From positions 1-34,395 of the forward strand of contig JBAQHC010000431.1 in assembly GCA_049288095.1 (NCBI GenBank): 34,395 nucleotides of DNA. Reading direction: 5' to 3'. This DNA is from Alphaproteobacteria bacterium. GTDB taxonomy: Bacteria > Pseudomonadota > Alphaproteobacteria > CAWBKL01. Shown piece after piece: positions 1 through 34,395 of this stretch. How positions within the stretch are numbered: position 1 is the stretch's first letter; each line of letters starts with the position of its first letter. The position numbers and the translations under genes are program-made. The notes beneath the pieces were generated by a model that worked only from the letters and a program-made list of their open reading frames with translations, had not been told where the DNA came from and searched no databases.

Positions 1-251
1 ACCTCAACGTCCTTTTCCTTCATGCCAGGCAAGTCGGCGACGACCTGCACAGCCTCCGGCGTCTCGCTGATATCGAGCTTTGCGATCAGCGAGCCATCGC
101 CCGACTCCTCGAAGCCGAGGCGCGGCAGATTCCAGCCGCGGAAGTATGAATGGAACATGCGGTCCATCTCGTCCTGCAACCGGTCGAACGGATCGCGGAG
201 TGAAGCGCGCGCGGGGCTCTGCTTGGTTGTGGGTTGCACTTGATTTGCCAT
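1..251 (-). CDS. Small heat-shock protein, Hsp20/alpha-crystallin family (N-terminal part; 3' end runs off the window)
   Basis: Absent from the ORF track because there is no stop inside the window. Reverse-strand translation from the ATG at 251..249 gives MANQVQPTTKQSPARASLRDPFDRLQDEMDRMFHSYFRGWNLPRLGFEESGDGSLIAKLDISETPEAVQVVADLPGMKEKDVEV... The 'DPFxxLxxEMDRMF' block and 'DIxET...DLPGxxKEDVxV' (start of the alpha-crystallin domain) are classical sHSP signatures. GGGAGA Shine-Dalgarno 7 nt upstream of the ATG. Confidence 0.8.
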   Translation of the reverse strand, partial: MANQVQPTTKQSPARASLRDPFDRLQDEMDRMFHSYFRGWNLPRLGFEESGDGSLIAKLDISETPEAVQVVADLPGMKEKDVE

Positions 252-361
252 TGATCAGTCTCCCTTCAAAGTGCCGTTGGAAACTCATCTCACTTGAACG
301 GCGCCACGGCCTTGATCGCCGTCAAAATCTCTCAACCAATTCCTTCACACGAGCTCTTGAA

Positions 362-2227
362 CTAAGAAACACGCACGTAAAGCCCGGGCGCATCGCGCTG
401 CGGTGAATATTTCGCCGAGCCCATCGCCGGCGGCTTCACATTCTCACCCGAGTTCTTATCGAGCCACGACAGCCATTCCGGCCACCACGACCCTTCCTTT
501 AGCGCCGCCTGCTCGAGCCATGTCTCGGGATCGACATAAAGGGCTTCGTGCTGCTTTGTCTGCACGCGGTAGTGACGATTGTCATGTCCGGGCTCCGAGA
601 CGATACCAGCATTATGACCGCCGCTCGTCAGAACGAAGGTCACGCCGGTGTCAGTGAGCAGATGAATCCGGAATGCGGAACGCCAAGGCGCGACATGATC
701 CCATTCGGTGCCGATCGCGAAAACCGGCACGGAGATATCCATAAGCGTGACGGGTTTGCCGCCGGCTTTGTACCGGCCTTCGGCGAGATCGTTATTGAGA
801 TAGAGCTCGCGCAGATATTGCGAGTGCATGGTGTAAGGCAGGCGCGTCGCATCGGCGTTCCACGCCATAAGGTCGGTCATTGGCTGGCGCTCGCCCATCA
901 GATAATCGCGAATGATACGCGACCAGATGAGATCGTTGGAGCGCAAGAGCTGGAATGCGCCAGACATTTGCTTGGTGTCGAGGAAGCCTTGCTCCCACAT
1001 CACGTCTTCGAGGAAATCGAGCTCGCTTTCGTCGATGAATAGCGTGAGCTCGCCCGCCTCGGTGAAATCGGTTTGCGAGGCGAGAAGCGTGATGGATTTG
1101 AGCCGCTTATCGCCATCGCGCGCCATAGCCGCTGCCGCAATCGAGAGCAGCGTGCCGCCCAGGCAATAGCCGGTTGCGTGAATTTTCGTTTCTGGAACGA
1201 TGGAGGAGATGGCATCAAGCGCAGCCATGATGCCTGTTTCGCGATAATCCTCCATGCCGCGGCCGCGATCCTCCGGCGAGGGATTTTTCCATGAGATCAT
1301 GAAGACCGTGAAGCCTTGGTCGCGTAGATAACGGACGAGCGAGTTATGCGGGCTGAGATCGAGAATGTAATATTTCATGATCCAGGCCGGCACGATCAGG
1401 ATCGGCTCCTCGCGTACGCTCTCGGTCGAGGGCGCGTATTGGATGAGCTCCATCAGCTCGTTTTGCAGCACGACCTTGCCCGGTGTCATCGCAACTTTTT
1501 CACCCGGCACAAACGCCTCGGCGCCCACCGGCGGCTTGCCGCTCATTACGCGTTCTCGATCTTCGAGAAAATGATAGAAACCGCGCACGAAATTCATCCC
1601 GCCTTCGCGGATCGTCTTCTCCAGCACTTCGGGATTCGTCAACACGAAATTCGAGGGCGCGACGATGTCGAGCAACTGGCGCGCGGCAAATGAGACTTCC
1701 TTCTCATGCTGGCGCGTGACGCCGTGAATGTCGGTCGTGGCGTTGTGCCACCACTGCTGCTGCAGCAAGAAGGCTTGAGAAATGATGTTGTAGGGAAACT
1801 GCTTCCAAGCATCGCCGGTAAAGCGGTGATCCTGCGGCAGCGGCTCGATGCAAGGCACGCCATCGCCGAACGCGGAAGGGCTGAGCATGTAATTGATAAA
1901 GCGCGCCCACTTTTTTGCGCCCTTCTCGACAAGCTGCGTGCGCTTGCCGGGTGATGTCGCTAAGTGGATTGCCCAATCCATATAGGCAAGCGCGAGAGCC
2001 GGTGGCGAAAGCGCGCCCGTAAAGCGTGCCATAGCCGCATTCATCGAGCGGTCGATAATCTCGGAGAACGCGGTCGAAGAGTAAGAGTCGCGCTCAATAA
2101 GCGGCGGCAGCCTTGTGGCTCCGGGCAGAAACGTGTTGAGGAGCGCCGCCGGCCAGGGCGACAATATTTCTGTCTTGGGCTTTGCCGAATCGGCGGGTTG
2201 GACAGGGCGAAGCGGTACGGTCGTCAT
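362..2227 (-). CDS. phaC: Class I poly(3-hydroxyalkanoate) synthase
   Basis: 621-aa ORF. It carries PhaC hallmark blocks 'ILIVPAWIMKYYILDLSPHNSLVRYLRDQGFTVFMISWKNP' and 'FLLQQQWWHNATT', plus the lipase-box 'GYCLGG' with the catalytic Cys. Length fits class I synthases. Confidence 0.95.
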   Translation of the reverse strand: MTTVPLRPVQPADSAKPKTEILSPWPAALLNTFLPGATRLPPLIERDSYSSTAFSEIIDRSMNAAMARFTGALSPPALALAYMDWAIHLATSPGKRTQLVEKGAKKWARFINYMLSPSAFGDGVPCIEPLPQDHRFTGDAWKQFPYNIISQAFLLQQQWWHNATTDIHGVTRQHEKEVSFAARQLLDIVAPSNFVLTNPEVLEKTIREGGMNFVRGFYHFLEDRERVMSGKPPVGAEAFVPGEKVAMTPGKVVLQNELMELIQYAPSTESVREEPILIVPAWIMKYYILDLSPHNSLVRYLRDQGFTVFMISWKNPSPEDRGRGMEDYRETGIMAALDAISSIVPETKIHATGYCLGGTLLSIAAAAMARDGDKRLKSITLLASQTDFTEAGELTLFIDESELDFLEDVMWEQGFLDTKQMSGAFQLLRSNDLIWSRIIRDYLMGERQPMTDLMAWNADATRLPYTMHSQYLRELYLNNDLAEGRYKAGGKPVTLMDISVPVFAIGTEWDHVAPWRSAFRIHLLTDTGVTFVLTSGGHNAGIVSEPGHDNRHYRVQTKQHEALYVDPETWLEQAALKEGSWWPEWLSWLDKNSGENVKPPAMGSAKYSPQRDAPGLYVRVS

Positions 2228-2264
2228 CAGTTCGGCTCGCTTCTGAATTCAGCCGGAACATAGC

Positions 2265-2684
2265 TCAGCGCATATGTTCCCAGAGATTGCGTTCTTCCTC
2301 GAGCCGGTCTTGCTCGTCGGCCTTGAAATCGCCGCGCGATACAATACCGAGTATCTTCCCCTCTTTGACGACAGGCAGATGACGATAGCCACCGTCCCAC
2401 ATGATTCTCAAAGCATCGATCGCCGTCTGCTCGGGCGACAGTGTATCGGGATTGGTCGTCATAACCTCGGCAAGCTTCGTGCGTATCGCATCTTTACCTT
2501 GCGCGAGCACGCGGCAGACCGCATCGCGCCCCGTGAATATGCCGGCGAGCTTTCCGCTCTTGTCGGTTGCCATCACGGAACCAGCCCTCCTGTCGTTCAT
2601 CAGCACGCAAGCGTCCTTGACGCTCGCATCCTGAGGCAGGATCAGAGGATTTTGATTGAAGATAATGTCCGATAGACGGCGCAT
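2265..2684 (-). CDS. CBS-pair domain protein (~139 aa)
   Basis: ORF 2265..2732. I start it at the internal ATG (2684..2682) because GGAGG (complement of 2691..2695) lies 6 nt upstream. Two CBS repeats are visible ('AGSVMATDKSGKLAGIFTGRD', 'YRHLPVVKEGKILGIVSRGD'). It ends 37 nt upstream of phaC on the same strand. Confidence 0.85.
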   Translation of the reverse strand: MRRLSDIIFNQNPLILPQDASVKDACVLMNDRRAGSVMATDKSGKLAGIFTGRDAVCRVLAQGKDAIRTKLAEVMTTNPDTLSPEQTAIDALRIMWDGGYRHLPVVKEGKILGIVSRGDFKADEQDRLEEERNLWEHMR

Positions 2685-2823
2685 GTTGGCCCTCCGCGAC
2701 TGCTTCGAGCACCTACCTCGATCTAAGGCCAAATCCGAAAATCGTTCAATATGGGTTCCTGCGCCTTGATCTAGATCACCGGCACGAGAATTCAGATGGC
2801 TTAAGGGGAGGCGAGGTTCTGTT

Positions 2824-4383
2824 ATGGCCGAAAACAGCGGAGATCAAAGCGCCGTCTTCTCCTTTCTCGGCGATCCCGTAACTCACGGGCTTTCGGAGCC
2901 GGTCAAACGCATCACGACGCATGGCGCCGCCGTCTTCCTGGCCGGAGGCGATGCCTACAAAGTGAAGCGGGCGGTGCACTATCCCTATATGGACTTCTCA
3001 ACCCTCGAGAAGCGCAAGGCCGCATGCGAGAACGAGATTGTGATCAATCGCGAGAACGCGCCCAAGCTTTATCTCGGGGTCGTTGCGATCACCAAGGATG
3101 CCGCCGGCCTTCACCTTGGCTGGCCGGGAGAGGTCGTTGAGTGGGCGGTTCATCTTCGCCGCTTTGATGAAGACGCAACGCTCGACCTGGTGGTTGCGCA
3201 CGGCGGCACACTCGATCCTCAATTGATCGCATCGCTCGCGCAAAGAGTTGAAGCCATGCATCGGCGCGCGCCTGTTCGCGACGGCGCGGCGGGGACGCGC
3301 GCGCTCCGTGCGGCGCTGGATGAGACGCTTGGCGAGTTACGAGAAAGCTCGGAATTTGTTGCTCCCGCCCTCGTCGAGTGGCTCGTGGAGCACATGACGC
3401 ACGACTTCAATCGCCTGGAGCCGCTGCTTCTCTTCCGTGGCAATCGCGGGCGCGTGCGCCGGTGCCACGGCGATTTGCATCTTCGCAACATTGTGCTCAT
3501 CGATGGCGAGCCCGTGATCTTCGATGCGCTCGAATTCGACGATGCGCTCGCAACCACCGATACGCTTTATGACCTTGGCTTCCTGCTCATGGATCTCTGC
3601 GAGCACGGTTTGATCGCCGAGGCCAATCAGCTGCTCAATCATTATCTCTGGTGCTGCGAAGACGAAAAAGGCGAGATCGAAGGCCTCGCTCTCATGCCCT
3701 TGTTTCTCGCCTTGCGAGCGCTCATCCGCGCAAAAGTGACGATCACGCAGATACGCCAAACGCCGCAAGATGCAGCGGAGCGCGCGCAAGGGCAATCGGC
3801 GATCAATTCTTATCTTAACGCCGCACGATCATTTCTCGATCCCGAGCCTGCCCGCGTTATTGCGATTGGCGGCCTCTCCGGCACTGGCAAGACGACGCTT
3901 GCTGCGGCGATCGCTCCCGAGATCGGCACGGCGCCGGGCGCAGTTCATCTGCGCAGCGATATCGAGCGCAAGCGCATGTTCGGCGTCGATCCAAGCACGC
4001 ATCTCAGCCGCGAGGCCTATGATGCCTCGGTCTCAAAGCGCGTTTACCAAACCCTGAGCGACTATGCGGCCACCACGCTCGGCGTGGGACGAAGCGTCAT
4101 TGTCGATGCCACATTTCGCTCAGCACATGAGCGGGAGGCGATTGCTACAGTGGCCAAAGAGCACCCCTTCACTGGAATTTGGCTGGAGGCGCCGCGCGCT
4201 GTCTTGCTTGCCCGCGTGGCGGCGCGGCAGCGCGACGCATCCGACGCGACCGCGCCCGTCGTTACCGTCCAATTGAGCGAAGAACCCGGGCAAATTTCCT
4301 GGACCCGGCTTGATGCTTCTCAATCGATTGAAAAGCTTAAAGCGGCAGTGTTGCAATTGATCGCCCGGCACCACACCTCATAG
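2824..4383 (+). CDS. Bifunctional aminoglycoside-phosphotransferase-like / P-loop ATP-binding protein
   Basis: 519-aa ORF. The N-terminal half has the kinase-like catalytic loop 'CHGDLHLRNIVL' and 'FDALEFDD'. The C-terminal half has the Walker A motif 'GGLSGTGKTTLA' (AAA_33/zeta-like kinase fold). Purine-rich GGGGAGG/GAGG lies upstream of the ATG. Confidence 0.85.
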   Translation: MAENSGDQSAVFSFLGDPVTHGLSEPVKRITTHGAAVFLAGGDAYKVKRAVHYPYMDFSTLEKRKAACENEIVINRENAPKLYLGVVAITKDAAGLHLGWPGEVVEWAVHLRRFDEDATLDLVVAHGGTLDPQLIASLAQRVEAMHRRAPVRDGAAGTRALRAALDETLGELRESSEFVAPALVEWLVEHMTHDFNRLEPLLLFRGNRGRVRRCHGDLHLRNIVLIDGEPVIFDALEFDDALATTDTLYDLGFLLMDLCEHGLIAEANQLLNHYLWCCEDEKGEIEGLALMPLFLALRALIRAKVTITQIRQTPQDAAERAQGQSAINSYLNAARSFLDPEPARVIAIGGLSGTGKTTLAAAIAPEIGTAPGAVHLRSDIERKRMFGVDPSTHLSREAYDASVSKRVYQTLSDYAATTLGVGRSVIVDATFRSAHEREAIATVAKEHPFTGIWLEAPRAVLLARVAARQRDASDATAPVVTVQLSEEPGQISWTRLDASQSIEKLKAAVLQLIARHHTS

Positions 4384-4417
4384 GGTCGGTTGCGAGTGTT
4401 GTTTTCCGAAGGCCAGA

Positions 4418-6079
4418 ATGCGCCTCATTCTCATTAATCTCTTCAGAAATCTCTTCAGAGCGGCGAAAATCGCCGCGCTGGCGCTTTTTCTTGGCTTTGC
4501 GGCAGCCGCGCCTGCCACGCAGGCCAACGCCACGCAAACGCAACTGGCTGCGCTGAGCTCGCGCATCGCGCTTGAAATCTCGGCTCAAAGCCCGCTCGGC
4601 TCAATCGATGCGCCGGCGCTTCAGGCGTTTTATGGCGCTCGCGCGTTCGCACCGATCTGGATCACCGACAAAGCGGGCTCCGCGCTCGCGCAATCAACGC
4701 TGATGGCGGCGGGGAATGAGGGCCTCAATCCCGAGGATTATCACGCAAGCGCAATTGCGAAGCTCGCCGGCGGCACGACCCTTGATCAGGTAGGCCGCGA
4801 GCTCCTGTTGACCGACGGGCTTTTGAAATACGCCTATGATTTGCGCTTGGGACACCTGGCGCCCAATGAAGTCGATGGCGACATCGAATTGCCAGCGCAG
4901 TCGTTCCAGGCCGCGGGCGAGCTTAGCAAGGCCCTGGCCGGAGGCACGCTTGGTCAATTCCTCGCTGATCTCCCGCCGCCGCACCCGGAATATGCGGCGC
5001 TGCGCGATGCGCTCAAACGCTATCGCAAGATCGCGGAGGATGGCGGCTGGGCACAATTCACCTTCGCGCCGAAGGACAAGAGCGCGGCAGCGAAGACGGC
5101 GTTGTGGGCACGTTTGCGTGCGGAGGATGCAAGCCTCGGCGCGCAGAACGCGAAGGACAACAACGCGCTTTCGCAAGCGCTTGCCCGCTTCCAGGCGCGC
5201 AATGGCCTTGCTGTTGACGGCAAGCTTTCGGAGCGCACAATCGATGCGCTTAACGTGCCTGCCCTGCAAAGGATCAGCCAAATCGAAGCGAATATGGAGC
5301 GGTGGCGCTGGCTGCCGCGCACATTCGAGGCCGACTATGTCGCCGTCAACGTGCCCGACGCATCACTCATTGCCGTGCACGGTGGAAAGACGGTTCTCAC
5401 ATCGCGCGTGGTTGTCGGCCGCCCGAATGACCCAACGCCGATTCTGCGCGCCACAATCACTGCCGTTACCGCGAATCCGCCTTGGGATGTGCCGATGTCG
5501 ATCGCGCGGAAAGAGTATCTACCTAAGCTCAGGAAAGATTCTGCCTTTCTCGCGGAGCATCACATCTTCATCAAAGAGCGGCCGGGTGATCCGAGCGGCG
5601 CGACCATCGCGTGGCCCAAGGTCGCGGCGCGCGACTTCAACTATCATCTGCGGCAGGCGCCCGGTCCCGACAATGCACTCGGCAGGGTCAAGCTCGAAAT
5701 GCCGAACAAATATTCGGTCTATTTGCACGACACGCCGAACACGGCCGTGTTCGCCAACAATGACCGTGACCTAAGCCATGGCTGCATGCGCGTTGACCGC
5801 ATCGTAGAGCTTGCATCGGTTGCGCTCAGCGGCGATCCCGCGGCAGAGACCGACACCGTGAAGGCGTTGATCGACGCGGGCGAGACAAAAACGGTGCCGC
5901 TCATCAAGCCGATTCCGATCTACGCGCTCTACTGGACGGCGTTTGTGAACGGCGCAGGCGAGACCCAATTTCGCCGCGATCTATATGGCCGCGACGGGCG
6001 CCTGATCGCCCTCCTCAAAGGGCAACCCGGGGAGCAACGCCTGGCCGAATCCCAAGGCTGCCCGGTCCACGCCGGTTAG
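4418..6079 (+). CDS. L,D-transpeptidase family protein (YcbB/LdtD-like) with peptidoglycan-binding domain
   Basis: 553 aa. There is an N-terminal hydrophobic signal-like segment and a PG_binding repeat 'LARFQARNGLAVDGKLSERTIDALN'. The YkuD catalytic motif 'LHDTPNTAVF...LSHGCMRV' is present. GAAGG lies 6 nt upstream of the ATG. Confidence 0.9.
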   Translation: MRLILINLFRNLFRAAKIAALALFLGFAAAAPATQANATQTQLAALSSRIALEISAQSPLGSIDAPALQAFYGARAFAPIWITDKAGSALAQSTLMAAGNEGLNPEDYHASAIAKLAGGTTLDQVGRELLLTDGLLKYAYDLRLGHLAPNEVDGDIELPAQSFQAAGELSKALAGGTLGQFLADLPPPHPEYAALRDALKRYRKIAEDGGWAQFTFAPKDKSAAAKTALWARLRAEDASLGAQNAKDNNALSQALARFQARNGLAVDGKLSERTIDALNVPALQRISQIEANMERWRWLPRTFEADYVAVNVPDASLIAVHGGKTVLTSRVVVGRPNDPTPILRATITAVTANPPWDVPMSIARKEYLPKLRKDSAFLAEHHIFIKERPGDPSGATIAWPKVAARDFNYHLRQAPGPDNALGRVKLEMPNKYSVYLHDTPNTAVFANNDRDLSHGCMRVDRIVELASVALSGDPAAETDTVKALIDAGETKTVPLIKPIPIYALYWTAFVNGAGETQFRRDLYGRDGRLIALLKGQPGEQRLAESQGCPVHAG

Positions 6080-6172
6080 TGGAAGAGATTGGCCTCGGCA
6101 TGGCGGGAGCGCTCTTCCCGGCGCTGGTCATCGCCCTGCAATCTGCCGGCAGCCAGGTCCACTCCTCGAGGC

Positions 6173-6895
6173 TTAGAATCGCCGCTCAATACTTGCCGAC
6201 ACGCCCATTGCGTTGAAGCCGTAATTGGGGTCGGTCATGAAGAGATCGGATTCGTGTTGATTGAGCGTGCCAATAGAAGCGCTCCACCGATCGTTGATCT
6301 GATAACGCACGCCGGCGCCGAGCAAATAGCCGAAGGTTAGATTTTGCTGTTGGCCTTGAAAGATCTTGCTGGCATTCGTGGCAGTAAGAGCCAAGCGCAT
6401 CTCGATGTAAGGTGACAAGCGGCTGTCTCGAGGAACGAAATTGTATCGGATGCCGGCAAGAGCGCCGACAATGTAGTCTTCGGGGCCGTGCAGGATCGCG
6501 CTGTACATAACGCCAAAGCTCGCTTCCCAATCGCCTCGCAAGAAACTCCAGCCGCCTGGATCCGTGATCCGATAGCGTGCCGACAGAACTTGCGTGGCCA
6601 GGCGATAATTGAGCGGGTTGGGGCCTTCGTAACGCGTCTTCACCAGAAACAAGAATGGGTTCTGCGTGGTGGCGAAGAGGTCTGAGGTTTCGAAACTCAA
6701 TGACCAGCGGCCAAGCCGAATGCCGTTCTGCACGGAAGAGGAGTTCGCTGTCGAGCTTGAAGTGACGGGTTCAGGCATTGAAGGCAGCGGCACGTCCATG
6801 CCAGGCGCGTGAGCCGGCGGAACCGCCGGGACCTTGGGATCCGCCGCTACGCGACCAACGCCGCAAAGCATGGCCAATACAACAGCCAGCCCCAT
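6173..6895 (-). CDS. Outer-membrane beta-barrel protein, possibly lipid A deacylase (PagL)/acyloxyacyl hydrolase-like
   Basis: 240 aa. It has a signal peptide 'MGLAVVLAMLCGVGRVAA', alternating hydrophobic beta-strand pattern and C-terminal '...SASIERRF' ending in Phe, which is typical of OM barrels. A near-C-terminal 'HESD' resembles the PagL His-x-Ser catalytic pair. The family assignment is tentative. Confidence 0.6.
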   Translation of the reverse strand: MGLAVVLAMLCGVGRVAADPKVPAVPPAHAPGMDVPLPSMPEPVTSSSTANSSSVQNGIRLGRWSLSFETSDLFATTQNPFLFLVKTRYEGPNPLNYRLATQVLSARYRITDPGGWSFLRGDWEASFGVMYSAILHGPEDYIVGALAGIRYNFVPRDSRLSPYIEMRLALTATNASKIFQGQQQNLTFGYLLGAGVRYQINDRWSASIGTLNQHESDLFMTDPNYGFNAMGVSASIERRF

Positions 6896-7429
6896 GAGTC
6901 CTCTACATCTCTTGTTCTTGCGCCCGGCTTAGCCTTGGGTCCGCGAGGACTAATTCACGACTTCGGAATAAGATCCACGCGCTGGCGAGTTTAAGCCGCA
7001 ATTTTTTCGCGGCGAAGCAACAAATAAAATCCAGAAATCATCTGTAGATTGGCGTACCGGCGACGAGGCGCCATTTTCACGCGCGCAGAGTCATGGAACT
7101 CGGTCAGGTCCGTCGCGCCATTGCTACGGAGTCGCCGTCGCGTTGCGCGCCATCATATTCGAGATAAGAAAGCGAAACAAGAAACCGGATCGAGGAAGCT
7201 ACCGGCCGACGGCGCGGCCAATGTATGCCGTAGGATTGATCGGGTGATCACCTGCGGGTATGCCCGCGACTTGGCCAGTATTTCCCAGTACGCGCTACCA
7301 GGATGAACGCGCTGCCAGTGAGCCGCGCGATTGTGGCCCCGTATTTATGGTTTCTTATGGGCCTTCACCAAACATAAGCAGCGACACTCGCTGGCAACAT
7401 GCTCTGTCTCGCGAGGACTCGAGCCAATC

Positions 7430-9037
7430 ATGACCCCTACGCATCTCTTGCGCTTTCTCGACCATCATTCGCTCTTGACGTTCGGAGTCGCAGCGAGCCT
7501 CATCGCCGCCGTCACCCTAATCATGATTGGCCGGAAATTGCTCACGCGTATTCGGCGCGCCGAAACGGAGCTTGAACAACTACGCAATCGCATAGGTGCA
7601 ATCTATGCGGCTGTGCCATTCGGCATCTGCGCGATTGAGGATGACAAGCGCATCGTATCAAACGAAAAGTTCAACACTTTATTGCGGCCGCTGATGAAGA
7701 CGGTTTCGTCGAATCAAACCTCCGCACGCACCAAACCGGGCGAACCTGATGCAGGCGACTTGGCTGTGATCAACTATCTGAGACACGAGGACCACGATCG
7801 CGTCGTCAACTTGGATGGCGAAAACTCGATCCTTATCCGGTCAATCCGCGTTCCCGGTTCTAGATACAGGGTTGCGACAGTGGCAAATGTCACTGAGCGC
7901 ATGCGCCTGCAGACGGAATCCGCAGAAGCGAAGGCCAAGGCGGAGCTTGCATCGCTCGTGAATACGGAGTTCAGCGCGAGAATGAGCCGCGAGATCCGGA
8001 CGGCGGTCAGCGGCATCGTTGGCATGGTCGATCTCGCATGTGATGATGGCATCAGCGAGCGGCAAGCAGGCTACCTGCAGAGAATTCATGAATCCGCGTA
8101 TTCCATTCTCGAAGTTGTCGATGACTTGCTGGGCCTATCAAGAGTTGGAACCGCCAACCCGCAGGCCGCCGCTCCGTCCATAGCCATTTCCGCGCATGGT
8201 GCGAGCCCCCCGCCCCCACACACTGAACGGAACACTGAGCGCATCCTTGTCGCCGAGGACAACCCCATAAATCGAGAAGTCATCGAGGGGCAGCTGGCAA
8301 AGCTCGGCTACGAATGCGAGGTGACCGGCGGCGGAGAGCAGGCATTCGAACGCTGGCTGAGTGGCCGTTTCGCGCTCTTGCTCACAGATTGCGAAATGCC
8401 TGGTGTCAGTGGATTTGAGCTCGCCCGGCGCATCAGAGCCGAGGAACTAGCCAAAGGCCTACCGCGAACACCAATAGTTGCGATTACCGCTAACGTTATG
8501 CCAAGTGACAGAGAGCGTTGCCGATCATCTGGAATGGACGATTATCTGGCAAAGCCGTTCTCACTCGGACAGTTGAGAAAAGTCATCGACGCGCGGCTCG
8601 GGCGTGCAATAAGCAGTGCTGCTAGCCAGGAGCACGCCGAAGAAGTTACATCAACGGCGCAATTAAACGAGGGTCAACCGGAGGATAGGCACGCATCGCC
8701 CGCGGTGCTGGATCTCAGTCTCTTGCGCGAGATCTACCCAGATAACGAGTCGAGGATTGGGCAACTGATCGCTCGCTTCTTGGCGATCGCCGACGAAATA
8801 GCCGGCGACATCGATAGGCTGGCCGATCAGCGCAATGGCGATGAGCTAGCTGACGCAAGCCATAAACTTAAATCGTCGGCTCTCACAAGCGGCGCATTTG
8901 CGCTCGCCGAGGTTTGCGGCACCCTGGAAGAGGCTGGCCGGGACTTGGACTGGCTGACAATTTCCGTTGCGCGACATCAGCTGGGCCCAGAACTCGAGCG
9001 GGTTCGCAGAGCAATTGGTGCGTCAGCCGGTAGTTGA
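7430..9037 (+). CDS. Membrane-anchored PAS-DHp(degenerate)-receiver-Hpt phosphorelay protein lacking an ATPase (HATPase_c) domain
   Basis: ORF 7331..9037 opens with TTG. I prefer the ATG at 7430 (MTPTHLL...), which has GAGGA 12 nt upstream. Domains read by eye, in order. TM segment 'LLTFGVAASLIAAVTLIMIG'. PAS-like 'AVPFGICAIEDDKRIVSNEKFNTLL...VANVTERMRLQ'. HisKA-like helix 'FSARMSREIRTAVSGIVGMVDL', with Arg where the phospho-His normally sits. No N/G1/G2 boxes. Receiver 'ILVAEDNPINRE...LLLTDCEMPGVSG...VAITAN...YLAKPF'. C-terminal Hpt 'ASHKLKSSALTSGAFALAEVCGTLEEAG'. Confidence 0.8.
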   Translation: MTPTHLLRFLDHHSLLTFGVAASLIAAVTLIMIGRKLLTRIRRAETELEQLRNRIGAIYAAVPFGICAIEDDKRIVSNEKFNTLLRPLMKTVSSNQTSARTKPGEPDAGDLAVINYLRHEDHDRVVNLDGENSILIRSIRVPGSRYRVATVANVTERMRLQTESAEAKAKAELASLVNTEFSARMSREIRTAVSGIVGMVDLACDDGISERQAGYLQRIHESAYSILEVVDDLLGLSRVGTANPQAAAPSIAISAHGASPPPPHTERNTERILVAEDNPINREVIEGQLAKLGYECEVTGGGEQAFERWLSGRFALLLTDCEMPGVSGFELARRIRAEELAKGLPRTPIVAITANVMPSDRERCRSSGMDDYLAKPFSLGQLRKVIDARLGRAISSAASQEHAEEVTSTAQLNEGQPEDRHASPAVLDLSLLREIYPDNESRIGQLIARFLAIADEIAGDIDRLADQRNGDELADASHKLKSSALTSGAFALAEVCGTLEEAGRDLDWLTISVARHQLGPELERVRRAIGASAGS

Positions 9038-10308
9038 TCGGAATTGAATTCGTCCTTGAACAGATCAACCATCTCCTGGGCGAAGGCATGACGCGGTGTT
9101 GCCACGGCCGGCCGGATGGCCGCCCCCTCGAGATAACGAAACCCCGTTCCGAGCAGCGCTATCACGAGACTTCTTGTCGATAGCCCAAATGCGAATGATG
9201 GAATGTTCTTGGCATCTGCAGCAATGCAGAATTCGCGGGCTCTGGAGACGATACTGCGCTCATCAATCGTCCCATTAGGGATGGAAAAGCCCACACATGC
9301 CGTCTTCGTGTTTACGAAACGCTCCACACCAACGTCGCCGCAGCCGATACACGCATAGATCGCGCGACTATATTGCGAGAGCTTTGGAAATTCCTGAGCG
9401 ATGCGAATATTTGGCAGACCGGAATCGAGCCCGTGAACACATGCAATCAGATCCTGTGAGACCTCGCTGTGTAGGGAATTGAGAGCGGCCTTGAATGGTA
9501 TCCAGGCCTTCGATCTCGCTATCGTCGACCAGTGAACGGGAAAGACGATGAGGACCCTGCGATTTTGACTCCTGAGTTCGCGCACCTTCTGCGCGCAGTC
9601 CTCGAGAATTCTGAGATCAATCTCGACTTGCTCTTCGGTTTCCTCAGCAACCGGAAATTGCGAACCGCTTGGTTCGGCAGCGCGTAGATGGGGCCTGCAG
9701 AGATACGTGACAACGACCCGCCTGAACGTATCCCAGACGGGACTATATTTGAATTCCACGTCCGATAGGTCCGCGACGACCGCAGCACCAAGCGGATCGA
9801 TCAAGCGAATTGATCGACGCTTGTCCTGCTTCGGCGATGAATCCGCTGTTTCGGCCACCTCACCGTCACGATCGAATATCGTCTCAACACCCTTGGCCTC
9901 AAGCATTGTATCCAGAGTGGCCTCAACATTCACGTCTTCGCTCAAAATCGAGCCGTCCGCGTTGCATGTCACCGTTCTCACGCGCACGATGTCTTCATCT
10001 TCGCCGAAGAGCTTTCGGCAAACGCCCTGAGCGATCTTTGCGCATATCAGAGATGACTCGTTGATATCGCGGTCCTTGAAGAGCACGACGTAGGCAAGCT
10101 CGTCTATTTGAAAATAGACATCACCGTCTCCGAGCTCATTTGTAATTGCTCGCTCTACCGTTATCGAGATGTGGGAACGCGATTTCTCCCATCTGTCGCC
10201 TAACTTCTCGCGTATGCGCGAAAGGCCGATCATCTGGAGTTTGCCTGCGGCAACGGTCGGATTGCTCCCCAGCAGCGCCGTGATCTTCTCTGTGAGCGGC
10301 TGCGCCAT
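8977..10308 (-). CDS. Hypothetical protein with degenerate GGDEF-like N-terminal and degenerate EAL-like C-terminal domains (inferred)
   Basis: 443-aa ORF starting 3 nt after the stop of the upstream receiver gene. The N-terminal segment 'LQMIGLSRIREKLGDRWEK...DVYFQIDELAYVVLF' follows the GGDEF-fold pattern but lacks GG(D/E)EF. The C-terminal segments are 'YSPVWDTFRRVVVTYLCRP', 'VFPVHWSTI', 'DLIACVHG', 'IYACIGCGD', 'SFAFGLSTRS' and 'GFRYLEGAAIRP'. They line up with the EAL-domain blocks YQPIxxLxxGxxxGxEALxR, sVNls, ElTE, alDDFG, AEGVEt and GxxxxQGxxxxxP, with every catalytic residue replaced. The CDS call is solid; the domain call is by eye only. Confidence 0.7.
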   Translation of the reverse strand: MAQPLTEKITALLGSNPTVAAGKLQMIGLSRIREKLGDRWEKSRSHISITVERAITNELGDGDVYFQIDELAYVVLFKDRDINESSLICAKIAQGVCRKLFGEDEDIVRVRTVTCNADGSILSEDVNVEATLDTMLEAKGVETIFDRDGEVAETADSSPKQDKRRSIRLIDPLGAAVVADLSDVEFKYSPVWDTFRRVVVTYLCRPHLRAAEPSGSQFPVAEETEEQVEIDLRILEDCAQKVRELRSQNRRVLIVFPVHWSTIARSKAWIPFKAALNSLHSEVSQDLIACVHGLDSGLPNIRIAQEFPKLSQYSRAIYACIGCGDVGVERFVNTKTACVGFSIPNGTIDERSIVSRAREFCIAADAKNIPSFAFGLSTRSLVIALLGTGFRYLEGAAIRPAVATPRHAFAQEMVDLFKDEFNSDQLPADAPIALRTRSSSGPS

Positions 10309-10311
10309 CGG

Positions 10312-10752
10312 CTATTTCGACTTCCAGCTCGCTTCGGTCGAGGAGACTGAGCGCCCCCACAAAAGCTGCGCGGCATGATCAAGCAGGGTTGCCGGCTTAA
10401 TCGGCTTCTTGAGCACGACGTTCGCGCCGAAGCGATCGGCAATGACGAGGAAATCCTCAATCTGTTTCCTGCCGCCGCCGCTGATCGCGATAACCTTCAT
10501 ATCCGGGTATTTGCGCTTCACTTGGATAAGAGTTTCGAGTCCCTCTTTTTCCGGCATGATGATGTCGAGGATGATGAGGTCTGGCGTCCGTAACGAAATC
10601 TCTGCCAGGGCAAAGTTGCCGTTCTCTGCAACGGAAACAGTGCATCCTATCCGCTCGAACAGCTCCTTCGTCAGAGTACGAACAAGTTCGTCATCGTCGA
10701 CGACGAGCACGTGCTTGAGGATCGAACGTTTAGTCACGTCGGTCGTTTCCAT
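10312..10752 (-). CDS. Single-domain response regulator (CheY-like receiver)
   Basis: 146 aa. Motifs 'VLVVDDDE', phospho-acceptor 'LIILDIIMPEKEG', 'VIAISGGG' and 'VVLKKP' show that all canonical receiver residues are present. Confidence 0.9.
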   Translation of the reverse strand: METTDVTKRSILKHVLVVDDDELVRTLTKELFERIGCTVSVAENGNFALAEISLRTPDLIILDIIMPEKEGLETLIQVKRKYPDMKVIAISGGGRKQIEDFLVIADRFGANVVLKKPIKPATLLDHAAQLLWGRSVSSTEASWKSK

Positions 10753-11056
10753 AACCGGTACCCGTGTGACGTGAGAGCTGATCCGATTTCTAGCCCCAAC
10801 CGGTTGAACAGGAGTGAATCAATCGCAGGTGTCGGCTTCTCAATGCCGACAAAAGTTCCGTCTGGAACGTTCAGCGCCGACGAATTCGCGGAGCGGCAGA
10901 AACTGACAAACCTTGCTGCAAATTAAGTCCGCGTTATTCGCTCGACGCGGTGGAGCCCGCACGCGCAAATCTGGTTAGCGTTCGCTAACCTAGCCGATGC
11001 CAACTTGCCTTGAGGCGACAGGTTCGCTCTTCCCAACATCGAGCATAGATTGCGCA

Positions 11057-11449
11057 CTATCTCTTTCGCACCCCTCCAGGGGAGCGCAATTCGTCCAGAT
11101 AATGAGACAACTGGTCGATACCATAAGGTTTCACAAGAACCAGAATGTTTAAGCCATCCCCTTCGGTCGCAATGTCCTCGGCGTTCTTGTCGCCGGTTAG
11201 AACGACAATGGGTATGCCCTGAAAGCTATAGGGACTCTCAGAGATAGTTCGAAGCAAGACGCGCCCGCTCATTTGCGGCATATAAACATCGGTGATCAAG
11301 ATGTCCGGCCGTAACTCCTGAAGACCGGCCAGTGCGTCGAATGCCTTCTGATACACGATTGGCGTAAAGCCTCCCCTGCGGCAGACATCCGACAGAATCT
11401 CTGCGGTAACTGGGTGGTCCTCGACGATTACAGCGACTAGTTCTTTCAC
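11057..11449 (-). CDS. Single-domain response regulator (CheY-like receiver), divergent from the chemosensory operon
   Basis: 130 aa. Motifs 'VAVIVEDHP', 'ILITDVYMPQMSG', 'IVVLTGD' and 'LVLVKPYG' show an intact receiver signature. Confidence 0.9.
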   Translation of the reverse strand: MKELVAVIVEDHPVTAEILSDVCRRGGFTPIVYQKAFDALAGLQELRPDILITDVYMPQMSGRVLLRTISESPYSFQGIPIVVLTGDKNAEDIATEGDGLNILVLVKPYGIDQLSHYLDELRSPGGVRKR

Positions 11450-11742
11450 CTGCCGGACTCGATCTCAGTTCAGTGCGCCAGCGTTCAAGCTAGCGTCAGC
11501 AAGCTAACGCAGCGTTGAACCCTGCTGCGATCAGTAGAAGACCTTAGAGCTATCGCCTCAAGAAGCTGACATTCGTTGCGCGTAATTTGCGCCGAAGAAC
11601 GATTTTGCGACAGAGTTCCAGAGATTGTGCTGATGGGAACTCGCACTTTTCGGAAAATTTACGCTCCTCCTTTACAGGCTAACCTACCTGCTCGTTGCGT
11701 AATCCCGAGACTCCATCCGCGTCATCGAGTGGCAGAGCGCAA

Positions 11743-12261
11743 ATGGCAATCAGCACTGCACAAACGGGAACTGAGTTCGCGTTGGGGCCGGGGTTATCGC
11801 CGGGTCACGCGCCCGCAATGGCCATGCCATGGTTGATGTTCCGTACTGCCGGGCACGTTGCCGCTCTTCCAATTTCACACGTGGTTGAGACGCTGCGGGC
11901 CTTGCCTATCGAATCTGTGAGCGGTGCACCGCCTCATGTGATCGGCCTCTCGATTATCAGAGGCGCACCAACCGCAATCGTCGACACGGCATTGCTGTTT
12001 GGGCGCGAGCCGACCAAACATCAGCGCACCGTAGTGGTTCGTGTGGGTGAGCGCACGATAGGGCTGGCGGCCGAGGAAATCCTCGGCGCCCGTGCCATTG
12101 GCAGCGAGGCACTGGAGCGGTTGCCGTCGCTCTTCGGAAATGTCGAATCGGTTAGCGCGGTCACAATTCGTGATGAAATGCTCGTGTTTGTCTTGGAGGC
12201 GGCGCGCATCATCTCGGATGAGTTGCTCGCAAGCCTCCTCACTCAGGGTACGCGAGCATGA
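11743..12261 (+). CDS. cheW: CheW-like coupling protein
   Basis: ORF 11695..12261 opens with TTG. The ATG at 11743 is chosen, but 11818 (MAMPWLMF...) is also possible, so the start is uncertain. CheW-domain pattern: 'WLMFRTAGHVAALPISHVVETLRALPIESVSGAPPHVIGLSIIRGAPTAIVD...GLAAEEILG'. Its stop overlaps the next start (ATGA at 12258..12261). Confidence 0.85.
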   Translation: MAISTAQTGTEFALGPGLSPGHAPAMAMPWLMFRTAGHVAALPISHVVETLRALPIESVSGAPPHVIGLSIIRGAPTAIVDTALLFGREPTKHQRTVVVRVGERTIGLAAEEILGARAIGSEALERLPSLFGNVESVSAVTIRDEMLVFVLEAARIISDELLASLLTQGTRA

Positions 12262-13763
12262 TCGCGCAAGCGCCCGAGGATCAAGCAGAGCGGTTCCGTG
12301 GCGTCATCGCCGATCGAGTTGGCCTGCGCTTTGAGAACAATAAGCTCGGAATGCTCGCAGAGATATTGCACCGGCGATCAAAGGCGCTCAATTGCAATGC
12401 CGACGTTTATCTTTGGCAATTGGAGCATGACCCACCAAGGAACGAATGGGGCGCGCTTGCGAGCGAGCTGACCGTCGGCGAGACATATTTCTTCCGCAAC
12501 TCCGAGCAGTTTGCGGCGCTCGCCGAAGTCGTTCTGCCGGAGCGCATGCGCATTCGCGCGGGCAAGCCCTTGCGCCTTCTCTCGGCCGGTTGCTCTTCGG
12601 GTGAAGAAGCCTATTCCCTGGCCATTATCGCGCGCGAAACGCTCGACAACGTATCAAGTGCCGTCGAGATTCTCGCAGGCGACCTCAACCCCGCTGTCTT
12701 GCGGCGGGCCGAGCGTGCCCATTATTCCTCTTGGGCACTGCGCGAAACGCCGCCTGAGATGCGCGCCAGATGGTTTCGCCGCGACGGCAATGAGATGGTG
12801 CTCGACGACTCCATCCGCTGCGCGGTCAAGTTCGAAACCGTAAATCTCGCCGACGATGATGCGTATATCTGGCAACCCGGCGCTTATGATGTCGTTTTTT
12901 GCCGCAATGTGCTCATGTATTTCGAGCCCGAGCAGATGCGAGCTGCCATTGCGCGCATAGCGCATTCGCTCGCGGCGGGCGGTTTTCTCTTCCTGGGGCA
13001 TGCGGAGACGCTTCGCGGCATCTCCGACCGCTTCAACATCGTCAACACGCACGAGACTTTTTATTATCGGCTGAAGGAGGCCGACGAGCCCGCGCAAGAG
13101 CGAGTCGTTAGGCTGGTACCGCGCCGTCCGATACAACATCCGCCATCGCCAATCGCCGACACATCCTGGTTTGATCAAATCAAACGCGCGAGCGAACGCG
13201 TGGCCCAGCTTGTCCCGCTCGCAGAGACGACGGAGGCGACGCCTGAGCAAGCGCCCGCGCTGTTCGATCCCAGCTCCGTGCTCGAGCTTATGCGCAAGGA
13301 GCGATATGCCGATGCGCTAAGCGTCGTGCGCGAAGGCGTGCCATCGAGTGCCCTCAACCCCCAATCCATATTGATCGAAGCGATCCTCTTGACGCATGGC
13401 GGTCAGCTCGCCGCAGCAGAAGCTCTCGCCATGCGCCTCCTTGCGATCGATAGTCAGAATGCAGCTGCGCACTATGTGCTTGCGCTTTGCAGCGAGCATG
13501 CAGGCCTCGCCGAGCGCGCCGTGGAGCATCATCGCACAGCGGCGCGGATCGACCCGAGCTTTGCGATGCCGCGACTGCATCTTGGCCTTCTCACGCGCCG
13601 CGCTGGCGAGCGGCAGTTGGCGCGTGATGAGTTTGCGAAAGCACTGTTCCTGCTGGCGCGCGAAGACGCGCAGCGCCTCATTCTCTTTGGCGGCGGGTTT
13701 AATCGCGACGCGCTAATGGCCCTTTGCAGCTCCGCGCTTGCGGAATGCGAGGCTCGCTCATGA
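12258..13763 (+). CDS. cheR: CheR-type protein-glutamate O-methyltransferase with C-terminal TPR region
   Basis: 501 aa. It has 'ETYFFRN' and the SAM-binding 'LRLLSAGCSSGEEAYSLAI' and 'YDVVFCRNVLMYF'. The C-terminal ~170 aa is helical and TPR-like ('AAHYVLALCSEHAGLAERAVEHHRTAARIDPSF'), as in WspC-type CheRs. Confidence 0.9.
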   Translation: MIAQAPEDQAERFRGVIADRVGLRFENNKLGMLAEILHRRSKALNCNADVYLWQLEHDPPRNEWGALASELTVGETYFFRNSEQFAALAEVVLPERMRIRAGKPLRLLSAGCSSGEEAYSLAIIARETLDNVSSAVEILAGDLNPAVLRRAERAHYSSWALRETPPEMRARWFRRDGNEMVLDDSIRCAVKFETVNLADDDAYIWQPGAYDVVFCRNVLMYFEPEQMRAAIARIAHSLAAGGFLFLGHAETLRGISDRFNIVNTHETFYYRLKEADEPAQERVVRLVPRRPIQHPPSPIADTSWFDQIKRASERVAQLVPLAETTEATPEQAPALFDPSSVLELMRKERYADALSVVREGVPSSALNPQSILIEAILLTHGGQLAAAEALAMRLLAIDSQNAAAHYVLALCSEHAGLAERAVEHHRTAARIDPSFAMPRLHLGLLTRRAGERQLARDEFAKALFLLAREDAQRLILFGGGFNRDALMALCSSALAECEARS

Positions 13764-14263
13764 GCACGCCGGCGACGAAATTGTTACCGAGAGCGCTGGA
13801 GTTGCGCCGCGAATTTGATCGCAGCTTCGCGCTTGCCCCAAGTGCCGGCGAGACGGCAAGGATCGAGCTCCTTGCCATCAGCGTTGCCGCAAATCAATTC
13901 GCGCTGAGACTTTCGGACGTTGCCGGCATTTATGCCGACAAGCGAATTACGCGTGTGCCTGGCGCAGCGCCGTCAATGCTCGGCATCGCCGGCTTTCGAG
14001 GCTCGATTGCGCCGATATACGATCTCGCTCGCCTCATGGGTCAGCCGCAAAGTCACGCGCCGCGTTGGCTGGTCGTCGCGCGGGCAGCCCCAATCGCCAT
14101 TGCCTTCGACGGCTTCGACGGCCAGCTGCGCCTCACTGCAGACGCAATCAAACCGCAGCAGTCGCGCGATGCACATGACTACACAAAAGAGTTCGCTCAG
14201 ACCGAAGGCGGCCTCCGGCCGATCATCGATCTGCAGATGGTAATTGAGACAATCAAGGCTTGA
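13760..14263 (+). CDS. cheW: CheW-like coupling protein (second copy)
   Basis: ORF 13724..14263. The ATG at 13760 forms an ATGA overlap with the cheR stop (13760..13763). CheW-domain pattern: '[54 protein letters not shown]'. Confidence 0.85.
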
Positions 14264-14298
14264 GGAAGAGCCCACAACGCTCAGTAGGGAGCAAGTCG

Positions 14299-15771
14299 AT
14301 GTTTGGAAATATCACCGTTGGCAAGAGACTCGTATTGGGCTTCGGCGCGGCGGCGTTGACGCTTCTCGCCATTGCGTTCGCTTCTTATCTCAGCATCACC
14401 AAGTCGATCGAAAACGACTCTATGGTTCGGCACACTTATGAGGTTCGCGACAAGATCCAGGATGTCGTCACCGGCCTCCTTAGTGGCGAAACAGGCGTTC
14501 GAGGTTTTGTGATCACCGGCGACGACAGCTATCTCGAACCATATAACGCTGCGCTGAGCGATGTTCCGGCAGCGATCGATAGCCTTCGCAAGCTCACTGT
14601 AGACAATCCTCACCAAGGGCAGCGCTGGGATACCCTCGCACCTTTGCTCGATACTAAATGGGACCAGCTTCGCCAACGCGTCGATGCACGGCGCACCGAG
14701 GGTTTTGACGGTGCCCAGAAGCTTGTGCTCACGAATACGTCCAAGGCGACCATGAACCGGATTCGGTCGATTCTGAAGGATGCCGACGATGAGGAGGCAA
14801 ACCTTCTTTCACGTCGTTTGGAAGCATCAACCTCAAGCGCGCACTTCACGCTTTCGTTCATGATGTGGGGCGGCCTTTTCGGCACCTTAATTGTCGCCAC
14901 GATTGGCTGGCTCATCGCCCGCTCTCTCGCAGCGCAAATAGGCACGGCCGTCGGCCAGGTGAACGGGTCATCGACCGAATTGCAGGCCGCAGCCAATCAA
15001 CAAGCCTCCGGCGCCAAGGAGCAAGCCGCGGCGATGACGGAGATCAGCACAACGATCAGCGAGCTCTTGGCGACATCGCGCCAGATCGCCGAAAGCGCAC
15101 AGCGCGTCGCGCGCAATTCCGAGCAGACGGCAAATGCAGCACGCTCCGGCCATAGCACAGTCGATCTTACTCACGACTCAATTTCCGGCATCAAGCGCCA
15201 GGTCGATCAAATCGTTTCGCACATGCTCGATCTTGGCCGGAAGTCGCAGGAAATCGGTTCGGTGCTCGACATTGTTTCGGAGCTCGCCGAGCAGACCAAT
15301 ATTCTTGCGATCAATGCCACCATCGAGGCGGCAGGGGCTGGCGAATCCGGCAAGCGCTTCGCGGTCGTTGCAGAAGAGATCCGTAAGCTCGCCGATCGCG
15401 TCGGCGACTCGACGAAGGAGGTGCGCACCCTGATCGAGGATGTGCGCAGCGCCGTGAACACAACAGTCATGGCTACAGAGACAGGCTCAAAAGCAGTCGA
15501 CGCCGGAACACGCCAATTCGGCGATGTCGCAACCGCCTTCAAGCAAATCGCCACGCTCGTGACGACAACGACGGATGCTGCGCGCGAGATCGAGCTCTCG
15601 ACCAAGCAGCAATCAACGGCCGTCGAGCAAGTGAACGTTGCGATCGCCAATGTGACGCAGGCTTCGGTCGAGACGGAAACCAGCGCCGGTCAGACGCTGC
15701 AAACCGTGTCTCAGATGGCAACGCTCGCTAAGGATCTTCTGAAGATCATTCAGCCGAAACGCGCCGCGTAA
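14299..15771 (+). CDS. Methyl-accepting chemotaxis protein with periplasmic CHASE3 sensor domain
   Basis: The ATG at 14299 has AGGGA 8 nt upstream. TM1 is '[17 protein letters not shown]'. The CHASE3 signature is '[43 protein letters not shown]'. TM2 is '[20 protein letters not shown]'. The MCP hairpin tip reads '[38 protein letters not shown]'. Confidence 0.9.
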
Positions 15772-15774
15772 CAT

Positions 15775-17820
15775 ATGGCCGCCGACCCTTACAGATATTT
15801 CAGGCCCGAAGCCGGCGAGATTATCGAGCAATTCTCGCGCGGCATGCTCGATCTCGAAAAGGGCGGCGACGGTGCGTCAACTCTACAGCGCCTATTGCGG
15901 CTCGCACATACGCTCAAGGGCGCCGCTCGCATCGTCAAGCAAGCCGAAATCGCCTCGCACGCGCATGCGATTGAAGACATCTTGTCGCCGTTGCGCGCCA
16001 CGCCGGAGAGAGTTGGCCGGGGCGAGATTGATGCGGTTCTTGAACATATCGATGCCGTTGGCGCGCAACTGCGCACACTGAGCGCTCCGCTTCAATCCGG
16101 CCAAACGCCGACAAAGAGTGAGGCAGAAGAGCCCGCGCCGCGAACCATTCGCGCCGATCTTGCCGAAACCGACGCCATGCTCGACAGCCTGATCGAAACC
16201 CGCGCGCTCATGAGCGGCGTGCGCACCGCCGCCGACGAAATCAATGGAGCGAACACCGCCATCGAGCTGCTTGTGCACCTTCTTGGCTCGCTGCCGCCGG
16301 AAATTCGAAACGGGCGCCCCTCGCTGCAAAGCCCCATCGCCATCGCCGAGGAGCTCAAGCGGAAGTTCGACTCGATCGCGCGAGCGCTTGATTCCAGCCT
16401 GGACCGAATGGACCGCGAGCTGCGTCAACTGCGGGAGCGTGCGGAGCGGCTACGCCTCATGCCAGCGGCCGATTTGTTCATTGCACTCGAGCGAACTGCA
16501 CGCGACACGGCGCGCGCGGTCGGCAAACAAATCACGTTCACTGCCAATGGCGACGATGTGCGGCTCGATGCACATATTCTCGAAACACTTCAACGCGCGC
16601 TCATCCAGATTGTTCGAAATGCCGTTGCGCATGGAATTGAGATGCCCGCCGACCGGAGAGCCGCGGGAAAGCCCGCGTCCGGCTCGGTCTCGATCACGAT
16701 TGCGCGGCGCGGCCGGCAAATTACTTTCCGGTGCCGCGATGATGGCCGGGGCCTTGATCTTGAGCGTGTGCGCGCATCGGCACTACAGCGCGGACTTGTA
16801 GGAGCCGACGGCAAAGAGCTGGGCTCGGGGGAGCTGATGAGACTCCTGCTCCGCGGGGGGATCAGCACATCTGCCACCGTAACGGAGGAGGCAGGGCGAG
16901 GGATCGGGCTTGATATCGTGCGTGAAGGGATCGAACGCCTTGGCGGCAGTGTCGAGTGTCAGAGCACGCCCGGCTTGGGCACGACTTTCGAGCTCATCAT
17001 CCCGCCATCACTGACCTCGCTGGAGGCGCTTCTGGTCGATGCGGGCGCAGAGGGCAGCGTTATGGCAATTCCCCTCGCCGCGGTGCGTGCGACGTGTCGC
17101 TCTGCGTCGTCTGGCATTTCAGTCACAGCATCGGGCGCTTCGATTCTGTATGATGAAGCTGCAATCCCGTTCTTGCCGCTCGCAACTGCACTGGACGATG
17201 CTTCGTGGCCAAGAACGAAGAGTTGGGCAACCGTTATTATCGGCGGCTCTGAAGGCGCTGCGGCCATTGGAGTCGAGCGTCTGCTCGGTACTGCCAACAT
17301 CGTCATCCGGCCGCTGCCGCAGCATATGCACGCAAGCCCCATCATCGCTGCGGCCTCGCTTGACGCCGACGGCAATCCGCAACTCGTGCTCGATGCGGAA
17401 AGACTCATTGAAGCCGCGCGCAACGGCTCCGGAACTCTCGACAAGAAGGCTCCGAAAGTAGCTGTGCTCGTCGTTGACGACTCTTTGACGACGCGCATGT
17501 TGGAGCAGGGCATTCTTGAGGCCGCCGGCTTTGAGGTTGAAACCGCGGTTTCGGGCGAAGAAGGAATCGAGCGTTTACGCAACCACAACTTCGCGGTGAT
17601 CCTCGTGGATGTCGAGATGCCGGGGATGGACGGCTTCACCTTCATTGAGCGGATCAAGTCGAACCCGGCGACGCGGAATATTCCTGCGATCCTTGTGACA
17701 TCGCTCAATGAACCATCGCATCGCGAACGCGGCCGCGCCGTGGGCGCGCACGGCTACATCGTGAAGAGCGAATTCAATCAAGCGGAGCTGCTCGCGATGA
17801 TCCGGCCTTTGGTGGCGTAG
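15775..17820 (+). CDS. cheA: CheA-type histidine kinase with fused C-terminal receiver (CheA-REC hybrid, WspE/CheA3-like)
   Basis: 681 aa. The P1 Hpt is 'LLRLAHTLKGAARIV'. Kinase boxes are 'IVRNAVAHGIE', 'RDDGRGLD' and 'GRGIGLDIV'. A P5 CheW-like region follows. The receiver reads 'VLVVDDSLTTRM...ILVDVEMPGMDG...ILVTS...YIVKSEF'. It starts 3 nt after the MCP stop. Confidence 0.92.
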   Translation: MAADPYRYFRPEAGEIIEQFSRGMLDLEKGGDGASTLQRLLRLAHTLKGAARIVKQAEIASHAHAIEDILSPLRATPERVGRGEIDAVLEHIDAVGAQLRTLSAPLQSGQTPTKSEAEEPAPRTIRADLAETDAMLDSLIETRALMSGVRTAADEINGANTAIELLVHLLGSLPPEIRNGRPSLQSPIAIAEELKRKFDSIARALDSSLDRMDRELRQLRERAERLRLMPAADLFIALERTARDTARAVGKQITFTANGDDVRLDAHILETLQRALIQIVRNAVAHGIEMPADRRAAGKPASGSVSITIARRGRQITFRCRDDGRGLDLERVRASALQRGLVGADGKELGSGELMRLLLRGGISTSATVTEEAGRGIGLDIVREGIERLGGSVECQSTPGLGTTFELIIPPSLTSLEALLVDAGAEGSVMAIPLAAVRATCRSASSGISVTASGASILYDEAAIPFLPLATALDDASWPRTKSWATVIIGGSEGAAAIGVERLLGTANIVIRPLPQHMHASPIIAAASLDADGNPQLVLDAERLIEAARNGSGTLDKKAPKVAVLVVDDSLTTRMLEQGILEAAGFEVETAVSGEEGIERLRNHNFAVILVDVEMPGMDGFTFIERIKSNPATRNIPAILVTSLNEPSHRERGRAVGAHGYIVKSEFNQAELLAMIRPLVA

Positions 17821-17822
17821 CC

Positions 17823-18896
17823 ATGGCAAAACTTCGTGTCCTTGTTGCCGATGACTCAGAGACCGTGCGCAAGCGCATCGTCGAATCATTGGCCGCCGAT
17901 CCTGGAATTGAAGTCGTTGGCGAGGCCGAGGATGGGCAGCGCGTGATCGAGCTCTGCCTGCGCACGAGCCCCGACGTGATCACGATGGACATGATGATGC
18001 CAATCATGACCGGCGTGGCAGCAACCGAATACATCATGGCGCATCAGCCGACGCCGATCTTGATTGTGTCCTCTTCCTTCAATCGCGGGGAATTGTTCAA
18101 GATCTATGATGCGCTTGCGGCAGGCGCCGTCGATGTCTTGGAAAAGCCGACGGGCGAAGAGGCCGAGGGCGACTGGGAAGGCCGGCTGATTGCGGCGGTC
18201 AAGCTCGTCTCGCGGATTAAGGTGATTACCCATCCGCGCGCGCGCCTGGGCCTTGAGCGTTCGCGCCGGTTGGAAGGCGCAGTCCCTGACCGCGGACGTG
18301 CCGCTGTGGGCCAGCTCGAAGTTGCGGCAATCGGCGCATCGACCGGAGGCCCCGGCGCAATCGTCGAAGTGCTGCGCAAGTTGCCGCCGAGCTTTCAAGT
18401 TCCGATTCTCATCGTGTTGCACATGAACGAGCCGTTTGGCGCAGCTTTCATCGATTGGCTGGATGCGCAAATCAATCGGCCGGTCAGCGCCGCGCAAGAT
18501 GGCGCGCGCGTTGAATCAGCTAAGGGCCGTGTGCTGGTGGCACCATGTGGCAAGCACCTCGTCATTCGCGACCGCACGGCATTTCTCACACTCGGCCCTG
18601 AGCGGCATTCTTGCCGGCCGTCAGTCGACACGCTCTTTGAATCAATCGCACCGGAATACGGCCCGGCCGCAGCGGCATGCCTGTTGACCGGCATGGGCAA
18701 AGACGGCGCGCTTGGCCTCTTACGAATTCGCGAGGCCGGCGGCATTACCATTGCGCAAGACGAAGCCTCATCTGTCGTTTACGGCATGCCGCGAGAGGCA
18801 GTGCTTCTGGGTGCCGCGCTACAAATCTTGCCGATCGGTGAAATCGGGCCGCGCCTTGCGGCCTTGCAAACCGCTCGGATGGAGGCCCTTGCATGA
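17823..18896 (+). CDS. cheB: Protein-glutamate methylesterase/deamidase CheB (REC + methylesterase)
   Basis: 357 aa. The receiver is 'VLVADDSETVRK...VITMDMMMPIMTG'. The esterase catalytic blocks are 'AIGASTGGP', 'IVLHMNEPF' and 'LTGMGKDG'. Confidence 0.93.
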   Translation: MAKLRVLVADDSETVRKRIVESLAADPGIEVVGEAEDGQRVIELCLRTSPDVITMDMMMPIMTGVAATEYIMAHQPTPILIVSSSFNRGELFKIYDALAAGAVDVLEKPTGEEAEGDWEGRLIAAVKLVSRIKVITHPRARLGLERSRRLEGAVPDRGRAAVGQLEVAAIGASTGGPGAIVEVLRKLPPSFQVPILIVLHMNEPFGAAFIDWLDAQINRPVSAAQDGARVESAKGRVLVAPCGKHLVIRDRTAFLTLGPERHSCRPSVDTLFESIAPEYGPAAAACLLTGMGKDGALGLLRIREAGGITIAQDEASSVVYGMPREAVLLGAALQILPIGEIGPRLAALQTARMEALA

Positions 18897-21823
18897 GCGG
18901 CACAGCCCTCATCGTTGACGACAGCTTGACCGTGCGCATGAATTTGGTCGAGCTGCTAAGTGACGCCGGTATTCAATGCGTTGCCTGTTCGACGTTGGCG
19001 GAGGCGAGGCGCGCCGTTGCCGAGTTCAGTTTCGCGCTCATCATCCTCGATATTCTTCTGCCCGACGGTGACGGCATCGAGCTGCTCAGAGAAATTCGCG
19101 CCAATCCGCTGACGAGCAAGACGAATGTCATGTTGCTCTCGACGGAGGCTGAGATCCGCGATCGTGTGCGCGGGCTGTCGACCGGTGCCGATGAGTATGT
19201 CGGCAAGCCCTATGATCCAAGCTATCTCATGGCGCGCGCGCGGCAACTCGTGCGCCAAGCGACGGCCGAAGGCCGGGAGACGCGTGAAACTATTCTCCTG
19301 ATCGATGACAGCGTTACTTTTCGGGAGGCGCTCAAGAGCGCGTTGGAACAAGCCTCCTATCATGTTGTCGTCGCCGGCACGGGAGAGGAAGGCCTTAAAC
19401 TCGCGGCGGACATCACGCCCTCGGCGATCGTTGTCGATGGCGAGCTGCCCGGAATCGATGGACCGACCGTGATTAGGCGAATTCGCCTTGATGCTGCCCT
19501 GCGCGAAATGCCTTGTTTCCTCCTTACGGGCTCAGAGGATCGCGAAGCCGAAGTACGCGCGCTTGAAGCCGGCGCCGATGCGTTCGCGCGCAAGGAAGAC
19601 AATCCGAGCGTGATCATTGCACGGATCGCGGCGATGCTGCGCGCTTCCAGAGAACAATCTATGCGCGCCGATACACGCAGCCTCCAAGGACCGAAGAAGG
19701 TGCTGGCAGTCGATGACAGCGAAACCTATCTGCAGACGCTTGCAGAGGCTCTGCGCACGAACGGCTATGAAGTGATCCTGGCCCGGTCGGGCGAGCAAGC
19801 TTTGGAGCTCCTTACGGTCGAGACCGTCGATTGCATTTTGCTCGATCTTCTGATGCCGGGCATTGGAGGGCGCGAAACCTGCCACCGCATCAAAAACGCG
19901 CCGGCCATCAGAGACATCCCGGTCATCATGCTGACTGCCGTCGAGGACCGCGAGGCGATGATTAGCGGCCTCGGCGCCGGCGCCGACGATTATATCTCCA
20001 AGTCGAGCGACCTTGAAGTCGTGCGCGCGCGCGTGCTCGCTCAGATCCGCCGCAAGCGTTTCGAGGACGAGCACCGGATCAGCCGTGAGCAGCAACGCGT
20101 GGCGCTGCAGATTCAACTGGAGCGCCTCAATCTCTTGAGCGAGATCACACGCGCGATAGCCGCACGACACGATCTAACCAGCATCTATCAAGTTGCGCTT
20201 GGCAACTTGGAAGAGCAGCTGCCAGTCGACTTCGCTGGTGTGTTCGTGCTCGATGAAGCAAGCAATGTCTTCTCCGTCATCGTCGGACCAAGAAGTCGCG
20301 AGATAACCATCAACTTCGCTCTACCCGGGCGCGCTTCGCTGTTCTTTGCCAAGGAAGATGTCGAACGCGCCGTCGGAACGCGCCAGATCTACGAGCCCGA
20401 CATCCAAGAGATCGAATCGACTCTCTCTCAGCTTCTTGCAAAGAACGGCCTTCGATCCCTCGTCATAACCCCGCTCCTTTCAAGCGGGACCGTGTTTGCT
20501 TTTCTGGTTGCCGCACGAGCGGCGATCGATGCTTTTAGCGGCATGGACTGCGACTTTCTCCAGCAGCTGAGCGAGCACATCAGCCTCGCGGTGATCCAGG
20601 CTAAGCTTCACCGGAATCTTCAGGATGCCTACGACGATTTACGGCAAAGCCAGCATGCGGTGATGCAGCAAGAACGTCTCCGGGTAATCGGTCAGATGGC
20701 GAGTGGCATCGCACACGACATCAACAATGCGATGACTCCGCTTGCCGTGATGACGCAACGCTTGCTTGAATCCCAACACGATCTGCGCCCCGAACTCACC
20801 AAGTATTTGAACGTCGCAAAGCTCGTGACGGACGATGTCAGCGCTACCGTTGCGCGGATGCGCGAGTTCTATCGCGAGCGCGAGCCTCAAGTGGCGTTTG
20901 TGCCGGTCAGCTTGAACACTTTGATCGATCAGGTTGTGGAGCTGACGCGCGCGAGATGGAGCGATATGGCCCAGCGCGCGGGCATAGTCATAGAGGTGAA
21001 GCGCGAGCTCACCCCTGATCTGCCGGCAATAATGGGAATTGAGAGCGAGATCCGGGAAGTTCTGACAAACCTGATTTTCAATGCTGTGGACGCAATGCCG
21101 CGCGGCGGCACCCTGACGCTACGCACTCGGTGCACGGAGCTGAAAGACCCCGGCCCGGGCGAGCGCGTGATGCTTGAAGTCGCAGATACCGGAATAGGAA
21201 TGGACGAGACAACGAGGCGCCGCTGCACCGAACCCTTCTTTACGACGAAAGGCGAGCGCGGCACGGGGCTTGGCCTCGCCATGGTTCACGGTGTCGCCAA
21301 GCGGCATGACGCCAATCTCGAAATCGATAGCGCCCAAGGAAAAGGCACGACCTTCCGTCTCGACTTTGCGGTGGCCGGAACACAGGAGGAAGGGGCTAAT
21401 TCGGCCTCCGCCCTTGAGACCAATACGGCTCCACCGATGAATGTGCTGCTGGTTGATGATGATCCCATCATTCTTGAAGTCATGCAGTCGACCTTGGAAG
21501 CGGACGGGCACAAGGTCGTCGCCGCCAATGGCGGACGAGAGGGCGTGACGGCATTCGCGGATGCGCTCGACAGACACGAGCCGATCAATGTTGTTATCAC
21601 CGATCTCGGCATGCCCAACATGAACGGGCTCGAAGTGGCGAAGGCGGTTAAGACGCTGCGAAGCGGAACCCCGATTATCCTTCTGTCAGGCTGGGGCCGC
21701 AAAATGGATGCTGAGCACGACAGCTTAGGCCAGGTCGACTTCACTCTCGCCAAGCCGCCGAAACTTCCGGACCTCAGAGCGGCAATGGTTGCGTGCTCAA
21801 AGCTTCAGGGAAGGCTTCGCTAG
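18893..21823 (+). CDS. Multi-receiver hybrid histidine kinase: REC-REC-REC-GAF-like-HisKA-HATPase_c-REC
   Basis: 976 aa, with an ATGA overlap with the cheB stop (18893..18896). REC1: 'LIVDDS...IILDILLPDGDG...MLLSTE...YVGKPYD'. REC2: 'LLIDDS...IVVDGELPGIDG...FLLTGS...FARKED'. REC3: 'LAVDDS...ILLDLLMPGIGG...IMLTAV...YISKSSD'. A GAF-like region follows ('LSEITRAIAARHDLTSIYQVALGNLEEQLPVDFAGVFVLDE'). The H-box is 'MASGIAHDINNAMTPL'. The N/G boxes are 'LTNLIFNAVDAM', 'ADTGIGMD' and 'GTGLGLAMV'. REC4: 'LLVDDDP...VITDLGMPNMNG...ILLSGWG...LAKPPK'. Confidence 0.9.
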   Translation: MSGTALIVDDSLTVRMNLVELLSDAGIQCVACSTLAEARRAVAEFSFALIILDILLPDGDGIELLREIRANPLTSKTNVMLLSTEAEIRDRVRGLSTGADEYVGKPYDPSYLMARARQLVRQATAEGRETRETILLIDDSVTFREALKSALEQASYHVVVAGTGEEGLKLAADITPSAIVVDGELPGIDGPTVIRRIRLDAALREMPCFLLTGSEDREAEVRALEAGADAFARKEDNPSVIIARIAAMLRASREQSMRADTRSLQGPKKVLAVDDSETYLQTLAEALRTNGYEVILARSGEQALELLTVETVDCILLDLLMPGIGGRETCHRIKNAPAIRDIPVIMLTAVEDREAMISGLGAGADDYISKSSDLEVVRARVLAQIRRKRFEDEHRISREQQRVALQIQLERLNLLSEITRAIAARHDLTSIYQVALGNLEEQLPVDFAGVFVLDEASNVFSVIVGPRSREITINFALPGRASLFFAKEDVERAVGTRQIYEPDIQEIESTLSQLLAKNGLRSLVITPLLSSGTVFAFLVAARAAIDAFSGMDCDFLQQLSEHISLAVIQAKLHRNLQDAYDDLRQSQHAVMQQERLRVIGQMASGIAHDINNAMTPLAVMTQRLLESQHDLRPELTKYLNVAKLVTDDVSATVARMREFYREREPQVAFVPVSLNTLIDQVVELTRARWSDMAQRAGIVIEVKRELTPDLPAIMGIESEIREVLTNLIFNAVDAMPRGGTLTLRTRCTELKDPGPGERVMLEVADTGIGMDETTRRRCTEPFFTTKGERGTGLGLAMVHGVAKRHDANLEIDSAQGKGTTFRLDFAVAGTQEEGANSASALETNTAPPMNVLLVDDDPIILEVMQSTLEADGHKVVAANGGREGVTAFADALDRHEPINVVITDLGMPNMNGLEVAKAVKTLRSGTPIILLSGWGRKMDAEHDSLGQVDFTLAKPPKLPDLRAAMVACSKLQGRLR

Positions 21824-22171
21824 CGACGAAGGAAAGAACCCCATTCTTAATTGAGATCACGGATTCAAACACAAGTGCTCTTCCGACTATGCTTCTCACC
21901 GTTTGATTGCCTACGCTCAGTGCGGCTTCACAAAGCCTCCAGTTTTGCTGGTACGGGGCCGAGCTTGAACCGGCACGGGCCTTTCGACTGTACGGAATTC
22001 ATACCACTTAGGCTTCGCCACCCGGGCCGCAATGCCAAAGGCACCGGCGGGTTCGTCGTTGCTACAGGTACACGCCGTACCGGGCACTCGGCGAACGCGC
22101 CACGGACGCGATCAAGTTGCTCAAGTTTCGAAGACGTGAGAGTTGCGCGGCGGCGGCCTCGCCCCGGGCAT

Positions 22172-22366
22172 TCAGAATTTGTGGTTGATACCCGCCTGCT
22201 TCAAGATCGCGTTGGCGGTGTGCCGGGACTTCACGCCCGCATCCACGGTGAAGCTGCGCTTGGTTATCGGGCTAAACCAAATCTGATGGTCGCCCTTCCC
22301 GTTGCGCACAAATCGGCAGTCGTGCTGCCGCAGGATTCGAATGATGTCGCCGATATAGCCGGCCAT
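22172..22366 (-). CDS. hicA: Type II toxin-antitoxin system toxin, HicA/YcfA family (mRNA interferase)
   Basis: 64 aa: 'MAGYIGDIIRILRQHDCRFVRNGKGDHQIWFSPITKRSFTVDAGVKSRHTANAILKQAGINHKF'. This fits the HicA pattern (xxLxxxGxxxxRxxGSHxxxxxP....tvP.H...l..GTl.sIlkQAGl). Its start overlaps the upstream stop by 1 nt (TGATG). Confidence 0.85.
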   Translation of the reverse strand: MAGYIGDIIRILRQHDCRFVRNGKGDHQIWFSPITKRSFTVDAGVKSRHTANAILKQAGINHKF

Positions 22367-22614
22367 CAGGCGGCGGCGGTGATCACGTCTGATTTACCGC
22401 TAGGCGACACAACTTGAAACTGGATGGTGCCCTTGTGGCCGCGATCGAGGACCCGGTTCTCGAAAAGCATCTCGGGAACCATGACCTGAAGCTTGGCGAT
22501 AAGCGCTTTAGCGTCGGGCGCCTCAGTCACCAAGCCGGGCACGTCGTCGCTGGTCGCGACCAGCACGCCGGCCTCGGGGTCCCACATCGTCTGAACGCTG
22601 TAGACCTTGTCCAT
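22366..22614 (-). CDS. hicB: HicB-like antitoxin (DUF1902-type N-terminal HicB fold, no obvious DNA-binding domain)
   Basis: 82 aa: 'MDKVYSVQTMWDPEAGVLVATSDDVPGLVTEAPDAKALIAKLQVMVPEMLFEN...'. This matches the short DUF1902/HicB_N type that pairs with YcfA/HicA toxins. It is translationally coupled to hicA. Confidence 0.7.
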   Translation of the reverse strand: MDKVYSVQTMWDPEAGVLVATSDDVPGLVTEAPDAKALIAKLQVMVPEMLFENRVLDRGHKGTIQFQVVSPSGKSDVITAAA

Positions 22615-22800
22615 GGAAATGAAGGTTGGTCCGAATAGCCTAACATTTCAATGCATGGCGCATCAAAAATCGGATGCGTTGCAGGAACGCTCCCGGCTAA
22701 CCGAAGGTTGCTTCGGAGCCCTCAGACCACCGAGCTCGTTGCACAGCCCAACCATATCGAATCGTGACCATTTATTAAGTCACTGATTTCTATATATGAT

Positions 22801-22877
22801 TGGCGCACCGGGCAGGATTCGAACCCACGACCCCTAGATTCGTAGTCTAGTGCTCTATCCAGCTGAGCTACCGGTGC
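22801..22877 (-). tRNA. tRNA-Arg (anticodon ACG), CCA encoded
   Basis: The reverse complement reads GCACCGGTAGCTCAGCTGGATAGAGCACTAGACTACGAATCTAGGGGTCGTGGGTTCGAATCCTGCCCGGTGCGCCA. Acceptor stem GCACCGG/CCGGTGC. D-arm GCTC/GAGC. Anticodon stem CTAGA/TCTAG with loop CTACGAA (ACG). T-arm GTGGG-TTCGAAT-CCTGC, which includes two G-U pairs. Confidence 0.93.
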
Positions 22878-23010
22878 TTTGCCAACGGCTCGGCCTCAAA
22901 GGCCGCCCGAAAGAAGGCCGGAAGCTAGGCACTCTTGCGCCCTCATGCAAGACCGGTGGAGGGCTGGCGGGCCCGATTCTTTGAGCGGCGCGCGAGCTTT
23001 ACCATGCCGC

Positions 23011-23493
23011 ATGCGCCAAGTGATTCGCGCCCCGCACCCGCTTTTCTGCGCCGCCCTTGCTCTCCTGGGCGCGCTGGCGCTCGGCTCGTGCGGGCAGCAA
23101 GGCGCGCCGCAAGACCGGGCCGAGCCGGGTGCGCTCGGCCGGGCGCTTGCCCAGAGCGGCCAAGGAACCACGGGCGCCCTGCCCCCGGGGGCGCAGCAAC
23201 CTTATATCGTCATCCGGTTCGACCGGCCGGGCATCACTTTTGCCGACGCCTTGTTCACGGCCATGAGCCGCGCGCTCGACCGCTATCCGGGCGCGAATTT
23301 CGACGTCGTTTTGGCAATGCCGCCGCTTTCGCCCAACGCCAACCCCGAGGAGGCGATGCGCGAGGGCGAGCAGCATATCGAGGATGTCGTGCTCGCGATG
23401 ACCGATATGGGCTTGCCATCCTCGCGCCTGCGCATTGCCGCTTCGACGGATGAATACGCAACCGTCGACGAGATCCGCATCTTCGTGCGCTAA
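23011..23493 (+). CDS. Hypothetical lipoprotein
   Basis: ORF 22879..23493. I start it at the ATG at 23011 because this gives a lipoprotein signal peptide with lipobox 'MRQVIRAPHPLFCAALALLGALALGSC|GQQ'. The longer N-terminal extension would overlap the tRNA flank and is Arg/Pro-rich. I recognised no functional motif. Confidence 0.6.
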   Translation: MRQVIRAPHPLFCAALALLGALALGSCGQQGAPQDRAEPGALGRALAQSGQGTTGALPPGAQQPYIVIRFDRPGITFADALFTAMSRALDRYPGANFDVVLAMPPLSPNANPEEAMREGEQHIEDVVLAMTDMGLPSSRLRIAASTDEYATVDEIRIFVR

Positions 23494-23514
23494 TTACTCC
23501 GTGAGCGGATTATA

Positions 23515-24528
23515 TTAGGCGCGATAGGCTGGAACGCTGTCGATAGCGCGCGCTTCGTAGACGCTGCGGGCGATGGCGCGCGCCAGGCAATCCGCCGCGA
23601 TGGTGCCAAGGCGCGCGAGCGTCAAAGGCCGCGGCTCGGCGAGCTCGCGCGCACCAGTCGCAAGAGCAAAGACGACATCGCCGTCATAAGGCGTGTGAAC
23701 CGGCCTGATCGCGCGCGCAAGGCCATCTTGCGCCATCACAGCAAGACGTTTGGCTTCGACTGAGCTGAGCTTCGCATCGACGGCGACAACGCCGAGCGTC
23801 GTATTCGTCCGTGGGCCGACTATCCGCCCGGGCTTGGAATCGGCGGGAAAATCAAGATCGATGCCTCCGGGCGGAATTTGCGGCGCGGATTGGCCGCCCA
23901 GCTCGCCATTCTGCTCGAGCGTCCACGCCCAGAATGTGCGCGTGCCGGGCACCAGCACCGAGCCGACCGAATTGACCGCGGCAAGCGCGCCCACCGTGAA
24001 ACCATCTTCGGTGACGGCCGACGCGCTGCCGAGCCCGCCTTTCAAATTCCCTGCGCGCGCGCCGCGCCCCGCGCCGAAATTGCCGAGCGAAAATTCCGCG
24101 GCAGCGGATTCGATCGCCGCAATCCCGAGCGCGCGATAAGGCGGCAGCTCACCCCAGTTCTTGTCGCCGCCATTGGCAAGATCGAACAAGATCGCGGCAG
24201 GAACGATCGGCGCGACCATCGGCAAATTGCGCAAGCTGTAGCCGCGCCCGCGCGCGCCGAGCCACGCGGCAACGCCCGAGCCCGCTTCGAGTCCGTAAAC
24301 CGAGCCGCCGGACAGGACGATCGCATCAACTTCGTCGACATGATTGACGGGGTCGAGCAAATCCGTTTCGCGCGTGCCCGGCCCGCCGCCCCGTACATCG
24401 ACCGCGGCCATTGCGCGGCGCTCCGGCACGATCACCGTAACGCCAGTGCGTACCTTTTCATCTTGCGCATTGCCGACAGCGATGCCGGGAACATCAGTGA
24501 GGAGATTGCGCGCGCCCGGTTTGGTCAT
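23515..24528 (-). CDS. P1 (S58/DmpA) family peptidase
   Basis: The ORF extends to 24564 with a TTG start; the ATG at 24528 (MTKPGARNLLTDVPGIAVGN...) is preferred. Family blocks are 'VDVRGGGPGTRETDLLDP', 'AIVLSGGSVYGLEA', 'NLKGGLGSAS', 'NTTLGVVAVDAKL' and 'RLAVMAQDGLARAIRPVHTPYDGD'. Confidence 0.85.
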   Translation of the reverse strand: MTKPGARNLLTDVPGIAVGNAQDEKVRTGVTVIVPERRAMAAVDVRGGGPGTRETDLLDPVNHVDEVDAIVLSGGSVYGLEAGSGVAAWLGARGRGYSLRNLPMVAPIVPAAILFDLANGGDKNWGELPPYRALGIAAIESAAAEFSLGNFGAGRGARAGNLKGGLGSASAVTEDGFTVGALAAVNSVGSVLVPGTRTFWAWTLEQNGELGGQSAPQIPPGGIDLDFPADSKPGRIVGPRTNTTLGVVAVDAKLSSVEAKRLAVMAQDGLARAIRPVHTPYDGDVVFALATGARELAEPRPLTLARLGTIAADCLARAIARSVYEARAIDSVPAYRA

Positions 24529-24602
24529 TCTTGAGGGATAGGGCGCTAATGACACACTCGTCAACGCTGTAAAGCCTTGCCGCGATTTGCTCCTCCATTA
24601 AG

Positions 24603-26357
24603 ATGCGCGCCGTCTCAAATCACTCGAGAAACGCCCGTATGATCCGCTCCGGAATTCTTGCAATTATCAGTGCGCTTGCGATTGGCTTCAGCGCGAGCGC
24701 GCTCAATGCCGAGACGGCGGCGCCCGGCCGCGACTTTTCGGGTTTCATCGTCACGACGACGCAAGCAACGGCGAGCGATGTCGGCGCCGACATTATCCGG
24801 CGCGGCGGATCGGCGGCCGATGCCGCGGTTGCCGTGCAAGCCGTGCTCGGATTGATTGAGCCATCCTCATCCGGCATCGGCGGCGGCGCGTTCATGGTCT
24901 ATCGCGATGCCAAGACCGGCAAGGTCTCGACATATGACGGGCGCGAAGTGGCGCCCGCCGCGACGAAGGGCGATCAATTCCTCGGCGCCGACGGCAAGCC
25001 GAGTTTCGACAAATGGTTTGGCGGCCTTGGAGTTGGCGTGCCCGGGACGATCCCGATGCTTGCACTTGCGCACAAAGAGCATGGCAAGCTGCCATGGGCG
25101 AGCTTGTTCGACCCCGCCATCAAGATTGCGAATGACGGCTTTCCGATCGACGAACATTTGCATCAGTCGACGCAGTTTCCGCCGGGCCTGAAGGATTCGC
25201 CGACGGCTGCGGCGTATCTTTTCAAGGACGGCACTGCACTCCCCGTCGGCACCGTGCTGCACAATCCGGCGTACGCGCAAACGATGAAGGCGCTCGCCAA
25301 GAATCCGCGTGCGCTGAATGAGGGCAAGATCGCCAAAGACATTGTCTATACGATCAATCACGCGTTCAAGAATCCGCAGGCGATGACGCTTAAAGACCTT
25401 TCGTCATATGAAGCAAAAGAGCGCGACCCGGCGTGCGGCCCTTATCGCGATTACACCGTGTGCGGCATGGGGCTGCCGAGCTCGGGCGGCATCATCATTC
25501 TCGAAACGCTCGGCATGCTGCAGCATTTTCCGCTGCCCAAGCTCGGCGCCAAAAATCCACAAAGCTGGCACTTGATTGCGGAGGCGGAGCGGCTTGCGTT
25601 TGCCGACCGCGCGAAATTCCTGGGCGATAGCGATGTCATCGATGTGCCCGTGAAAGGCCTCATAGATTCGGGTTATCTCAAGGACCGCGCGGCATTGATT
25701 GATCCCAAGCACGCGGCGCCGGGCCCGCGTGAGGCCGGCGAGCCGCCGCACCAGACCGGCATGCTGTATGCGCCGGCGCCGTTCTCCACTTTGCCGTCGA
25801 CGACGCATTTCACCATCGTCGACAAGGACGGCAATGTCGCTTCGATCACATCATCGATCCAGCTTGGCTTTGGCAGCCAGATCATGGTCGATGGCTTCTT
25901 CCTCAATAACGAGCTGACCGATTTCTCGATGGTGCCGGTGGTGAACGGCAAGCTGGTTGCCAACGCCGCGGCGGGAGATAAGCGGCCCTTGAGCTCGATG
26001 TCGCCGACCATCGTGACTGACAAAGACGGAAAACTTGTCATGGCAGTCGGCTCGCCGGGCGGCGTGCGCATTATCGGTTATGTGGTGAAGGCGCTGATCG
26101 GCGTGCTCGATTGGAATATGCCGATGCAGGACGCGATCGATCTGCCGAACTTCATGAATCTCAACGGCAAGACCGATATCGAGTCGGGCCCCGGCACGGA
26201 TGCGCTTAGTGCGGCGCTGAAAGCCAAAGGCCATGACGTTGACGAGATGCAGCGCGCAGCGCCTGCGCTTGAAGGCTTTAGGGTGATCCCTGGCGGCTAC
26301 GACGGCGGCACGGACAAACACCGCGACGGCAAGATCGCCGGCGGCGCCCCGCTTTAA
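24603..26357 (+). CDS. ggt: Gamma-glutamyltransferase
   Basis: 584-aa ORF; the alternative ATG at 24639 (MIRSGILAIISALAIGFSASA..., signal peptide) may be the true start. Blocks: 'GGSAADAAVA' and the autoprocessing/nucleophile Thr in 'PSTTHFTIVDKDGNVAS'. Also 'DKRPLSSMSPTIV' and 'AVGSPGGVRII'. Confidence 0.93.
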   Translation: MRAVSNHSRNARMIRSGILAIISALAIGFSASALNAETAAPGRDFSGFIVTTTQATASDVGADIIRRGGSAADAAVAVQAVLGLIEPSSSGIGGGAFMVYRDAKTGKVSTYDGREVAPAATKGDQFLGADGKPSFDKWFGGLGVGVPGTIPMLALAHKEHGKLPWASLFDPAIKIANDGFPIDEHLHQSTQFPPGLKDSPTAAAYLFKDGTALPVGTVLHNPAYAQTMKALAKNPRALNEGKIAKDIVYTINHAFKNPQAMTLKDLSSYEAKERDPACGPYRDYTVCGMGLPSSGGIIILETLGMLQHFPLPKLGAKNPQSWHLIAEAERLAFADRAKFLGDSDVIDVPVKGLIDSGYLKDRAALIDPKHAAPGPREAGEPPHQTGMLYAPAPFSTLPSTTHFTIVDKDGNVASITSSIQLGFGSQIMVDGFFLNNELTDFSMVPVVNGKLVANAAAGDKRPLSSMSPTIVTDKDGKLVMAVGSPGGVRIIGYVVKALIGVLDWNMPMQDAIDLPNFMNLNGKTDIESGPGTDALSAALKAKGHDVDEMQRAAPALEGFRVIPGGYDGGTDKHRDGKIAGGAPL

Positions 26358-26433
26358 AGCGGAAGCGAGTACTGCCCCTCTCTTGAGGTGCCGTCCTAAC
26401 CTGCCCTTCGGTGTCCTAAGTTTTGAGAGAGGA

Positions 26434-26652
26434 CTAGCCTCGCCTTAGCGTCTCGGAGGCAGCATGAGACGATGGCGTGGGCGCGAGGGAATTGAAATGC
26501 GTGTCAACGAAGTCAACGTTGAAGAAAGGGTCTTTTGTTGCCTCACCAGTTAGAGTCCGCGCAACAAAGGTACCACAACCTGGCGCCGCCTGATCCGATG
26601 AGATCGTCGGCGTGAATTTAGTCGCCATCTCGACAGTCGTCGTTTCCGTCAT
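26434..26652 (-). CDS. Small hypothetical protein (~72 aa), translationally coupled to the upstream serine peptidase
   Basis: ORF 26434..26712. I start it at the ATG at 26652 because GGAGGA (complement of 26660..26665) lies 7 nt upstream; the ATG at 26658 is only 1 nt from it. The peptidase stop TGA (26671..26669) sits inside this purine tract. Product: MTETTTVEMATKFTPTISSDQAAPGCGTFVARTLTGEATKDPFFNVDFVDTHFNSLAPTPSSHAASETLRRG. It is Thr/Ser-rich and acidic, with no TM segment and no family I recognise. Confidence 0.55.
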   Translation of the reverse strand: MTETTTVEMATKFTPTISSDQAAPGCGTFVARTLTGEATKDPFFNVDFVDTHFNSLAPTPSSHAASETLRRG

Positions 26653-26668
26653 CGTCATGTCCTCCCCC

Positions 26669-27541
26669 TCAGGCAACATCATATTTGATGCCGTTCTGAT
26701 CGAAAAGCCCAAACAATGTTGCCGTATGCACGCCTAATCCGACGTTAAGAAACTGATGCTCAGGAGTTTTTGCGCCCGGGGCGACTGGGTTAAAGCCTAG
26801 CGGCAGATGTCCGGTTCTGCACTGAATGGCCCAGATAACTCCATTTTGATCAAAAGTCGGGCCACCGCTCTGTCCTTTCAGGCCTGGCGATGACGTCTCT
26901 ATCAACCTGAGCGGGTATGGTGGCGGATTCGTTGGTTGGAACTCGATCACGCGAGTAAATATACCGTCCATTGGAAACAATGGCAGGGGCACTGCTCCAG
27001 GTGGCAACCTAAATACATCCGTGGACTGATCATATGTTGGGTTTATCTCATGGAATGGGAAGCCGAGCTTGCATAGGGACGCTCCCGGCTCTGGATTGTC
27101 GCTTGGATTCTTGAATTTCGGATATCTCGAAATGCTGCCAGGATCGAAGTTTGCAAGCTTTGCTACTCCAATATCCACTGTCTCGTTGAATACGATTTGT
27201 GTAGTCACAATGCCATCGCGGCCCCACCATATGGAGCCACGCTTCGTGGCGTTCTTATCTAGCTTGCCGAGTGCTCTCTTTCGGTCATAACGCTCTTTGG
27301 AACCCAGACTTACGTCACCGTCAATTGCTGCTACCGACGCTTCATGAGCACGAGCCGCGTGATCGCCCGATACCAATTCATCGACATGCTTGAGGATATG
27401 GGCTGCTGTAACTATCCAGCCATCACGATTGACATGAACGAAAGAGCCAATTGCACACGAACAGTCGCCAGCTTGGCTAAGTCGACTCATCACTATGGGT
27501 CGCGTGAATTCCCGTGCAATCGCATAGGCTTCTCGAAACAT
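26669..27541 (-). CDS. Trypsin-like (S1/chymotrypsin-fold, Trypsin_2-type) serine peptidase without signal peptide
   Basis: 290 aa. The complete catalytic triad is readable: His in 'WIVTAAHIL', Asp in 'ETVDIGVAKL', Ser in 'LKGQSGGPTF'. There is no N-terminal hydrophobic leader (MFREAYAIAREFTRPIVMSR...). GGAAAG lies about 8 nt upstream of the ATG. G+C is lower than in the neighbours. Confidence 0.8.
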   Translation of the reverse strand: MFREAYAIAREFTRPIVMSRLSQAGDCSCAIGSFVHVNRDGWIVTAAHILKHVDELVSGDHAARAHEASVAAIDGDVSLGSKERYDRKRALGKLDKNATKRGSIWWGRDGIVTTQIVFNETVDIGVAKLANFDPGSISRYPKFKNPSDNPEPGASLCKLGFPFHEINPTYDQSTDVFRLPPGAVPLPLFPMDGIFTRVIEFQPTNPPPYPLRLIETSSPGLKGQSGGPTFDQNGVIWAIQCRTGHLPLGFNPVAPGAKTPEHQFLNVGLGVHTATLFGLFDQNGIKYDVA

Positions 27542-27844
27542 TTGCGCTTTCCAGGTTCAGCTGCCTTCTTTCTCTCGTAACTCTTAGCTGTCAATCTCGA
27601 CAAGTCATATTGACGCCCGCCATCGACTACTTGGAAGCGCCAAACGAATTCGCTCAGTTGTCCTAACTCGGGCAACCCCCCTTGACGAGCGTAACGCTCA
27701 TACCCATATCCACGCTTAACTCTGGAAGTGCGCCCGGTGGATAAGGGAGGCGGGAGAAATCCACCAATATCGGAGGCCGGGACGACCCAGAGGCCCGCGC
27801 GGCTCTTTCTAATTCTAGGCGATCCCTTATCGTTTCCACGGGAG

Positions 27845-27935
27845 CGTCATTGCGAGCGAAGCGAAGCAATCCAGGGGCGGCTTGCCACTTGATTCCTGGA
27901 TCGCCACGGCCGCGAAGAGCGGCCTCGCGATGACG
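27845..27935. repeat. REP/MITE-like imperfect palindromic repeat unit ('cgtcattgcgagcgaagcgaagcaatccagg ... cctggatcgcc...cgcgatgacg')
   Basis: The left arm cgtcattgcgag...atccagg (27845 onward) and the right arm cctggat...ctcgcgatgacg (ending 27935) are inverted copies. The core 'cattgcgagcgaagcgaagcaatcc' (translating to VIASEAKQS / ...FARNDA on the other strand) is, from memory, a dispersed intergenic repeat in many Hyphomicrobiales genomes. Only one copy is present in this window. Confidence 0.6.
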
Positions 27936-27964
27936 AGCATGATGCCACTTCAAGCGCTCATGGC

Positions 27965-28642
27965 TTAAGCGGCGGTGGCGAAGGAGCGCGTGGTGTTCAT
28001 CACTTCGCGCGCCAAAAGCCGCATCTCAGCGGCAGCGAGGGATGACGGCGCCAGCTCAGTGACGCCGCGCCCGCTCATCAAGCTTTCCGCAAAAGATGTG
28101 CGGTTGCCGAGCATTGCACGCGCCATCGGCCATTGTGCAGTTTGCGCCTCGGCGATGACCGCATCATTGAGCCGCGCGCGCGGCGGCACACGGTTGAGCA
28201 CGAGCAACGGATGGGTGCCAGTTTGCTTCGCCATATTCACGGTCGGCGCTGTCGCCCACAAATCCATCGGCGACAGCTGAAGCGGCACGATGACGATATC
28301 GGCATTGCGGAAGGCCTGGTACGGAACATCCGTACCCGGAGGAAGATCGAGGATAACGACATCGGCCTCGCGGCGCGCGCGCAACAGCTCGCCCGAGAGC
28401 CGCCAGCCGGAAGCGCGCCGCACCTCGAGCATGCCGACGCCGAAGCCTTGGGCCTCGCGCACCTCGAACCATTTGACGAGGCTTTCCTGAGGATCAAGAT
28501 CGAGCGCGATCACCTTGAGCGGCGCCCAAGCCTGCGCGCCCGACGCATAGAAAGGATTCGCCCAAGCGACGGAAAGATGCGCCGCAAGCGATGTCTTGCC
28601 AGACCCGCCCTTTTGCTGTGCCACCGTGATGACGAGCGACAT
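27965..28642 (-). CDS. Orphan ParA/MinD-family P-loop ATPase (no ParB partner in the window)
   Basis: The ORF extends to 28648 with TTG. The ATG at 28642 (MSLVITVAQQKGGSGKTS...) has GGAAGG 6 nt upstream. It carries the deviant Walker A 'QQKGGSGKTS', 'VIALDLDPQ' and Walker B 'VVILDLPPG'. Confidence 0.85.
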   Translation of the reverse strand: MSLVITVAQQKGGSGKTSLAAHLSVAWANPFYASGAQAWAPLKVIALDLDPQESLVKWFEVREAQGFGVGMLEVRRASGWRLSGELLRARREADVVILDLPPGTDVPYQAFRNADIVIVPLQLSPMDLWATAPTVNMAKQTGTHPLLVLNRVPPRARLNDAVIAEAQTAQWPMARAMLGNRTSFAESLMSGRGVTELAPSSLAAAEMRLLAREVMNTTRSFATAA

Positions 28643-28716
28643 AGCCAACCTTCCAAATCCGCAACCCGCCTCTCGCGGATGCTAAGTGATTCGGCGAAGG
28701 CGGGTCATGCGCGGCG

Positions 28717-29487
28717 TCAAGCGCGCAAGGCGACAATGAACCTTCTTGAGAAGGGAAACAGAGTCTGGCCGCCCGATTCCTGGGGATAATGCGCGGCCAG
28801 GCGCTGCTGCAGCAGCTCCAGGAAAGCGTTCGCCTCGCGCTCATCAAGCTCCGCCATGATCGGCACCAGCGCCGTGCCCTTGATCCAGCGCAGCACCGGA
28901 TCCTCGCCCTTCAGCACCTGAAGATAACGCGTATCCCAAATGTCGATGGTGGAGGCGAGCGGGGACAGCATGCGGAAATAATCCGCCTGCGGAAGAACGT
29001 GGCGCGACAGCGCAGCCGATTTGATGCGGTGCGCGAGCCCCTGCTCATTCAGCACCTCATCAATGATCGTGTGCGGCGGACCCTCGTGGTTGGCCGGAAT
29101 TTGAAACGCGAAGGCGCCGCCCTGCTTCACGCTCGCGAAAAGCCGCGGCAGCAATTTCTCCTGACCGCCGATCCATTGAAAGGTCGCGTTGGAGTACAAG
29201 AGATCGGGCGTCTCAGCCGGGGACCAATCGGCGAGATCAGCCTCCTGCCACTCGACGTTCTTGGGACCGCTTTCCCGCGCAGCCGCAAGCATTTCGCGCG
29301 AGCTGTCGACGCCGATGAGCTTTGCCTTCGGCCAGCTTTCGGCGAGCGCCCCAGTCGAATTTCCCGGGCCGCAACCAAGATCGTAGATCACTTGCGGCGC
29401 ATCGAGCGGAATGCGCACAATCAGCTCATAAGCGGGGCGCGTTCTGTGATCGGCGAAATTGAGATAAGTCGCCGCGTTCCACGCCAT
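28717..29487 (-). CDS. tam: Trans-aconitate 2-methyltransferase
   Basis: MAWNAATYLNFADHRTRPAYELIVRIPLDAPQVIYDLGCGPGNSTGALAE... matches the Tam N-terminus and the SAM-binding motif 'DLGCGPGN'. The ATG at 29487 overlaps the upstream kinase stop by 1 nt (TGATG). Confidence 0.85.
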   Translation of the reverse strand: MAWNAATYLNFADHRTRPAYELIVRIPLDAPQVIYDLGCGPGNSTGALAESWPKAKLIGVDSSREMLAAARESGPKNVEWQEADLADWSPAETPDLLYSNATFQWIGGQEKLLPRLFASVKQGGAFAFQIPANHEGPPHTIIDEVLNEQGLAHRIKSAALSRHVLPQADYFRMLSPLASTIDIWDTRYLQVLKGEDPVLRWIKGTALVPIMAELDEREANAFLELLQQRLAAHYPQESGGQTLFPFSRRFIVALRA

Positions 29488-31034
29488 CAAACTTTTTCCT
29501 GCGGCAGCTCGATGCGGAACACGGTGCCTTGCGGGCCGGTGCGCACGAGCTTGATGTCGCCTCTATGCGCGCGCACCAGCTCGGCCGCTATCGCAAGACC
29601 AAGGCCCGAGCCGCCGGGGCGCTGCACGGATGCAAACGGCTCAAAAAGGCGCGCCTGAGCGGCCTCGGGAATGCCCGGGCCAGCGTCTTTCACTTCGATG
29701 TGGATGGCGCGGCCCAATGTGTAGGCATCGATCGCAACCTCACCCGGCTTGTTCGACACCTCAATCGCCTGGATGGCGTTGCGGCACAAATTGAGCAGCA
29801 CGCGGAAGATCTGATCGGGATCGGCGACAAGCATGAGTGATTGCGGCACCTGATTACGGAACGAGGCGAGGCCGCCTTCGTTCAAGAACGCATTCGCGCC
29901 GACATCTTCGACGAGCTTGTTCAAATTGAAGCTGCGCGGCTGCGGCGCGGTTTCCTCCGCCCGGCCGTAGCGCAAAGTGTTGGTGCAGAGCGCAACCGCA
30001 CGCCCAATCGCGGCGATGAGCTTGGGCGCCAAACGCTGAACCAGCGGATCCTCGCTTCTCTCCAAGCGATCAACAAGAAGCTGCGCGCTCGACAGCATAT
30101 TGCGCAAATCGTGATTGATCTTGGAGACGGCGGTGCCGAGCGCGGCAAGCCGCGCGCGCTGCGCCAGCGCAAGCCGCAAATCGCCCTGCATGGCGGCAAG
30201 CTCGCGCTCGGCCGAACCGATTTCATCGCGCCGGTCGCTCGGGACGATAATCGCGCTCGGGTCCTCGGGCGCGGCTCTGAAGCGCGCCATCGAGCGCTCG
30301 ATGCCCATCATCGGATGCACGAGCAAAATATTGATCGCAGCGAAAACCGCGGCGGCCGTTAGCACCGAGATGAGGATCGAGCTTTCGATGATCGTGTGCG
30401 AATAACCGAACATCGCGTCGCGCACCGGGGCCTCGCTCATCACGGCTTCGATGTAGACGCCGCCTTTGAACCGCGGCTTGCCGCGTACCGAGATGATGCG
30501 GTCGCCCGTGCTCGTGAGCAATTGGAAGGCATCGACGATCGAAGCAAACTCGCCCTCGCGCGTGAGATCAAAGGTCTGCATCGGGCGCGGCGGAGGCTGG
30601 CCGGGCCGAAGATAAAGCGAGCGCTGCTCGTCCCGCTTCAAGATCACGGAGAGCACGCCCGCATTGGCCAGAAGCTCATCGGCAAGCTCGTCGCTCACAT
30701 TGTTATTCATCGCGAGCGCCGCGATCTGCGCGGATTCGAGGTGCTGGAGCAGGATCTCGTTGCGATAGGAAGCGATCGAGGGCACGAAGATCAGCACCTC
30801 GGACAGCATCACGACCGAGACGGTGAGCACGAGGAGGCGCGCCGAGAGGCCCCTTGGCACGAAGGGGCGCGCGATCCGACGGAGCCAACGGAGCAATCCG
30901 CCCCGCCCGGGGACCCGCGTGACTCTCAGGCTTTGCTGGTTTGCGCCGTCGGCTTTCATTACGCCCGCATTTTGCCCGTTTGACTGATGCATTGAAACGT
31001 CACTGCGGATGCAAAACGCCCCCACGGGCCTCAA
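29487..31034 (-). CDS. Membrane sensor histidine kinase
   Basis: 515-aa maximal ORF. The start is uncertain: ATGs at 30992 and 30959 are alternatives and none has a clear SD. Two hydrophobic segments are present ('LLVLTVSVVMLSEVLIFVPSI', 'ILISVLTAAAVFAAINILLV'). The H-box is 'VSKINHDLRNMLSSAQL'. Kinase boxes are 'LLNLCRNAIQA', 'KDAGPGIP' and 'GGSGLGLAIA'. Confidence 0.85.
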   Translation of the reverse strand: MRPVGAFCIRSDVSMHQSNGQNAGVMKADGANQQSLRVTRVPGRGGLLRWLRRIARPFVPRGLSARLLVLTVSVVMLSEVLIFVPSIASYRNEILLQHLESAQIAALAMNNNVSDELADELLANAGVLSVILKRDEQRSLYLRPGQPPPRPMQTFDLTREGEFASIVDAFQLLTSTGDRIISVRGKPRFKGGVYIEAVMSEAPVRDAMFGYSHTIIESSILISVLTAAAVFAAINILLVHPMMGIERSMARFRAAPEDPSAIIVPSDRRDEIGSAERELAAMQGDLRLALAQRARLAALGTAVSKINHDLRNMLSSAQLLVDRLERSEDPLVQRLAPKLIAAIGRAVALCTNTLRYGRAEETAPQPRSFNLNKLVEDVGANAFLNEGGLASFRNQVPQSLMLVADPDQIFRVLLNLCRNAIQAIEVSNKPGEVAIDAYTLGRAIHIEVKDAGPGIPEAAQARLFEPFASVQRPGGSGLGLAIAAELVRAHRGDIKLVRTGPQGTVFRIELPQEKV

Positions 31035-31188
31035 GAGGCGAGAGCCAAGACAGGGTTTGAACGTTTGGCCCCCGCCTACTCCGGCTCAAAAGATTGCCGC
31101 TGCCACCTGAACTGGGGCTGATTTTCGTTAACTCAAGCCCAGGCCTCGTAATTTTGCCCCGGTGTGGCGGCCAGGCCGCCGCCTGCGG

Positions 31189-31217
31189 TTGACAAGGCGC
31201 AGAGCCTTGCCTATCAA
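31189..31217 (+). promoter_or_regulatory. Putative sigma-70-type promoter of rpmH
   Basis: TTGACA (31189..31194), an exactly 17-nt spacer, then TATCAA (31212..31217), about 38 nt upstream of the rpmH ATG. The match was made by eye only. Confidence 0.5.
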
Positions 31218-31255
31218 ACCGCGCTTTCCGGCGAAGGATCGCCTAAGGTTAGGCC

Positions 31256-31390
31256 ATGAAGCGCACCTATCAACCGAGCCGCCTCGTCCGCAAACGCCGC
31301 CACGGCTTCCGCCAGCGCATGGCGGGCGTGGGCGGCCGCAAAGTTTTGGCACGGCGCCGGGCCAAGGGGCGCAAGCGCCTCTCCGCTTAA
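31256..31390 (+). CDS. rpmH: 50S ribosomal protein L34
   Basis: Too short for the ORF track. My translation is [44 protein letters not shown], which carries the canonical L34 'MKRTYQPS...RKRxHGFRxRM' sequence. Confidence 0.95.
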
Positions 31391-31400
31391 GCCGGCTTTC

Positions 31401-31790
31401 TTGCATCCCGTGACGACCTTGAAGCGGCGGCCGGAGTTCCTGGCCGTGAACGCCGGTGCGCGGGCCTCAAAGCCGGGATTCGTCCTGCTTGGCCTTGCAC
31501 GTGAGGCAGGCGAACCTCATATCGGCGCAGAAACCATCCGCTTCGGGCTTACGGTGACCAAGAAGATCGGCAAGGCGGTCAAGCGAAACCGGGCGCGGCG
31601 CCGGCTGAGGGCAATTGCCCAATCGCGGCTGCCGGAGTTGGGACGGCCGGGCTGGGATTATGTGTTGATCGCGCGTGATGGCGCCGTGACGAGGCCATTT
31701 GCTGCGCTCCAAGGCGACCTTGAATCGGCCTTGGAAATGCTCCACAAGGCTCGCCGACCCGATGGGGCCGGGCGCGCGCGGCGGGCCTAA
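31401..31790 (+). CDS. rnpA: Ribonuclease P protein component
   Basis: It lies immediately downstream of rpmH, the conserved position. The product is basic, with '[25 protein letters not shown]' (RNR motif region). The start is uncertain (TTG at 31401 or GTG at 31410). Confidence 0.85.
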
Positions 31791-31854
31791 CCGAAGAACC
31801 GAAGAGTCCCCCCGATACGCCAATTTGTTCGTAAGCGTCCCATTCAAGGATCTG

Positions 31855-32172
31855 ATGACGAAGGCCTTAAGCTCATCCTTTCACCGCCGAGTCTTGGCTT
31901 TGCCCGCAAAGCTCAGCGCGCAGGTGCTCGTCCTCGTCATCCGCGCCTACCGGATCGGCATCTCGCCTTTGATCGGCGCGCATTGCCGTTATCAGCCGAC
32001 GTGTTCCGCCTACGCCATCGAGGCGCTCGAGCGTCACGGAGTCTTGCGCGGCTCGGCGCTCGCAATCAGCCGGCTCTTGCGCTGCCATCCGGTCAAATGG
32101 CTCGGCGGCAGTGAAGGCTTCGATCCCGTTCCCGAGCCGAAGGGCAGAGTGACAAGGACGCACCATGTCTGA
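31855..32172 (+). CDS. yidD: Membrane protein insertion efficiency factor YidD
   Basis: ORF 31699..32172. The ATG at 31855 has AAGGA 4 nt upstream. The YidD signature is '[36 protein letters not shown]...RLLRCHP'. It overlaps yidC by 8 nt. Confidence 0.85.
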
Positions 32173-33994
32173 GCAGCGCAATCTCATCCTTGCCATCGCG
32201 CTCTCACTTGGCGTGTTCGTGTTGTGGAGCGTCGTGTTCCCGCCGGCGCCGCATCCGAAGGAGCCTGCGCCGAGCGGTCAGCAAACTACGGCCACGAGCA
32301 CAGGTATTCCGGGAATCACGCCAACCCAAGTGGCGCAGATGACGCGCCCGCAGGCGCTCGCTGGGTCGCAGCGCGTGCCGATCGATGCGCCGCGCGTTTC
32401 TGGCTCGATCAATCTCACCGGCGCAATGCTCGATGATCTCGATCTTAAAGGCTATCACGAGGCGATCGACACGAAGAGCCCGCTCATCACGCTGCTCAGC
32501 CCGCGCGGTGCGGCCAATGCCTATTACACCGAGTTCGGCTGGACTGCGCCGCAAGGCTCGCAAGTCGCGCTGCCAGGGCCGACGACGCAGTGGCAGATTG
32601 AGTCGGGATCAACGCTCACCGCGAATTCGCCCGTAACGCTCAAATGGGACAACGCCCAAGGCCTTGTCTTCCACATCACTTATGCGATCGACGCGAACTA
32701 CATGTTCACGGTGACGCAAAGCGTCGACAACCAGAGCGGCCGCGATGTCGGCCTTGTTCCCTATGGCGTGATCAGCCGGCTCGAAGCACCGAAGACCGGA
32801 AGCGTTTGGTTCGCGCATGAAGGTTTTGCCGGCTGGATCAATGGCTCGCTCAAGAACAAGAAGTGGAAGGGGCTGCGCGAAGACGGCGGCTTCAACTCGC
32901 AATCGACGGGCGGCTGGCTCGGTTTCACCGACAAATATTGGATGGCCTCGCTGATCCCGCCGCAGAAGTCACATTTGTCGCTGGCGGTGAATTATGACCA
33001 TCCAGGTGGCGACACCACCGAGCGCTTCGCGGCCGCCTATCAGCTCGACCCCAAGATCCTCGCCTCCGGCATGACGTTCAAAACCGAGAGCCGCTTCTTC
33101 GCCGGCGCCAAGGAAGTGTCGACGATCGACAAATACGAATCCGCGCTTCACATCGACGGCTTCGATCTTTCGATCGATTGGGGCTGGGCGCGTTTTCTTA
33201 CCAAGCCGATCTTCATGACGCTCGAGTTCTTCAAGGGCGTGCTGTGGGGCAATCTCGGCCTTGCGATCCTTGCCGTCACGGTGTGCGTCAAGCTGATCTT
33301 CTTCCCGCTGGCCAATCGCTCCTTCGAGACTGCGGCGAAAATGAAAAAGCTTCAGCCCCAGCTGAAAGAGATTCAGGAGCGCTACAAGGACGACAAAGTC
33401 GAGCTGCAAAAACAGATGGCCGGGCTCTATCAGCGCGAGAAGCTCAATCCGCTCGCGGGCTGTTTGCCGGTGCTCTTGCAAATCCCGGTGTGGTATTCGC
33501 TCTACAACGTCCTGTTCATCACCATCGAAATGCGCCAGGCGCCATTCTTCGGCTGGGTGCACGATCTTTCGGCGCGCGATCCTTCGATGCTCGGCAACCT
33601 TTTCGGCCTCCTGCCCTATGACCCGATGCACATCCCCATGATCGGCTCGTTCATCGCCATCGGCGTTTGGCCGCTGATCATGGGGCTCACCATGTTCGTG
33701 CAGACGAGCCTCACGCCGACGCCGGCGACCGATCCGACGCAGAAGATGATCTTCACGTGGATGCCGGTGCTATGGACCTTCATGCTGGCATCGATGCCCG
33801 TGGGCCTCGTCATCTACTGGACGTGGAACAACTTCCTCTCGATCCTGCAGCAAGCCTTCATCATGCAGCGCTCGGGCACGCCGGTCGATCTCACGAACCT
33901 CCCGGGCGTCAAACCGGTCGCGCGGCTGCTCGGTGCGAAGCCAAGCGGCGACGATAAACCAAAACCCGGCGCGGCCTCTGCGCCGAAGCAATGA
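32165..33994 (+). CDS. yidC: Membrane protein insertase YidC
   Basis: 609 aa. It has N-terminal TM '[19 protein letters not shown]', a large periplasmic domain, and a conserved C-terminal core. Core blocks are '[49 protein letters not shown]' and '[20 protein letters not shown]'. Confidence 0.95.
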
Positions 33995-34395
33995 GCGAGG
34001 ATCTCGACGCGCTCGACCTTCTGGCAGGCGATTGGCTGTTCACGCAATCATGCGAGTTCGAGCGCGGAGTTGTCGCAATCGATCAATTACCGCCGGCCGA
34101 CCGGCCGGAATTCGCCTTTGCCGGGCGCTCCAATGTCGGCAAATCGAGCCTACTCAACGCGCTCACCGGACATGGGCATCTTGCGCGCGTCTCGAATACG
34201 CCGGGACGGACGCAGCAGCTCAACTTCTTCCGTTTGCCTGCCGACAAACGCGGTGCCTATCTCGTCGATCTGCCCGGCTATGGCTACGCCAAGGCGCCCA
34301 AGAAGGACGCCAAGCGCTGGAACGACTTGATGATGGCGTATTTGCGCGGGCGAGCGACCTTAAAGCGTGTCTTCCTCCTGATCGATGCGCGTCAT
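33991..34395 (+). CDS. yihA: Ribosome-biogenesis GTPase YihA/EngB (N-terminal part; runs off the window)
   Basis: Absent from the ORF track (no stop in the window). It has an ATGA overlap with the yidC stop. My translation is [82 protein letters not shown]...[16 protein letters not shown]... The G1 motif 'GRSNVGKSS', G2 'TPGRT' and G3 'DLPGYG' are all present. Confidence 0.88.

Follow-up and report, generated by a model that had tools for sequence, protein, structure and literature searches.

The view is gaining ground that kinase-dead histidine kinases (RcsD, RetS, DivL, and PsmA, for example) are regulators and not junk. RcsD is not known to have a functional receiver, and RetS of Pseudomonas aeruginosa, which has a periplasmic sensor, is not known to carry an Hpt domain. 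In the HptB pathway of the same organism, several hybrid kinases with a terminal REC domain feed a single Hpt protein, which passes the phosphate on to a downstream receiver protein. RcsD (YojN), a protein of the enterobacterial Rcs phosphorelay that is related to hybrid kinases and anchored in the membrane, is described as a phosphotransfer protein, not as a kinase. Its C-terminal Hpt relays phosphate from the RcsC receiver to the response regulator, its N-terminal PAS-like/HK-like part makes regulatory contacts, and it contains HATPase and ABL domains as well as a large periplasmic loop (PMC7418988). Yersinia pestis produces an Hpt-only RcsD product (PMC10191623). RetS is a hybrid sensor that signals through its DHp, its autophosphorylation being lost because the HATPase is degenerate (PMC5992135). 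DivL of Caulobacter and PsmA of Streptomyces, where the phospho-accepting His is replaced by Tyr and by variable residues, respectively, are conserved for non-kinase roles, and the DHp/CA core of DivL senses a phosphorylated receiver (PMC4211667, PMC12963549).

Here, we describe a gene at 7430..9037 of a stretch of 34,395 nucleotides from an Alphaproteobacteria bacterium (contig JBAQHC010000431.1), which is referred to as the window in its full length. Its product is composed of a TM anchor, a PAS-like fold, a HisKA/DHp domain, a receiver (REC), and an Hpt domain, in this order. With the unorthodox kinases of the GacS/BarA/TorS/ArcB type it shares common descent and an intact REC and Hpt, but both the phospho-His and the ATP-binding domain of these kinases are missing. 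It shares with RcsD a membrane-anchored HK-like module without phospho-His and a C-terminal Hpt with its His. However, it is not orthologous to RcsD, has neither HATPase and ABL domains nor a large periplasmic loop, and carries an intact REC where RcsD has ABL, without CA-like sequence. In sequence, its DHp appears to be of the RetS type; Thr at H+4 of the phosphatase motif has been retained, but the His of this motif is replaced by Arg and the H+5 Pro by Ala. RetS retains the His, a degenerate CA, and receiver domains, whereas our product has lost His and CA and has an Hpt. Replacement of the phospho-His is shared with DivL and PsmA, which keep a CA-like domain and have no Hpt; here it is the reverse. 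Stand-alone Hpt proteins such as HptB would follow the same logic. In our case the Hpt has not been separated from the receiver, the dead DHp, the PAS-like domain, and the membrane anchor, while in one syntenic relative, L084, it is literally a stand-alone Hpt, paralleling the Hpt-only RcsD product of Y. pestis.

Domain Architecture

The coding sequence is complete and extends on the forward strand from an ATG at 7430 to a stop codon at 9035-9037 (535 aa; ORF list). The product is an exact match to P0001 ('MAG: response regulator [Alphaproteobacteria bacterium]'), and its start Met is conserved in an orthologue from another assembly, L083. A preliminary description of the window had read the layout as TM-PAS-DHp-REC-Hpt. 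Pfam recovers the last three domains (HisKA 179-240, E 7e-12; Response_reg 272-386, E 4e-24; Hpt 445-526, E 5e-9) and leaves TM and PAS undetected. The TM segment is identified by a hydrophobic stretch and by a helix beginning at residue 16 of the AlphaFold model, which fits a membrane anchor. About 14 residues lie ahead of this helix, and a periplasmic sensor domain is absent. In the same model (pLDDT 82 as a whole), residues 64-153 adopt a PAS-like fold of five strands plus helices (pLDDT 65-90), and in phmmer the segment 29-242 aligns along the PAS_7/PAS_4 and HisKA domains of other kinases. The closest solved structures to the DHp are GacS (7z8n/7n0e) and RetS (6dk7/6dk8). All features are collected in Table 1.

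Neither HATPase_c nor any additional family was found by Pfam in the product at a threshold of E<=10, in good agreement with the reported absence of an ATPase domain. With the DHp extending to about residue 242 and REC starting at 271 (31 residues between the Pfam matches), there is no room for a CA domain. A split kinase was considered as well, but the CA domains encoded elsewhere in the window turned out to be those of three other kinases with generic identities of 30-35%, and the idea was rejected. REC and Hpt are intact, as previously described; the active-site residues of the receiver occupy invariant columns of the homologue alignment. Rfam and promoter/terminator scans around 7430..9037 revealed nothing relevant.

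Table 1. Features of the locus and its surroundings (positions in the window)
Feature	Position	Strand	Evidence
Membrane-anchor helix, single, N-terminal, residues ~15-35	7472..7534	+	Hydrophobic stretch LLTFGVAASLIAAVTLIMIG, then RKLLTRIRR
PAS-like domain, diverged, residues ~62-153	7613..7888	+	AlphaFold model, phmmer
HisKA/DHp, GacS/RetS-like, phospho-His gone	7964..8149	+	Pfam 179-240; model helices 155-205, 210-242
Arg187 codon CGC, column of the phospho-accepting His	7988..7990	+	Alignment; same codon in L083
Ala192 codon GCG, replaces the nearly invariant H+5 Pro	8003..8005	+	Homologue alignment
Pro/Ala-rich disordered tether, residues 243-270 (28 residues)	8156..8239	+	pLDDT <50
Receiver, active site intact (E276, D277, D320, T353, K375)	8240..8596	+	Pfam, pLDDT >95
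Hpt four-helix bundle, His478 (CAT, 8861-8863) in HKLKSS	8717..9028	+	Pfam, model
Degenerate GGDEF-EAL protein, 443 aa, annotated hypothetical, convergent	8977..10308	-	AlphaFold, Foldseek
Single-domain receiver, 146 aa, transcribed together with the GGDEF-EAL-like gene; candidate Hpt acceptor	10312..10752	-	Pfam; active-site residues present
Second single-domain receiver, 130 aa, CheY3-like by position	11057..11449	-	Pfam; active-site residues present; conserved in L082
Che3-like cluster: CheW, CheR, CheW, CHASE3-MCP, CheA-REC, CheB, hybrid kinase	11695..21823	+	Pfam
CheA-REC	15775..17820	+	Pfam; ends in REC
Hybrid kinase: multi-REC (4 receiver stretches)-GAF-HisKA-HATPase, C-terminal REC	18893..21823	+	Pfam

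Substitutions in the H-Box

Aligned with 63 hybrid-kinase homologues (64 sequences in total), the product has Arg and Ala in columns 187 and 192, which otherwise hold a His and a Pro, both nearly invariant, but keeps S186, E188, R190, T191, and G198. A global MAFFT alignment with full-length relatives put the N-terminus of the product on their CA domains; in the 64-sequence alignment, the H-box is properly positioned. The context of 7988-7990 reads ATG AGC CGC GAG ATC CGG ACG (MSREIRT), and the H+4 residue Thr191 (8000-8002) is retained. For the roles of the H+4 and H+5 positions of the H-box, we refer to Willett and Kirby 2012 (PMC3510030). Across the fetched HisKA domains covering position 187, His is present in 294 of 296; Arg occurs in our product and in P0170, and Tyr in a single case.

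The replacement of His by Arg had been noticed before, together with the caveat that a sequencing error or a recent mutation at base 7989 might be its cause. This is ruled out by the L083 orthologue, which shares the identical CGC codon while synonymous sites nearby differ.

Orthologues and Descent from a Complete Kinase

The CA-less form is known from two sequences, both metagenomic. The second one, L083, lies on a metagenome contig in syntenic position and shares 68% amino acid identity with our product at a dS of 0.77. It reveals the same domain set, an identical helix RMSREIRTAVSGIVGM, and an MSREIRTA box. The preliminary description had suggested orthologue alignment as a check; both the Arg and the loss of CA are common to the two sequences in spite of this divergence. 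At a nucleotide difference of 26%, both frames are intact over 535 codons, and the catalytic residues of REC and Hpt are intact in both.

The 443-aa neighbor serves as the synteny anchor (53-89% identity). In the more distant L085, the orthologue has a HATPase_c domain (E 3e-31), including the N, G1, F, and G2 boxes, followed by an intervening domain of ~150 aa and then by REC and Hpt; P0002/L081 carries the intervening domain as well. In L085 and L081, the H-box is cut off by the contig ends. Because the syntenic L085 still has the CA domain plus the intervening domain, the ancestor was a complete GacS/BarA-type hybrid kinase, ~295 aa of which have since been deleted. By comparison with L085 and P0002, the tether (243-270) lies where the relatives have CA and intervening domain (~295 aa), and the deletion junction maps to approximately residues 233-245. 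Along this line, the best database matches are full PAS_7-HisKA-HATPase_c-REC-Hpt kinases. The best NCBIfam matches are TorS, BarA, RcsC, and ArcB, every one far under the cut-off.

Domain loss recurs in this locus family. The L084 relative has retained the Hpt ORF alone at the same position, beside a CheW gene, and Hpt is the sole domain kept in all syntenic relatives. Pairwise identities favor neither L084 nor the CA-less clade as the first to branch, and the Hpt-only form may or may not derive from a CA-less intermediate.

For the N-terminal 270 aa, a word-indexed database search returned no match at E<=1e-3, and in an exhaustive representative search only the product itself ranked above generic HisKA matches. 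Therefore, the sensor part has no close family beyond its own 50% cluster. A scan of GTDB genomes with the whole protein yielded generic hybrid kinases at <=40% identity, with the 443-aa neighbor in 0 of 80 loci, and a metagenome scan with this neighbor revealed one short contig, L082, which ends before the side of the gene under study.

Selection on the Individual Segments

In comparison with L083, constraint is strongest in the dead DHp core. Residues 184-237 show 93% identity and an omega of 0.063, with 14 synonymous and 4 non-synonymous codon changes, as opposed to 15 and 48 in the PAS-like region (omega 0.60; Fisher p = 5e-5 for the contrast). Hpt has an omega of 0.095, close to the 0.064-0.069 of the neighboring genes at the same dS, and REC of 0.21. 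The tether (243-270) reaches 0.65 at 41% identity; PAS-like region and linkers evolve almost neutrally (0.6-0.65). The overall dN of the gene is approximately four times that of its neighbors, which shows a partial relaxation. As judged from these ratios, the gene is maintained by selection.

Neighboring Genes

The convergent 443-aa gene overlaps the 3' end of our gene with its own 3' end by 61 nt and is syntenic in L081, L083, L084, and L085. Pfam is blank for the window member, and weak EAL matches occur in five of the eight family members. Its AlphaFold model (pLDDT 78) has GGDEF-EAL dual domains as top Foldseek matches, including LapD (3pjw, E 7e-15). Conservation of the 146-aa receiver gene at its place upstream of the 443-aa gene extends to L082-L085 and L088.

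The layout of 11695..21823 resembles Che3 of R. centenum (PMC3868531). In L084, a CheW homologue adjoins the Hpt-only gene, in a different gene order. Among the ORFs scanned in the window, an Hpt occurs only in CheA (P1 domain) and in the product of 7430..9037. The CheA-REC protein and the hybrid kinase at 18893..21823 are candidate phosphodonors, since both terminate in REC and no Hpt follows downstream.

Proposed Role and Alternatives

We propose, with moderate confidence, that the product, a kinase-dead derivative of a GacS/BarA-type kinase, is an RcsD/HptB-like connector tied to the adjacent Che3-like cluster. An in-frame internal deletion of ~295 aa took out the ATP-binding CA domain together with the intervening domain next to it, and the H-box has lost its phospho-His (H187R) and Pro (P192A). 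Given these losses, the protein should not be able to autophosphorylate, as had been predicted earlier. The remaining parts are the membrane anchor, the drifting PAS-like domain, the DHp, a flexible tether, the intact receiver (D320), and the intact Hpt (H478). Phosphoryl groups from other kinases would reach the Hpt directly or through the product's own REC, the best candidate donors being the two REC-terminated kinases of the Che3-like cluster. The Hpt would then pass the phosphate to the conserved neighboring receiver (10312..10752), which is paired with the degenerate LapD-like GGDEF-EAL protein (8977..10308); phosphate flux may go backwards, too. The His-less DHp may have been kept for dimerization and for docking, be it of a receiver domain or of a partner kinase, thereby controlling the flux. 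We infer donor and acceptor from the gene neighborhood, and likewise consider flow direction and DHp role as predictions.

A REC-Hpt shuttle fed by another kinase had already been suggested in the preliminary description. Hpt is kept in every syntenic relative and is under strong purifying selection, and this constraint, together with the Hpt-only form of L084, speaks for an Hpt-centered function of the locus and hence for the proposed connector, although the function itself is a prediction from sequence. However, the relay model is incomplete, because a pure relay can do without a DHp, whereas constraint is highest in the DHp core. The internal REC, too, has no obvious role if an Hpt on its own is enough, as in L084.

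The constraint on the DHp can be accommodated by a RetS-like modulator, in which the His-less DHp would form heteromers with a GacS/BarA-type kinase encoded elsewhere and block its autophosphorylation, while REC and Hpt would be secondary, e.g., siphoning phosphate. We regard this as possible but unlikely. Besides the low omega of the DHp core and its kinship with the GacS and RetS structures, it is in line with RetS itself, which inhibits GacS by three mechanisms without autophosphorylation (PMC5992135, PMC8498467), and with a laboratory-evolved CA-less ChrS that heterodimerizes with HrrS (PMC9491836). Yet purifying selection acts on Hpt and REC as well, both with their active sites intact, L084 keeps the Hpt alone, which argues for an Hpt-centered locus function, and synteny is conserved with the receiver and GGDEF-EAL pair and not with a kinase. 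The preliminary description had raised this RetS-like role and named as partners the kinases at 18893..21823 and 29487..31034, which do not fit. In a BLASTP comparison within the window, the DHp showed no similarity to either of them or to CheA, and a heterodimer with the two window kinases was therefore rejected.

Alternatively, the product might act as a phosphatase or phosphate sink. In this case, the DHp would dock a phosphorylated receiver and dephosphorylate it via Thr191 of the ExxT motif, draining the pathway in a CheZ/CheX-like manner; the target would be either the product's own REC, loaded backwards from a response regulator via Hpt, or the neighboring single-domain receivers. Both orthologues retain E188 and T191, the helix around them is wholly identical, and the 28-residue linker, disordered in the model, tethers REC to the DHp. 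Furthermore, Zhu et al. are said to have found in 2000 that the EnvZ DHp has phosphatase activity by itself. On the other hand, nucleotide bound to CA stimulates phosphatase activity in many kinases, and the CA domain is missing here. In HisKA kinases, the H+4 Thr/Asn is needed solely for phosphatase activity, for which the His is enhancing but not required (PMC3510030), and RetS employs T428 in its HExxT motif to act as a transmitter phosphatase on the receiver of GacS (PMC5992135). However, H187R and P192A fall on the positions of CrdS where H371A reduced and P376A greatly decreased the activity (PMC3510030). A Che-type phosphatase role is not readable from the sequence either, and we consider this alternative rather improbable.

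That the DHp is most conserved even though His and CA are lost points to a DHp function requiring neither ATP nor His. It is conceivable, albeit speculative, that the His-less, CA-less DHp is the working part, an autonomous module for receiver docking that would serve as a constitutive transmitter phosphatase or as a DivL-like sensor of receiver phosphorylation and is fused to a reversible REC-Hpt.

Finally, a decaying relic without function, be it an incipient pseudogene or the outcome of an assembly error that removed the CA-coding segment, is very improbable and largely refuted: recurrent domain loss in the locus family (L084), the nearly neutral PAS-like region and linkers, the fourfold dN, and the origin of the sequence from a MAG would fit, but two independent assemblies with 26% nucleotide difference share the same in-frame architecture of 535 codons, omega amounts to 0.06, 0.10, and 0.21 for DHp core, Hpt, and REC at dS 0.77, and every catalytic residue of REC and Hpt is retained.

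Implications

The lineage is rare and uncultured with two sequences known, which limits the practical reach of these findings. The characterized kinase-dead examples all keep a CA-like fold, and the gene described here provides a natural case in which CA is fully gone. The syntenic series of full kinase, DHp-REC-Hpt, and Hpt alone illustrates how stand-alone connectors can evolve from hybrid kinases. If the DHp proved to be the working part, the product would represent a 'DHp-only' signaling class, in which a Che3-like pathway is coupled to a c-di-GMP receptor-like output, and the three syntenic forms would capture the stepwise origin of RcsD- or HptB-type connectors.

Domain Architecture of the Kinase-Like Protein

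The open reading frame spans 7331..9037, and its likely start is the ATG at 7430. This Met is conserved in the orthologue of the syntenic locus L083, where homology starts, and a TTG-started extension from 7331 is not conserved there. The product has an identical GenBank entry, a MAG protein labelled only 'response regulator [Alphaproteobacteria bacterium]', whose entire contig (34,395 nt) is the window.

Besides HisKA, Response_reg and Hpt, no Pfam family matches at E<=10; the catalytic ATP-binding domain HATPase_c (CA) is absent even at this threshold. The PAS domain, undetected by Pfam, is seen in the AlphaFold model (pLDDT 82) and is covered by unbroken phmmer alignments (query about 30 to 242) over PAS_7/PAS_4 and HisKA of other kinases. 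The NCBIfam models TorS, BarA, RcsC and ArcB match in two separate stretches, far under their cut-offs. The receiver (REC) is intact with E276/D277, D320, T353 and K375, as is the Hpt with H478. Together with a 64-sequence alignment, these results bear out all structural points of the preliminary description of a membrane-anchored PAS-DHp-REC-Hpt protein, DHp being the HisKA helical hairpin.

Features of the kinase-like protein, the window and related loci
Feature	Position	Strand	Evidence or content
Kinase-like gene, 535 aa	7430..9037	+
N-terminal helix	from residue 16		AlphaFold model; membrane anchor about 15-35
Five-strand PAS-like fold	residues 64-153		AlphaFold model
DHp hairpin	residues 155-205 and 210-242		AlphaFold model
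HisKA	residues 179-240		Pfam, E 7e-12
Disordered tether	residues 243-270		AlphaFold model
REC	residues 271-389		AlphaFold model
Response_reg	residues 272-386		Pfam, E 4e-24
Second disordered linker	residues about 393-421		AlphaFold model
Four-helix Hpt	residues 430-533		AlphaFold model
Hpt	residues 445-526		Pfam, E 5e-9
443-aa convergent neighbour, annotated hypothetical	8977..10308	-	Degenerate GGDEF-EAL-like by predicted fold
146-aa single-domain receiver	10312..10752
Second receiver	11057..11449		Between 146-aa receiver and chemosensory cluster
Che3-like non-chemotaxis chemosensory cluster	11695..21823	+	CheW, CheR, CheW, CHASE3-MCP, CheA-REC, CheB, hybrid kinase
534-nt stretch 5' of the kinase-like gene	6896..7429		Between divergent genes; no convincing ORF, Rfam match or promoter-consensus match
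519-aa ORF, unusual fusion	2824..4383	+	Aminoglycoside-phosphotransferase-like (APH) region and C-terminal AAA_33/zeta-toxin-like P-loop kinase domain; no relation to the kinase-like gene
tRNA-Arg (anticodon ACG)	22801..22877	-	Only Rfam or ARAGORN match in the window
Hpt-only ORF, 207 codons	L084:2029-2652	-	Hpt domain
CheW homologue adjoining Hpt-only ORF	L084:2815-3096	+
66-codon ORFs	L086:9736-9936; L087:132-332		In place of the 5' receiver gene

Conservation of the H-Box Substitution

Codon 7988-7990 is CGC and encodes Arg187 within MSREIRT. In the alignment of 64 sequences, which includes hybrid-kinase homologues, almost every protein has His in column 187 and Pro in column 192, where ours has Arg and Ala; S186, E188, R190, T191 and G198 are retained. 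Among all proteins fetched, the HisKA domains covering the residue-187 column have His in 294 of 296 cases, Arg in 2 and Tyr in 1. Arg occupies the phospho-His position. The same change was seen in P0170 (1493 aa), an unrelated tandem kinase from the representative search with two HisKA-HATPase cores, whose first H-box reads ARMSREIRTP and whose CA domain is retained; the substitution therefore recurs independently.

Since no close full-length relative was found in the protein database, the convergent 3' gene served as anchor for syntenic loci, and its homologues define a small family of these. In L083, an independent ENA assembly with an 89% identical 443-aa neighbour, a complete orthologue of 535 codons occupies the convergent position, and Pfam finds in it the same domains and again no HATPase_c. 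The RMSREIRTAVSGIVGM sequence is shared, down to the CGC codon, although synonymous sites beside it are different. The two proteins are 68% identical (74% at the DNA level) with a dS of 0.77, in agreement with two neighbouring genes (0.77 and 0.83). That Arg187 and CA loss are common to an independent orthologue at this distance, with an identical CGC amid differing synonymous sites, excludes the sequencing error or very recent mutation that the preliminary description had cautioned against, and likewise an assembly artefact.

Selective Constraint

Omega (dN/dS, Nei-Gojobori) was computed for window versus L083, a single pair with short segments for which the direction is robust and exact values are not: 0.32 in the TM region, 0.60 in the PAS-like region, 0.18 in the HisKA domain, 0.65 in the DHp-REC tether, 0.21 in REC and 0.095 in Hpt, next to 0.069 in the 443-aa neighbour and 0.064 in the 146-aa receiver. 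The most constrained stretch of the protein is the DHp core (residues 184-237; omega 0.063), which is 93% identical with 14 synonymous versus 4 non-synonymous codon differences, compared to 15 versus 48 in the PAS-like region (Fisher p = 5e-5). The dN of the whole gene is about fourfold that of its neighbours. This pattern indicates that the dead DHp, the Hpt and, less strongly, REC are clearly maintained, and it makes a functionless relic very unlikely.

Descent from a Full Kinase

In L085 (neighbour 53% identical) the convergent gene is cut by the contig end; what is left covers the last part of DHp helix 2, an entire HATPase_c (E 3e-31) in which the N, G1, F and G2 boxes are present, an intervening domain of some 150 aa, and then REC and Hpt. 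P0002, the protein of L081 (neighbour 54% identical), has the same intervening domain ahead of REC-Hpt, and the nearest database matches are PAS_7-HisKA-HATPase_c-REC-Hpt kinases. Because these relatives keep the lost domains, the ancestor was an unorthodox hybrid kinase with all its parts. An in-frame loss in the window lineage removed approximately 295 aa, reaching from the last part of DHp helix 2 through the whole intervening domain. At this site we find a Pro/Ala-rich, poorly conserved, disordered tether; no CA remnant was found elsewhere in the window.

In L084 (neighbour 60% identical) the same position holds only an Hpt ORF, whose first 100 codons are without clear homology, and translation may in fact begin at an internal Met. 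Three states thus occur in the locus family (full kinase, DHp-REC-Hpt, Hpt alone), and the Hpt-only state may or may not have arisen from the CA-less form, pairwise identities favouring neither. As CheW adjoins the Hpt-only ORF, the Che cluster of L084 lies on the opposite side of the locus compared with the window; the link to a Che gene is kept with a different gene order.

Genomic Neighborhood

The 3' ends of our gene and the 443-aa gene overlap by 61 nt, a length preserved in L083. The 443-aa family is rare (10 database matches). The window's member has no Pfam match, and weak EAL matches occur in five of eight members. Its AlphaFold model (pLDDT 78) matches GGDEF-EAL dual-domain structures, with LapD (3pjw, E 7e-15), a degenerate c-di-GMP receptor, as top Foldseek hit, and the predicted fold is that of a degenerate dual domain of this type. 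As in the window, a single-domain receiver precedes the gene in L082-L085; so it does in L088, a distant locus with a PilZ gene nearby. In L086 and L087, with distant relatives of the 443-aa gene (35% identity), the 66-codon ORF stands there instead; its match to the 146-aa receiver is confined to 22 residues of the C-terminal part, and it may be another case of domain erosion in this locus family.

In its layout the cluster resembles Che3, the cluster for cyst control in Rhodospirillum centenum; there, phosphate passes between CheA3 and CheS3, which are hybrid kinases (PMC3868531). The unusual 976-aa cluster kinase has four receiver stretches by Pfam, a GAF and a HisKA-HATPase core, the last receiver being C-terminal; both it and CheA-REC terminate in REC. 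Among the ORFs scanned, Hpt domains in the window occur only in CheA P1 and in our protein.

Proposed Function

The protein forms a conserved triad with the receiver and the GGDEF-EAL-like protein beside the Che-like cluster and, judged from its sequence, cannot perform kinase chemistry of its own. Our preferred model, to which we give an even chance, is a phosphotransfer connector comparable to RcsD or HptB. Phosphate from other kinases would reach H478 via D320, or straight from the receivers in which those kinases end, and pass to the 146-aa receiver, which would control the 443-aa protein. The strongest argument is the persistence of Hpt in every relative, alone in L084. The very strong DHp constraint goes beyond what a relay by itself would account for. 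The DHp must act without ATP or His; it could dimerise and dock a receiver, either that of the same protein or a stand-alone one, or it could dock a kinase.

Two further roles are possible and not mutually exclusive with the relay. RetS-like inhibition would agree with a DHp of GacS/RetS type, and RetS, though unable to autophosphorylate, has three mechanisms of action (PMC5992135). A compatible partner DHp, however, was not found within the window, where the kinases at 18893..21823 and 29487..31034 had been suggested for heterodimerisation. A transmitter phosphatase or phosphate sink would be in line with the retained H+4 Thr, which HisKA kinases need for phosphatase activity exclusively, and for this activity His is dispensable though helpful; against it, H+5 Pro is Ala here, a change that strongly lowered phosphatase activity in CrdS (PMC3510030).

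Comparison with Known Systems

Although it derives from hybrid kinases of the GacS/BarA type, the protein has neither the His nor the CA domain, both of which are among the features that define them. Closest to the proposed function is RcsD, a membrane-bound HK-like phosphotransfer protein: its Hpt passes phosphate on from RcsC, and its N-terminal part serves regulatory contact (PMC7418988). RcsD has retained HATPase and ABL domains and possesses a large periplasmic loop; the two proteins are not orthologous. The kinase-dead relatives RetS, DivL and PsmA all have a CA-like domain, in contrast to our protein. CA-less HisKA proteins are recorded in a census (Archaeoglobus; PMC1183210) and, with ChrS, from laboratory evolution (PMC9491836). 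In limited literature searches, no paper describing a DHp(no His)-REC-Hpt protein conserved in nature turned up. The concept of pseudo-kinases as such is accepted. The present one, from a rare, uncultured lineage, is a real case and has more support than the preliminary description could give it: it is conserved, it derives from a full kinase and selection maintains it, and the constraint on its dead DHp is striking.

Follow-up and report, generated by a model that had tools for sequence, protein, structure and literature searches.

Chemosensory cassettes and their outputs

Chemotaxis-like cassettes of the "alternative cellular function" (ACF) kind are common and many of them end in bare receiver domains, and for most of them we know of no output. 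One chemosensory pathway, Wsp of Pseudomonas, is linked to c-di-GMP-type proteins. In another, Che3 of Rhodospirillum centenum, CheA3 phosphorylates a receiver of a second kinase, CheS3, in which a PAS domain and an HWE kinase accompany two receivers, only one of which can be phosphorylated, and whose partner is the lone CheY3 (PMC3868531).

The locus described here includes a module resembling Che3 and Wsp. It lies in a window of 34,395 nucleotides (contig JBAQHC010000431.1 of the alphaproteobacterial assembly GCA_049288095.1), where the evidence supports reading the interval 7.4–21.8 kb as a lineage-specific juxtaposition of two signaling modules with separate histories. Module A (11.7–21.8 kb) is an ACF-type chemosensory cassette, both widespread and self-contained, and module B (7.4–11.4 kb) is a rare output module with a conserved core of an Hpt domain, the lone receiver REC146, and the 443-aa protein p443. 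A wiring of the two in series—from REC4 (the C-terminal receiver of the kinase HK976) or the CheA receiver to the Hpt, then to REC146, then to p443—is plausible, and in our judgment nearly evenly balanced.

Domain content of the interval

Nine receiver domains were identified in the interval with Pfam (Response_reg), i.e., one in the Hpt carrier HptP, two as the lone receivers REC146 and REC130, one in CheA, one in CheB, and four in HK976. In alignment to E. coli CheY, all nine retain the acidic pair, the phospho-acceptor Asp, Thr/Ser87, and Lys109. The two Hpt domains are CheA P1 ("AHTLKG") and the C-terminus of HptP ("SHKLKSS"), and Pfam confines HATPase_c within the interval to CheA and HK976. 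Pfam and the alignments thus bear out the inventory that an earlier, sequence-only reading had drawn up (nine receivers, two Hpt domains, two kinase cores, and one pseudo-DHp). That reading had also described the interval as free of DNA-binding and catalytic output domains, and family searches found none; there was no Pfam match to GGDEF in the interval. A scan for promoters and terminators across 6.8–12.0 kb gave matches no more frequent than in shuffled sequence.

A widespread chemosensory cassette

Module A consists of seven co-directional genes on the forward strand, with ends that overlap or abut. CheW1 (11695–12261, likely start ATG at 11743; CheW, E 9e-23) is the first, divergent from REC130, and is followed by a CheR methyltransferase with a C-terminal TPR-like extension (12258–13763; CheR, E 6e-50, and a weak TPR_11 match, E 0.004), CheW2 (13724–14263; CheW, E 3e-16), a chemoreceptor with a CHASE3 sensor domain (14260–15771; CHASE3, E 8e-39; MCPsignal, E 1e-39), a CheA-REC hybrid kinase (15775–17820; Hpt, dimerization, HATPase_c, CheW-like, and REC), CheB (17823–18896; REC and methylesterase), and the cassette's second kinase, HK976 (18893–21823; 976 aa). 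The latter is a REC-REC-REC-GAF-HisKA-HATPase_c-REC hybrid with an H box ("IAHDINN") and N, G1, F, and G2 boxes, and its last domain is a receiver, with no Hpt in the protein.

The gene content is that of an ACF system. Specifically, Pfam places the core set (MCP, CheW, and CheA, with the adaptation enzymes CheR and CheB) in one operon, accompanied by the accessory traits of a CheA-REC fusion, a CheR-TPR fusion (for which the TPR match is weak), and two CheW proteins, and no CheY/CheZ or flagellar genes were found near the cassette. A reference cited within PMC5907407 ties CheR-TPR proteins to ACF clusters.

Colinear loci with the order CheW-CheR-CheW-MCP-CheA/REC-CheB-[triple-receiver kinase] occur in 44 genomes, which span about seven phyla, and the chemoreceptor is 48–73% identical among cassette loci. 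Comparison of 49 post-CheB kinases found the triple-receiver head in every one (49/49), HisKA in 47, HATPase_c in 46, GAF in HK976 only, and HWE_HK in one relative (1/49). Directly after the kinase, 14 of 35 cassettes carry a lone receiver gene. REC130, REC146, and REC4 were each considered as orthologs of that post-kinase receiver, for which there was no support (≤40% identity, low scores). p443 was found within 10 kb of the cassette in none of the 44 colinear loci, an Hpt protein was found near it in one (L077), where it is part of a complete kinase, and a search for ChpT-like (HPTransfase) proteins near other cassettes returned one weak match only, inside a kinase. The seven-gene arrangement, its triple-receiver kinase conserved, is thereby documented in about seven phyla; a limited literature search found no experimental description of it.

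A rare module with a kinase-dead Hpt carrier

HptP (7331/7430–9037, forward strand) has a transmembrane part, a PAS-like region, a dead DHp, a receiver, and an Hpt domain. Its DHp, receiver, and Hpt align at 30–41% identity with PAS-HisKA-HATPase-REC-Hpt kinases of the BarA/TorS/ArcB type, and the DHp is recognized as HisKA (Pfam, E 8e-12). Unlike those kinases, HptP has Arg in place of the phospho-accepting His (H box "MSREIRT" against "MSHEIRTP" in the alignment of five relatives), and its ATPase (CA) domain and the linker that follows are deleted (about 290 alignment columns absent relative to homologs P0015–P0020; no Pfam match to HATPase_c). Among the listed homologs, HptP alone has HisKA without HATPase_c. 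With neither the His nor any of the ATPase domain left, HptP cannot charge itself; its receiver retains the phospho-acceptor Asp and the Hpt that follows retains its His. These sequence features mark HptP as what remains of a tripartite hybrid kinase, probably used as an Hpt shuttle.

Constraint varies along the protein (dN/dS of 0.10 for the Hpt, 0.14 for the pseudo-DHp, 0.21 for the receiver, and 0.49 for the N-terminal part). The pseudo-DHp is strongly constrained though it is not phosphorylatable, "MSREIRT" is unchanged in a 68%-identical relative from locus L017, and the receiver keeps all of its phospho-residues. RetS is known to heterodimerize with GacS via its DHp, and by analogy HptP might serve mainly as a modulator, its His-less DHp heterodimerizing with the DHp of HK976 or of another kinase, or its receiver draining phosphate, such that module B would tune the cassette. 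We consider this improbable: the Hpt is the most constrained part of HptP and the sole part kept in a more distant locus (L122), which argues for phosphotransfer via the Hpt as the core function.

Next in the module, p443 (8977–10308, reverse strand) matches no family in Pfam or NCBIfam, and a profile of it found nothing significant among PDB sequences; fold comparison alone gave matches. Its AlphaFold model (mean pLDDT 77.6) resembles the GGDEF-EAL tandems of LapD, MorA, PA0575, DosP, and FimX in Foldseek, with LapD as the top match (E 7e-15) and alignments to LapD, MorA, PA0575, and DosP that span 420–470 columns (E 7e-15 to 1e-9). The positions of the catalytic motifs read "QIDEL" (GGDEF) and an invariant "YLC" (EAL), and the metal-binding positions, judged by eye, are apparently mostly replaced. 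The earlier description of p443 as a degenerate GGDEF/EAL-like protein and candidate effector therefore agrees with the model, in which the GGDEF-EAL fold is present and both catalytic motifs are gone. In this respect p443 is like the degenerate c-di-GMP receptors LapD and FimX, which pair the same tandem fold with motif loss, though its sequence identity to receptors of that type is just 8–16%. Unlike them, p443 lacks membrane, HAMP, PAS, and fused REC parts, and its receiver is a separate gene.

That receiver, REC146 (10312–10752, reverse strand), is encoded by a gene that ends 3 nt before the start of p443, and it is a conserved partner: the pair is kept in L015, L016, L017, L122, and L124–L127 and in 8 of 14 distant loci. 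The second lone receiver, REC130 (11057–11449, reverse strand), sits at the junction of the modules and is restricted to close relatives of the window (it is present in L121 and L124); at E ≤ 1e-10, one homolog only was found among 5.8 billion proteins.

With the kinase His and ATPase domain of HptP and both catalytic motifs of p443 lost, codon usage atypical, and selection on the HptP N-terminal region relaxed, one could read module B as a decaying, non-functional two-component remnant carried in an island. We regard this as very improbable. No reading frame is broken, either in the window or in several independent assemblies, p443 (0.07), REC146 (0.06), and REC130 (0.08) have low dN/dS, as does the Hpt, and the p443 family has 60 invariant columns, with the degenerate motifs themselves conserved.

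Separate histories, recurrent adjacency

The sequence-only reading had proposed, from a G+C contrast of about 50–55% against about 63%, that the left segment was acquired separately. The direction of that contrast holds and its size does not: G+C is 55.6% in 7.0–11.5 kb, 60.2% in the che and kinase part, and 59.7% in the genome. Among 4.5-kb windows of the genome, the left part ranks at the 1.9th percentile and the che part at the 51st. By GC3 and codon-usage likelihood, three of the four left genes fall at the 4th–9th percentile and REC146 is typical, and the che genes are mostly at the 20th–40th percentile, with CheW1 lower (3rd–12th). A separate origin of the modules is supported, and for this the distribution across genomes weighs far more than composition. 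A chimeric contig as the source of the composition step was ruled out by L121 and L124, independent assemblies from other samples that span the junction.

Elsewhere, the core of module B is found with its own complete kinase (L015 and L123, on contigs that do not reach far enough to show a che cassette nearby or rule one out). The existence of these complete-kinase relatives indicates that the kinase-less Hpt carrier is the derived state, and kinase-less carriers are seen where the neighbor is a che gene.

The two halves do co-occur beyond the window, contrary to the outcome that the sequence-only reading had named as refuting it (halves never together in other genomes). Modules A and B are adjacent in three assemblies of close relatives; besides the window, the independent assemblies L121 and L124 each show the junction between CheW1 and REC130-REC146-p443, at ~77% nucleotide identity and with synonymous sites near saturation (dS 0.8–1.2). 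In the more distant L122 (amino-acid identity to the window of 60% for p443, 60% for the Hpt, and 55% for CheW1), module B again abuts a CheW1 ortholog but in inverted orientation, and the Hpt carrier there is the Hpt alone, with neither kinase nor receiver.

An accessory segment adjoining tRNA-Arg

Both modules lie within an accessory segment of ~15.8 kb (about 7047–22811) that adjoins a tRNA-Arg gene, a feature of the two halves together that the earlier reading had overlooked. The tRNA-Arg(ACG) gene (22801–22877, reverse strand), the sole match of an Rfam search, has its 3′ end facing the signaling block. A 14-nt direct repeat of that end, GATTGGCGTACCGG, marks a candidate left boundary at 7047–7060; 13 of its 14 bases are identical to the proximal copy at 22798–22811, it is the sole such match in 22.7 kb, and shuffling of the 435-nt intergenic region produced a match in 0 of 300 shuffles. 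Between the HK976 gene and the tRNA lies a toxin–antitoxin pair on the reverse strand (22172–22614), comprising HicA (22172–22366) and a HicB-like DUF1902 protein (22366–22614).

The GTDB order of the source genome holds two genomes only (G000 and G001). At the syntenic site of G001, the sole congeneric genome, the 7.05–22.8 kb block is absent; both flanks and an identical tRNA are conserved there, with a different stretch of ~37 kb between them and a large serine recombinase beside the same tRNA. A search of 44 kb to the left of the G001 tRNA found no repeats of the tRNA end. The block is like tRNA-linked genomic islands in adjoining a tRNA 3′ end, in being flanked by a short repeat of that end, in having a toxin–antitoxin pair near the tRNA, and in its absence from the sister genome. 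It is unlike them in that no integrase, recombinase, or mobility gene was found in 7.0–22.8 kb, the repeat is short and imperfect, and the composition of the che part is genome-typical; the absence of an integrase and a direct repeat of just 14 nt with one mismatch weaken the accessory-segment reading.

A candidate route from CheA to p443

We put forward, tentatively, a model in which a chemoreceptor array would drive a four-step His-Asp-His-Asp relay via the kinase-dead HptP shuttle, ending in a split response regulator made of REC146 and p443. Each phosphotransfer step is inferred, and the flow would run as follows. The chemoreceptor would control CheA, and CheA~P would phosphorylate at least one receiver in the N-terminal triplet of HK976, thereby setting the activity of that kinase. 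The HK976 His would then pass phosphate to REC4, and REC4 or the CheA receiver would pass it to the Hpt His of HptP. From the Hpt it would go to REC146, and perhaps to REC130, and REC146~P would act on p443, which may work via ligand or partner binding rather than catalysis. One branched phosphorelay across the interval had been suggested by the sequence-only reading, and that idea, itself an inference, gains support from the finding that the Hpt carriers seen next to a che gene are those that lack a kinase.

Several observations favor wiring in series: the recurrence of the CheW1/module B junction in L121 and L124, the adjacency of module B to a CheW1 ortholog in L122 with an Hpt-only carrier, the derived kinase-less state where the neighbor is a che gene, and purifying selection on p443, REC146, REC130, the Hpt, and the pseudo-DHp (dN/dS 0.06–0.14). 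To these can be added the terminal receiver of HK976 in a kinase that has no Hpt of its own, and the published transfer from a CheA to the receiver of a second kinase (PMC3868531). Against it, 44 other genomes have a working cassette but no module B beside it, no receiver in the window is orthologous to the post-kinase lone receiver of other cassettes, and HptP could be fed by any of many further kinases in the genome or from at least three additional CheA genes. All of the adjacency loci may, moreover, belong to one poorly sampled clade, in which case adjacency could be inherited without function.

In a different account, two insulated systems sit side by side, the cassette ending at REC4 or at an unlinked receiver, module B being fed by an unlinked hybrid kinase from another part of the genome, and adjacency reflecting common descent within a single accessory segment. 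The autonomy of the cassette elsewhere and its terminal lone receiver in 14 of 35 cases fit this account, as do module B relatives that possess their own kinase, the differing compositions of the modules, and a genome rich in other kinases. It is harder to square with an adjacency that outlived an inversion in L122, whose Hpt protein carries neither a kinase nor a receiver, with a junction conserved at near-saturated synonymous sites, and with a C-terminal HK976 receiver that finds no Hpt partner in the cassette. We hold insulation to be possible but somewhat doubtful.

Comparison with known systems

As a concrete candidate for an ACF output route, the locus offers an Hpt shuttle, a lone receiver, and a degenerate GGDEF-EAL protein. 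The series of related loci (full kinase, dead kinase, and Hpt alone) could show rewiring beside a new phosphodonor. If the proposed relay is true, it would represent a new output type for chemotaxis-like pathways, and a case in which a once autonomous two-component system, captured by a neighboring chemosensory cassette, has gone on to shed its kinase.

By gene content, the cassette is like R. centenum Che3, with which it shares an MCP, two CheW, CheR, CheB, a CheA-REC hybrid, a second hybrid kinase that starts with receivers, and no output domain encoded in the cluster (PMC3868531). HK976 differs from CheS3 in its three intact receivers, GAF domain, HisKA kinase, and fused C-terminal receiver; neither the PAS plus HWE core of the Che3 type nor a lone CheY3 partner was found in HK976 and module A. 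Che3, for its part, has no Hpt carrier or GGDEF-EAL protein, unlike this locus.

With Pseudomonas Wsp the cassette shares two CheW, a CheR with a TPR extension, a CheA-REC hybrid, and CheB. The Comamonas Flm cluster was dropped as a further Wsp-like comparator because its published assignment is to the Tfp class. The terminal component of Wsp is WspR, an active REC-GGDEF cyclase that receives its phosphate directly from WspE, whereas here CheB is followed by a kinase gene, and the sole GGDEF/EAL-type protein, p443, is motif-less, separate, and encoded on the opposite strand ~1.4 kb from CheW1.

Gene Content of the Signaling Block

The contig that constitutes the window is the longest of 788 in a 4.2-Mb metagenome-assembled genome (94.9% complete, 59.7% G+C), whose GTDB order comprises two genomes only, this one and its congener G001. 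The gene map comes from the ORF listing and Pfam/NCBIfam scans and is given here module by module. Module B contains HptP (TM, PAS-like, HisKA, REC, and Hpt; 7430–9037, + strand), the 443-aa protein p443 (no family match; 8977–10308, − strand), and the lone receivers REC146 (10312–10752, −) and REC130 (11057–11449, −). Module A, all on the + strand, contains CheW1 (11695–12261), CheR with a weak TPR match (12258–13763), CheW2 (13724–14263), a CHASE3 chemoreceptor (MCP; 14260–15771), CheA-REC (15775–17820), CheB (17823–18896), and the 976-aa hybrid kinase HK976 (REC-REC-REC-GAF-HisKA-HATPase_c-REC; 18893–21823). All nine receivers retain the acidic pair, phospho-acceptor Asp, Thr/Ser87, and Lys109 when aligned with E. 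coli CheY, both Hpt domains carry their His, and the catalytic cores of CheA and HK976 are complete. The domain count of the sequence-only reading, which had described a nine-receiver “supercluster,” is thus correct, and its pseudo-kinase, receiver plus GGDEF/EAL operon, Che3/Wsp-like operon, and HicAB at a tRNA agree with independent checks.

The DHp motif of HptP is MSREIRT, compared with MSHEIRTP in five aligned relatives, and relative to these HptP lacks ~290 alignment columns, i.e., the ATPase domain and the linker after it. Among the 120 homologues listed from a search of 5.8 billion proteins, HptP alone has a HisKA match without HATPase_c; four REC-Hpt matches on that list have neither. 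For p443, no sequence-level match to any Pfam/NCBIfam family or PDB chain was found, while its predicted structure (AlphaFold, pLDDT 77.6) aligns full-length with tandem GGDEF-EAL structures, best with LapD (E 7e-15) and then with MorA, PA0575, DosP, and FimX. With this fold match, and with QIDEL and an invariant YLC replacing the catalytic motifs, the label “degenerate GGDEF/EAL-like” holds.

A Variable Segment at tRNA-Arg

The flanks of the block are syntenic in G001, on one 700-kb contig, where the left flank (AAA/APH protein, L,D-transpeptidase, PagL-like protein) and the right flank (tRNA-Arg(ACG), 204-aa ORF, S58 peptidase, gamma-glutamyltranspeptidase) are shared, with flanking proteins 64–89% identical and an identical tRNA-Arg sequence. 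At the syntenic G001 site nothing of window 7.0–22.8 kb was found; a different stretch of ~37 kb occupies it instead and encodes a large serine recombinase right next to the tRNA, and the whole G001 genome contains no orthologue of the window CheA (best 29%) or of p443. The window tRNA-Arg (22801–22877, −) points its 3′ end toward the signaling block and adjoins a HicB(DUF1902)/HicA pair. A 14-mer overlapping the tRNA end (GATTGGCGCACCGG) has a second copy (GATTGGCGTACCGG) at 7047 in the PagL–HptP spacer, the sole such match in 22.7 kb, and 0 of 300 spacer shuffles yielded a match; no integrase remains within the segment. Because the block is absent from the G001 site and is associated with a tRNA end repeat and HicAB, both halves of the “supercluster” sit together within one variable, tRNA-linked segment. 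Within 21824–22877 of the window, HicB/HicA adjoins the 3′ end of tRNA-Arg(ACG), and at the identical tRNA in G001 (L030:4766–6420) the recombinase is 540 aa long; in this genus the tRNA appears to be an integration hot spot.

The sequence-only reading had suggested that the left part may have been acquired separately, from hand-counted G+C of ~50–55% vs. ~63%. The contrast is real and in the stated direction, yet modest and much weaker than hand counting had indicated: 55.6% at 7.0–11.5 kb and 60.2% in the che and kinase part (1.9th and 51st percentiles of 1228 genome windows of 4.5 kb). HptP, p443, and REC130 have GC3 of 0.60–0.62 (6th–9th percentile) and codon-usage likelihoods at the 4th–9th percentile, REC146 is typical, and che genes mostly fall at the 20th–40th percentile, CheW1 being lower (12th for GC3, 3rd for codon likelihood). 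As the homologous left part is also low in G+C in two related loci (L017, 55.0%; L121, 53.8%), low G+C is a stable property of module B. The most compositionally atypical window gene, more so than any in the signaling block, encodes a trypsin-like peptidase (26669–27541; GC3 0.488, 1st percentile; codon-usage likelihood, 3rd percentile). A chimeric contig is excluded, since two independent assemblies span the same CheW1/module B junction.

Module A Is a Widespread Cassette

When CheA was searched for across GTDB species, each represented by a single genome, 80 loci were recovered; in 44 of them the seven genes are all colinear, in the window's order and at its spacing. The carriers are Alphaproteobacteria, Burkholderiales, Myxococcota, Acidobacteriota, Planctomycetota, Actinomycetota, and one Anaerolineae, and the top CheA matches (61 and 57%) are both alphaproteobacterial; module A forms a self-contained cassette with a wide distribution. 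The kinase after CheB begins with three receivers in all 49 cases, HK976 included, with phospho-acceptor positions invariant or nearly so. HisKA is found in 47 of these kinases, HATPase_c in 46, PAS in up to seven, an HWE type in one, and GAF in HK976 only. Kinases without a C-terminal receiver are often followed by a gene for a lone receiver (14 of 35 downstream ORFs; individually checked in three loci), after which, in at least nine cassette loci, comes a third hybrid kinase, REC-(PAS/GAF)-HisKA-HATPase-REC (e.g., L041:15594–17162, L049:15035–17101, L053:14290–16239, L042:15189–17168, L069:16584–19610). HK976 may be a condensed fusion, as its C-terminal half is nearer to third kinases (130–143 bits) than to in-cassette kinase cores (82–123 bits). 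Cassettes of this type thus normally lack an output domain of any kind.

The source genome has a second, classical che operon on another contig, C722 (PAS-MCP, CheY, CheA, CheW, CheR, CheB), with a divergent 459-aa ORF upstream (L011:12–1391, −) that is a distant p443 relative (20% identity, E 9e-7, no Pfam match).

Module B Has a Conserved Core

Module B is rare. A word-based search of 5.8 billion proteins matched p443 to ten proteins only, and of 401 genomes of the class examined in six frames, 31 contain distant relatives (23–34% identity). Immediately upstream of p443, nearly all contexts that show this side have a REC146-like gene (L015, L016, L017, L122, L124–L127, and 8 of 14 distant loci). 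In one distant locus (G317:C11, L142:9045–11525; 33% identity) the upstream receiver is the C-terminal REC of an HK-REC hybrid kinase rather than a lone one.

Relatives with at least 53% identity also keep a convergent gene with a C-terminal Hpt, whose upstream parts vary: a kinase with HATPase_c ahead of REC-Hpt (L015); REC-Hpt with its N-terminus cut by the contig end (P0014 of L123), retaining the linker that in complete kinases comes after the ATPase domain; dead DHp-REC-Hpt (window and L017, 68% identical, both MSREIRT); and a 207-aa Hpt-only protein (L122). The constant elements are therefore the Hpt, the lone receiver, and p443, which points to Hpt → REC146 → p443 as a putative functional core. 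The convergent layout is conserved in all five loci; the HptP and p443 reading frames overlap at their 3′ ends by 61 nt (8977–9037), as in L017 (1885–1945), compared with 15 nt in L122, 4 nt in L123, and none in L015.

Module B could be a decaying remnant, but dN/dS values (window vs. L017 and L121) of 0.07 for p443, 0.06 for REC146, and 0.08 for REC130 argue against decay, and we consider it very improbable. Within HptP, dN/dS is 0.49 in the N-terminal sensor part, 0.21 in REC, 0.14 in the pseudo-DHp, and 0.10 in the Hpt domain. That HptP, with this DHp, acts mainly as a DHp-mediated modulator or a phosphate sink, rather than as a relay through its Hpt, seems unlikely.

Among other neighborhoods, the p443 relative in L016 adjoins PAS and PilZ proteins and that in L013 (JGI 3300044679, 10001–21203; 35% identical, no receiver partner) adjoins exopolysaccharide export genes (Bac_transf, YjbF, YjbH, Poly_export, Wzz); the latter hint that the p443 family may act on polysaccharide export.

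Do the Modules Belong Together?

Co-occurrence of the two halves fails at large phylogenetic scale and stands among close relatives. No p443 lies within 10 kb of any of the 44 colinear cassettes, in 40 of which the sequence reaches 4 kb or more upstream of CheW1, and no che neighbors were found for the more distant module B relatives in L013 and L016. An Hpt protein lies within 10 kb in only one of the 44, and is a complete MASE4-HisKA-HATPase-REC-Hpt kinase (L077:2426–5419, −, in a Burkholderiaceae MAG, transcribed divergently from the cassette). Among close relatives, CheW1 and REC130-REC146-p443 have the window's arrangement in L121 (ENA) and L124 (JGI), at ~77% nucleotide identity. In L122 the order is REC148, p443, the convergent Hpt-only gene, and a divergent CheW that is 55% identical to CheW1 (the 80 GTDB loci reach 44% at most), so that module B again touches the cassette start, in reversed orientation. 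Since adjacency outlasts inversion and it is the kinase-less Hpt carriers that are observed next to a che gene, these gene orders suggest that the cassette in this clade captured module B and that module B then shed its own kinase. The adjacency sample is small and possibly from one poorly sampled clade, and contigs with complete-kinase Hpt carriers end too soon to reveal a cassette nearby, if there is one. A rival reading, in which the modules are two insulated systems, is somewhat less probable than wiring in series.

Proposed Wiring and Known Systems

We observed the parts list, residues, folds, and distribution across genomes, and we infer every phosphotransfer step of the wiring. The sequence-only reading had proposed one branched phosphorelay; our best reading, tentatively held at a little under an even chance, is a series from the CHASE3 receptor through to p443. 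The receptor would control CheA, and CheA~P would phosphorylate the N-terminal receivers of HK976, a step modeled on Che3. HK976 would autophosphorylate on His and pass phosphate to its C-terminal receiver, REC4; REC4 or the CheA receiver would supply the Hpt His, and the Hpt would supply REC146, with REC130 perhaps a second branch or sink. REC146~P would act on p443, which would work by binding rather than catalysis.

Precedents exist for Che-like cascades with extra hybrid kinases, for degenerate GGDEF-EAL proteins, for Hpt relays, and for tRNA-linked islands. The novelty lies in the combination—a Che3-like cassette joined to a kinase-dead relic of a tripartite kinase and to a split receiver/GGDEF-EAL unit—in a series of related loci that gives a hint of stepwise rewiring, and in the span of the triple-receiver cassette across ~seven phyla.
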